The position numbers were made by a program, and so were the translations under genes. The notes under the pieces were generated by a model. That model was not told the DNA's origin and made no database searches. It worked only from the letters and a program-made list of their open reading frames with translations. This document shows, piece after piece, positions 1-64,000 of a stretch of 64,000 bases of DNA (the first letter of the stretch is position 1; each line of letters begins with the position of its first letter). Location of the stretch: NCBI GenBank assembly GCA_977017645.1, contig OZ360232.1, positions 58,962,001 through 59,026,000 of the forward strand, read 5' to 3'. This stretch comes from Torpedo marmorata. Lineage: Eukaryota.

Positions 1-209
1 GACACGAAGAAAGTGATCAAAGGCTTTATTGATCAGAAAGTTCGAGCATGCCTCTACATGCTGCTGGATCACGTCCATGGCAGGTATAAGGGGAGGAGAC
101 TAGGGCTCTCAGCCTTTATTAGGGGAGGTGATGGGGAGGGGCTACAGATTAGCCCCGTGAGCCAGTGAGGACATGCCCGGACATGCCCGCAGTACCGCGT
201 TCCACCACA
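1..209 (-). mobile_element. Gypsy-type LTR (partial, runs off window start)
   Basis: Minus strand begins TGTGGTGG at 209 and carries two AATAAA motifs. Architecture resembles the LTR at 63110-63342. Confidence 0.6.
169..188. promoter_or_regulatory. Perfect p53-family response element in LTR
   Basis: GGACATGCCC GGACATGCCC = two RRRCWWGYYY half-sites with zero spacer. Confidence 0.7.
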
Positions 210-580
210 AACATCAAAGTTGATTTTGTGTTGCGACAGCAATTTTCAGCAATGCCAGATTAGAGCAGCAAAAGGCCCGAATCATTTTGAAGATGAGGAC
301 TATTCAAACTATTCAATTGTGAAACCGATGGAGGTCATTGGGGTGGTCCTGGCTAAAGTGACTTCAACCTAATCCAACTTCTCAAGTAGAAGCTGCAATC
401 TCTGAAATTTTTCCCCAAGTCAGCGTGTTGTTGCTTCTCATTTGGACCAAAGAATGTTTGTGTGGGATATCATTAGAGAACTCATTGTATTGAGGAACCA
501 CATAGGTCTGGCAGGAGCCAAATTATATTTGCTAGACCATCATCAGCGTTCCCATTTTGGGTTAACATTCGAGGGAAATT

Positions 581-925
581 TGATGGGTCTGGGCCTGTAC
601 TTGCTGGATTTTAGGATGAAGGGAGATCTCATTGAAACGACTGAATATTGAAAGGGCTGCATAGAGTGGATATGAAGAAGATGTTTCTTTCAGTGGGAGA
701 GTCTAGGACCAGAGGGCACAGCCTCAGAATAAAAGGATGTCCATTTAGAACAGAGAAGAGGAAACATTTCTTCAGTCAGAGGGTGGGAATCAGTGGAATT
801 CGTGGAGGCCAAGTCATTGGGTATATTTAAAGCGGAGATTGAAAGGTTCTTGATTAGTAAGGTTTTCAGAGGTTATGGGGAGAAGGCAGGAGAATAGGGT
901 TGAGATGAAAATTATATCAGCCATG
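581..925 (+). mobile_element. Degraded CR1 LINE 3' fragment
   Basis: Translates to LGLYLLDF..RMKGDLIE, TRGHSLRIKG..FRTE..HFFSQRV, the CR1 ORF2 C-terminus also seen at 7196-7681. Confidence 0.8.
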
Positions 926-1081
926 ATTTGGTTCACATTATTTGATAGTAAGACAGTTTGCTTAATAATTAAACTCAAAGTGCAGCACGATTTTTAAATG
1001 AATGACAAAACGAGCAAACTGCAGTTTTAGTAAAAAACACAAATGCTGGAGAAACTCAGCAGGTCAAACAGTGTATTTTAT

Positions 1082-2377
1082 AAATTCTCCTATTCTTAAA
1101 CATTTGTTAGAAATATGGAATAAGACGGATAAGGAAATAGGAGGAAAAGGATTGATTTCTTCAAGGATGCCTTTATATCAAAATGGACTTATTCCATTTA
1201 CTATTAATTATCAATTATTTAAAATTTGGTTTCAAAAAGGAATTAAGAAAATAAATGATTGTTTTGAAGCTGGGAAATTTATTACTTTTCAAAGAATGAA
1301 AGATAAATTTAATATATTAGATAATACACTTTTTGCTTATTATCAAATTAGAGCTTTTCTGACTGAGAAATTAGGTTATGCTTTGATTTTACCAAGACAG
1401 AATGAATTAGAATTATTAGTTACTAAAGGAGATGTAAATAAATTTATTTCTCAAATGTATAAATTGTTTCAGAGGAAAATTCCTAAAGTAGGAATTCATA
1501 AATCAAGATTAAAATGGGAATTAGATTTGAATGTAATAATAGATGAAAATCATTGGAAAGAATTATGTAAATTAAGTATGACGAAGATTATGAATGTTAG
1601 ATATAGATTAGTTCAATACAATTTTTTTCATCAATTATATTTAACACCTAAAAAACTAAAGACATTTAATCCGACATTATCAGGTTTATGTTTTAGATGT
1701 AATAAAGAGGAAGGTTCTTTTGTACATTCTACATGGTTTTGTCCAAAAGTTTATGATTTTTGGTTGAAAGTTAAAAAATTTTTAGATAAAGTATTTAAGA
1801 TTATATTTCCAATGGATCCTATGATATTTTTGTTCGGAGATATTAAAAAATTTAGTATTAAGATGAAATTAAACATGTATCAAATAGAATTTTTGTGAAT
1901 TGCTTTAGCTGTTTCAAAGAAATGTATTGCTATTACTTGGAAATCTGATTTAGATTTAGGATTAGAAAGATGGCATGCAGAACTTCGTTCGTGTATACCA
2001 CTTGAAAAAATTACTTATAATTTACGTAATAAATATCATTTTTTCTTAAAAATTTGGAGCCCATATATGAAAGTTGTTGGTTTAAGGATTTGAAGATCTC
2101 TGGGTATCGGATCTACTGGCATACCTGACCTCCATAATAGAATTAGTTTATAGATGTATGTTTTTTTTAGATTGGCATTCTCCTTACTCTATCTTTTTCT
2201 TTCTTCTTTTTTTTCTCTTTTTCTATTTTTATTTTATATATATTTTTTTATTATATTAGTGGGGGTGGGAGGGTGGGAGGGGGGTGTGAAAATGTATCAC
2301 AAATATTTTGATAATTTCATATTTTATTTTATGTATTTTGTGATTTAAAAATTTTAAATAAAATATTTAAAAAAAAC
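1082..2377 (+). mobile_element. 5'-truncated L1/Tx1-clade LINE (ORF2 C-terminus, 3'UTR, polyA)
   Basis: CFRC..H..W.C zinc knuckle, AATAAA plus A-tail, and 13-bp TSD CAGTGTATTTTAT at 1069-1081 and 2378-2390. Confidence 0.9.
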
Positions 2378-2406
2378 CAGTGTATTTTATGTAGAAAAGG
2401 TAGAAA

Positions 2407-2450
2407 TACATAACCGACGTTTCGGGCTTGAGCCCTTCATCAAAGTATGA
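2407..2450 (-). ncRNA. Minimal type I hammerhead ribozyme motif (Penelope pLTR), inverted arm
   Basis: Reverse complement of TTGATGA-A-GGGC-TCAA-GCCC-GAAA-CGTC. Confidence 0.6.
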
Positions 2451-3112
2451 GAAAATGCCGGCAGGCATCCGAACAAAAGAGTGAGGAGGGAAGGGGGGGG
2501 TGGTGGTGGCAAAGGCAGGAGATGATAGGTGGAGAAAGGAGGGAGGGGACAGCAGCAAAGAGGGGGAGGAGGGATGGCTGGGTGGGTGGAAAAAAACAGG
2601 AAGGACAGGTGAGGGGGGAGGGGAAGGAAACGACAAGCAGGTTTAGTGGAAAGCAGAAAAGTCAATGTTAATGCCATCTGGCTGGAGAGTGCCGAGACGG
2701 AAAATGAGATGTTGTTCCTCCAATTTGCGGGTAGTCTGGGTGGAATAGTACATAAGGCTATGGACAGACATGTGAGTGTGGGAGTGTGACCCGGAATTGA
2801 AATGGCTGGCTACTGGGAGGTCGCTGTTGTTGCGGACGGAGAGGAGGTGCTCAGCAAAGCGATCTCCCAATCTACGACCGTTCTCTCCGATGTAGAGAAA
2901 GCCACAAAGGGAGCACCGGATGCAGTAAATAAGTGCTCTGGATGTACAAGTGAAGTGTAGTTTCACTTGGAAGGCCTGTTTGGGACCCCGGACCGTGGTG
3001 AAGGGGGAGGTGTGGGCGCAGGTGTTGGACCTCCTGCGAACACAGGGGAAGGTGCCGGGGGTGCGATGGGTGGAGAGGGATGAGTGCAGGAGGGAATCGC
3101 AGAGGGAGCGGT

Positions 3113-4249
3113 GGTCCCATCTACGCCTGCCTGTTTGTGGGCTTTATGGAGCAATCCATGCTGCAAGCCTACACAGGCAAGATCTCTCATCTCTTCCTCC
3201 GTTATATCGACAACTACATTGGGGCTGTCTCATGCACCTGTGATGAGCTTGTCAACTTCATCCACTTCGCATCCAACTTCCACCCCGATCTCAAACTCAC
3301 TTGGTCCATCTCCGATAACACTCTCCCCTTCCTGGACCTCTCTGTCTCCATCTCGGGAGACAAGCTTTCCACCGACATTTCGTACAAACCCTCCAACTCC
3401 CAGAACTATCTGGACTACACTTCCTCACACCCTGTCCCCTGCAAGGATTCCATCCCCTTCTCTCAATTTCTCCGTCTCCACCACATCTGTTCCCAAGATG
3501 AGGTCTTCCAGTCCAGATCTTCTGAAATGTCTGCCTTTTTCCATAAACGTGGCTTCCCCTCCATCACCATCAACTCAGCCCTCACCCGCATCTCCTCCAT
3601 TTCTCGCTCATCTGCCCTGGCCCCCTCTGCCCCCAGGCGCAACAAACATAGAATCCCCCTCATCCTCACCTACTACCCCACCAGCCTCCGCATCCAACAC
3701 ATTATCCGCCGGAATTTCCGGCACTTGCTGCAGGATCCCACCACAAGACACATTTTTCCTTCTCCTCCCCTCTTGGCCTTCCGTAGGGACCGCTCCCTCC
3801 GCGATTCACTCGTGCACTCATCCCTCCCCACCCATCGCACCCCTGGCACCTTCCCCTGTGCCCGCAGGAGGTGTAACACCTGCGCCCACACCTCCACGGT
3901 CCGGGGCCCCAAACATGCCTTCCAAGTGAAACTACACTTCACTTGTACATCCAGAGAACTTATTTACTGCATCTGGTGCTCCCTTTGTGGCTTTCTCTAC
4001 ATCGGAGAGACCGGTCGTAGATTGGGAGATCGCTTTGCTGAGCACCTCCTCTCCGTCCGCAACAACAGCGACCTCCCAGTAGCCAGCCATTTCAATTCCG
4101 GGTCACACTCCCACACTCACATGTCTGTCCATGGCCTTATGTACTATCCCACCCAGACTACCCGCAAATTGGAGGAACAACATCTCATTTTCCATCTGGG
4201 CACTCTCCAGCCAGATGGCATTAACATTGACTTTTCTGCTTCCCACTAA
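3113..4249 (+). CDS. Penelope ORF remnant: C-terminal RT + Cys linker + GIY-YIG endonuclease
   Basis: ORF 3080-4249 contains GPIYACLFVG, RYIDNY (YIDD altered), LPFLD, CARRRCNTCAH and LIYCIWCSLCGFLYIGETGRRLGDRFAEH. Confidence 0.85.
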   Translation, partial: GPIYACLFVGFMEQSMLQAYTGKISHLFLRYIDNYIGAVSCTCDELVNFIHFASNFHPDLKLTWSISDNTLPFLDLSVSISGDKLSTDISYKPSNSQNYLDYTSSHPVPCKDSIPFSQFLRLHHICSQDEVFQSRSSEMSAFFHKRGFPSITINSALTRISSISRSSALAPSAPRRNKHRIPLILTYYPTSLRIQHIIRRNFRHLLQDPTTRHIFPSPPLLAFRRDRSLRDSLVHSSLPTHRTPGTFPCARRRCNTCAHTSTVRGPKHAFQVKLHFTCTSRELIYCIWCSLCGFLYIGETGRRLGDRFAEHLLSVRNNSDLPVASHFNSGSHSHTHMSVHGLMYYPTQTTRKLEEQHLIFHLGTLQPDGINIDFSASH

Positions 4250-4435
4250 ACCTGCTTGTCGTTTCCTTCCCCTCCCCCTCACCTGTCCTTCCTGTTTTTT
4301 TCCCCCACCCAGCCATCCCTCCTCCCCCTCTTTGCTGCTGTCCCCTCCCTCCTTTCTCCACCTATCATCTCCTGCCTTTGCCACCCCCCCCCCCTTCCCC
4401 CCTCACTTTTTTGTTCGGACGCCTGCCGGCATTTT

Positions 4436-4480
4436 CTCATACTTTGATGAAGGGCTCAAGCCCGAAACGTCGGTTATGTA
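4436..4480 (+). ncRNA. Minimal type I hammerhead ribozyme motif (Penelope pLTR)
   Basis: Core TTGATGA 4444-4450, stem II GGGC/GCCC, GAAA 4464-4467, palindromic ACGT stem III, GTC cleavage triplet 4469-4471, weak stem I CATACT/GGTTATG. Confidence 0.65.
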
Positions 4481-5384
4481 TTTCTACCTTTGCTACATAA
4501 AAGACACTGTTTGACCTGCTGAGTTTCTCCAGCATTTGTGTTTTTTACTTCAACCACGGTGTCTACAGATTTTCGTGTTTTGCAAACTGCAGTTTTAACT
4601 TGAATCTATCAATAAAGTGTTTTCTGTGTTACTCAAATCGACTTTTTGCACAGCAGAACTATCAATTGTTTAACATTTCATAATTTTATTGAGGCTTTAT
4701 GCTTTGAAATGACATCATGTCCTTGTCCCCTGGTCTCAGAGCAATGAATCTTTGATTACACATGGGTCAGAAAGGAGCTGTGAATCTTAATGTCCTCCAA
4801 AACCATCTGCTCTGTCTCCTGCGATTTCAAGGGCGTGTCTGATCTGCCTTCAAACACTTTATATTGTGGGGTAATAAATTTCATTGCTCTGAATGACAAA
4901 TCTATATCAGTTATTTATGGAAACATAGAGCTAATGCGACAAGCAGCATTTGGATTATATGGAATCTGATTGTAAAAGCTGCTCCACGTAACATATTATT
5001 TCTCTGATGGTGCATCATAAATATTTTCTCTGATTTCATGAAGTATGGATATATTTAGCAAGAAAATCATGCAACTCCCACCCATAATTGACCTTTAGAA
5101 ATTGATGGTGAGTGGTAGCTCTTTCAACTGAATGAAAATCTGACTTCTTGCACCCCAGGCCTATGGACCTAGTATGTGGGATTGGTATATCACTTGCTCC
5201 TCCTTGGCGTTTTATAAAATAACAATAAAATTCATTTTATCGTTGAATAGTTAAGCAACATCATTCTCAAATCTGAATTTGTCTAAAAGATAACTGGTTA
5301 CAAAAATTAGCTCGAGAAATAGATCAAAGTCACAACTTGAAATATTTTAACTCCTAAATGTGATCTCAATCTGAAATTTGGAAA

Positions 5385-6182
5385 ATGGCTGGTGGAGACA
5401 TGGGGAGAGTGGGCGGCAGAGACACAGTGCTCCCCACGAGGTCCAACCATCCAGTCTGACTGCCATTGATGCCATACAGGCTTTAAACAGCCTGTTAAAG
5501 GAACGACGGTGTTTTATTCTAAAATCCTGCGACCCAAGAGCCTGGGCCAAGATGGCAGAGCCTATGATCAGCAGCGGCCATGAGGGGTTGCAGACTCCAG
5601 GGAAACAAAGGACAGGTGCAGGGCATCAGAAAATGAGGAGACGACCCCCCCCCCCATTTGAGAAGGAGAAGCAGAGGAGATGACCCACTGGACGGTCACC
5701 ACGGCGGCGGACCAACGAGGGGCTCTGAGGCTGAAGAACACACAGGCAGGGGTCTGTTGGTGACTCGAGGCGGGGAACCCATGCAGGCTGTGGACTGCTG
5801 GCGACTGCAGTCGAGGATCTTGCACCAGGCTGCGGACTGCTGGAGGCTGTCTCAGGACTGGCTGAAGGGGTGCCAGGTGTCGGAGATGAGAGGCGAGAGG
5901 GTGCCGAGGGCGCTGGGTGCTTCCTTATCGTGTCGGAGGTTGCCGATGGTTTGGACTGGAGGCTGTGTGGCTGCGGAGGTTGCGGGAGCACTGGAGGTGA
6001 ATCCATAGATACTCGGTGACTCTGGGGGGACTCTCTTTTGCTTCTCTTTCTCTGACTGTAAGGGGCAACGGGCAATTTCTTCTGATGGCGAATCTTTGCC
6101 TAACGGTCGAGTAAATGAAATTTCCCAAAATATTACATATTCTGTTTTATTACATGATTATAAAAGAATCTTGAATCTTGAA
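5385..6182 (+). mobile_element. Unclassified ~0.8-kb non-autonomous retroposon with Rex1-like tail
   Basis: Ends ATAAAAG(AATCTTG)2. Shares blocks GCAGAGACACAGTGCT, CAGGCTTTAA..GACGGTGTTTT and CCAAGATGG with the reverse complement of 22432-23335. Confidence 0.55.
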
Positions 6183-6525
6183 ATTCAACTCTTGATTTAC
6201 CAAATAATGCAAGCTTATTTATTTGCCAAATATGTACAATGATTATTATAATTATTAATATTGCAGTGCCCCAAACTGTCCATGTTCACTGCTGATCTGC
6301 AAAGAAAGATCCCACTTACTTTGTGTGACCCACAAGAAGGCAACTCATTTCTATTCCTTAGGCTGAGACAATGACAAAAGATGTCAAAACAAATGACTGT
6401 GTGACATTTGAAATTTCCATAAACATTCTTAAATTATTTAAAATATTCCAACTATTAAAAAGTTTAATCAAACTATTTAACTGGTAAAAATCAAAAATAA
6501 AAATATTTAAATAAACTAAATGAGG

Positions 6526-7763
6526 TAAATGAGGTGACTAGGACTGTGGATGAGGGTAGTGCAGTGGATGTTGTCTATATGGACTTCAGTAAGGCCTTTG
6601 ATAAGGTTCCGCATGGAAGGTTAGTGAGGAAGGTGCAGTCTTTAGGTATAGATTCTGAGATAGTCAAATGGATTGAACATTGGCTGGAGGGGAGAGACCA
6701 GAGAGTGGTAGTGGATAATTGTTTGTCAGGTTGGAAGCCCGTGACAAGCGGTGTGCCTCAGGGATCTGTATTGGGCCCATTGTTGTTTGTTATATATATC
6801 AATGATCTAGATGATGGGGTGGTAAACTGGATTAGTAAATATGCAGATGATACCAAGATAGGTGGAATAGTGGATAATGAAGAAGGTTTTCAAGGATTGC
6901 AGAAGGATTTGGGCTGCTTAGAAAAGTGGGCTGAAAAATGGCAGATGGAGTTTAATGCTGATCAGTGTGAGGTGCTTCATTTTGGAAAGAAGAATCAGAA
7001 CAGGACATATGTAGTAAATGGGAGAGCATTGATGAATACAGAAGAGCAGAAAGATTTAGGAATAACGGTGCATCGTTCCCTGAAGGTGGAAACTCATGTG
7101 AATAGGGTGGTGAAGAAGGCTTTTAGTATGCTGGCCTTCATCAATCAATGCATAGAATATAGGAGTTGGGAAGTGATGTTGAGATTATATAAGCTTTGGT
7201 GCGGCCTAATTTAGAGTTCTGTGTGCAGTTCTGGTCGCCAAATTATAGGAAGGATATCAACAAAGTGGAGAGAGTGCAGAGAAGGTTTACCAGAATGTTA
7301 CCTGGGTTTAAGAATTTAGAGTACAAGGAGAGATTGAGCAGATTAGGTCTTTATTCTTTGGAGCGTAGAAGGTTGAGAGGGGATTTGATAGAGGTATTTA
7401 AAATTATGAAAGGGATAGACAGAGTGGATGTGGATAGACTATTTCCATTAAGAATAGGAGAGATTGAAACAAGAGGACATGAGCTAAGAGTTAAGGGGCA
7501 GAGGTTTAGAGGTAACATGAGGGGGAACTTCTTTACTCAGAGAGTGGTAGCAGTGTGGAATGAGCTTCCGGGAGAAGTAGTGGCGGCAGAGTCAATTTTA
7601 GTATTTAAGAAAAAGTTGGACAAGTATATGGATGAGAGGGAAGTGGAGGGTTATGGGCAAGGTGCAGGTAGGTGGGACTAGATAGGAATGTTTTGGTTCG
7701 GTGCGGACTGGAAGGGCCTAATGGCCTGTTTCCGTGCTGTAATTGTTATATGGTTATATGGTT
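6526..7763 (+). mobile_element. CR1 LINE, 5'-truncated (RT domain, 3'UTR, TTATATGG tail)
   Basis: ORFs 6534-7214 and 7196-7681 (one frameshift) give YMDFSKAFDKVPH, GVPQGSVLGP, KYADD and RRRLRGDLIE. Confidence 0.92.
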
Positions 7764-8994
7764 AAATAATTTAAATATGTTATATTTCCACCTTTGCCAG
7801 ATAAAACTGAGGAATGGCTCCACTGCATAATGCTGAGGATGGTCAATATGCCTGGACAGTGTCCTTGGAATCCACATGATAAATTTGGCAGTCTGAATCT
7901 GTTAGTAAGACCAGAACTTCATCTTTTGATGGCTGTTTAAATTGTTAAATGTCAGATGTTTGGACTACCAGCAACAGCCAACAAAATCAGGCTCAAAATA
8001 TTTGTTGCCTTGCCTTGGCTAGATTTCTGCAATTCTCCAATTCTGCCCTCTTGAGCATTCCTGTGTTAATCACTCTGCTTTTGGCAGCAACGTCTTCAGT
8101 TGCCAAAGCCCTAAGATCTGTCATTCCCTTCCTCAATACTTCTCCTTTAATAAGATATTCTTTAAACCCTTCCTCCTGGACCATGCTTTTGGTCATCTGT
8201 TTATTTGGTGGAGTTTTATTATATTGAAATATACTTAACTATAAGCGATCTTCGTTGGTGGCTGAAGATTTAAGTTTTGTGACAATACATATGAGCTTTG
8301 AATTTTCACACCCTTCTCCTAATTCTCTCCTGTCAAAAAGCAAATAATCAAGAGAGGTGTTAGAGGAAGTGTATGAAGAGCCATATTTGTCAGTTAAGCC
8401 AAACTCCTGCCAGATTACCCATCTAAAAAGTTATTTTTTAAAGGCTGACTGTCATTAAAACCCAACCTTCGGCAACAGCAATGCTGCAAGGACAATTCGT
8501 GCTTGGTTTTCTAACTGTGGGTGTGTGTCAGATCAATCCACATTCAATCAAACACAAACTGTGCAATTTGTTCAGTCCAGAGTATGATAGACACTTACTT
8601 TTTGAATCTGCAAATTATTAAAAACTACTACTACTAAAGGAATGAATATACTGCTGAGTTGGGCTATGTAAAATTGGGCTGAGAAAATAATCCAGGAACT
8701 GCATTGCTCCTCCAGGCTGGTTCAGATTTCAGTGTCATAAAAAAATATAATTATGTATTCATTGTGCTGGTGAATTTTTGCTGAAAGGAGCAATACTTTG
8801 GCATTGGGATTGAATCTTTATATATTTGTAAGGGTTATGATGTAACTTTTCTTGTAATATATGTGGTGCTATATTAATAAAAGTTATGCAGGTGTTCATA
8901 TTTTTATTTAGTAAATTTGTTTTATAGTCCAAACCTAAAAAGATATCAGAGTTTATTCCCAACACCAAAAGTAATAAGAAAAATTCTGGAAATG

Positions 8995-9135
8995 AATTCT
9001 GTCGATGACCCAACTTTCCAACCCAAATTTTTCGACAATTCTTTTCCTCTCACTGAAGCTACTCGACCCATTGAGTTCCTCCAGCAGATTGTTATTTTGC
9101 TGCAGATTCCAGCATCTGCAGTCTCTTGTGTCTCC
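8995..9135 (+). mobile_element. Degraded Penelope 3' tail fragment
   Basis: TGAGTTCCTCCAGCA...CCAGCATCTGCAGTCTCTTGTGTCTCC, similar to 4515-4580. Confidence 0.55.
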
Positions 9136-10231
9136 AATTCCAATGGAAGTTTGCTAAGTAACGAGTATCCAAGATCTACACTAATCAAACCCAGCCTTAA
9201 GATAGAAGCTCAGAAATATAATACACATATCCAGTGGGACATTTGATAATTGGTTGGATTGTACTCAACTTGGCTAGCTGGCTGCGCTGAGCTTACCCCT
9301 GTGCTTTTCCCTTGCAGCACTTGCCACTTGCAGTTCTCTGGTTCCATTTCAAGGCCTGGTTGCTGCAGTAATCTCACAAAGCCACTGAACTACCATAGCA
9401 TTCATTCTTGAATGAGCAGCTCCCATTATTAGCTGGAAAAGTTTTTTCACAATGTGTACATATCTTTGTTAAGCATTTACAGCTGAAATTGCAGCTATGA
9501 GACTGAATGTTGGCAGGTACCTATTTCTGTGCTGTAGGACTCTTAAGATCTTGCAACTGCCAGGACTTAACAAGTGCTGTTCATTCAAGAATGAATGCTT
9601 CAGTGATTGCTCCCAATGGTTCAAACAGACCACTTCATGCTGATGAAGAACATTATTCACAGGAAACATGTTCTTTGTACAAGGGGCCACTTTGGGTCAA
9701 CACCAGGGCTACCGTCACATGCTGTTGCAATGTCAACCTCTGTGAAAAATAAACTGATGCAAGTACTGTCTGTGAATGTTGGCACCTTGTGGAATTCTAA
9801 AATACCAGCCAATGCCAGTTCCTGCTTCTCCTGCTCCCATGGTTGAAGGAAATGTGGATGAAAACTTTTCTCCATGTGTTTTAAGATAGAGTGACCTCCC
9901 TAATGCAGCTGGGAGCTGCAGACTATGAGATGTAACAGGGATCAGCAGCGGCAGAGATCACAGCAGCATCGCAAATGATGTTTAGGCTAGAAAGGTGACC
10001 TTCATGGACAATACACTCAAAGTATATTTGTGGGCTGGCATTTCAGGTCACAGAATGCAATGATAACAAAGAAAGCAAAATGTGTTCTGGTTCTGTCAAG
10101 AGCTTCAGGGAAAACACAATTAGTGAAACCTGGTTGTTATGTCAGCAAATAAGATTACTTCAGGTTGAAAATCATGTTAGACACAAATCTTGGACATTGC
10201 ACTGCCAGTGATATCACCTGGGGTGTTTTAT

Positions 10232-10348
10232 ACCAGCATTTCAAGAAGGCAGCTCATTACCACTTTCTCAAGGACAATTAGAGATGGGCAATTACATGCT
10301 GGCTCTGCCTGCAAATGCAAAACCGAAATCCCTTGAATGAATAAAAAA
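10232..10348 (+). mobile_element. Old LINE (CR1/L2-like) 3' end
   Basis: TTCAAGAAGGCAGCTCA..CTTTCTCAAGG..CAATTAG.GATGGGCAAT..ATGCTGGC ending in TGAATGAATAAAAAA; recognised from memory as an elasmobranch LINE tail. Confidence 0.5.
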
Positions 10349-10661
10349 TATTTCTAGCACCAAAATCCCACGAAGAAAGCAAAGGTTGAGTGGATGTATT
10401 TCTCACCAACGCGAAGAGAACCAGAAATGGGTACATTTATTTTCTATTCTAAGGCTAAAGCCTGTTTTCAACTCCATTTTCTTCGGTGTAATGAGAAGGA
10501 ATATAAAGACTTTTAAAAAAACAATCACTGAAGCACAGCAGATATTGCAACAATTTCTGATATTTGATGTCTACTCAATAGTTGAGTTACATTGGATTAC
10601 AATAGTAAATTGAGCTTAAGTGCCCACAAAAAAATTGTGTTGCTTTGCAGATTACTGTATA

Positions 10662-13004
10662 CAGGCAGTCCCCGGGTAGAAAACGTCCGATTTACGAACA
10701 ACCCGTAGTTACGAACCGACAAGCCGGCTGGAAGGAGAATGACGTCTACTTCCGGTTTGAGCGGAGCTCGCTTTCCATTGGCTCGCTGCCCTGTCGATCG
10801 GCAGGCGGCCGGCGACGCAAGCAGTCCAGCAAGTCAACTGAAGCATGTGAACAACAGTACAAGGTAGAAGAGTAAGAATATACAGTATGACAATGTGCAG
10901 TTTAACAGCAAAAGATCAATTAGCACAGAGCAAGGGCAGCATTAAATCACTACTGGGAGGTTCATTCAGGCGGCCTGGGCAAAGCAGCGGGTGGGCGAGG
11001 GGACGAGCAGCCCAGCGGAGGGGAGGGAGGGGAAAGGAGGGAGGGAGGGAGGGGGAGAAGAAGAAGAAGAGATGAGGAAGAAGCAGCAGCAGCGACGCCT
11101 CCGGAACCGTCACAGCTCGGCGTGGGGCCGCCGCTTGCCCCGCAAAAAGGCAGCCTGGCCTTAAAGTGCAATTGCGAGGAGGGAGGGAGGGGGAGCGAGG
11201 AGCGAGCGAAGGAGCCGGGCGCGGATCGGAAGGAGCGAAGATGCGGGAGGGCCGTGGGGTACCTGTAATGTAGCCATCTCTCCATCATCTTCTCCTGTAA
11301 GTGTTAACTTTTAATCATGATCTTATGACTGTATGTAATTACTTTTATTATTACATACAGTACTGTATTATTATCTGTATTATTATTATGTTGTGGCGGG
11401 TCGAGCCACTTAGATCTCAAACCGTCATTCGGCGGGGTCGGGCATTCGCGAGAGCTCCAGCACTCGTGGGAGCTAGAGCACTGGCTCTTATCAGAGAGCA
11501 GCTGACTCGACGCATGGGACCACGGTGCGTTTCTTCTTGACTTTTGCGGCCGGCAAGCTAAAGCATTCCTGGTCTGTTCACTGTTTTGTTGAGCTGTTAT
11601 GTCAACCATTAAACTCAGTGTTTAGACAAAACGCGAACGACTTCATTGATGACCCCAATGTGATTCGAACACGCAGCATCCCTTATCAAACCTCCAAGAT
11701 TCAGAGACACATCAAGGCGCCGCTGCAGACGTTCACCCTGACACACCGGTGTTTCGACCACATCCACATCCACATCGTTGGACCGCTGCCCCCATGCAGA
11801 GGTGTCACCCACCTCTTCACCATCGTTGACAGATTCACAAGGTGGCCGGAGGTCGTCCTGCTCTCGGATACCTCCACTGCAACCTGTGCACGTGCCCTCA
11901 TCGCCCACTTGATCACTCGCTTTGGCGTGCCAGCGGACATCTCCTCCGACAGAGGCGCACAGTTCACCTCCGTTGCTTGGCACTAAGCTGCACCACACAA
12001 CGGCCTACCATCCGCAATCAAACAGCATAGTGGAACACTTTCACCGGCACATGAAGGCATCCCTCAAAGCACAGCTCCAGGCCCAAACTGGATGGACGAA
12101 TTGCCATAGGACATGCTAGGGATACGCACTGCCCCTAAGGAGGACCTGGCAATTTCCTCGGCCGAGCTGGTGTATGGTACCCCGCTTATGGTCCCAGGGG
12201 ACTTCATCCCAGCGGCACGTGCACATCAAGAAACGCCCGCGACCATGCTGACGCGCCTCCGTGAGAAGGTGGGCACACTTTCTCCAGTCCCAACGTCCCG
12301 ACACGGTCTCACAGCCGCGTACGTCCCACCCGACCTCAAGGACTGCCAGTATGTTTTCCTTCACCAAGATTCTCACCGTACATCTCTGCAAAAGCCTTAC
12401 GAGGGACCCTTCAGAGTACTGCAAAACGACGCCACGGCTTTCATCATTGACATGGGTGGCAGACAAAAGACGGTCTCCGTGGACCATCTTAAGCCGGCAC
12501 ACTTGGACATTGACCAACCAGTGCAGGTGGCACAACCCCGGCGCAGAGGGCGTCCACCCTCATGACCAAACCCGCCCTCAACTCAACCAGCTGCAACCTC
12601 GAACACGGGAGACACATACACAAAATCAGGCCGCCTCACTCAACAGCCTAACCATCTCCAATACTCCGGTTCTGGGGGGGGGTCATGTGGCGGGTTGAGC
12701 CACAGTGTGTTTCTTCTTGACTTTTGCAGCCGGCAAGTTAAAGCATTCGTGGTCTGTTCACTGTTTTGTTGAGCTGTTATGTCAACTATTAAACTATTAA
12801 ACAAAATGCGAACGACTTCATTCAGTGTTTAGACAAAACGCGAACGACTTCAATGTACTGCATTATTATGTACTGTATTATTATGTTTAAGATGTTTTAG
12901 TGTATTGGGAAGTGTTTTATAAGGACCTGTTCCGACTTACATACAAATTTGAATTAAAGACAGAACTAGGTAACGGAACTCGTTTTTAACCCGGGGACTG
13001 CCTG
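10662..13004. mobile_element. Tigger/pogo-like non-autonomous DNA transposon
   Basis: TIRs CAGGCAGTCCCCGGGT / ACCCGGGGACTGCCTG with TA TSD. Confidence 0.85.
11392..12852 (+). mobile_element. Internally deleted gypsy LTR retrotransposon (integrase remnant)
   Basis: LTRs 11392-11645 and 12686-12852 (TGTGGCGGG...GACTTCA), TSD ATGT, degenerate tRNA-Trp PBS TGATGACCCCAATGTGAT, G-run PPT, and IN motifs VDRFTRWPE, SDRGAQFTS, PYEGPF. Confidence 0.88.
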
Positions 13005-13194
13005 TATACTTATGTAATAGTCGAGTTTTGGGGACCAATTTTTTGGGTTAAATTTGGGGGGTCGACTTTTACACGGATACTACTTTTGATTATGGTAAGT
13101 AAGGAGGGTCAGAGACCGTGATGGTTGGAGAGACATGATCGATCACGCCAAACGGCAAGGCACCTGAACGAACAAAGTACCTATGTTGTTCAAG

Positions 13195-13575
13195 GTGTCA
13201 GGAGCTTGGATGGCCAGGACCAGGTGGTAAGTCCACGTTTGGGCATCGGGAGCTTGGATGGGTTGGTGGCTGAGGTGAGGATCTGCGGTCGGGGTGTCAG
13301 GAGCTCTGGAGGGCAGGTGACCGAGGCGAGGATCCGCGGTTGGAGCATCGTGAGCTCTGGTGGGCAGGCTGCCGAGGCGAGGATCCGCGGTCGGGGTGTC
13401 GGGAGCTCGGATGGGTGGGCAGCCGGGACGAGGATCCGCGGTTGGAGCGTTGGGAGCTCGGATGGGTGGGCAGCCGGGGCGAGGATCCGCGGTTGGGGCA
13501 TCGGGAGCTCGGATGGGCGGGCGGCCAAGGCGAGGATTCGCGGGCGGGGCGTCGGGAGCTCGGATGGGCAGGCAG
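13195..13575. repeat. 51-bp GC-rich minisatellite, ~7 copies, inside MITE
   Basis: GATCCGC recurs at 13331, 13382, 13433 and 13484. Confidence 0.9.
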
Positions 13576-14449
13576 TCGGGTCCAAAAATAGGGGGTCGAC
13601 TTATACACGGGATCGACTATTACACAAGTATATACGGTACTAACAATGGCACAAAAAGAGGTCATTCAGCCCATTGTGTCCATGCTGACTTTCAGCAGAG
13701 CAATCCCAACAGTCCCATTCCCCATCCTCTTATTTCCTCGTGGCCAGCAACTCAGTCTCTCTTACATATCTATTTTCTCCTCTTTGAATCTTTCTGTTTT
13801 CAACATACAATGAGGAATAATTTACAGCAATAATTTAATGCACAAACATATTTCGGAGAATTTGGCAGAAATCTGTGCAGATACAGGGATAATCTAAAAA
13901 CTTCAGCACTCAATGTTAGGATCAAATTCAGGGCCCTGAGCTATGAGGCAACAGCACTAACTGCTACAGCATAACACTAGCTTTGCTGACACTTTGATGA
14001 AATTTGCAATGGAGATTAAGAAATACGTACCACTTGAAGAGATTTGTCAAAAAGTAGAGTGCAAAAGCTGTATCAATTGGTTTATTTTGACAAGCAAAAA
14101 ATTCTGGGGCAAGTTATGCAGCATCTATTTTTAACTGCCAGAAGGTAATAAATAGTTGTTGGGGGTAAGAAAGTGTGATTAATGGCACTGTTATCCAATT
14201 GATACCAGCCTGGCATGGGTATCTGCAGTGGAATGCAACAGCTGCTAGAGCTAACCTTCTGCCAATGGGAAGTTACTTTGAATCTGGTGACATTCTACAA
14301 CGCTTTCTAGCTCGCAGATGCTGAATACTTAATCTTCTGAGAGAGCGTGTAATAGAATCTGCTTCTCCTGAATACTTGTCGTTTCTCTGGAGCATCAATA
14401 AAATATTGTGCCCAATTTACAGATAGATTCAGCAGTGACCGATCTCCAT

Positions 14450-14814
14450 TATGTTTTTTACATAGAACTTACGTGATTTTTCCATTCTGAAGTGTCTCCC
14501 TACCTTCCGGGAGTGGCCGTTCACACAGGAATGACCAAAACTCCAATTATCTGTATCACACCGCGAGTTTAGACAGAATACCTGAAGTGTGGTATTTAAG
14601 GAGGCTGGACGTCCTATTCATTAACCCATTGTTCACGGATCGCCTGCAGTTCAGTTTAGACTGCAGGCGATCCGTGAAAATAACTAGGGGTCGAGGAGGT
14701 AAAATATCAGAATGGGAATGAGTCCCTTATTCCCGTTCCGATCTTTTTACACAGACTGTGTTCCGGGAAATTAGGAATAATTTCCTGGAACGCAGCGGCT
14801 GTGTAAAAAACATA
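14450..14814. mobile_element. PIF/Harbinger-type MITE with internal hairpins
   Basis: TIR TATGTTTTTTACA(T/C)AG, 3-bp TSD CAT, perfect 19-bp stem 14632-14650/14660-14678. Confidence 0.7.
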
Positions 14815-16061
14815 CATGTGAGTTTGATCCACAGTTAAAACTTTTCAGGGTGTTTTTTTTAAAGTTGTACTTGCCATTGCCTAAGGTTGAAGCTGGCTTA
14901 ATTGCAAATATTATTCTTGTCGAAAACTGTACTTTTACTGAAACATGGCTCATGGGTGGCGACAAATTGTCAGAAGTAACCTGCCACAGAGCACCTCTTA
15001 CTCAGGTGGTGAACACCCACTCAATGCAACAGCCTGAAAATATGTACTGATAATAACTTGTTATATGAAGCACAAGCAAGATAACCTCCACCATATTTTG
15101 GAAGCTTCTAAAATAGGCCTTTACGAAAGAAGAAATTTAGCTTTGAGTAACAACAAATAAACTATATATAGTGCATTTTTCCCAAATCTGAAAGTCTGGA
15201 AAAGTACAAAAGATTCAAGGAACTGAAGTCCAGTTCCTGCTCATGCTGCCAAAGGCTCTTGTAATTGTCTATAAATGAATGTTAAATTAATTTAATTAAT
15301 GAAAACAAAGTTGAAGAAATAAAAAATAATTTTAATGATAAACGCAATAAGCTGTTGTAAATTAATTTATTGATCATTGATAATGATGAGATTGATAATT
15401 AATAAGGTTTAGGAGTTTATTGTCATACACATAAGTACAACATAGATGTGCACTGAAATTCTTACTAGCTGCAGCCAAACAGGTACCTTTGTTAAAAAAA
15501 ACACAATAGCATATATTAAATTAACCCAGTATGGAAAAAGAAAGTAAATATAAACGATAGAGAATAAATGTTCTCGATTACAGTTAATGTAAGAAAAAAT
15601 GTTCAGTAAATTAAATAGTATAATTGTGCAGATCTTTTCATGGTCTCTGAGTAACTTATGGTTAGGGTAGTAAAGGGAGGTTGAAGAAGCTGATAGCCAT
15701 TGAGAAAAAAAACTCTTGTGGAACATAAAGGTGCTGGACTTCAGGCTTCTGTATCCGAAGATAGCAGCGAGAAGAGGATGATGGGATACTTTATGATGTT
15801 GCCTGCCGTCTTGAGGCAGTGCCTCACATGGATGTCTTCAATGTCTGCCAGGTTAGAGCTGATGATGGACCTGGCTATGTTTGCTACCTTCTGCAGCCTT
15901 CTGCATGCCTGGCCATTTGAAATACAGTAAAGCCTGACCTGCCGAGTTCCTCCAGCATGCTGAGTTTTGCTCTCGTTTTCCAGCATCTGTGGTCTCTCTT
16001 GTTTGATTTTTGCCCAATTCCCAAACCAGGTCATTATGCAACCAGTCAGTATACTTTACAC

Positions 16062-16238
16062 CAGGGTTGGCCAACCTTTGAATTTTTAATTTAGGCATAC
16101 AGCACGGTAACAGGCCATTTCGGCCCACGAGTACATAACGGGGGTGTAGATTAATTGGGCAGCACGGACTCGTGGGCCAAATTGGCCTGTTACCGTGCTG
16201 TATGTCTAAATTAAAAATTAAAAGGTTGGCCACCCCTG
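16062..16238. mobile_element. hAT-type fold-back MITE composed of two inverted SINE tails
   Basis: TIR CAGGG(T/G)TGGCCAACC, 8-bp TSD CTTTACAC (16054-16061, 16239-16246), and ~70-bp inverted arms matching the SINE 3' end. Confidence 0.85.
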
Positions 16239-17206
16239 CTTTACACAGTGCATCTATAAAAGTATGATAGTGTATTCCATGACATGCCAAATCTTCTTGG
16301 AATTCTTGGAAAGTAGAGGCATTGGTGTGCCTTCTTCATGGTTGCCTCGATGTGCTGGCTCCAGGAAACATCCTCCAGTATGTGATCTCCCAAGAACCTA
16401 TGTTCTAACCCCCACCACTGCCATCCATCAATGCGACACGTGTGTGGTCTTTTGGCCACCCCTTCCTAAAGTTCACAATAATCTCTTTGGTCTAGTTGAT
16501 GCTGAGAGCAAGATACTGGCACTGCACAACCTGGTTCTCAATCTCCATCCTGTATTCTGACTCATAATTTCTCATAATTTAGCCAACGGTGGAGTCCTCA
16601 GTGAAATGAAAGATGTTGCCAATCCACACTGAATACGATCTGCTGATGAGGAGGTTGAATATCCAGTTGCAGAGTGATGAAGAGGATCCTAAATCCCTTA
16701 GTATGATTATAACTTTTGCTGGTATGATGGCGTTGAATGGTGAGCTGTAGTCGATGAACAGCAGGTGTTCTTCTGGGCCAGGTGATCAATGCAGAGCGGA
16801 GGGCCAGTTGTCCTATGTGATGATAGGTGAATTAAACTGGGTCCAGGTCCTACTTGTGGCACGAGTTTACCTGCTCCATAACCAACTTCTCAACGCACTT
16901 TGTCACAGTAGAAATAAGTGCCACTAGCCACTAGTCATTGTAGCAAATCACCTTGCTCTTCTTGACCACTGGTCTAATGGTATAATGGATGTACATTTGA
17001 AGCATATGGAAACCCAAGACCACAACAGCAACAGTTGAAAATGCCTGCAAAAGTTCCAGCCAGTTAGTCTGCACAGGATATTATGATCAGAAACTTTCCA
17101 AGACTTCACCCTCCTGAAGATTTTTTTCACGTCAGCTTCAGAAACTGGATGCATAGTGAGTGTGCATCATTGTTTTCCCTTTTGAAATGAGCACAGAAGG
17201 CATTGA

Positions 17207-17327
17207 CACACAGAAATGCTGGAGGAACTCAGCCGGTCTCGCAGAGTCAGTTGGAACATTGCGAGACTGGCTGAGTTCTGTATGTTGTTACTACAATCAC
17301 AGCTTCTGCAGACTTTCGTGTTTCACT
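17207..17327. mobile_element. Miniature inverted Penelope tail insertion
   Basis: AACTCAGCCGGTCTCGCA...TGCGAGACTGGCTGAGTT inverted arms; TSD ACAG(A/C)AGGCATTGA at 17193-17206 and 17328-17341. Confidence 0.7.
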
Positions 17328-17765
17328 ACAGCAGGCATTGAGACTGGAAAAGGTGTGTCGCAGTTAATGATACTATCTTGTTTCGCCTTTAGGATGTGAA
17401 GCCCTGTCACAGCTGCTGAGGATCCATATGAGACTCTTGCTGCATCCAGAATTGTCTCTGCATTGGAAAAGGCCTTCTTGGAGGTTGTACCTGGTGTTTC
17501 TGTATGTTTCTGAATCGCCTGATCTGAATGCCACAGATCTGGTCTTCAACAGCTTGCATATCTCTTGGTCCATCCATTGCTTCTGGTTAGGATGCACTCA
17601 GATAGCCTTGGTAGGAACACCCTCATCCAGACAATTCCTGATAAACTCAATAACAACTGTAGCATATTTATTCAGATTAAGACATAAATCAAAAGTAAAG
17701 TAAAGAAAAAATATACTAAAATTCTTAACATCCATTTATCTTTTCCCTCACAACTGTAAATTTGA

Positions 17766-18043
17766 AATTTGAAATTTAAATTTTAAATATTTTAAAATTT
17801 AGACATACAGCACAGTAACAGGCCCTTTCGGCCCACGGGCCTATGCTGCCCAATTACACCTGATTGACCTACACCCCCGGGATGTTTTGAAGGGTGGGAT
17901 GAAAGCAGAGCTCCCGGGTAAAACCCCTGCAGACACGGGGAGAAAGTACAAACTCCTTACAGACAGTGCGAGATTCAAACCACCGTCCCGATCGCTGGTG
18001 CTTTAAAGGTGTTGCGCTAACCGCTACTCTAACCATGCTGCCC
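17766..18043 (-). mobile_element. tRNA-derived V-SINE (HE1-like)
   Basis: Minus strand shows a tRNA-like head with A/B boxes, V-domain CTGTAAGGAGTTTGTAC..CTCCCCGTGTCTGC, a CR1-like tail and AT-rich repeats. Confidence 0.85.
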
Positions 18044-18661
18044 TAAAATTTGATATAAACTCTGAAGATGGGTAATGACCTGAAAACCAACTCTGTTTCC
18101 CTCCTTAGAGACGTTTTCGCACTATTTGCAGCATTTGATTATATTTCGGACTTCCTGATCTTGGTTGTATTTTGCTTTAAATTTGAATATTTTAGAGCTG
18201 AACATCAAATAAAAGTGATTTAAAGAGGTGCCATTCTTATGGCACTTCTCTCACATTCATTAGGGTGAACAAATTCATCTCTTATAATGTCAAACTAATC
18301 ACCAGTTAAAGAGGGAAGCAAGCAAGTGAGGCCAAGGAATAAACCTAATAATTAGGAAGGGAATTAGAGGCATCAAGTGGAATTGGAGAGAGATGGAGTA
18401 TGATTATAATGGCAATTAATTTTGCTATCCATCATTTTCATTGAGTTATCCACTGAGTATCTGAAATTTCGCCAAACAGCTCCAAGAAGTGGAAATTCCA
18501 GAAAATCTTTTGTACTGCACAGTTATCTGGTTAGCTCATATTAGAAGCTACCAAATGTGCTTTGTCTCCCTGTAAGATAAGGATAGATTGACTCAGAAAG
18601 TGGAGATCCAAGCTGAAAGATCAAGCCAATGGTGTCACATGCGATCAGTTGAGTATTAGCA

Positions 18662-18900
18662 TTGGGGAGGGAATTTAAGGGGAGGGAATGGGTAGAGGGT
18701 GGGATTAGAAACATTAAGTAAAAATTTAAATTTGAACTTTTGAAAAATGTCAACAAGGGTTTGGTGGGATAAGGGAAGGGGTAAAATTCACTGTAATGCA
18801 ATATTATAAAAGTTTTTTTTTGAAGTTAATAATCCATATTGTTCATGTATGTATTACTGTGTAAAAATTTAAAATTTAAAATAAAATATTCAAAAAAAAA
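18662..18900 (+). mobile_element. Short L1-type 3'UTR insertion
   Basis: AATAAA plus polyA; 10-bp TSD AGTATTAGCA at 18652-18661 and 18901-18910. Confidence 0.75.
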
Positions 18901-19302
18901 AGTATTAGCACCTGCAGGTTCAACTGGTTCAGTGCAAAAGATGAGAAAGAATGTCAAAGACTAAAAGGAAATTGGAACTGCATGAGTGCTCTCAGAAAGC
19001 CAGGACATTTACATTTAGTGTGACTGTTGTTGGTGCACGCTAAAGTCCCAGGAAAATCAAAAGTAGTAAATGAGCTCCAGAGCAATTCTTCCCAGGTAAA
19101 CATCAAATTGACCCATCTAAGAATGAACTTTGCCCAAAGAACAAGACAAAGCATAAAGCTGATCCTTGCTTCTCCGTGAAATAACTTCCCTCACAGTATC
19201 AGAGCTCCCTGCACCAAGGGATGTATGTTGCTGGTCTGGACAGTTGATCTAACCCTGGCAGCTGGGAAATGTAAATACAACATTAAATAAACCTAGAATA
19301 AT

Positions 19303-19632
19303 AAGTAAAAACACACTGAAATGCTGGAGGAACTCAGCCAGTCTTGCAGCGTCCATAGGAGGTAAAGATATATTACTGATGTTTCAAGCCTGAGCCTTTC
19401 TTCAAGGAATAAGTAAAGAATAAGCAGAGAACAGGAAGGCTCAGAATAAAGACAAAGCTGGCTGGGGGAGGAGTCCAGACCAACAAAAGGTGTTAAATGT
19501 ATATGATAAGAGGAGAGGTGAGAATTGATTTTGGCTCTGTGAAAGGAGACAGAAGGAAAAGGGAAGAGAGAGAGAGAGAGAGAGAGAACTTGGGAAAGGC
19601 GACAGAAGAAGAAGAAGAAGGGAGGGGGTGAG
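19303..19632 (-). mobile_element. Older Penelope 3' fragment with decayed hammerhead
   Basis: ATGCTGGAGGAACTCAGC end; revcomp TTGAAGAAAGGCTCAGGCTTGAAACATC near 19378-19405. Confidence 0.65.
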
Positions 19633-19653
19633 ATACCATGTTTTATTGAACAG

Positions 19654-19706
19654 GATGTGCTTAAGAAAAATATCGGCGTATTTTATGCATGCTGCAGAAC
19701 ATACAG
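19654..19706 (+). other. Candidate 53-nt host exon (unidentified)
   Basis: TTTTATTGAACAG acceptor and CAG/GTGAGC donor; two open frames (DVLKKNIGVFYACCRTY or MCLRKISAYFMHAAEHT); CpGs retained. Confidence 0.3.
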
Positions 19707-20389
19707 GTGAGCAATAATCCATTGTGTTGTTGAATGTCTTGGAGTATGTAATCAGGTGAAACTTTGTAACTGCTTGGATGTTCATAATGTCAATAGTAAT
19801 ATTTTGTTATAGGATTGTTAAATTTCCAAAACAAAGGTAAATCAGAGCCATAAAAATTGAAGTGCAGTATTAGTTGGAATGAACCAGATGTCAAGTTAGT
19901 TTGTAGTCCACAACTTATATACACCAGGGTAAATTTAATCAAATTTAAAATATGGCCACACCATTCAATAAAACAAATGATCAGAGTAATTACACAGGAT
20001 TTATTGTAAGATTGATAGTGCCTGTCATTTAAAATGTTCTTTAGTGTAGTATCTGTTCTATACTGCTGCAGCATAATGAAGATATAATACAGTCTTACTG
20101 AATGATGAAATTATGAAGAAATTAATTTATTCTTGACTTTTCAGTCAATCATTTCAGTTTATTAATTCATGAAATACAATGTTTAAATAGACATTGAAAG
20201 GTTATATCAAACTCATCATTTTGAAGGCTGATTAATATTGGATGGGTGCATTTCAAATGGGACATTGTGGCCTGATTTTAACTGACTAGTCTGCGTGACT
20301 CAGAACATTAAATAATGCCATCTGATCAGGTTTTGCTGAATGTAATCTGTCTCTGCAACACATTTTTTTTCTAAAATTGAGAGCACCCA

Positions 20390-21269
20390 TTATACACTCA
20401 TGATTGTGTGGCCAGGAACAATTCAAATGCCATATACAAGTTTGCTGATGACACCACAGTTGTCGGCAGAATCACAAACGGCAATGAGGAAGCGTACAGG
20501 AGGGAGATAGATCAGCTCGTTGAATGGTGTAATGACAACAACCTTGAGCTCAAAGTCAGCAAAACCAAGAAGATGATTGTGGACTTCAGGAGGAAGTCAG
20601 GGGAACACAACCCAGTCCTCATCGAGGGCTCAGTCGTGGAGAGGGTCAAGAACTTCAAATTCCTGGGTGTCAACATCTCCGAGGATCTGTCCTGGAGCAT
20701 CCACGTGGATGCAATCACAAAGAAGGCTCGTCAGCGGCTATACTTTGTAAGGTGTTTGCGGAGATTCGGTATGTCACCAAAGACTCTTGTAAACTTCTAC
20801 AGGTGTACCGTGGAGAGCATTCTGGCTGGTTGCATCACTGCCTGGTATGGTGGCGCCAACTCCCAGGACAAGAGTAAATTCCAGAAGGTTGTTAACTCGG
20901 CCTGTGACATCACAGGCACCAAACTTCACTCCATCGAGGACATCTACATGAGGCAATGTCTTAAAAAAGCAGCCTCTATCCTCAAGGACCCCCACCACCC
21001 AGGCCATGCCCTCTTCACTCTGCTTCCATCGGGGAAAAGGTACAGGAGCCTAAAGACGAGCACTCAACGGCACAAGGACAGCTTCTTCCTCGCTGCCATC
21101 AGATTCCTGAATAATCAATGAACCAAAGACACTACCTTACTTTTCGTGCACTATTGTTTATAATTTTTTATAGTAATGTCGTTAGATGGTTAATATGAAT
21201 GTTAATTGCACTATGATGCTGCCGCAAAACACCGAATTTCATGACTTGTTCATGACAATAAATTCTGAT
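20390..21269 (+). mobile_element. Rex1/Babar LINE 3' part
   Basis: ORF 20408-21121 contains [32 protein letters not shown]; tail CATGACAATAAATTCTGAT. Confidence 0.88.
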
Positions 21270-22431
21270 ATTGTTACTTAAACATTGAGCATTCCTTGCA
21301 TCCAATAACATTTTGTGTATTTACTATCAGTCATCTCCCTTTGTGAATACAAGGTGATACAATGAGCTTTTACAGTGATGCTGATCTAGACTTACAGTGC
21401 ACTCATTACCATAATTTGTTGATATGTAACAATAGAGGCTTGATTTGAATGACAACCATAAAGGTGTGATTTCAGTAGTGTTATCTGCAGGTATTGCTTT
21501 GATTCTGATGATTAGATATGTATTGACTCTGTTACTTGATCCTTAACCATCACTTAGATTGAATTGTAACAGACGTGATATGCATGGAGCCCCTTTGGAA
21601 TTATTTTATTTCTGGTGATAGAGCTAATAAAAACAGTTTGATTATTTTTGTTTGGTAAGATGACTCGCCTGCAGCACAGACACCAATATTAATCTGGCAG
21701 GATGAGTGATCTGTTTCTGGGTTGTAATACCATATAAAAACCATACAGGATGGTGAGGCTTGAACACTGTTGTCAACCAACTAGATGAAATTCTGTGGGT
21801 TTTTTTCTCTGTAGAGCTGCCACAAGGGCAGTGAAAATTTTAAGTGCTTGCAGCATGGTGTTGTTGACAAAAGTGCTTTTCATCTGCAGCCCAGACCCGT
21901 CCCACCTTGAAGGAGAAAATGACATGAAAGTACCGGTAGTTAAAATTTTAAAGATGGGAAATGTACCAGGAGCTGTACAATTATTTGAAAAAATAACTCA
22001 CACAATAGTTGACTTTGGTTTAAACACAATGTCTTCGCAATTTGTTCATGCTGTGTATATGCAGCAATTTGTCCCTGAGGTGCTTATATGAGAATATCAT
22101 GCATATATATTGTGCAATGCTTTGTGCACTTCAGCAACATCAATCATACTGCTTTTTTCTATTAATTCACAATAACAAGAAGTGACTTCAGTAGTTCTGT
22201 GAAATGACACATGGTAAATGATGACAGGCCTGTTTCTTTAAGGAGATTTGTCTCAGACAACAGGTGGATGTTATTAGTGATTGATGTCGGAGGCAAGTAG
22301 CGAGGAATGTAATTGAACGACGAGGAAAACGGAATAGGAGGATAGTGAATGCCTTTTCTCAGTCTAGAAAGCCACAGAACATATGGCTAATGCTAATTGG
22401 GGAAGTGACTCGTTAGTTAATGAAAATAAAG

Positions 22432-23335
22432 GTCAAATTTGCTTTTATTGTCATGTGATAATGCATAAAACTGTAATATCCATATACTACAACTTTTGTC
22501 TGCTGTGAGGCAAACAAAGAGTCAACATGAGCATTGCCCGGCACACCTAACAATAAGAGAAATAGAAGCAAATGAGAATTCCTTCAGAGACACTGAGGGT
22601 CCGTGGAGTCGCTTCCAGTGCTCCCTGAGCCTCTGCACCCACACACACTCTGTTCAAACCAATGGCAAACCAAACTCCAGGTTCAAACATCCGACACGAT
22701 CAGGAAGCTTTCAGCGCTTATGGCCCTACAAGAGCTCTTCTCGCCCTCAGCACCCTCTCGAATCCTGGTTTTGATATCTGGCTCCCATGAACCAATCTCC
22801 AGCAGCCTGTGTGGGTCTTTCGACCACGTCGCCAGCAGCTGGCAGCTGGTGTGAGTCCTTCAACCGCAAGTCGTCAGCAGCCTGCAGCCTGTGTGGGTCT
22901 TTCGACCACGTCGCCAGCAGCTGGCAGCTGGTGTGAGTCCTTCAACCGCAAGTCGTCAGCAGCCTGCAGCCTGTGTGGGTCCTGCAGCCACTGAGTCCCT
23001 CGCTGGTCCACTGCATTGGTCACCTTCCCTGTAGGGTTGTCTCCCAGGCTTCTCCTTCTCAATGGGAAGAGTCCTCCCCATTTCTGCTGCGCTGCGCCGG
23101 CCCTGTGCTCCCCTTGAGTCTGTATCCCACATGGTAAACTTCCCAGCAAAGTTGCCACCATCTTGGGCACAGACCTCCATTGTGGCAGTATTTGAATAAA
23201 AAAACACCGTCTGCTCCTCTAACGGTCTGCTTAAAGCCTGTACAGAACAGTTAGCATCACAACCGGGCAGTAGGACCCTGTGGAGCAGCACTGTGTCTCT
23301 GCTCCGTTACAGCAGCTCCGGCAATCCCGCCACTT
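22432..23335 (-). mobile_element. Second copy of the unclassified non-autonomous retroposon
   Basis: Homologous blocks to 5385-6182; minus-strand tail CATGACAATAAAAG. Confidence 0.55.
22801..22981. repeat. 82-bp tandem repeat (~2.2 copies; dimer of ~41-bp subunits)
   Basis: CAGCCTGTGTGGGTC starts at 22803, 22885 and 22967. Confidence 0.9.
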
Positions 23336-23394
23336 TACCTCCCTCATAATACCGGCAAACTAAGTAGAAGGAAAAAATGAACTTGCATATTGCT

Positions 23395-23705
23395 AAGTTC
23401 AAAGTTCAAGTTCAAAGTTCAGATTTATTGTCAGAGTACATACATGACAACACATACAACCCTGAGATTCTTTTTCCTGCGAGCCAGGCAGAATTTCTAC
23501 TTCTAGGTAGTGCTAAAAATTGGTCTCAGAAAAAGATATGAATACAAAAGAGAGAAATGTAAACAAAGAAAAAGTGCAAACAAAGAAAATAAATATTCAA
23601 TAATAAATAAAGTGTACAGTAAAAGTCCTTAAATGAGTTTTTCATTGAGTTTGTTGTTTAGGAGTCTGATGGTGGAGGGTAGCAATTGTTCCTGAACCTG
23701 GTGAT
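23395..23705 (-). mobile_element. Rex1-like LINE 3' tail
   Basis: (AAGTTC)n then TTTATTGTCA; inner end TGTTCCTGAACCTG. Confidence 0.55.
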
Positions 23706-23800
23706 ATGGTAAGTTGGTGGAAAAATAACAAATTCTGTCTCCAACAAGTGCACAACTTTGTCTACATATTTAACACACAAATTTTATACAGTATATATAT

Positions 23801-24525
23801 TGTAATGGACCTGTGGTAATATTAATATTTAGGTTAATGTTAAGCTATGTTTCCTATAAATATGTCTTAGGTAATGTAGTGGGTTTGGAACAGGGTTACA
23901 CACACACCTATACAATACATTTAGAAGTGAGGTCATCTTTCAGAGTCGTGACGTCTGCAAGCCAGAGTTATGAACGTCACATGGTTTCCAGGAAACTGGA
24001 GCTGGCAACTTTTAAAATTCCAGTAAATTATCACATAGTTTCCAGGAATTGAGACTGATCTCATTGATGATGTAATGTCACATGATTTTGGAGAAACATA
24101 TTGTCAAATTCAGACATCTTTGGGTCAGTTCAGAAGTCAAGACCCTGTGGGACACACAGGAGTTGGACCCTTGTGAAAGACAGGGTTGAATTACAGTAAC
24201 CGGAATAGGTGCTGTTATGTGTTACTCCTAATAAAAGGGGAATACAGAAAAAAGTGGATTTCGAAAGGGAGACCACTTTCCGACTGTCTTTTTGAAAATA
24301 ATGAGTGCAGCCTCATCGTGGAAGGAAACTCCATAACTCTTAAGAAGAAAAGAGGAAGTTGAAGATCACTAGTGTGAGAGATTAAGAAGAAATCTCTTCC
24401 TGGAAAACAGCTCAACAAAATTTGTGAGCGTGGGAAAATCTAAGAACTCGATGTTAACAAAAATTTTGTTATTGCTTTTAAGCAACAATTTAAAAGAACT
24501 TGCTTCGTAATTACTTCTGAACTAC
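23801..24525 (+). mobile_element. LTR-like sequence (partial, partner end not found)
   Basis: Abrupt TGTAAT start after a (TA)n run and a dense motif cluster; no matching second LTR or TSD seen. Confidence 0.35.
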
Positions 24526-24526
24526 A

Positions 24527-24527
<1 letters not shown>

Positions 24528-24580
<53 letters not shown>

Positions 24581-24600
24581 CACACACACACACACACATA
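24528..24600. repeat. Compound microsatellite (TA)n(GA)n(CA)n
   Basis: Direct reading. Confidence 0.95.
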
Positions 24601-24615
24601 CATATGTACATGTAC

Positions 24616-27600
24616 TGTTATGGACCATGACTGACCATTTGGACCATTTTGGAGTACACACTGGGACCAGGTACTGAAAGAGTTAATTTGCCCAGGACTT
24701 GGTGTACCCAGAGAGAGAGAGAGACCAGAGAGAGAGAGACAGGCTGTGGAAAAGATACTTTGTTGCGCTTTTGCAAAAGCAGGTGCAAACCTCTGCAAAA
24801 AGCATTGAAGTTCAGTGGCAGTTTGGAGTTGCAAAGGCTAGAGAACACATCAAAATCTAGGCTTGTGCATCCCAAGGGAAAAGGCTGGGAGAATAGCACA
24901 TGGCCTCCTGTCTCAGCAAAATCCTGAGTTAAAGCAACTTTTGTGGTGAACAGGCGTGAGATCAGCGAGACCAGCTGTGAGATCCAAGTACACGCCTCAA
25001 TCAGTGGTCTGGGCTTTATACACACACACACACCTTTTAGATAAGAATAGTGTTTATAGAAGTTTGTAGTGGGGTTAATTGTTGTGAAATTATATGTTTA
25101 ATTGTCTTTAATAAATATAAATTTCAATTTTACCCCTTTTGCATTGCGTCTTCAGTCGTTGCTGGTTTGAATTTTGTAACAAAATTGGGGGCTCGTCCTT
25201 GGATTTGAATTAAAAATCCATCTTGGTAATTGAAGGAATCCCATTCTGGTTTAAGACATTCCTTTTATAAAGCTAATTAAAAGCTAGTGTGTGTGAAACA
25301 AAAAACCAGCAACAATGGATGTAGGAACATTTTTGGAATCACCTGAACCTGATACTTTAAAAAAGGCGAAAAAGGAACAGTTAGTGGCTATAGCAACAGA
25401 GTTGGACATTGCTTCTGTAAAACCATCAATGAAAAAGGCAGAGATTGGGAGAAAAATTGTCAAATACTATATAAAAGAAAAAAAGTTTGAGGAGAGCGTG
25501 TTAGAGCAGTTTCCCAAGGTTAAACCTTCTGAAAACATACAGTTGGAAATAAAAAAATTGGAATTGGAACAAAAGAACAGGGAATTGGAACAAAGGAAAT
25601 TGGAATTGGAGGCAGACAGGGAACAAAATAAATTTGAATTGGAACTGGAACAAAAGAAATTAGACACGGAAATGGAACAAAAGAAATTTGACATGGAATT
25701 GGAATTGGAACAAAAGAGATTAGACTTAGAGAACGATGAGAAAAATAGGAGATATGAGCTGGAAAAGATGAGGTTGGAAAATGAGAGGAGACAAGAAGAG
25801 CACCAAGATCAAATTCGTCATCCTGCTGTGGGGTTTTTGGCTAGTAGAGAAGTTAAGTTGGTTCCTCCATTTGAGGAGGCAGAAATAGATAAGTACTTCC
25901 AACATTTTGAGAAGGTGGCTGTAAAATTAAAATGGCCACAAGACCAATGGTCTCTTATGTTACAAAGTGTAATAAAAGGAAAAGCTCTTACCACGGAGCA
26001 AGCTGTTGATTATGAAACGGTGAAAAAGGCTATACTCCAGGCTTATGAGTTAGTTCCAGAGGCTTAAAGACAGAAGTTTAGAAATTTAAAAAGATCAGCA
26101 ACCCAATCTTACACAGAGTTTGCCTATGAAAAGGTTGTGTGTTTTGACAGGTGGTGCACCTCTAAGGCAGTAAACAATGATTGCAATCAATTGAGAGAAT
26201 TGATAATAATCGAGGCGATCAAAAGGTGTGTTCCTAAGGATATAAAGGCATACTGAGATGAAAAGGGGGTGAAAACTTGGCAAAATTCAGCTAAGTTAGC
26301 AGATGAATATGCTTTAACCCACAAGCCTAAGTGAACATCAGGTAGAATTTTCCAAAAGGTCACTGTGGATAATCCTAAGCAAGTGGAAAGTAAATTTGGA
26401 AGTGGTGTTAAGGAAAGGGATGAAGGAAAGTGGAAAAGGGAAAACCCTTCGGGTCCCATTTGCCACTACTGTAGGAAGTTGTCCAGTGTTGAAAAAGAAG
26501 AGAGAAAAGGATGCAACACCTAATGCTTGTATTCAGAGTGAGAAGAGGCATAACACCCAGAAAGGAATTAAATTTACTGACAAAGTTAGGGATGTATTTA
26601 AACCTTTTTTGACTGATGGTTTTGTTTCAGTTAAGGCAGGATCAAAACAAGTTCCAGTGAAAATCTTGCGAGATACTGGAGCTGCTCAGTCACTTGTGTT
26701 AGATAGTGTCTTGGAGTTTTGTGAAGCTACTGACACCGGTGACATAAATTTGATTAAAGGAATTGGGGGTGAAGTTGAGTCCATTCCTTTGCACAAAATA
26801 GTGTTGGACTCAGACTTGGTGGAAGGACCTGTTATAATAGGAGTGAGATCAGAGTTGCCAGTAGAAGGAGTCTCACTGTTGCTAGGCAATGATTTGGCCA
26901 AGGGTAAAGTAGTTCCAGCAGTGCGAATGACCACTAAGCCAGTCATTGATAAGCCAGAGAAAGACTCTGATATTTATGCGGCATGTGCCATAACCAGGGC
27001 CATGTCTAAGAAAAATGTCACTGCAGAGAAGGCAGTGGAAAATAACTTGGTGAAAGAAAAAGTCAGTGATAATCAAGAACACCTGGAAAAGGTTGAGCAA
27101 TCTCCTATGTTACACCCATCCACTGATAAGACACCTAAAGGCACAGATTTGTCACTATCCAGACAGGAGCTAATAGCAAGGCAAAAGGACGATCCTGATC
27201 TTGCTGAGGTGAGGGATAAGGTTCTCTCTGAAGAGGAGATTAAAAAGGTGCCAGTGGGTTATTATGAAAATGGTGGGGTGTTGATGAGAAAGTGGAGACC
27301 ATGTGATGTTCCTGCCAATGAAGAATGGGCAGTAGTGCAGCAGGTTGTGATCCCTAAAGTATATAGGGATGCAATAATAACTTTGGCTCATAGTACACCC
27401 TTAGGTGGTCACCTTGGGGTGAAGAAAACTATAAGGAAAATAATGAAACAATTTTATTGGCCCACTTTGAGAAGGGAGGTTGTAAGCTTTTGCTGGGCCT
27501 GTCACACTTGTCAGGTGGTGGGTAAACTTAATCAGGGTCCCCCAGTGGCACCCTTACAACCTATCCCTGCTTTCAGTGAGCCTTTCTCGAGAGTGATTGT

Positions 27601-30184
27601 GGACTGTGTTGACCCATTGCCAAAAACCAAAGCGGGGAATGAGTATTTGTTAACAATTATGTGTGCAGCCACCAGATTTCCAGAGGCCATTCCTCTGAGA
27701 AACATTAAAGCAAAGTCAATTGTAAAGGCTATGGTAAAGTTTTTCACCTTGGTCGGTTTGCCAAGGGAAATTCAATCAGATCAGGGCAGTAATTTCATGT
27801 CAGGCGTTTTCCAACAAGTGGTTAATGGACTGGGAGTTAAACAGATTGTATCCTCTGCGTACCATCCAGAAAGTCAAGGGGCCTTGGAGAGGTTCCATTC
27901 GACTTTGAAAAACATGATTAGAACCTATTGTTGTGAGAAGGAAAAGGATTGGGATGAGGGGGTTCATTTGTTGTTATTTGCAGTGAGGGAGTCTGTCCAA
28001 GAATCACTTGGTTTTAGTCCATACGAGTTAGTTTTCGGATATGAGGTGAGAGGTCCTTTAAGATTATTAAAAGAACAGTGGATTAATAGTGATGTGCATT
28101 TAAATCTGTTAGATTATGTTTCCAAATTTAAGGATCGATTGCATAGGGCTTGTGAGATGGCAAAGGAGAATTTAAAGGCCACTCAACAGAGAATGAAGGT
28201 TTGATATGATCGAAAGGCTAAGATGAGAACTTTTAAACCTGGTGAGAACGTATTAGTTCTGTTTCCCATCCATTCAAATCATCTTAGGGCGAGATTTTCA
28301 GGACCATATAGAGTTAAGTCAAAAATTAATGATGTCACCTATGTCATAGAAACACCTAATCGCAGACGAGACACACAGGTCTGTCATGTGAATATGATTA
28401 AGCCATATTTTGTACAGGTGCCGCACAAAGGGACTGAAAATTTACCAGAGGTACTGGTTATTGACAGGGCTAAGGAGGAGACAGTTTCAGAGAGGGTCAT
28501 GGGACTGTTAATTCTCGGGGTTATGTAGTAGGACAGGGGAAGTTGGCGCCAGTAGAGGAAAAGGTTGTGACTATTTCCGAGTTCCCTGTTCCCACTAGTG
28601 AGAAAACTCTGAGGAGGTTCTTGGGAATGATTGGCTACTACCGCAAGTTCTGTAAAAACTTTGCTGATCTTGCGCTCCCTCTCACAAATTTGCTTAGAAA
28701 GAAAGAAAAATTTGTATGGTCAACAGGTTGTCAGGAAGCATTTGTCAAAATGAAAGCCATGTTATGCCACCAACCTGTGCTTAAGTCACCTAATTTAGAA
28801 CAGCCGTTTTCTTTAGCCGTGGATGCCAGCGATGAAGCTGTGGGTGCGGTGCTGTTACAGAAGAAGAACGAAGAGGTCATTGACCATCCGGTATCCTACT
28901 TCTCGAAGAAGTTCAATGATCATCAAAGGAATTATTCAACCATATAAAAAGAGTTGTTGGCTCTTGTGTTGGTTCTACAACACTTTGATGTGTATATCTG
29001 TACAGCTCAAGAACCACTCATAGTGTATACTGACCATAATCCATTGGTTTTTGTTTGTAAAATGAAAAATAAGAATCGACGGTTGTTAAATTGGCGTCTA
29101 ATTTTGCAAGAATATGATTTGGTAATCACATATATAAAAGGGAAAGATAATGTAATTGCTGATTGTCTTTCTAGATGTTAAACTTTATCAATGAAAATAG
29201 TTCATATTTTGTATTTGTGGATGAACATTGTAGATTTTGTTTATATTGTGACACCTCAAATTATTTCCAAAATTTTGTTCTTGCAGACCAAAATTTTCTT
29301 TGTGGGTGGGAGGTGTTATGGACCATGACTGACCATTTGGACTGCGGACGGTCAGCAGGAAGGATGAAGTCTTTTGGAGTACACACTGGGACCAGATACT
29401 GAAAGAGTTAACTTGCCCAGGACTTGGTGTACCCAGAGAGAGAGAGAGAGCAGAGAGAGAGACAGGCTGTGGAAAAGATACTTTGTTGCACATTTGCAAA
29501 AGCAGGTGCAGACCACTGCAAAAAGCAGGCAGTTTGGAGTTGCAAAGGCTAGAGAACACAGCAAAATCTAGGCTTGTGCATCCCAGAGAAAACACTGGAA
29601 GAATAGCACATGGCCTCCTGTCTCAGAGAAATTCTGAGTTAAAAGCAACTTCTGTGGAGAACAGGCGTGAGATCAGCGAGACCAGCTGTGAGATCCAAGC
29701 TTACGCCTCAATCAGTGGTATACTGATCTGAACTCAGCAATCCTTATGAAAACACAAGAAGGGAATGTCATCAGTGAAGAAAAACAAGTATTTGTAAGCA
29801 TAAACAGTCATTGTCTCTCTCCAATGTTCATTCAGAAGTACTTCTACCAGCACACAGAGCTGAATTTGAAACCTGAACTTAGAGAGTGAATTTTGTGGAC
29901 TGTTTTATTCTTTTTTTTGACTGACTTGTTTTTATGACTGACCTGGGGTTTTTTTGGCGAAAGTTTTTCCATTTTTACATAAGGGTTGGGCAGACTGTAA
30001 TGGTCTGGTCTTTACAAACACACACACACACACACACCTTTTAGATAAGAATAGTGTTTATAGACGTTTATAGTGGGGTTAATTGTTGTGAAATTTTATG
30101 TTTAATTGTGTTTAATAAATATAAATTTCAATTTTACACCTTTTGCATTGCGTCTTCTGTCGTTGCTGGTTTGATTTTGTAACA
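24616..30184 (+). mobile_element. Gmr1-like gypsy LTR retrotransposon, copy 1 (RT core deleted)
   Basis: LTRs 24616-25181 (internally deleted) and 29314-30184, both TGTTATGG...TGTAACA. tRNA-Pro PBS TGGGGGCTCGTCC 25186-25198; PPT GGGTGGGAGG. Domain order Gag-PR-IN-(RT end)-RH. Confidence 0.92.
25315..29181 (+). pseudogene. gag-PR-IN-RNaseH polyprotein pseudogene (several stops/frameshifts)
   Basis: LRDTGAAQS protease, H..GGHLG..C..CHTC, SDQGSNF, ALERFH, FSGPY, DASDEAVGAVL, YTDHNPL, ADCLSR. Confidence 0.9.
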
Positions 30185-30859
30185 ATTAGCACAACATAAT
30201 ACTTACATGGCGGTTATCCCGGGTGGTTTGACGTCTATATTGCAACCTCTCGATGTCTGCTTGAACAAGCCATTCAAAGACCACGTGCGTGAAGAGTGGA
30301 ATACATGGATGTCGAGTGCAGAAAAATCATTTACAAAAGGCGGGGCAATGCGTGCTGCATCGCTTGATGTGCTGTGTGACTTCGTGCTCAAGGCATGGGA
30401 CAAAGTGAAAGTAGAGACTATAATAAAATCATTTAAAAAGTGCGGTATCTCTTGTGCAATTGATGGTATGGAAGATGATTTATTGTGGGACACTGACGAC
30501 GAAGCTGAAGACGCCTCATCAGATACTGACTGGGACCCGTACGATGACTGTTTAAACAGTGAGACCCCGGATGTGCTTGCCGAGATCTTTGCCTCAGACG
30601 ATGATAGCGAAAGTGTCTTGTTGTTTTCAATAAAAATGTCAATGAAAATTTGTTGCAGTCGGGTTTTTTTTTGGTTTTCAAGGATCGACTTATACGCCGA
30701 ATCGTGTTTTCAAGGGTCGACTTATACGCCGAATCGGCGTGAACTGGATTTTGAGCTGATTTTAAGGTCTCAAAAGTATATCCGGTGTATAAGTCGACCC
30801 CCGTTTTTTGAGACATTTTTGAGGGTTTCAAGGGTCGACTTATACGCCAAAATATACAG
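30185..30859 (+). mobile_element. pogo-family transposon 3' half (DDE_1 transposase C-terminus + right TIR)
   Basis: VIPGGLTSILQPLDVCLNKPFK; end TCGACTTATACGCCAAAATATACAG|TA. Confidence 0.85.
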
Positions 30860-30898
<39 letters not shown>

Positions 30899-32926
30899 GT
30901 ATGTGTTCTTCTAACGCTAACCTTCCCCTCATCCCAGAATCTCTCGATTTATATGATCGATTTTTTTTAAGTGAAGAGCTCTCTCCTGCCCTCTCCTTTC
31001 ACCTTGGCCGTAGCATTGTGCATCTTTGATTTCTGATCCCAAAACAATGCCATATGAACTTATGGACTAAGTTTAAGAAATCACTGTAACACTTCACCTA
31101 ACACTAATATACAACAACTAAGATCATAGCCTGTCACACATGGTAGAAGACTTGAGAGAGGGGAGCTGCACATGGTGAGTTGCCAGGCCAGAATAGGCTG
31201 TAGCTAGATCAATATAAAGCATCATCAGTATGTTAGCTCACCCGGTTGTGTTACCATTCACCCATTCTACTCTGAAAACCTGAGATAGAGACCACAGTGG
31301 AATCCTATATGAGTAGGGGTGGCTTGATTCAAATTTGTCCATGGCTTTTCCTGGCTTTTGGGGAACTGAAAGCCTTTACTTTCAAGCAAAAGGTTTTGGT
31401 CAGTTCCGCGTCATCTATTAGGAAGTAGCAAGCAATGGTCAGCATGTATCTGGAGTAGGATCTATTGATTACATTAATACAAGTGAGAACAACCTTCCAA
31501 CTATTTCCAGATGTAATTTACAAGCAGTAATCAGTTTTGAATTTACAGGGGCAGCTGAATTAACAAACTGCCATCTGTGGGAGGAGCTGACTACTGGATC
31601 ATGGTCCAAGGACACTAAAGAAAAAGGCTTTAGAAATTGACAAGACAATATGATCTCTCAGCAGGTACATGCATGAAGATATCTGTTATATATTGGAAAA
31701 AGCAAATGTAACATGACCATGAGACATTCTAGAATGTACAATGTTAATTGGACTACATCAAAACCCTAGACACAACTGCATTGAGAGGGAATGTGAAATA
31801 TGTACTGAGACAAAACAGATGAATGTCTAGTTATTGGAACCAAATATTAAACCATTAAAGTCTATGATTTTTTGTACATTATGATCTTGATAAAGAGGGC
31901 TCTTTATCTCCAATCCCAAACTGAGATCAAGGGGGGTGGGTGTGTTCCACGCTGACTATTTTGCCACTTGGTACATCAAACATAGTCATTGGCATATTTA
32001 TTTAGTCAATCAATGCTTGCTATGTTGTGGGTCAAAGAAGGATGCTTTGCATGTCTGGATTTTGATCTCATAACTTTTTAGTTTATTGACATGAAACACC
32101 TTGTCTCAACATATGTGTTTGTTGGTCCTAAAATATGTTCCCAGTGCAAGTGTATAATTCTATGGAACCATTTGTTCACACACAAAAATTTTGAGCCAAA
32201 TTATATATTGTAGCTATTGCATTTGATCATCTGCTGTTACCTTTCCACCTAAAAGTATAAAAACTCAATGTGTTTTGAATTTCAAGAGATTCTTCCATCA
32301 GGTCTCCGAATATGTTTGTTTGGAGTGAATAAAGTCCTGTTCTAGACTTGGAGTAAGTCTTCCAACCACCACGTCATCTCTGGTGGACTCAGCCATTGTT
32401 TGGGCCGTTACATTTTACACTGGATCGCCACTGTGAAACAGGCAGAAGCTCCCCAACTTGTGTGTCTTGCCGTAGCATCTCAGGCATCCAATCTCAGCCA
32501 TGGCTCCATATACCTGACTTTGAAGGAGGAAAAGAGTACCGGTAACTATTCCAGCAGTCCAGTGAGTGGGAGATTAATGATGAAGGTTGATGAATGTCCT
32601 GTGTTTGGTAATATTGTGTGTTAAATGTGTGCATGGAGCTCAGTTCAATAGGTTGGTTATTCAATGATCATGAAATACCATTCAATTTTATGAGGTGTGA
32701 ATGAATATTGTGACAGTGAGACAATCAAAAATGCGCCTGTAAGGAGCTTGTATTACATAAAAACATGTTCTACACTATTACATTTCCATATAAAGACATG
32801 GAACTTTGTTTTGCATGTGCCTGATTTTTAGGGAACATGTGCAGCATTAAGACTCAAAATTGGGGCACAAGATGCCATGTCCACACCATTGGGAAATGGG
32901 TGGGTCTCCAAATTGATAAAGAAATA

Positions 32927-33146
32927 CAGTAAAACCTCTGGTATTCAGCACCTATGGGGATTGGTAGATGCTGGATAAGTGTATTTTCCGGTTGCTTGAG
33001 ATTGCATGTTGCGTGATTGGCGAACTAACGGCGAGGTGCGCCAATTTTAAACTTCCGTATTTTTTATCTATTTATTTTCCTCAATTTTTTTTCCAGTTGC
33101 TTGAGGCTGCTGGTTGCTTGAATTCTGGATAACAGGGATTTCACTG
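32927..33146. mobile_element. Tigger-like MITE
   Basis: TIR CAGTAAAACCTCTGGTATTCAG vs revcomp CAGTGAAATCCCTGTTATCCAG; TA TSD. Confidence 0.75.
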
Positions 33147-33636
33147 TATGTGGACTTCATGACCATTAGTAGCATATAGAGCTGTGGGATGATGATGTGG
33201 ATGAATATGTTAAGTTTCTTTATACATATTATGTATTGGTCTATATGCCTCTCTTTCTTTGTATTTTGCCTATAAAGTTGATCCTCTTGTGGCTGCAATG
33301 TGCATCAGTCAAGGAGGTAGGAGATGGAGCCGGACAGTGATCATGCAGCTCTTGGCTAGGAGTTCTGGCTTCAGCCTCACCCCCTTGACAAGAGTTGGAG
33401 TAGCATGGGCTGTAGTGAATTCATATACTTCAGAAATGCAGATTCTGAAGGGCATGATTATTGATATCACCCATTTGTGTTAATGGACAATTAACTGCCT
33501 TCAATAAAAGATGATGGTAGCTTTATCCATGTTACTTACAATAGAAAACAGCAACACAAAGTCTAATGACACAGCAGCTGTTATGTTTGCCCTTGCATCA
33601 GTGTACGTTAAGTAAAGGTGAGGAACTTGCAACAGT

Positions 33637-34416
33637 AGCCCTTTTCACTCTGGCTAACCTGTAAATTGGCCGTTCAATGAAGCCATTTTTGACGTTCACA
33701 CTGGACCACTGTTAACCGGTTCTCTGCGTTCTTTCACACTCACCACCAGGCATCCCCGGGGAGAAGAGCGCCTATCCTCCACCGGTGACGTCTGAGTGAA
33801 ACATCGAGCGATGGCGGACCTGCCCTCCCAGAATTCTGTGCAGCAGAGAAACCCCTCCATGATTGCTCTGTGCATACAGCCCTTTCTCTGCCGCACAGAA
33901 TTCTGGGAGGGCAGGTCTATCATCGCTCTCTCTCTCTCTATTGCCGCTACCACTTTCCCACAGTCCTTTATAAATTTATAAAGGTTTATATAGGTCAGCA
34001 CAACAACAGGGGCTGAAGTGCTCATACTGTGCTGTACATAATGCTTAATTATGTTATAATTAGGCATGATTAATTTTGTTTAAATACAAGATCATAATAC
34101 CTTGATCAGGATTTAATAAGTTGAATACAAAGTTTATACCTTCTTTTTAATCTTTTGTTTCCTTCATGTTCCTGCACTCATGCAAAAACGTCATCAACGC
34201 GTCACTACTTTGTCCCTGGATAGTCCATGTCCCTTTCACACTGGGCTAATCAGCACGCAGGTGTCAGATGACCCCGGGGATGATACAACCTACCTAGACA
34301 GTCCATCCCCAGGGTGATTTGACGCCTGCGTGCCGATTTGGGAGTGTTCACACTGGCCCCTTAACCGGTATATTGGCCGTTAATTACTAGGATAAGGTGC
34401 CAGTGTGAAAGGGGCT
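33637..34416. mobile_element. PIF/Harbinger-type MITE
   Basis: TIR AGCCC(T/C)TTTCAC(T/A)CTGGC, 3-bp TSD AGT, internal ~35-bp stem 33808-33926. Confidence 0.8.
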
Positions 34417-36675
34417 AGTGTTAAGATTGAGATGGTTTGAAAGGATAGTACTAAAATATGTAGATTGCTCGGACTTGAATGATAGAGGGTTGAGTGGCTG
34501 ATGAAGTTAATGGAGTGATTGGTAAGTTGTTTGAATATCAGATTCAATCATATTGCCACCTAATGCTGTCATTAAAATTCTTTCTCTCTGCATTTATTTT
34601 CTGCAGGCTCTCCATTTGACATTAATTTCTGCCATGACTTCTTTCCAATGCCATCTGGAAATATGGTTCAAGGGCCTCATCTCCACACCACCCTGTCACT
34701 ATCATTGCCACACTGCAGACACAGTCTCCCCCTCCTCTCCATTGCCTTGCTCTGAGGCCTCCAGCTTATTATGAGAAACATTGGATTATGCTCTCTTGAA
34801 ATTAATGTTCAGAATGAATTAAATTCCTGACGACACGATGCATTACCCTTTCAAAAGGGTAGTTCTTCCTTGAAGCAATACTGCTGGCATGTAACAAAGA
34901 GTGAAAAAAGCAGTGGCTAAATGGAACATGCACACACTGATGAAAATCAGTGGGCATCATAAATTCCATTCTTGGAGCTGAGCAGTGAACAAGAGTATAT
35001 TAATGGTTAACCTTGATTCCCAGAGCCTTTTACCCTTTTCCAATTTAACCACAATTTACTAATTGTTATATTGTTAGGCTTGGAAATTTGAACCTGATAA
35101 GTAACAAATGTATAAATCCCCTTCTAAAAGACGTTTCCAGCTTTAGATGCAGAAAAAGCATTTGATAGATTAGAGTGGGATTTTTTGTTTAACGTATTAG
35201 AGAAATTTGGACTTGGGACTAATTTTTTAAATTGGATTAAAGCATTATATAATAATCCTAAAGCCAAAGTAGTAACTAATGGACAAATGTCTATGCTATA
35301 TAATTTGACAAGATCTAGTCGACAAGGATGTCCTTTATCCCCAGCTTTATTTGTTCTAGCCATAGAATCACTTGCCCAGAAAATCCGTTCTGATTTACAA
35401 ATTAAGGGTTTTAGGATAGGTCAAAAAGAACATAAAATCAGTTTATTTGCAGATGATATTTTAATATATTTGACTGATCCTGAAATATCTTTGCAAAGAT
35501 TATATATTCAATTGGAGGAATATGGAAAGGTCTCGGGCTATAAAATAAATTGGGATAAAAGAGAAATAATGTCATTGACGGAAGGTGATTATACACATTG
35601 TCAGACAGGTACTCAGTTTAAATGGCCAAAAGAGGGTATTAAATATTTAGGTATACTGTTATGGACCATGACTGACCATTTGGACTGCGGACGGTCAGCA
35701 GGAAGGATGAATTCTTTTGGAGTATACACTGGGGCCAGGTACTGAAAGAGTTAACTTCCCCAGCTACTTGGTGTACCCAGACAAGATACATTGTTGCACT
35801 CTTGGTGTACCCAGACAGAGAGAGAGACAGAGACAGCCTGGACAAGATACATTTGTTTCACTTCTGCAAAAAGCAGAGGCAGATCTCTGCAAAGCAGACA
35901 CAGTTGTGAGTTGCAAGGCTACAAGACACAGCCAAATCCAGGTTTGTGCAGTCAGAGAAAAGACTGACAAAATAGCACATGGCCTCCTGTCTCAGAGAAA
36001 TTCTGAGAAAAAGCAACTTCTGTGGAGAACAGGCGTGAGATCAGCGAGACTAGCTGTGAGATTCAAGCATACGCCTAAATCAGTGGTATACTGATCTGGA
36101 ACTTGCAATCCTTATGAACCTACAAGAAGGGGACATCATCAGAGAAGAAAACAAGTATTTGTAAGCATAAACAGTCATTGACTCTCTCCAACGTTCATTC
36201 AGAAGTACTTCTACCAGACACAGAAAAAGTTGAAGCCTGAACTTAGAGAGTGGATTTTGTCGACTGTATTATCCTTTTTTTTTGACTGACTTGTTTTTTA
36301 TGACTGACCTGGGGTTTTTGGGGAAGGTTTTTCCATTTTTACATAAGGGTTGGGCACAGACTGTAATGGTCTGGGCTTTACACACACACACATACACAGT
36401 TTAGATAAGAATAGAGTTTATAGACGTTTATAGTGGGGTTAATTGTTGTGAAATTATATGTTTACTTGTGTTTAATAAATAATAATTTCAATTTTACCCC
36501 TTTTGCATTGCGTCTTCTGTCGTTGCTGGTTTGATTTTGTAACAAATTGGGGGCTCGTCCTAGGATTTGAATCAAAATCCATCTTGGTAATTGAAGTTTC
36601 CCAGTTTGGTTTAAGGCATTCCTTTTGGTAAAGCTAATTAAAAGCTAGTGTGTGTGTAACAAAAAACCAGCAACA

Positions 36676-39600
36676 ATGGATGTAGAACATTTTATGGAAT
36701 CACCTGAACCTGATACTTTAAAAAAGGCGAAAAAGCAACAGTTAGTGGCTATAGCAACAGAGTTGGGCATTGCTTCTGTAAAACCATCTATGAAAAAGGC
36801 AGAGATTGGGAGAAAAATAGTCAAATACTATATAAAAGAAAAAAAGTTTGAGGAGAGCATGTTAGAGCAGTTTCCCAAGGGTAAACCTTCTGAAAACATA
36901 CAGTTGGAATTAAAGAAATTGGAATTGGAGGCAGCCAGGGAACAAAAGGAATTGGGGGCAGCCAGAGAACAAAATAAATTAGAATTGGAATTAGAACAAA
37001 AGAGATTAGACTTAGAGAACAATGAGAGAAATAGGAAATATGAGTTGGAAAAGATGAGGTTGGAAAATGAGAGGAGACAAGAAGAGCGCCAAGATCAAAT
37101 TCGTCATCCTGCTGAGGGGTTTTTGGCTAGTAGAGAAGTTAGGTTGGTTCCTCCATTTGAGGAGGCAGAAATAGATAAGTACTTCCAACATTTTGAGAAA
37201 GTGGCTGTGAAATTAAAATGGCCACAAGACCAATGGTCTCTTATGTTACAAAGTGTAATAAAAGGAAAAGCTCAACAAGCTTATTCTACTCTTACCACGG
37301 AACAAGCTGCTGATTATGAAACGGTGAAAAAGGCTATACTCCAGGCTTATGAGTTAGTTCCAGAGGCTTATAGACAGAAGTTTAGAAATTTAAAAAGATC
37401 AGCAACCCAATCTTATACAGAGTTTGCCTATGAAAAGGTTGTGTGTTTTGACAGGTGGTGCACATCTAAGGAAGTAAACAATGATTACAATCAATTGAGA
37501 GAATTGATAATAATCGAGGAGATAAAAAGGTGTGTTCCTGAGGATATTAAGGTATACTTAGATGAAAAGGAGGTGAAAATTTGGCAAGATTCAGCTAAGT
37601 TAGCAGATGAATATGCTTTAACCCACAAGCCTAAGTGGACGTCAGGTAGAATTTTCCAAAAGGTCACGGTGGATAATCAGAAGCAAGTGGAAAGTAAATT
37701 TGGAAGTGGTGTTAAGGAAAGGGATGAAGGAAAGTGGAAAAGGGAAAACAATTTGGGTCCCATTTGCCACTACTGTAGAAAGGCTGGTCATATGCTAGCA
37801 AGCTGTCCAGTGTTGAAAAAGAAGAGAGAAAAGGATGCAACACCTAATGCTTGTATTCAGAGTGAGAAGATGCATAACACCCAGGAAGGAGATAAATTTA
37901 CTGACAAAGTTAAAGATGTATTTAAACCTTTTGTGACTGATGGTTTTGTTTCAGTTAAGGCAGGATCAAAACAAGTGCCAGTGAAAATCTTGCGAGATAC
38001 TGGAGCTGCTCAGTCACTTGTGTTAGATAGTGTCTTGGAATTTTGTGAAGCTACTGACACCGGTGACATAAATTTAATTAAAGGAATTGGTGGTGAGGTA
38101 GAGTCCATTCCTTTGCACAAAATAGTATTGGACTCAGACTTGGTGGAAGGACCAGTTATAATAGGAGTGAGATCAGAGTTGCCAGTAGAAGGAGTCTCAC
38201 TGTTGTTAGGCAATGACTTGGCCAAGGGTAAAGAAGTTCCTGCAGTGAGAATGACCACTAAGCCAGTCATTGATAAGTCAGAGAAGGACTCTGATATTTA
38301 TCCGGCATGTGCCATAACCAGGGCCATGTCTAAGAAAAATAACTTGGTAAAAGAAAAAGAAACTGATAATCAAGAAAACCTGGAAACGGTTGAGCTATCT
38401 CCTATGTTACACTCATCCACTGATAAGACACCTAAAGGCACAGATTTGTCACTATCCCGACAGGAGTTAATAGCAAGGCAAAAGGATGATCCTGATCTTG
38501 CTGAGGTGAGGGATAAGGTTCTCTCTGAAGAAGAGATTAAAAAGGTGCCAGTAGGGTATTATGAAAAAAATTGGGGTGTTGATGAGAAAGTGGAGACCAC
38601 GTGATGTTCCTGCCAATGAAGAATGGGCAGTAGTGCAGCAGGTTGTGATCCCTAAAGTATATAGGGATGCAATAATAACTTTGGCTCATAGTACACCCTT
38701 AGGTGGTCATCTTGGGGTGAAGAAAACTATAAGGAAGATAATGAAACAATTTTATTGGCCCAGTTTGAGAAGGGAGGTTGTAAGCTTTTGCCGGGCCTGT
38801 CACACTTGTCAGGTGGTGGGTAAACCTAATCAGGGTCCCCCAGTGGCACCGTTGCAACCTATCCCTGCTTTCAGTGAGCCTTTTTCGAGAGTAATTGTGG
38901 ACTGTGTTGGCCCATTGCCCAAAAACAAAGCGGGGAATGAATATTTGTTAACAATTATGTGTGCAGCCACCAGATTTCCAGAGGCCATTCCTCTGAGAAA
39001 CATGAAAGCAAAGTCAATTGTAAAGGCTATGGTAAAGTTTTTCACCTTGGTCGGTTTGCCAAGGGAAATTCAATCAGATCAGGGCAGTAATTTCATGTCA
39101 GGCGTTTTCCAACAAGTGGTTGATGGACTGGGAGTTAAACAGATTGTATCCCCTGCGTACCATCCAGAAAGTCAAGGGGCCTTGGAGAGGTTCCATTCAA
39201 CTTTGAAAAACATGATTAGAACCTATTGTTGTGAAAAGGAAAAGGATTGGGATGAGGGGGTTCATTTGTTGTTATTTGCAGCGAGGGAGTCTGTCCAAGA
39301 TTCACTTGGTTTTAGTCCATTCGAGTTAGTTTTCGGACATGAGGTGAGAGGTCCTTTAAGATTATTAAAAGAACAGTGGATTAATCGTGATGTGCATTTA
39401 AATCTGTTAGATTATGTTTCCAAATTTAAGGATCGGTTACATAGGGCTTGTGAGATGGCAAAGGAGAATTTAAAGGCCACTCAACAGAGAATGAAGGTTT
39501 GGTATGATCGAAAGGCAAAGATGAGAACTTTTAAACCTGGTGAGAACGTATTAGTTCTGTTTCCCATCCATTCAAATCATCTTAGGGCTAGATTTTCAGG

Positions 39601-40335
39601 ACCCTATAGAGTTAAGTAAAAAATTAATGATGTCACCTTTGTCATAGAAACACCTAATCACAGACGAGACACACAGGTCTGTCATGTGAATATGATTAAG
39701 CCATATTTTGAACAGGTGCCACACAAAGGGACTGAGAATTTACCAGAGGTACTGGTTATTGACAGGGGTAAGGAGGAGACAGATAAAACCAGTTTCAGAG
39801 AGGGTAATGGTACTGTTAATTCTCGGGGTTATGTTGTAGGACAGGGGCAGTTGGCGCCAGTGGAGGCAAAGGTTGTCGCTATTTCCGAGTTCCCTGTTCC
39901 AATTGGTAAGAAAACTCTGAGGAGGTTCCTGGGAATGATTGGCTACTACCGCAAGTTCTGTAAAAACTTTGCTGATCTTGCGCTCCCTCTCACAAATTTG
40001 CTGAGAAAGAAAGAGAAATTTGTATGGTCAACAGGTTGTCAGGAAGCATTTGTCAAAGTGAAAGCCATGTTATGCCACCAACCTGTGCTTAAGTCATCTA
40101 ATTTAGAACAGTCGTTTTCTTTAGCCGTGGATGCCAGCGATGAAGCTGTGGGTCCGGTGCTGTTACAGAAGAAGAACGAAGAGGACATTGAACATCCGGT
40201 ATCCTACTTCTCGAAGAAGTTCAATGATCATCAAAGGAATTATTCAACTATAGAGAAAGAGTTGTTGGCTCTTGTGTTGGCTCTACAACACTTTGATGTG
40301 TATATCTGTACAGCTCAAAAACCACTCATAGTGTA
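36676..40335 (+). pseudogene. gag(SCAN-like CA, CCHC)-PR-IN-RNaseH; RNaseH completes at 45389-45547
   Basis: ATG 36676; YELVPEAYRQKFR..LRELII..AKLADEY; CHYCRKAGHMLASC; DTGA; frameshift in A-run ~38563-38570; TAA 39617-39619. Confidence 0.9.
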
Positions 40336-40768
40336 TGTCAGAAAAGAACTCACACGGAGTCTCAGCAAATGCAGCAGCGGTTGACTTTAATTTCTAACAA
40401 GTCTGCAGAGTTGGGCTCACCCTGCTCCTGCAGGAATTGAGAGCCCCGTTCCATCATTGTAGCAGCCTTTTATACATTTGTTTTACTCACAGGTTACATG
40501 AGTTCACATTCTGTTCCACACATTTCCTAATCTAGATCTTAGGCATTTCATCCATTTGGTTCACGTCCGCCCCTATCGCAAGCTTTTGCCACTACCCTAT
40601 TTCAATTCTTAGCATTTAATCGCAAAGCACTCCCCCTGTCTGGTTTTTGGTTTCCCATGTCTGCACAGGCATGCAGCTGCTATTTCAAAGAGCATTTTAA
40701 AAGCACATTCTAACAGCAGAACATTAACTTTTTCCTAACAATTCCACCCTTTTTCTTTTTAGAATGTG

Positions 40769-41106
40769 CTAAGGGTTCCAGGGGGTCCAACCCCCTCCCT
40801 CTGGGGTTCTTTGGAGCAACATTTTCACAGGGTCAGCAGGTTCCCCTGGTTGCATCACTTGCATCACAATTCGAGTTATAAGCATGCGGAAACAGGGAAT
40901 AACGCAGGGTAACAAGAGGAGCACTAACAATATGCCCCCTACCATTAGCAATGCTGTTTTAATATTTCACCATCATAACACCTGGAGGGGACTACCCCGG
41001 AGAGGACGGCCCCCCTCCTTCCCCTCACTTTCTTTCTTTCCCCATTGGTTGGTACAGAGAGAAAAGCAAGCAATGCTAACAACACAGCAATACAACTCCA
41101 ATTCAT
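40769..41106 (-). pseudogene. env: env remnant: signal peptide + TM anchor/cytoplasmic tail, ectodomain deleted
   Basis: ATG 41106 gives MNWSCIAVLLALLAFLSVPTNG; the out-of-frame piece LLMVGGILLVLLLLPCVIPCFRMLI ends just before the PPT. Confidence 0.75.
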
Positions 41107-41175
41107 TTCGAAAGTCTCTTCAGTTTCACGTGTAAGGGACGCTCAGTAGGTTCACAAGTCCATTCACTGTCCCTT

Positions 41176-44100
41176 TCAGCCACGGGTCCTTTCACCCGAG
41201 AGACGTGTGTCCACCCTTTTTCTTTTGTTCGTACTGCGGCCTCGGTAGTCAATAGGACCTGAAAGGGCCCCTCCCACTGTGGCTGGAGTTTTTTCTGGTT
41301 TCCAAGTCTTCACAAGGACCCAATCACCCGACACAATCTGGTGTAGAGCGAAATCCAATGGGGGAGTCTGGGCCAAAAGCCCCTTTTTCCGCAACTCTGC
41401 AAAGGAACGAGACAGTGCCAGTAAATAGTCCCTAAGAAAGATGTCCCCCCTTTCTAGTGAGGGAAATCCCTCTACCTGACTCCAATATGGCATTCCGAAT
41501 AACATCTCATAAGGAGAGAGTCCAATGTCTTTACGGGGCGCAGTACGAATCCGCAGTAATGCAATAGGAAGACATCTGGTCCAAGGTAATTTTGTCTCCG
41601 TCATCAATTTAGTAAGTTGTGTTTTTAAAGTGCTATTCATTCGCTCGACTCGTCCTGAACTTTGCGGATGCCAAGGAGTGTGTAATTTCCATTTAATACC
41701 TAATGCATCACAGATAAGCTGGTGTGTCTTGGATGCAAAGTGTGTTCCACGATCAGAATCTATTGACCCTATCACACCATATCTCGGGACAATATTCTCC
41801 AACAATATTCTGGCTACTGTTGGGGCATCTGCTTTGGTGGTTGGATATGCCTCTACCCATCTTGTGAAATGGTCCACAATTACCAACAAGTACCGCCACC
41901 TTTGTACCGGGGGCAATTCGGTGAAGTCGATCTGGACTCGGTGGAATGGTCTCAGGGCCAGGGGCTGCCCTCCTCCGGGAGAAGCTCGCATCACCTTCCT
42001 ATTTACCTTTTGGCATATGGGGCATCCCACCACTTCCTGCTGAGCCAGGGTGTAGATTCCTTTACATGCATATTCCCTGAGCACCGTATCACATAGGGCT
42101 TGGACTCCCCAGTGGGTTTGCTGATGTAGCTGCTGAAGAATGTTGCGGGTCACTTCCTTACTCAGTACTTGTCTTCCGTCCGAGATTCTCCATTTGCCAT
42201 CGGCTTCCTTCTGGGCTCCTAGTTGGTTCATTTTATCGATCTCCATTTGCGTAAAGAGCGGTAGTTTCGTCGGCTTTTCTCTCACCGGTATCAGAGTTAA
42301 AAGTTGTACCGATTCTTCAATGGCTGCCCGCTTAGCTTCTTCATCAGCTAGTCGATTTCCTACGGCCTCTGGAGAGTGTCCCTTCTGATGACCCGGAACA
42401 TGTACCACTGCAATTTCTGTGGGTAATGCCAGGGCTTCTAGGGTCAGACCCACCATCTGCTCGTGTGCGAGACCTTTTCCTCGTGCTGTAATCAATCCTC
42501 GCTCCTTCCATATCTTCCCAAACGTATGGACAATGCCATAGGCATACTTAGAATCCGTATATATCGTTCCGACTTCCTCCTCCAGACATTTCAGTGCCCT
42601 CTGGAGGGCATACAGTTCACATGACTGAGCCGACCAGCTGGCAGGGAGCCTGCCTGATTCCACCCTTTTTCCAGTTTTCCCGTCAATGATAGCATATCCG
42701 CTATGTCGTATTCCATCAATGCACCTGGAGGAGCCATCAATATATAACTCCTGTCCCTCTTCCAGGGGCACCTCCTGTAGGTCTTCACGACTCTTGGTCT
42801 GCAGGTCCACCAACTCAAGGCAATCATGCTCTGGCCCTTCCTCTCCTCCCGTCCTGTATAGGAACTGGGCCGGATTGTAGTTGGGATCCTTCGTGAAATT
42901 CAGGTCTTCGCCGGTCATCAGAATGATCTCATATTTCAAGATCCTGGAATCTGTTAGCCACCGGTGGGCCTTTTGTGCCAACAGGGCACTCACTGAGTGT
43001 GGTGAGTACACGGTGATTTTTCCTCCAAACGTCAGTTTCCGTGCTTCCTCCACTAGTACTGCAGTGGCGGCCACGGCTTGGATGCAGGTTGGCCATCCTC
43101 TGGATACCGGATCCAGCATTTTAGATAAAAAGGCTACTGGCTGGCGCTTTCCCCCCTTCTCTTGGGTCAAGACTCCAGACGCGATTCCCTCAGCATTGTT
43201 GACATATAGCTGGAACGGCTTTTCCAAGGCCGGGAGGGCCAGTACCGGTGCTCTTATCAACTGTCCTTTTATTTTTTCGAACAATCTTTCCTCCTCTTTC
43301 GTCCATAGTACCTCCCTTTCTTCTTCTCCTAGCTTTTCATATAGGAACTTAACCAGTGGTGTGTAATTTTCGATCCATATTCGGCAATAGCCCACTAGTC
43401 CCAAAAATTGGCGTATTTCCTTTTTACTTTGTGGTATGGGGAGTTTAATAATTCCAGCCACTCTTTCGGACGTGATGCAGCGATTTCCCTTAGTTAATAC
43501 ATGGCCCAAATATCGGACTTCTTTTTCCACAAATTGTAACTTTGTCTTGGAGACCCTGAGACCTTGCCCCCCTAAGAAATTTAGCAGTCTGATAGTGTCT
43601 TCTCTGATTTCACCCTCCTCAGGTCCGGAAAGAAGTAAATCATCTACATATTGTAGTAACTGGTTTTCAGGACTGCATTGAAACTCAGCCAGTACTTGTT
43701 CCAACATTCGTCCTTCCTCGGTCTGCTTATCCCATCGTGGATCCACTAGGGGAAATTTCTGCTCTCCGTTTACTGCTGCCCCTTGCGGCCTCTCCCTTTC
43801 CCATACCACGATGGCCGCCTGTCTGATCATCTGCCTTTCTTGGGCGGAAAACAACGTTCCCATTATGGCATACATTTCATCCCAGGTATATATGTTGGGA
43901 CCCAAGAACTGGTCTAATTGTTGCGCTAGTCCCATTGGATCTTCAAGTAAATTTTTAGTTTCCTTCTTGAAGGCTCGCACCTCTGTACTTGTTAGAGGCA
44001 CATTCACATACCCGGTCCCTCCGTCGGGACCTCCCATAGGTACCTCTCTTAATGGGCATATTTTTACCTCCTCCTTGCCCTTCTGTTCACGTTTTTCCAC

Positions 44101-44565
44101 GGATCTTGTCACTACCTGTTCTGATCGACTCTCTGCCGGAGGTCCTCTCCCTCTTCTGGTTCCCCTTTCCTCTTCTTTTCTCCCCTCTTCAAATTCCTCC
44201 TCCTCCTCCGAATCTTCAACCTCAGGAGCAGAGGCAGCCTGTGGGTTATTCAGCGGCGGAGGAGTATAGGGAGGAGGTAGATGGTTTAATACTTCCCAGG
44301 GGGCTTCTCCTTCGTCCTTCTTCGTTTGCATTTTAAAACTTCTTGTTGAATCCCCGGGCCCTGGGACCCAACAGGAGGCATATTCCCTTTCATCCGCCTG
44401 CGGATGAGGCTTAGAATTTACATACACATTCAGAGCCTGCCTTACCCATCCCTCATCTGACCCGAATGGTGGCCACCAAACTGACTGCCCTCTTATCGGT
44501 TGCTTTGACCATAAACTACTAAACCCGATCATTTTCATTTTCTGCTTTCCTCTCGTCCGTCCCAA
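41176..44565 (-). CDS. gag-pol: Fused Gag(MA, PPPY, CA N-part)-truncated RT-RNaseH-integrase ORF, 1129 codons
   Basis: WPPFGS, PPPY, PLREVPMGG..YVNVPLTSTEVR..LLEDP, then directly LLQYVDDLLL, YIDGSS, YTDSKY, HQQTH..CPIC, IDFTE, SDRGTHF, GRVERMN. Confidence 0.85.
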   Translation of the reverse strand: MGRTRGKQKMKMIGFSSLWSKQPIRGQSVWWPPFGSDEGWVRQALNVYVNSKPHPQADEREYASCWVPGPGDSTRSFKMQTKKDEGEAPWEVLNHLPPPYTPPPLNNPQAASAPEVEDSEEEEEFEEGRKEEERGTRRGRGPPAESRSEQVVTRSVEKREQKGKEEVKICPLREVPMGGPDGGTGYVNVPLTSTEVRAFKKETKNLLEDPMGLAQQLDQFLGPNIYTWDEMYAIMGTLFSAQERQMIRQAAIVVWERERPQGAAVNGEQKFPLVDPRWDKQTEEGRMLEQVLAEFQCSPENQLLQYVDDLLLSGPEEGEIREDTIRLLNFLGGQGLRVSKTKLQFVEKEVRYLGHVLTKGNRCITSERVAGIIKLPIPQSKKEIRQFLGLVGYCRIWIENYTPLVKFLYEKLGEEEREVLWTKEEERLFEKIKGQLIRAPVLALPALEKPFQLYVNNAEGIASGVLTQEKGGKRQPVAFLSKMLDPVSRGWPTCIQAVAATAVLVEEARKLTFGGKITVYSPHSVSALLAQKAHRWLTDSRILKYEIILMTGEDLNFTKDPNYNPAQFLYRTGGEEGPEHDCLELVDLQTKSREDLQEVPLEEGQELYIDGSSRCIDGIRHSGYAIIDGKTGKRVESGRLPASWSAQSCELYALQRALKCLEEEVGTIYTDSKYAYGIVHTFGKIWKERGLITARGKGLAHEQMVGLTLEALALPTEIAVVHVPGHQKGHSPEAVGNRLADEEAKRAAIEESVQLLTLIPVREKPTKLPLFTQMEIDKMNQLGAQKEADGKWRISDGRQVLSKEVTRNILQQLHQQTHWGVQALCDTVLREYACKGIYTLAQQEVVGCPICQKVNRKVMRASPGGGQPLALRPFHRVQIDFTELPPVQRWRYLLVIVDHFTRWVEAYPTTKADAPTVARILLENIVPRYGVIGSIDSDRGTHFASKTHQLICDALGIKWKLHTPWHPQSSGRVERMNSTLKTQLTKLMTETKLPWTRCLPIALLRIRTAPRKDIGLSPYEMLFGMPYWSQVEGFPSLERGDIFLRDYLLALSRSFAELRKKGLLAQTPPLDFALHQIVSGDWVLVKTWKPEKTPATVGGALSGPIDYRGRSTNKRKRVDTRLSGERTRG

Positions 44566-46782
44566 ATCTCAATTTGCTAACATTCTCCCGAGGGGACTAT
44601 CTGGAGGTACCTTCGGGAATACACCCGAACTCTCCTTCGGCTCCCTTTTCTTTGAGCCTGTCTAGGGGACTATCTGGAGGTACCTTCGGGAATACACCCG
44701 AACTCTCCTTTTGCTCCCTTTTCTTTGAGCCTCCCCTTTCGCTCGGTCACACCTTATCCTAGTAGTACCGTCGTACTCACTTACCCGGTGTGCCGCCCTG
44801 GACCGTCCTTCTACTTCTTCCCAGTCTTCCGCTCTGAGCTGTCCGGATATCACTCGCTCAAGCCGCGTGGGTACGACGAGCAAGGAGTCGGGGACCGCCG
44901 AACTCGGCGGGGTGCACCTTCTCCGATGTCCCTTCTCTCGACCCTCACGACCGGAGTGGGGATCCCGGACGAGGCCCCCAAGTTGTCAGAAAAGAACTCA
45001 CACGGAGTCTCAGCAAATGCAGCAGCGGTTGACTTTAATTTCTAACAAGTCTGCAGAGTTGGGCTCACCCTGCTCCTGCAGGAATTGAGAGCCCCGTTCC
45101 ATCATTGTAGCAGCCTTTTATATATTTGTTTTACTCACAGGTTACATGAGTTCACATTCTGTTCCACACATTTCCTAATCTAGATCTTAGGCATTTCATC
45201 CATTTGGTTCACGTCCGCCCCTATCGCAAGCTTTTGCCACTACCCTATTTCAATTCTTAGCATTTAATCGCAAAGCACTCCCCCTGTCTGGTTTTTGGTT
45301 TCCCATGTCTGCACAGGCATGCAGCTGCTATTTCAAAGAGCATTTTAAAAGCACATTCTAACAGCAGAACATTAACTTTTTCCTAACAGTGTATACTGAC
45401 CATAATCCATTGGTTTTTCTTTGTAAAATGAAAAATAAGAATCGACGGTTGTTGAATTGGAGTCTAATTTTGCAAGAATATAATTTGGTAATCACTCATA
45501 TAAAAGGGAGAGATAATGTAATTGCTGATTGTCTTTCTAGATGTTAAACTTTATCAATGAAAATAGTTCATATTTTGTATTTGTGGATGAACATTGTAGA
45601 TTTTGTTTATATTCTTACACCTCACTTACTTTCCTAAATTTTGTTCTTGCAGACCAAAATTTCCTTTGTGGGTGGGAGGTGTTATGGACCATGACTGACC
45701 ATTTGGACTGCGGACGGTCAGCAGGAAGGATGAATTCTTTTGGAGTATACACTGGGGCCAGGTACTGAAAGAGTTAACTTCCCCAGCTACTTGGTGTACC
45801 CAGACAAGATACATTGTTGCACTCTTGGTGTACCCAGACAGAGAGAAACTAGAGAGAGACTGGATAAGATACATTTGTTTCACTTCTGCAAAAAGCAGGG
45901 GCAGATCTCTGCAAAGCAGACACAGTTGTGAGTTGCAAGGCTACAAGATACAGCCAAGTCCAGGTTTGTGCAGTCAGAGAAAAGACTGACAAAATAGCAC
46001 ATGGCCTCCTGTCTCAGAGAAATTCTGAGAAAAAGCAACTTCTGTGGAGAACAGGCGTGAGATCAGCGAGACTAGCTGTGAGATTCAAGCATACGCCTAA
46101 CTCAGTGGTATACTGATCTGGAACTTGCAATCCTTATGAACCTACAAGAAGGGGACGTCATCAGAGAAGAAAACAAGTATTTGTAAGCATAAACAGTCAT
46201 TGTCTCTCTCCAACGTTCATTAAGAAGCACTTCTACCAGACACAGAAAAAGTTGAAGCCTGAACTTAGAGAGTGGATTTTGTCGACTGCATTATCCTTTT
46301 TTTTTTGACTGACTTGTTTTTTATGACTGACCTGGGGTTTTTGGGGAAGGTTTTTCCATTTTTACATAAGGGTTGGGCACAGACTGTAATGGTCTGGGCT
46401 TTACACACACACACACACCGTTTAGATAAGAATAGAGTTTATAGATGTTTATAGTGGGGTTAATTGTTGTGAAATTATATGTTTACTTGTGTTTAATAAA
46501 TAATAATTTCAATTTTACCCCTTTTGCATTGCGTCTTCTTTCGTTGCTGGTTTGATTTTGTAACAATACGTACAGATAGTAATTTTAAAAGTTATATAAA
46601 TTGAATTATTTATTATTACTACAAAAAATTGATGAAGATTTAAAAAAATTGATTAATTTACCTATAACCTTAGTTGGAAGAGTTAATTGTATAAAGAAGA
46701 ATATATTTCGAAGAATACAATATCGCTTTCAAACATTACCCATTTCAATCCCTCAGAAATGTTTTCAAGAATTAAATAAATA

Positions 46783-47292
46783 CTTTGTTTACATAATTTT
46801 TTCCAGTGTTCTTCATCTATTGTTACATTCAAATCTTTTTCCCAATTTAATCTTGATTTATGAATTCCTGTTTTAGGAAGTTTCCTCTGTAACAATCTGT
46901 ACATTTGAGAAATAAATTTAGGCACACCTCCATTAGTAACTAATAATTCCAATTCAAAATTTACGTGATAAATATCATTTCTTTTTGAAAGTATGGAGCC
47001 CATATATAAAAACTGTTGGTTTAAGGATTTGAAGATCTCTGGACTTCGGATCTGACTGGCGAACCTTTCCTCCACAATAAAATCAGTTTATAGTTGTTCT
47101 TTTTAGATTGACATTCTCCTTACTCTATCTTTTTCTTCTTCTTTCTTTCTTTTCGGGAGGGTTAGGGAGGGGAGGGAGGGAGGGAGGGAGGGGGGGTGGT
47201 GAAAACGTATCACATGTAATTTGAGAAATTTGCATTTTAAACTGTGTACTGTGTGATTTAAAAAATTTAAATAAAATATTTTTTTAAAAGAT
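46783..47292. mobile_element. 5'-inverted (twin-primed) L1 insertion
   Basis: 13-bp TSD AATTAAATAAATA (46770-46782, 47293-47305); minus-strand ORF2 piece to ~46956 then plus-strand ORF2 end and 3'UTR. Confidence 0.8.
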
Positions 47293-48057
47293 AATTAAAT
47301 AAATATGTAAGAACATTTCTATGGAAATATAAAATGTCAAGAGCTTCTATGGAAAGATTAACTTGGAAATATGAATTAGGAGGTTTACAACTTCTTAATT
47401 TAAAAAATTACTATCGAGCTGCTCAAATGAGATTTCTTGGATCTTTTTTCGAAGAGACAAAAGTAACGTGGGTAAATAAAGAACTGAACAAGATAGGAGA
47501 AAAGATAGCAGAAGATTTTATTTATAAATGGGAACCAAAATTAATAGCTGCTGCTAAAGATACACCATTATTGAAACACCTACTTAATATTTGGAATAAA
47601 ATAAAAGATGAAATTGGAATAATGGGATCCATATCGCCTAAAATGCCACTCAATCAAAATCCATTTATAGCTTTTTCAAGAGATAATCAATTTTTGAATA
47701 TTTGGCACCGTAATGAGATTGTAAATCTTGAAGATTGTTTTGAAAGAGGTCAATTAATGTCGTTTTTACAGTTGAGGAACAAATATGCCATACCACAAAA
47801 TACTTTTTTTTGTTATTTCCAATTAAAAGCATATCTGATAGATAAATTGGGACCAACTATGTCTTTACCTAAATGTAATGAAGTAGAACTTTTGATTAGG
47901 AGAGGAATTGTTAAAAAATTAACTTCTAAGATTTATGAACTACTACAAGCTGGAGCTCCCAAACAAGGGTTAAATAGATCTAGACAGGGATGGGAAACAG
48001 ATATAAATATTACAATTGATCAACAATTATGGGAAAATCTATGTAAAGACTCTATGG

Positions 48058-48832
48058 CGTACAAGCAGAGACAGGACCACAGCACCAATAGTGAAGACGG
48101 TGAAAGTATGGTCGAGGGAGGTGGAGGAGCATCTGCAGGAATGCTTTGAATTGCTGGACTGGAACATATTCAAGAACTCATCCATAGACTTTTTTAAAAA
48201 TATTTTATTTTAAATTTTAAATCACAGATTACATAAAATAAAATATGAAATTATCAAAATATTTGTGATACATTTTCACCCCCTCTCCAACCCTCCCCTC
48301 CCCAACCCTCCCAACCCCCTAATCTAATAAAATAAAAATATATATAAAATAAAAATAAAGAAAAAATAAGAAAGAAAACGATAGAGTAAGGAGAATGTCA
48401 ATCTAAAAACATACATCTATAAACTAATTCTATTATGGAGGTCAGGTATGCCAGTAGATCCGATGTCCAGAGATCTTCAGATCCTTAAACCAACAACTTT
48501 CATATATGGGCTCCAAATTTTTAAAAAGAAATGATATTTATTACGTAAATTATAAGTAATTTTTTCAAGTGGTATAGCTGAACGAAGTTCTGCATGCCAT
48601 CTTTCTAACCCTAAATCTACATCAGATTTCCAAGTAATAGCAATACATTTCTTTAAAACAGCTAAAGCAATTTGCAAAAATTCTATTTGATACATATTTA
48701 ATTTCATTTTAATACTAAGTTTTCTAATATCCCCAAACAAAAATATCATATGGTCCATTGGATGCTGATGCTGCCACAAAACACCAAATTTTGTGACTTG
48801 TTCATGACAATAAGTTCTGATTCTGATTCTGA
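48058..48832 (+). mobile_element. Rex1-like fragments (48058-48188 and 48762-48832) flanking an L1
   Basis: VKTVKVWSREVEEHLQECFELLDWNIFK linker region; 3' tail CATGACAATAAG(TTCTGA)n. Confidence 0.6.
48189..48761 (-). mobile_element. L1 3' fragment
   Basis: Minus ORF KKCIAITWKSD..PLEKITYNLRNKY, near-identical to 1850-2360. Confidence 0.85.
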
Positions 48833-50398
48833 AAAATATTGCATTGTAAAAATACGATTTATTCCTGCTTCACTATAGTTTCATTGATTACTAAACTGAA
48901 ATCTGATATGCACCAAAGATCTGGGCCTGCTACCAATCCAATAAAAGAATGGTTTACCCTTGTAAAACTGAAGCCAAGTCGAAACAGGGAATAAAAAGAG
49001 CACTGTCAGCTATTTTAAGCTGCTGTGTTTGTTCCACTTTGGAATTTGTTTCCTAAATCTGTATGTCAACCTGATGTCTATTAAATAGAACACTCGTGAT
49101 GCAGTATGATAGATGTCACTTATTAGTCTGGTGTTTTACAGCACAAGGTAGGACATTTATCTTCCTATCACCATCTTTCATCTGCTCATTTTGGGTTCAA
49201 CCACTATTATAAACTTTCATTAAGAGATGCAGGGCGAGCTAAATTTTATCAGAGTAAGTTAGAATTCATTTACAAATACTGCTACAATACTAAGTTGCAC
49301 ACTCAACAAAGAAATGCTGTAATGAAAAAGAAATCATGCCTAGAACAGACTCTGAGATCTGCAGTGTACCATGGAAATAGACTTGGGATAAATCATTGAC
49401 TTTGTGCTGTATTAAATATTGGAGAAAGAAGGCAGCCATGAGGTAATGAAATGAGATGTTTTGAACATCATCAATTAGTATAAAATAAAATGCATGAAAA
49501 TACTGTCAGCAGCTCCCAAATTCCTCCCACTCTATTCTACTTCCTTTATTCACTTCTCCTGCTGCCTTTGGCCTTGGGGAGCATATCCATCAATGAGTGT
49601 ATCCAGAGCTGTTCAGTTAACCCAGTGATTGGAATGCTAAAGGACCCTTGAGATCAACAACATACCTTTCTGACAAATAGCTCCCCAATAATATGACAAT
49701 TTTTTAAGGCATCCTTTCTAGCTAAGGCACTTGAAGAGATTGACATTTTTCAGAGAAGGACAGGTCTACTTCTCAGGAGCTGGTTTAAACCTGGGTGCTA
49801 ATATGCTACATTCGTGACTATATTGACTCTGCCTATAATGAGCAGTTTTTTTGGAACACTTATCCTATTAGCTTCAACATATTCAGTGAAAGTCTCTGTG
49901 GTCATTGGGAGGTGATTTCAGAATGAGGCTGCAAAAGTTAAAGCATCCAGTGTGAGTCACTCTTCAGATAGAAAGGCTATCAATCAAGAGAACTATGATC
50001 AGCTGAATACGTTGTGATTACCCAGTGACAGGAATGATTTAATTTCTACCAGTAACAATCTAAAACTGTGCTACATGGGGACTAGCATCATTAAAAGCAT
50101 GTTAAACCCAGGAAACATGCCATTAGCACATTCTCCACAATCTACTTTCAATTGAGTTTGTATTATCTATATGCATGATAGACCTTAAACAATTACATAG
50201 AAATGAAGTCATAAATGTCTGTGTCAATAAGGAACAAAAAAATGAGTGTTTTATGTGTGAGATAATGTGCAAATATTCTATTATTTCTTAACCATAAATA
50301 ATTGGACTTTTATGACTGCAGTAAATTTGTTTGCTCTCAAGTGCTGTACATTGTTTGCTCTTGATCAACAGATCAAGCTGGAACCTAATTTACAAGTA

Positions 50399-51081
50399 CA
50401 AGTGCCTAACCTTTTATCCAAAAACCTTGGGACCGGACACTTTTCGGAATTTGGATTTTTTCGGATTATAGAATTATTTTAACGGTGGTACTTTTAAATA
50501 ATTGCGTTGCTTCAGATTCGCGCAAAACAAAGATATACTCCAACTAGAAGGGTTTCTGGACGACGGCGTTGGATGGTGGGGGGGTACTGGATGGGGGGGT
50601 TGCGGTGGCGCTGGACGGGGGTGTTCGCTGCGGCGCTGAATAGGGGGGTTGCAGCGGCGCTGGACGGGGTTGTTCGCGTTGGCACTGGACAGGGGTGTTC
50701 GCGGTGGCACTCAATGGGGGTGTTCGCGGCAGTGCTGAACGGGGGGGTTGCAGCGACGCTGGACGGGGTTGTTCGTGGTGGCGCTGAACGGGGGGGGTTG
50801 CAGCGGTGCTGGACGAGGGTGTTAATGGCGGCACTGAATCGGGGGGTCACGGCGGCGCTGGACGAGGGTGTTCACGGTGGCGCTGGACGGGGGGGTGGTA
50901 AATGAAGTGAGATAAAGATAGAACATAAAATTACTAGCGTAGTTTTTATTTTTAAGTAAAACATATAGTAAAACTTCAAACATTAACTGGCTCAAACTAA
51001 GCTAAACACCTGAAAATATACTGGAAAAAATGTTTGGTTTTCAGAGGTTTTCGGTATTTCGGATAAAAGGTTAGGTACCTG
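50399..51081. mobile_element. Tigger-like MITE containing a ~22-23-bp G-rich minisatellite (50557-50897)
   Basis: TIR CA(A/G)GT(G/A)CCTAACCTTTTATCC, TA TSD; unit ~GCGGCGCTGGACGGGGGTGTTC. Confidence 0.8.
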
Positions 51082-51354
51082 TACACTAATTTCATCCAAG
51101 AAACCATTCCTCTTGGTTGCTTTTTATTTGACTTCAAGACCATTTACATCTGCTCAAGGAAGTGTCTAAACTCAGCAGTAATTTCACAAATTTTCTTTAC
51201 ATTGCAGTCTTAAAAATTGTGTTGAGTAATATTTGATTCTTCCTAGTTTTGAGATACAGCTATTTTATCCAAAAATACATGATAATATTTTTTCAAAAAA
51301 CATGATCTAAAATACAGAATGAAAAATAATGTCAAACAATATATAAATTGAATT

Positions 51355-52665
51355 CCTTATTGTGTGTGTATTAAGCTACAGTGAAAAACTCTCTTCTGTG
51401 TGCTATCCAGGCAAGTCAACCTATACAAAGTACCACAAGTTGTGGAAGAATAAAAACAAAAGTTCAAGGGGAATAGTGTTACATCAAATAAAAGTGCACG
51501 GTGCAATGTTAAAAAGAAAAGTAAAGTTAGACAGTGCAAGGCACCATCTTTTACTGATAAGTATTCCATTCAAGAGTCCGAACACAGCAGGAAAAAAAAA
51601 ACTATCCTTAAATTTAAACTTTTCAAATGTACCATCTGCCCAATGCGGTGTAGGGGGGTAGGCAGGGGACGGGGTGGAGGGGGTGGGGGGGTGGTTTTGG
51701 AGAGTGACGATGATGGGAACTGTCCTTCAATTGGTTGGCTTCATTCCTGAAGCAACAGGAGGTGATGATAAGAGTCGATGGAGGGAGTGTTGGTTTGCGA
51801 TGGCCTGATCTTAATTCACCACTCTGCAGTTTCTGTGGAATTAGGCAGAACAAATCCCATGCCAAAGCTGTGATGCATCCAGACAGGATACTTTCTATGA
51901 TGCATCTATAAAAGTTGGTAAGAGTCACTGTGGTTTCACTATGGTACTTCTTTTGGAAGTAGTGGTGTTTCAGAATCAGAATCAGAATTTATTGTCATGA
52001 ACAAGTCATGAAATTCGGTGTTTTGCGGCAGCTTTCTGAGCTGTAACATCAAACTGATTGGACCAGGACAGATGTTTGGTGATATTTACTCCTAAAAACT
52101 TGAAGCTCTCCACCATCTCCACTTCAGCACTATTGATACAGACAGCAGTGTGTGTTCCACCCCTCTTCCTGAAGTTGATAACCAGTTCCTTCATATTGTT
52201 GATACTGAGGGAAAGGTTGTTGTTTTGACACAACTACTAGATTCTCCATCTCCTTCCGATACTCCATCTTGTCTTTATTCGTGTTCCAGCCTTACAATTG
52301 TTGTGTCATCTGCAACCTTGCAGATAGAATTGGAGCAGTATTTTGCCTCATAGTCATGAGAAGATAAGGCTTATAGCAAGAAGCATGCAGCCTTGTGGGC
52401 ACTGGTCTTAAGGATCACTGCAGAGGAGGTGTTGTCCCCAATCCTTGCTGATTGTGATCTGCAGGTCCAGAAGATCCAGTTGCAGAGAGGGGTGCTAAGC
52501 CCCAGGAGTTTGGAGATGAGTTTTTTTGGGACTATAGTGCTGAAGGTTGAGCTATTGTCAATAAACAGGAGTCTCTGATTGCTATCCTTATTGCCAACAT
52601 GTTGCAGGGTTGAGTCCAGGGAGATGGCAACTGTGATGAACATGTTGCAGTGGTAGGTGAACTGT
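51355..52665 (-). mobile_element. Degraded Rex1-like LINE with a nested younger Rex tail (51968-52035)
   Basis: LTNFYRCIIESILSGCITA, ESFKFLGVNIT, FSTIVPKKLISKL. Confidence 0.7.
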
Positions 52666-52873
52666 TGTGTGTGTATGTTTGTATAAAATACATATTTATA
52701 TCTATAATTTTGTATAAAATACATATTTATATCTATAATTTTTGTGTATGTATGTATGTGTATAGTATGTGTACAGCTATACTCCTTATCTTTTCATGAC
52801 TATGAGGCATAATACTGCTCCAATTCCATCTACAAGGTTGCAGATGACACCACAATTGTAAGGCTGGATCTCG

Positions 52874-52879
52874 TATATA

Positions 52880-52925
<46 letters not shown>

Positions 52926-52957
52926 TATAGATAGATAGATATAGATATAGATATATA
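52874..52957. repeat. (TA)n/(TAGA)n microsatellite
   Basis: Direct reading. Confidence 0.95.
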
Positions 52958-54494
52958 CCGTATATGTTAATAATTTTGAAACTGCATTGAAATTTATTTT
53001 CCTAAACTGCAAATAATTGCAGTAAAGTCACATTATCACATCACAGTAACAAGAAATATTGATGTATCGCAATATTCAACCAAACTTGTTCATTTTAACG
53101 GCAGGTTATTAACGAGCTGCTGGGAAGATCAGTAAAAATGCAAGGATTTATAAAATACTCTTTTGCCAATTGAAAGTGTTTCACATTTTGTGAGTTACTT
53201 TAATTGCAGTCACAATCATTATTCGGAATAAACATGGCCACATATTTGTAAGTAGCACTGTACCACTGAAAACAAAGAGAAAATAAATCAGATAATGCAT
53301 CTTGATGTAGTTGAAGTGTGATGGGGGAGAGTGAATATTGAGCAGGACACCAAGAATATAGGATCTTTTATGTCCATTTCAGCAGGTTGACAGAGCATCT
53401 GTTTAATACCTCATTCAAAAGACAACACCTCCAACAAAGCAATACTGCACTGAAGTGCCAAACAGGATTATGTTGTTAAATTCTGCAGGGAGCACTTGGA
53501 TGACAGTTGCTTGACTCGGTAACAATGGTGCTATGTGTGCCAACCTGCCTCCCTCTTTCCTTTTGAATCTTACTTTTACTTAGCTCTTCTGTAGATTGGG
53601 GATTGTCTGTGGTGTGCTGCCAGTAAAAGGCTCAAATCTTTTCTGTGGTCAACCCCACTTGTACGTGAGTGGGGAGCTTTTTGTCCATTCACTGACAGCA
53701 GCCCTAACACAACAGAAGCACCTTCTGCAGGGGACCCAAGATGAGTGCCAGGCCAATGAGTGCAAGTAATTTCCTAAGTGGAATAAACAGGGGATTACAC
53801 TAGAAAGTATCAAATGCACCAGTTCTTATTGTGTCCAGAACTGCTGTCCCTTCACAAGATGAAAATTCACCCTCCTTTTCGATGCAGTATTTGAGTCAAT
53901 TCAGTTACCAAGTACAATGCTTTGCTCCATCAAAAAGCCATAGGGACCACAACAACATCATTGGACCTTTAATCTACCATGAGTCATGAACTTCCAGAGT
54001 ATTTCCAACAGGTACATTGCCTGAATGAGTTGAAGTTTGCTCAAAATAGCAGAGGGCAGGTGTCAGGCTGAAAGTTAATGTTAAAATTATTTTCCTCAAT
54101 TTAATCCTGACACCAGTGAAAGTAAGAATAAATCAGGAAGACTGTTTCAGTGCAAAGTTACCAACAATGTAGGAAACAGAGCAATATATGGCATATTACC
54201 GGCATCCCCACTGATTCAATCTATACTTTTTGAATTGCAATTGCTTATGTTGAGAAGCACTCCAAACTGTTTGCCACTTCAACTGTAGCTAATTGTATTG
54301 GCGCAACTTATAAAAATAAACCTGGTTAATTTGAGTATGTCAGTAAATTTTACCTATCTTGCTGTTACATTGTGTATTTGAATACCTTGATGGTGAAATT
54401 CACCATCCCCTTCAATGTACCAGCATGTCACTTAGCTGATTGAGAAAGAGCAGGTTTGAAGTTCAAAACCTCAGAGCTGGCAAGAAATTTGGGA

Positions 54495-54950
54495 ACTGTC
54501 CTATTCTATGCTTCCGAGACTGAATTCCCTACAAAAGACACCTCAAAGAACAGGAGAGATACCACCAATATTGGCTCTGCAGAATCTTTCAAAATGTCTG
54601 GTCAATAACAGGACCAATGTTGGTTTCCTCTCCTAAGCCAAACCCCCCCCAGTACCAAAGCCTATTTACATTCAGTCAGCTCCATTGGGTAGGCCACAGT
54701 GCTCACATACCTGACACCAGACTCCTGAAACAGACATTCTATTCCAAGCTCTATCTCCGGAAGAGATTCCCAGGTGGAGAAAGGAAATTAATCAATGATG
54801 TGCTCAAATCCCCTCTTGAAGGAGCACAACATCTCCACAGACTCTTGGGAATTCCTGCTCCTTGTCTGCTCAAACAGAGATGCTGCATTCAGAATGCTTG
54901 ATTCACAGTACCATCCTTTTTATGGGAGTATCAGGAACACACAGGAGCAG
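54495..54950 (+). mobile_element. Degraded RTE-clade LINE fragment
   Basis: LFYASET, QLHWVGH..IPDTRLLKQTFYSKL motif typical of the RTE C-terminus. Confidence 0.65.
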
Positions 54951-55268
54951 AAAGAATGCAAATTTACTGTCCTTTTTACTGCAAATTGTTCTTCACTTGT
55001 CTTACTGTGAAAACCTTAATCTCTACTTTCATCAACTATGTTGCTGATTCTTCCCCACTGAGAAAATTGAAGAAATCTCCTGGTCTCCAGCTGGAACTGG
55101 TTAACTGAAGTCAGGTGACTCAAGTACACGGATACCTAGGATTAGGAAACTAAACCTGCAAGGCTAGCAAAAAGCAGTGTTGTGCGAGTGCAGTTTTCAT
55201 AGAGTATAGTCGATGATGAGTAAACGAGTTTGGTGAGGGAAGAGTGGTGGTATCAGAATTAAATGAAG

Positions 55269-55999
55269 CAAAGAAATTTAATCCAGCGTTATCAGATATG
55301 TGTTTTAGATGTAAAACTGAAATAGGTTCTTTTGTACATTGTACATGGTCATGTTCAAAAATTCAAGATTTTTGGTTGAAAGTTAAGAATTTTTTAGAAA
55401 GAATTTTTAATGTTAGATTTATACTGGATCCTATGTTATTTTTATTTGGAGATATGAAAAAATTTAGTATTAGAAATAGATTAAATATGTATCAAGTAGA
55501 ATTTTTACGCATAGTATTAGCAGTTTCGAAAAAGTGTATAGCTATTACCTGGAAATCGGATGTTGATTTAAGTTTAGAACGATGGCATGCAGAATTACGT
55601 TCATGTATACCATTAGAAAAAATTACTTATAATTTGCGAAATAAATATCATTCTTTTTTGAAAATTTGGGGCCCATATATGAGGATTATGGGTTTAACAA
55701 TGTAAATTCTCTAGATATCGGATCCGCTGGCGAAAATAACCTCTAAGGTATATTAGTTTTAAGTTTGCTGTCTCCTCATTCTATTTTTCTATCTTTCCTT
55801 TTTCTTTTTTTTTTCTTTATTATACTATATATTATTTTAATTTTAGAGTAAGGGGGATATAGGGGTTAGGGAGGGGAGGGTGGGAAGGGGGGGAGAAAAT
55901 GTAAATCACATGTATTTTTTGAAATATATGCAAAATTATTTTATGTAATCTGTGATTTAAAAATTTAAATAAAATAATAAAAAATAAATAAATAAAAAT
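55269..55999 (+). mobile_element. 5'-truncated L1
   Basis: CFRC..HCTWSC; 12-bp TSD AATTAAATGAAG at 55257-55268 and 56000-56011. Confidence 0.88.
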
Positions 56000-56011
56000 A
56001 ATTAAATGAAG

Positions 56012-57900
56012 ACTGGATAGCAGATAATGTTCAAGGACATGGGTGGTGATGGAAACCATGTGTACTCACAGCAACCACATCTGTAGTAAGTGTTTGCAAC
56101 TTGAGGAAATCCTGTTCAGTGTTGTTGAGCTCAATGAAGTGATCATCAAGGACAGTATATTTAGACGGGGCTGGGAGATACCAATTTCTGCAGCTACAAG
56201 TATGAGACCTGAAAGTTGTGTTGCTTGCCTCGTCCTGGCATTAAGGACAATTTGTCAGCGCTGGAGAGGAAATTAAGTTGAGCAGGATCAGTGTGTTGTT
56301 CTTCATATGGAAGATAATTATATAGAACAGAGAAAGAATTTCTGCTGAAAGTTTATAAGTTGTTGGGCTGAGAATCTGTGATTCCACCACTGCAATGCAT
56401 TTGGGAGAGGAAGTGTCTAAATTCCAAAATTCAATTTAAAAGTAATAATCTCTGTATTACCATCTGAGCAAATTGGCAAAGGGTCAATAAGATCAAAGAC
56501 ATGTGGGAGAAATGAGGTTTGGTTCAACAGTATTGGGAAAGAGGGAGATGATCCTTTGGGATGTGCTTCACTTGAATTGGTCTGGGACCAATGTCTTAGC
56601 AAATCAAATAACCAGGGCTATGGATCAGGCTGCAAACTAAATTGGGAGGAGCAGAGAGTGGCTCAGTGTTCTGGTGAAGAGATTTAATAATTTAAAAAGA
56701 AAGGACAAAGTGATAGTACAGGGTGCAAAATGTGTGAAAATAATAGTTTTCCCCCAATCTGGGATGGCACATGCGATAGTATAACTCCAATTAGAGTCAA
56801 AACAAATAAACAACTAAAAATGTAGGGCGGGAGGAGAATATAATTTACGGAGGCTTGGTCCTGTTGGCGGCTGGGGCCAGGGTGAGAGTTCACATCGGAG
56901 GCTTTGTCCTGTCGGCGGCTGGGGCCAGGGTGAGAGTTCACATTGGAGGTTTGGTCCTGTTGGCGGCCGGGGCCAGGGTGAGAGTTCACATCGGAGGCTT
57001 GGTACTGTGGGCTGCTGGGGCCAGGGTGAGTGTTCATGATGGAGGCTCAATCCTGAGGGTGACTGGGGCCAGGGTGGGAGTTTGCGACATCTAATTGACT
57101 GATGCGAAATGAAGGCTCTTTATCAGAATATGTGCTGTATTCAGAACATGACAGGTGACTTAATGGCACAAATAGGAACAATCTAATGCCCATTACAGAG
57201 ATTTAGTTGCAAAGTGACAGAACTGAATATTCCCAGATACATTTAGAAGAAAAAGACAACATGGAAAAGAGGTTGATTGACACCAACAATGAAAGTTAGG
57301 ATAAAGCCAGCAGAGAGGAAAGAAGTAGAATCAGTTTGGGAGGAGCTAAGAAACAGCAAGAAGCAGAAAAAGAAATAGTAGGGGCTGTCTATAGTCCCCC
57401 AAAGAACAGTGGTATTGCAGGGCACCGTATCAATCAGGAAATCAGAAATATGTGTAAGAAAGTTAGTGCCATGTTGTTGGGTACTTTCATCAGCAAATAG
57501 ACTGGGCAAACTGAGATAATATGAAAATGAATTCATGGTTTTTCAGATCTGTATTTTAAGGACCAGTGAGGGGTGGTTATTTTAGATCTAATATTGTGTA
57601 ATGGGAAAAGGCTAATTTATGATCAGGTAGTTAAGGGGTCTTTAGAGAACAATGATTGTAATATAATAGAAATTTATATAATGGAATGTAATTTAGTTCA
57701 TTCTGTCACCACAGTCAAATCTGAATAAGGCAAAGTATGAAGAAGGAGTGGAGTGTGAACTGGCTATTGTTGATTGGGAAACTATGTTAAAAAGTAAACA
57801 AACACAGGCTAACATTTAAAGAATTAATGTACAGTTTACAAGTAATGTGTATCCCTTTAAGGGAAAGGGAAAAGTATTGAGCCAGGGCTGTTGAAAACTT
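56012..57900 (+). mobile_element. Highly degraded CR1 5' region (ORF1/APE)
   Basis: NHICSKCLQLEE (ORF1 zinc motif), GAVYSPP (APE) and LDLILCN-like remnants. Confidence 0.45.
56848..57090. repeat. 48-bp minisatellite, ~5 copies
   Basis: (C/T)GGAGG starts at 56848, 56896, 56944, 56992 and 57040. Confidence 0.9.
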
Positions 57901-57907
57901 AAAGAGC

Positions 57908-58153
57908 AAAATTTAAATTTAAATTTAGACATACAGCACGGTAACAGGCCCTTTCAGCCCAATTACACCCAATTGACCTACAACCCCCGGTACATTTCGA
58001 ATGGTGGGAGGAAACCGGAGCCCTCGGGGAAAACCCACGCAGACACTGGGAGAATATACAAACTCCTTACAGACAGCGCGGGATTCGAACGCCAGTCCCG
58101 ATCACTAGTGCTGTAACAGCGTTGCGCTAACCGCTACGCTAACCGTGCCGTCC
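57908..58153 (-). mobile_element. tRNA-derived V-SINE (HE1-like)
   Basis: Same family as 17766-18043. Confidence 0.85.
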
Positions 58154-58877
58154 GCAAAGGAAAAGGTTTAACATGTTGCCAAGCCCCAAACCCCTCCCCC
58201 CGCTCTCTGCCAACTAATCTTGAGGATTGGGAACATTTCAGAATTCAGTGAAGGAGGACTGAGTATTACAAGTAAAAATACAATATGCAAGAAAACTAAA
58301 ATCAGAATGTAAGGCCTTCTAGAGATAAATAGAATAGATTAGCAAACATTAATGTGGATTCCTGGCAGGCTGAAACACAAGAAATACAGAGGATGCAGTG
58401 CAAACTGTGAAGGAGAAAGCTGCATTTGAGGATTACATGATGCTGATATTTCAGGGTCATAGAATCAGAGCTACTTACAGCATAGAAGTGTTCCATGCAG
58501 TTCATGTCATCCAGAAATAGACTTTTGGTCAATCCCACTTGCCATCTATTAATCAACAACCCTGCATGTTATGGCTCTACAGGTGCTCATTTAAATGTGG
58601 TGAAGGCTTCTTCCACCACAGATTTTTCCAGTGTCATACCACCACTTGCTGTGTGAAATGATTTCTTGTCTACTCTTTACTAACCCTTCTATCAATTAGT
58701 TTAAATCTGAACTTCCAATATAGTGATGTTGCCATGGAGAATGGAGAAATGTTGTTTACCCTGTTCACTTCATTATTTCATACACCTATATTAAATCTCC
58801 CTTCAGGTGTTTTTATTCAAAAGAAAATAACTTCAGCTCCTTATAATTATAATTCTCCACTCAGAACTCTAACTATG

Positions 58878-59398
58878 GTGAAAAACACAAATGCTGGAGA
58901 AACTCAGCAGGTCAAACAGTGTCTTTTATGTAGCAAAGGTAGAAATACATAACCGACGTTTCGGGCTTGAGCCCTTCATCAAAGTATGAAAAAATGCCGG
59001 CAGGCGTCCGAACAGAAGAGTGAGGGGGAAGGGGGGGTGGCAAAGACAGGAGATGATAGGTGGAGAAAGGAGGGAGGGGACAGCAGCAAAGAGGGGGAGG
59101 AGGGATGGCTGGGTAGGTGGAAAAAACAGGAAGGACAGGTGAGGGGGGAGCGGAAGGAAATGACAAGCAGGTTTAGTGGAAAGCAGAAAAGTCAATGTTA
59201 ATGCCATCTGGCTGGAGAGTGCCCAGACGGAAAATGAGATGTTGTTCCTCCAATTTGCGGGTAGTCTGGGTGGGATAGTACATAAGGCCATGGACAGACA
59301 TGTGAGTGTGGAAGTGTGACCCGGAATTGAAATGGTTGGCTACTGGGAGGTCGCTGTTGTTGCGGACGGAGAGGAGGTGCTCAGCAAAGCGGTCTCCC
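58878..59398 (-). mobile_element. Penelope 3' fragment with hammerhead (58946-58989)
   Basis: Near-identical to 2378-2868 and 1030-1081; GIY-YIG C-terminus. Confidence 0.9.
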
Positions 59399-62300
59399 AT
59401 GTACTCACGGTTCCCTTTCGCCATTCCCTGCCCCGATACCTCGGCCACCTTAGTCATAAAGGCCTTCCGCAAACTCTTCACGTTGTTTGGATACCCCTGC
59501 TATATCCATAGTGACCGGAGGTCCTCATTTATGAGTGACAAGCTGCAACAATATCTGCTGGCCAAGGGTATCGCCACTAGCAGGACCACGAGCTATAATC
59601 CATGGGGTAACAGACAAGTAGAAAGGGAGAACGCCACGGTCTGGAAGGCCACACTCTTAGCCCTCAGGTCTAAGGGATTACCAGTCTCCCGCTGGCAAGA
59701 AGTCCTTCCCGAGGCACTCCACTCTATCCGATCCCTGCTATGTACATCCACCAATGCCACACCTCATGAGAGACTCTTTTCCTTCCCTAGGAAGTCGACC
59801 ACCGGGACTACCCTACCAGCATGGCTGACGTCCCCAGGGCCAGTGCTGCTCCGCAAACATGTCAGGAGCAGTAAATACGTCCCAATGGTCGAGAGGGTCC
59901 AATTATTACATGCAAACCCCCAGTACGCTTACGTGGTTTTTCCTGATGGGCGAGAAGACACGATCTCCATCCGGGACCTGGCGCTAGCAGGAGCACTGGA
60001 ACCTGCTCTCGAACATCCCTTTGTTACGGTTACCCTCTTGCCTACCATTTTTTTTTTTTTTTAATATTTTATTTAAATTTTTAAATCACAAAATACATAA
60101 GATAATTTTGCATATATTTAAAAATACATGTGATATACATTTTCTACCCCCCTTCCCACCCTCCCCTCCCTAACCCCTATATCCCCACTACTCTAAAAAT
60201 AAAATATAGTAAAAGAGAAAAAGAAAAAGGAAAGAGAAAAATAGAGTGAGGAGACAACAAACTTCAAACTAATTCTACCATAGAGGTTATTTTCGCCAGT
60301 GGATCCGATATCTAGAGAATTTAAATTGTTAAACCCATAATTCTCATATATGGGCCTCAAACTTTCAAGAAAAAATGATATTTATTTCGCAAATTGTAAG
60401 TAATTTTTTCTAATGGTATACATGAATGTAACTCTGCATGCCATCGTTCTAAATTTAAATCCACATCTGACTTCCAAGTAATAGCTATACACTTTTTCGA
60501 AACTGCTAATACTATACGTAAAAATTCTACTTGGTACATATTTAATCTATTTCTAATACTAAATTTTTTAATATCTCCAAATAAAAATAACATAGGATCC
60601 ATTGTAAACCCAACATTAAAAATTCTCTCTAAAAAATTCTTAACTTTCAACCAAAAATCTTGAATTTTTGAACATAACCATGTACAATGAACAAAAGAAC
60701 CTATTTCACATTTACATCTAAAACACATATCTGATAACGCTGGATTAAATTTCTTCAATTTTTTAGGTGTTAAATATAATTGATGAAAAAAATTATATTG
60801 TACTAATCTATATCTAACATTAATAACTTTAGTCATACTTAATTTACATAAGTCTTTCCAATGATTTTCATCTATATTAACATTTAAGTCTAGTTCCCAT
60901 TTTAATCTAGATTTATGTAACCCTACTTTAGACATCTTTCTCTGAAATAATTTATACATTTGTGATTTAAACTTATTAATATTAACTTTAGTAATTAACA
61001 ATTCCAATTCATTTTGTCTTGGTGCTATTAATTCATTCCCTAACATCTCAGTCAAAAAGGCTTTAACTTGAAAATAAACTAACATTGTATTGTCTAGTAT
61101 ATTAAATTTTTCTTTTAACCTTTGAAAAGTAACGAATCTACCAGCTTCAAAACAATCTTTTAAGGTCTTAATTCCCTTTTGAAACCATAATTTAAGTAAC
61201 TGATTATCAATAGAAAATGGTATAAGCAGATTTTGGTATATTGGTGTATTTAAAGAAATTGATCCTTTCCGACCTATCTCTTTATCTACCTGTGACCAAA
61301 TTTCCAACAAATGTTTAATAATTGGTGAATTTTTCTTTTTAGCTAATAACAATTTAGAATTCCACTTATAAATAATCTCTTCTTTATGTATTTCTCCTAT
61401 ATTATTCAATTCTATATTAATCCAAGCAGAAGATTTAGTTGAATCAAAAAATTCATTAATACATTTTAATTGAGCTACTTTGTAATAATACTGAAAATTA
61501 GGAAGTTGCAATCCTCCCATCTCATAATTCCATGTTAATTTATCTATACTTACTCTTGCCAACTTTCCTTTCCATAAAAATTTCCTAATAACAAATTTTA
61601 AATCCTTAAAAAATTTATTTGGGATACCAAAAGGAATCGATTGAAAAAGATATTGAATTCTTGGAAAAACATTCATTTTAATACAGTTTACTCTTCCCAT
61701 CAAAGTTATAGGTAAGTCTTTCCAAAGTTCTAAGTCTTTTTTTATTTTCATAAATAAAGGTATATAGTTTAATTTATACAAATTTTCCAGCTTTGTATCC
61801 ACTTTAACTCCCAAATATTTAATACTTTCTTTAGCCCATTTAAACTCCGTAACCTCTCTACATCTAGTACAATCCCCTTGAGATAAAGCCAAAATCTCAC
61901 TTTTATCTGAATTAATTTTATATCCAGATATCTCACCATATTCTATCAATATAGTAGCCAATTGCTGAAGTGATGTGACAGATTTTGTCATATATATTAA
62001 TACATCATCTGCAAACAAGCTAATCTTATGTTCTTCCCTACCAACTTTTATACCCATTATATTTATATCTTCTCTAATCATTTCAGCTAAAGGCTCTCTT
62101 ACCAAAACAAATAAAGCAGGTGACAGAGGGCATCCCTGTCTTGTTGATCTTGATAATAAGAATTTTTGCGATATTTGTCCATTTGTAACTACTTTAGCTG
62201 TAGGTTCTTTGTATATAGTTTTAATCCAATTTATAAAAATATTTCCAAAACCAAATTTTTCCAAAACCTTAAATAAAAAATTCCACTCTACCCTATCAAA

Positions 62301-63342
62301 AGCCTTCTCTGCATCCAATGTTACCACTAATGGTAAATCTTGTTTCTTCTTATATAAATTAATCAAACTTATCAATCTAGCTATATTATCTTTCGAATAT
62401 CTATTCTTAATAAATCCAGCTTGATCTGAATGTATCAAGTTTGGTAAATATTTAGCTAATCTATTTGCTAAAATTTTTGCCATTATTTTATAATCTACAT
62501 TTAACAATGAAATAGGCCTATAAGACTCAGTTTTCAACACATCTCTATCTTTCTTTGGTATAACTGTAATAATAGCATTTAAAAATGTCTTCGGTAATAA
62601 ATGAGTTTCAGTAACTTGATTCAATACCTCCATATATAAAGGTATCAATAAATCTTTAAATTCTTTATAAAATTCTACTGGAAACCCATCATCACCCGGA
62701 GATTTACCACTTTTCAACGTCGATATTGCCTCAGTAACTTCTCTCATCGTAACAGGTAGGTCCAAAGAATATTTACTCTGAACATTCAGTTTAGGTAGAG
62801 TAATTTTAGATAAAAATCTATTAATCTTCATATCATCATGATCGATCTTGCCTACCATTGAGGAAACACAAGAGGCACCACTCAATTCCAGCACGACATC
62901 ACATGCACCAGCATTTTCGCGATCACCAGACGTGGCAGTACCCCAGATCAGGCAGGAGGTAGCTCCGCCACCTGCCCCATCACCACAAGTACTGCGCCGA
63001 TCACAATGGCAGACTCGACCGCCTGATCGACTTGATCTGTAATGTTAATGTTAATATAAATGTTATTATACACTTCCCCCGCTGGACTCTTTTAAAAAGG
63101 AGGGGTGAATGTGGTAAACCACTGTATATGGATTGTGGGCTGGTGATAAGTCTGGACATGCCCTGCTGACTGTCCCAGTGGCTCCTCCCACAAACCCCCT
63201 TGAATAAAGGCCATTGTGCCACGGCTCCTCCCCCAGTCCGGGACAGAACATCAGCACGAATGTAGCTCCATTCTTTTGCTAATAAAAGCCTTTCAGTTCT
63301 TGTGTAACTTCTAGTCTTTTGGAGTTATTGATGGGCTCATCA
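59399..63342 (+). mobile_element. Gypsy element 3' part: integrase + PPT + 3' LTR (63110-63342), split by L1
   Basis: YSRFPFAIPC, HSDRRSSFMS, QVEREN; PPT AAAAAGGAGGGGTGAA; TGTGG...TCA LTR with AATAAA. Confidence 0.85.
60050..62845 (-). mobile_element. Young 5'-truncated L1 (RT + CCHC)
   Basis: ORF of ~830 L1 codons: KSPGDDG, YRPISLLN, LDAEKAFD, RQGCPLSP, LFADD. PolyA and 14-bp TSD TCTTGCCTACCATT (60036-60049, 62846-62859). Confidence 0.95.
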
Positions 63343-63730
63343 CATACACCTCTGGTTTTCCCTTCCAAAAGTCCACAATCAGCTCCTTGATTTTGGTGAC
63401 ATTGAGTGAGAGGTTGTTGTTAATATACCATTCAACCAAATTTGCAATATCCCTCCTGTATGCTGACTCATCGCCCCTCTTTATACAGCCCACTACTGTG
63501 GTATCATCAGCAAATTTGTAGATGGTGTTATTGTCGTACCGAGCCACACATTCATGGGTATAAAGCAAGTAGAACATAGGGCTAAGTACACAGCCCTGTG
63601 ATGCTCCGATACTGATGTAGATTGTGGAGGAGATATTCTTACCAATCTGCAATGATTGTGGTCTGGAGGTGAGGAAATCCAGGATCCAATTACACAGTAA
63701 GGAATTGAGGCCCAGGTCTCAGAGTTTGCT
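63343..63730 (-). mobile_element. Rex1/Babar RT fragment
   Basis: [20 protein letters not shown]. Confidence 0.85.
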
Positions 63731-63744
63731 GTTCTACCTTTGAG

Positions 63745-63991
63745 AATTTTTAAATTTTGACATACGGCACCAAAACAGGCCCTTCCAGCCCATAAGCCCA
63801 TGCTGCCCATATACCCCAATTAAACAAAGACTCCTTATATTTTGAATGGTAGGAGGAAACCGGAACACCCGGAGGAAACCCATGCACACATGGGGAAAAT
63901 GTACAAACTCCTTACAGACAGTGGAAGATTAGAACCTGGGTCGCTGGCACCGTAAGAGCGTTGTGCTGACCTCTACGCTAACCGTGCCGCC
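63745..63991 (-). mobile_element. tRNA-derived V-SINE (HE1-like)
   Basis: Same family as 17766-18043. Confidence 0.85.
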
Positions 63992-64000
63992 AATTTGTGG

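Follow-up and report, generated by a model that had tools for sequence, protein, structure and literature searches.

A defective HERV-IP/ADP-like provirus with a fused Gag-Pol frame in Torpedo marmorata, probably copied in trans

Introduction

Defective endogenous retroviruses (ERVs) can be mobilised in trans by complete ones, and precedents have been described for mouse IAP 1-delta-1 (PMC6466679, PMC7411935) and for the D-type copies of cattle ERVK[2-1-LTR] (PMC10924933). In the accessible parts of these reports, IAP 1-delta-1 appears as an active, multi-copy class II element in which an internal gag-pol deletion of 1.9 kb leaves one Gag-Pol fusion frame and no env; the fusion is translated and aids retrotransposition in cis, and Gag and Pol are needed in trans (PMC6466679, PMC7411935). 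The cattle D-type copies, also class II, are described as having no functional genes and as being mobilised by complete copies, which was shown by de novo insertions (PMC10924933).

Among class I elements, HERV-IP and HERV-ADP are assigned to the HERVIPADP supergroup, which is related to chicken ChiRV1, whereas HERV-I proper stands in a different supergroup, HERVERI (PMC4724089, as far as its text and supplement are accessible). In one survey, gamma-like retroviruses are described as an amniote-only group (PMC6001957), a group that may or may not include the HERV-IP/ADP-like clade. For sharks and rays, the part of the literature available to us cites only one human-ERV-like sequence, from the lemon shark (PMC4422223), which resembles our locus in being a human-ERV-related element of a cartilaginous fish, a likeness that follows the citing description only.

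Here, we describe a provirus in a window of 64,000 nucleotides of Torpedo marmorata (contig OZ360232.1, positions 58,962,001 to 59,026,000, assembly GCA_977017645.1). Its closest analogue is IAP 1-delta-1, with which it has in common an in-frame internal gag-pol deletion (~1.5 kb here), one Gag-Pol fusion frame, the loss of env, retained cis signals and the need for Gag and Pol in trans. Unlike IAP 1-delta-1, it belongs to class I, has lost its Gag start, carries its integrase tail out of frame and is known from sequence alone. In contrast to the cattle copies, it retains a fused frame, and we propose a similar mobilisation by complete relatives. The locus thus represents, in class I and in an under-described host group, a pattern of defective provirus known from mice and cattle, and not a new kind of element.

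Results

The provirus is 5,053 bp long, lies on the minus strand (40336-45388) within clean bounds, and has LTRs, a target site duplication, a primer binding site, a polypurine tract and the gag-pol-env order (Table 1). Both LTRs measure 405 nt with TG...CA ends and differ at one of 405 positions (40475/45123). A preliminary description had reported this pair and its single differing base correctly, but had placed the base within the TATA box; its actual position is slightly upstream of the TATAAAA core, and this core is intact in both LTRs. The GTGTA duplication proposed there is found at both flanks and occurs once at the corresponding site of a sister Gypsy copy near 29022 in the same window, which confirms a 5-bp target duplication. 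The insertion point is in the RNase H region of the host Gypsy element, and the provirus is therefore younger than this element, whose own LTRs have diverged further. Neighbouring elements in the window are presumably Gmr1-like, L1-like and Penelope-like. The primer site, rightly attributed to tRNA-Pro, corresponds to the 18-nt Pro-type site in the accessible table of Vargiu et al. plus one extra base (PMC4724089).

Table 1. Features of the provirus and its host element, in window coordinates
Feature	Position	Strand	Evidence or remark
Host Gypsy element	35657..46566	+	Integrase lies upstream of RT; own LTRs 97.5% alike
Target site duplication, left copy, GTGTA	40331..40335	+	Single at empty sister site
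3' LTR	40336..40740	-	1 mismatch vs 5' LTR, at 40475
Polypurine tract	40744..40760	-	Precedes 3' LTR
Env 3' remnant, membrane anchor and cytoplasmic tail	40769..40966	-	Out of frame with 5' remnant
Env 5' remnant, 53 codons, hydrophobic signal-peptide-like N-terminus	40945..41106	-	Judged from sequence only
Integrase C-terminal domain (MLVIN_C), other frame than long frame	41103..41294	-	Profile match
RT second half, connection, RNase H, integrase zinc finger and DDE core	41295..43707	-	Domain and motif search
In-frame capsid/RT deletion junction	43705..43713	-	Gag-side and RT-side matches abut or overlap
Rest of matrix, proline-rich region, N-terminal capsid half	43708..44568	-	First usable ATGs 44538, 44532
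Broken Gag 5' end	44569..44745	-	No start codon, 73-nt tandem duplication, in-frame stop
Candidate splice-donor-like site, leader	44776..44787	-	Pattern match
tRNA-Pro primer binding site, one extra base	44962..44980	-	PBS-table comparison
5' LTR	44984..45388	-	405 nt, TG...CA; TATA box; ATTAAA poly(A)-like signal ~45039
Target site duplication, right copy, GTGTA	45389..45393	+	Single at empty sister site

The interior is dominated by an open frame of 1,130 codons (41176-44568, minus strand), in which Pfam positions 5-96 of 201 of Gag_p30 run directly into positions 133-204 of 205 of RVT_1, followed by the connection domain, RNase H and integrase. The catalytic motifs of the retained part are kept (YVDD, four RNase H acidic motifs, integrase HHCC and DDE), and a motif search of the provirus detected no LPQG, motif A, protease motif or zinc knuckle. 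These domain ranges and missing motifs bear out the earlier proposal of an in-frame join near 43707, just before YVDD, with loss of the capsid C-terminus, nucleocapsid, protease and first RT half. When relatives are aligned, their Gag-side and RT-side matches abut or overlap by at most 2 codons at 43708-43713, and 187-207 Gag codons (against P0135 and P0137) and ~290 Pro-Pol codons (against P0215) are missing, from which we estimate a deletion of ~1.45-1.55 kb.

The frame is broken at either end, which the preliminary description had omitted for the Gag 5' end as well as for the integrase C-terminus. The Gag start of relatives lies ~40 residues upstream of the long frame, where the provirus has no start codon; the 73-nt tandem duplication occupies 44591-44732, its units differing at 2 of 69 nt, and the stop is at 44569-44571. 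The first ATG past the primer site opens a frame of only 4 codons, and because the first usable in-frame ATGs follow at 44538 and 44532, a translation product would be without the Gag N-terminus. At the 3' end of the frame, the match to the integrase C-terminal domain (E 5.8e-06, below the curated cut-off for MLVIN_C) is shifted out of frame at an A-run (41289-41294), where a sequencing error is possible. An assembly artefact might also be considered for the locus as a whole, with collapsed LTRs, mis-joined reads and a homopolymer error at the small frame break. The A-run fits this account, and an error confined to it may have occurred, but the LTRs are non-identical, the clean target duplication is matched to an empty site, the 64-kb window has an N count of 0, and two separate deletions have intact joins; we therefore regard an artefact as very improbable.

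No selection is needed to explain the openness of the frame. For 1,120 codons, in which 5.4% of possible substitutions create a stop, the probability of remaining open without selection is 0.80 (0.29-0.99), and the prior for an in-frame join is one in three. A suggestion that the frame supplies integrase and RNase H or acts as an interfering protein is thus unsupported, because openness is expected under neutrality and both ends are broken. A protein made from it would at most be headless and RT-dead, with no C-terminal domain of integrase, and the frame is probably a passive leftover.

Of env, a putative signal peptide and a TM tail remain, as previously described. The tail is identical to a retroviral TM at 42 of 62 residues; a protein search with it gave two matches, of which only one, a 204-aa partial TM, was of use. 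A TM relative, P0264, has the GPATWA motif, which also occurs in the env files of the accessible Vargiu supplement (PMC4724089).

The Gag_p30 capsid, the connection domain with a second RNase H, and the MLV-type integrase tail are class I features. Three protein searches retained 92 of 6,574 candidates, 118 of 1,192, and 179 of 7,999 (the best 120 of these 179 were used), and among the matches listed the best Pol identities were to RefSeq models of Hemitrygon (85-86%), Hypanus (80%), Narcine (70-72%) and Leucoraja (67%). A Pol phylogeny was built by a quick method from 40 rows hand-picked among the protein matches (SH-aLRT support only, midpoint root). The provirus groups with Hemitrygon (SH-aLRT 99), then with Hypanus and Narcine (100), then with Leucoraja and one more row (99), and this batoid group nests in a clade of birds, squamates, echidna and bamboo shark (100) that is distinct from the MLV-like and epsilon-like rows. 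The tree thus places the provirus in a batoid clade, in none of whose other RefSeq members (Hemitrygon, Hypanus, Narcine, Leucoraja) its junction was seen, and the rows of the tree include no named HERV-IP, HERV-ADP or ChiRV1 reference. The nearest proteins are stingray models, and these relatives by themselves make a ray host probable.

The link to human groups comes from motifs and markers. In the accessible consensus file of the Vargiu supplement, PLREVP was found in two places among the matches listed, the Gag of HERV-IP and of HERV-ADP (PMC4724089), and a stretch of the capsid is identical to the HERV-ADP consensus at ~61 of 90 residues, counted by eye. Markers listed for HERV-IP are likewise present, namely a primer site of type P or I, a GPY/F domain and no dUTPase, which the deleted part might have had. 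Capsid, PLREVP, Pro primer and a GPY/F-type integrase tail are thus likenesses to HERVIPADP members (HERV-IP, HERV-ADP, ChiRV1; PMC4724089, in its accessible parts), from which the provirus differs in its ray host and in the deletion of zinc knuckle, protease and env ectodomain; one zinc knuckle is carried by relative P0135. The earlier assignment to HERV-I/IP-like class I viruses is accordingly correct as to class I and a HERV-IP/HERV-ADP-like identity. HERV-I proper was rejected, as the primer is Pro and not Ile and both PLREVP matches are in HERV-IP and HERV-ADP. Judged by motifs and markers, together with a tree that has no human reference, the provirus belongs to a ray (batoid) clade whose nearest human groups are HERV-IP and HERV-ADP. 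We found no account of the batoid family or of its deletion forms in the openly accessible literature, where supplements of large surveys could hold one.

The single LTR mismatch corresponds to ~5.6 My (0.14-31) at 2.2e-10 per year, the rate that Han assumed for sharks, or to 1.8 million generations (0.04-9.8) at 7e-10, the epaulette shark rate. The provirus, previously called very young, is therefore young in terms of the molecular clock, but need not be so in years. A currently invading ERV (ERVi), for which the accessible text of one report lists identical LTRs, intact genes and insertion polymorphism (PMC10435555), was considered and rejected in view of the LTR mismatch and the broken genes.

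For the 4,243-bp interior, the same LTR clock forecasts ~5 substitutions (0.13-29) since insertion. The lesion load comprises two deletions of more than 1 kb and the 73-nt duplication, together with the loss of the start codon, an in-frame stop and the frame break. Since large deletions occur much less often than substitutions, such lesions are hard to fit in after insertion, which agrees with the earlier view that they probably predate it. That the duplication also predates insertion is weakly hinted at by the divergence of its units (2 of 69 against 1 of 405 in the LTRs; one-sided Fisher p 0.057). The retained Pol departs at 6 of 206 sites that are invariant in an 11-row panel, compared with 5 of 158 to 12 of 205 in six relatives, one of which reaches 11 of 147, and thus shows no excess decay. 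This suggests that the deleted form stood near a working ancestor and gives no indication of a long-lived drifting lineage. In matrix, 2 of 14 such sites depart in the provirus and 0-1 in the relatives.

The exact long-frame protein was not found in the protein collection, and the capsid/RT junction was present in none of the stored proteins of relatives besides the window's own. An exact 29-nt junction pattern had 0 matches in JGI metagenome contigs; both this collection and that of the proteins are without ray assemblies as such. A capsid query of metagenome contigs gave 75 pattern matches, 0 of them confirmed, and an integrase query of viral contigs gave 0 matches.

In six ray gene models, Gag and Pol are joined in three other ways, and each of these joins occurs at a pair of loci whose chromosomes differ in length (P0098 and P0004; P0133 and P0252 in Hypanus; P0140 and P0253 in Narcine), and two of the three break near the same capsid position as the provirus. 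These joins may be real shared deletions or introns introduced by annotation; the latter reading is live because different parts are skipped in P0178, P0215, P0266 and a swallow model, P0002.

Discussion

The best explanation for this locus, in our view a fairly probable one, is that the RNA of the provirus was copied in trans by the proteins of a complete relative. The anatomy is indeed non-autonomous, as had been proposed, with cis signals kept and trans functions absent. The LTRs, primer site and polypurine tract would have allowed the RNA to serve as a template, whereas particles, protease and RT could not be made from it; integration needed helper proteins, because the capsid C-terminus, nucleocapsid, protease and half of RT are absent. 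We envisage a complete helper relative that would have packaged, reverse-transcribed and integrated the defective RNA. The paired Gag-Pol joins of the six ray gene models also speak for this explanation, unless they are annotation introns. Both large deletions are likely older than the insertion and probably arose when RT switched template at short repeats, with which the overlap of at most 2 codons between Gag-side and RT-side matches is in line, as a short common repeat would leave such an overlap. Canonical splicing is a further conceivable origin of the capsid/RT junction.

Alternatively, a single intact provirus might have decayed in place, with an LTR clock that understates its age through a slow rate or gene conversion. 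About 5.6 My (0.14-31) or 1.8 million generations would be available for this, low LTR divergence can mislead according to the accessible text of Vargiu et al. (PMC4724089), and no second copy with the junction was found among stored proteins or JGI metagenomes. The clock argument is a relative one, however, in which three structural lesions have to be weighed against an expectation of ~5 substitutions, and the absence of excess decay in Pol implies that the age of the interior does not greatly exceed that given by the LTRs; decay in place therefore seems unlikely to us. Several observations speak against copying in trans: no helper was encountered, no second copy with the junction turned up in the protein and metagenome collections, and slow shark rates allow millions of years and hence more time for deletions.

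A further alternative is a subfamily like IAP 1-delta-1, in which selection keeps the frame because translation of the fusion helps to mobilise its own RNA or provides RNase H or integrase. The in-frame junction, the intact catalytic motifs of RNase H and integrase, the in-frame ATGs at 44538 and 44532, the mouse precedent (PMC6466679, PMC7411935, in their accessible parts) and the recurrence of in-frame joins in gene models of rays, where two of the three lie near the same capsid position, all speak for such a subfamily. Against it stand the loss of the Gag start and N-terminus, a 4-codon upstream frame ahead of the usable ATGs, the displacement of the integrase C-terminal domain into another frame, and an openness that is expected by chance; moreover, gene models can only be built in frame and so cannot show a bias. 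We consider selection on the frame unlikely.

More speculative, and more doubtful still, is the idea that an old and so far undescribed HERV-IP/ADP-like lineage of rays repeatedly yields in-frame Gag-Pol deletion forms with the same capsid break in Hypanus, Narcine and Torpedo, which would spread in trans since translation of the fused frame helps the RNA, as a class I parallel to IAP 1-delta-1. The provirus is of value as a marker of a HERV-IP/ADP-like clade common to rays, a shark, birds, squamates and echidna, and if its junctions are common to many loci, they would make the spread of a parasite of a parasite countable in a vertebrate with a slow clock.

The host Gypsy element and other retroelements in the window

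In the Gmr1-like Gypsy element that carries the provirus within its RNase H region, and in its sister copy (see table), the integrase tail is followed almost directly by the thumb of RT and by RNase H, and a domain search of the window did not match RVT_1 in the host Gypsy frame. The two copies probably share an RT deletion, and the non-autonomous ERV would thus probably be nested inside a Gypsy subfamily that likewise lacks autonomy. The long open frame is that of an L1-like retrotransposon, several decayed copies of which lie elsewhere in the window, and the three related pieces are Penelope-like.

Retroelement features of the window
Feature	Position	Strand	Remarks
Host Gypsy	35657-46566	+	integrase before RT
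Sister copy of host Gypsy	24647-30186		92% alike to host Gypsy, colinear across 4 kb
Retrotransposon open frame	60357-63044	-	895 codons
Two inverted pieces	2375-4548		95% alike, GIY-YIG-like tail
Third, similar piece	near 58878-59399		

Relatives of the provirus

Among gene models of rays matched by the provirus frames, six (P0098, P0004, P0133, P0252, P0140 and P0253) display three distinct Gag-Pol joins, at two loci apiece, which may be genomic deletions or else annotation introns. In our quick Pol tree of 40 rows, skate is outermost among the rays, followed by electric ray and stingrays, an order that loosely matches host relationships as we understand them. The bamboo shark row is placed with echidna and other rows, apart from the rays, suggesting that the clade holding the provirus includes at least two chondrichthyan lineages. 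The matches listed include five little-skate models of 882 aa each that fall into a single 90% cluster with 16 members (the P0015 cluster), which points to a multi-copy, little-decayed family in this species. In the bamboo-shark model P0263, Gag of the provirus family is fused to part of an RNase H that is Gypsy-like. This may reflect a further case of nesting within a Gypsy, or a mis-joined model. Finally, retroviral Pol proteins labelled Klebsiella pneumoniae at NCBI (P0124-P0129) fall near bird ERV rows and probably represent host contamination in assemblies bearing that label.
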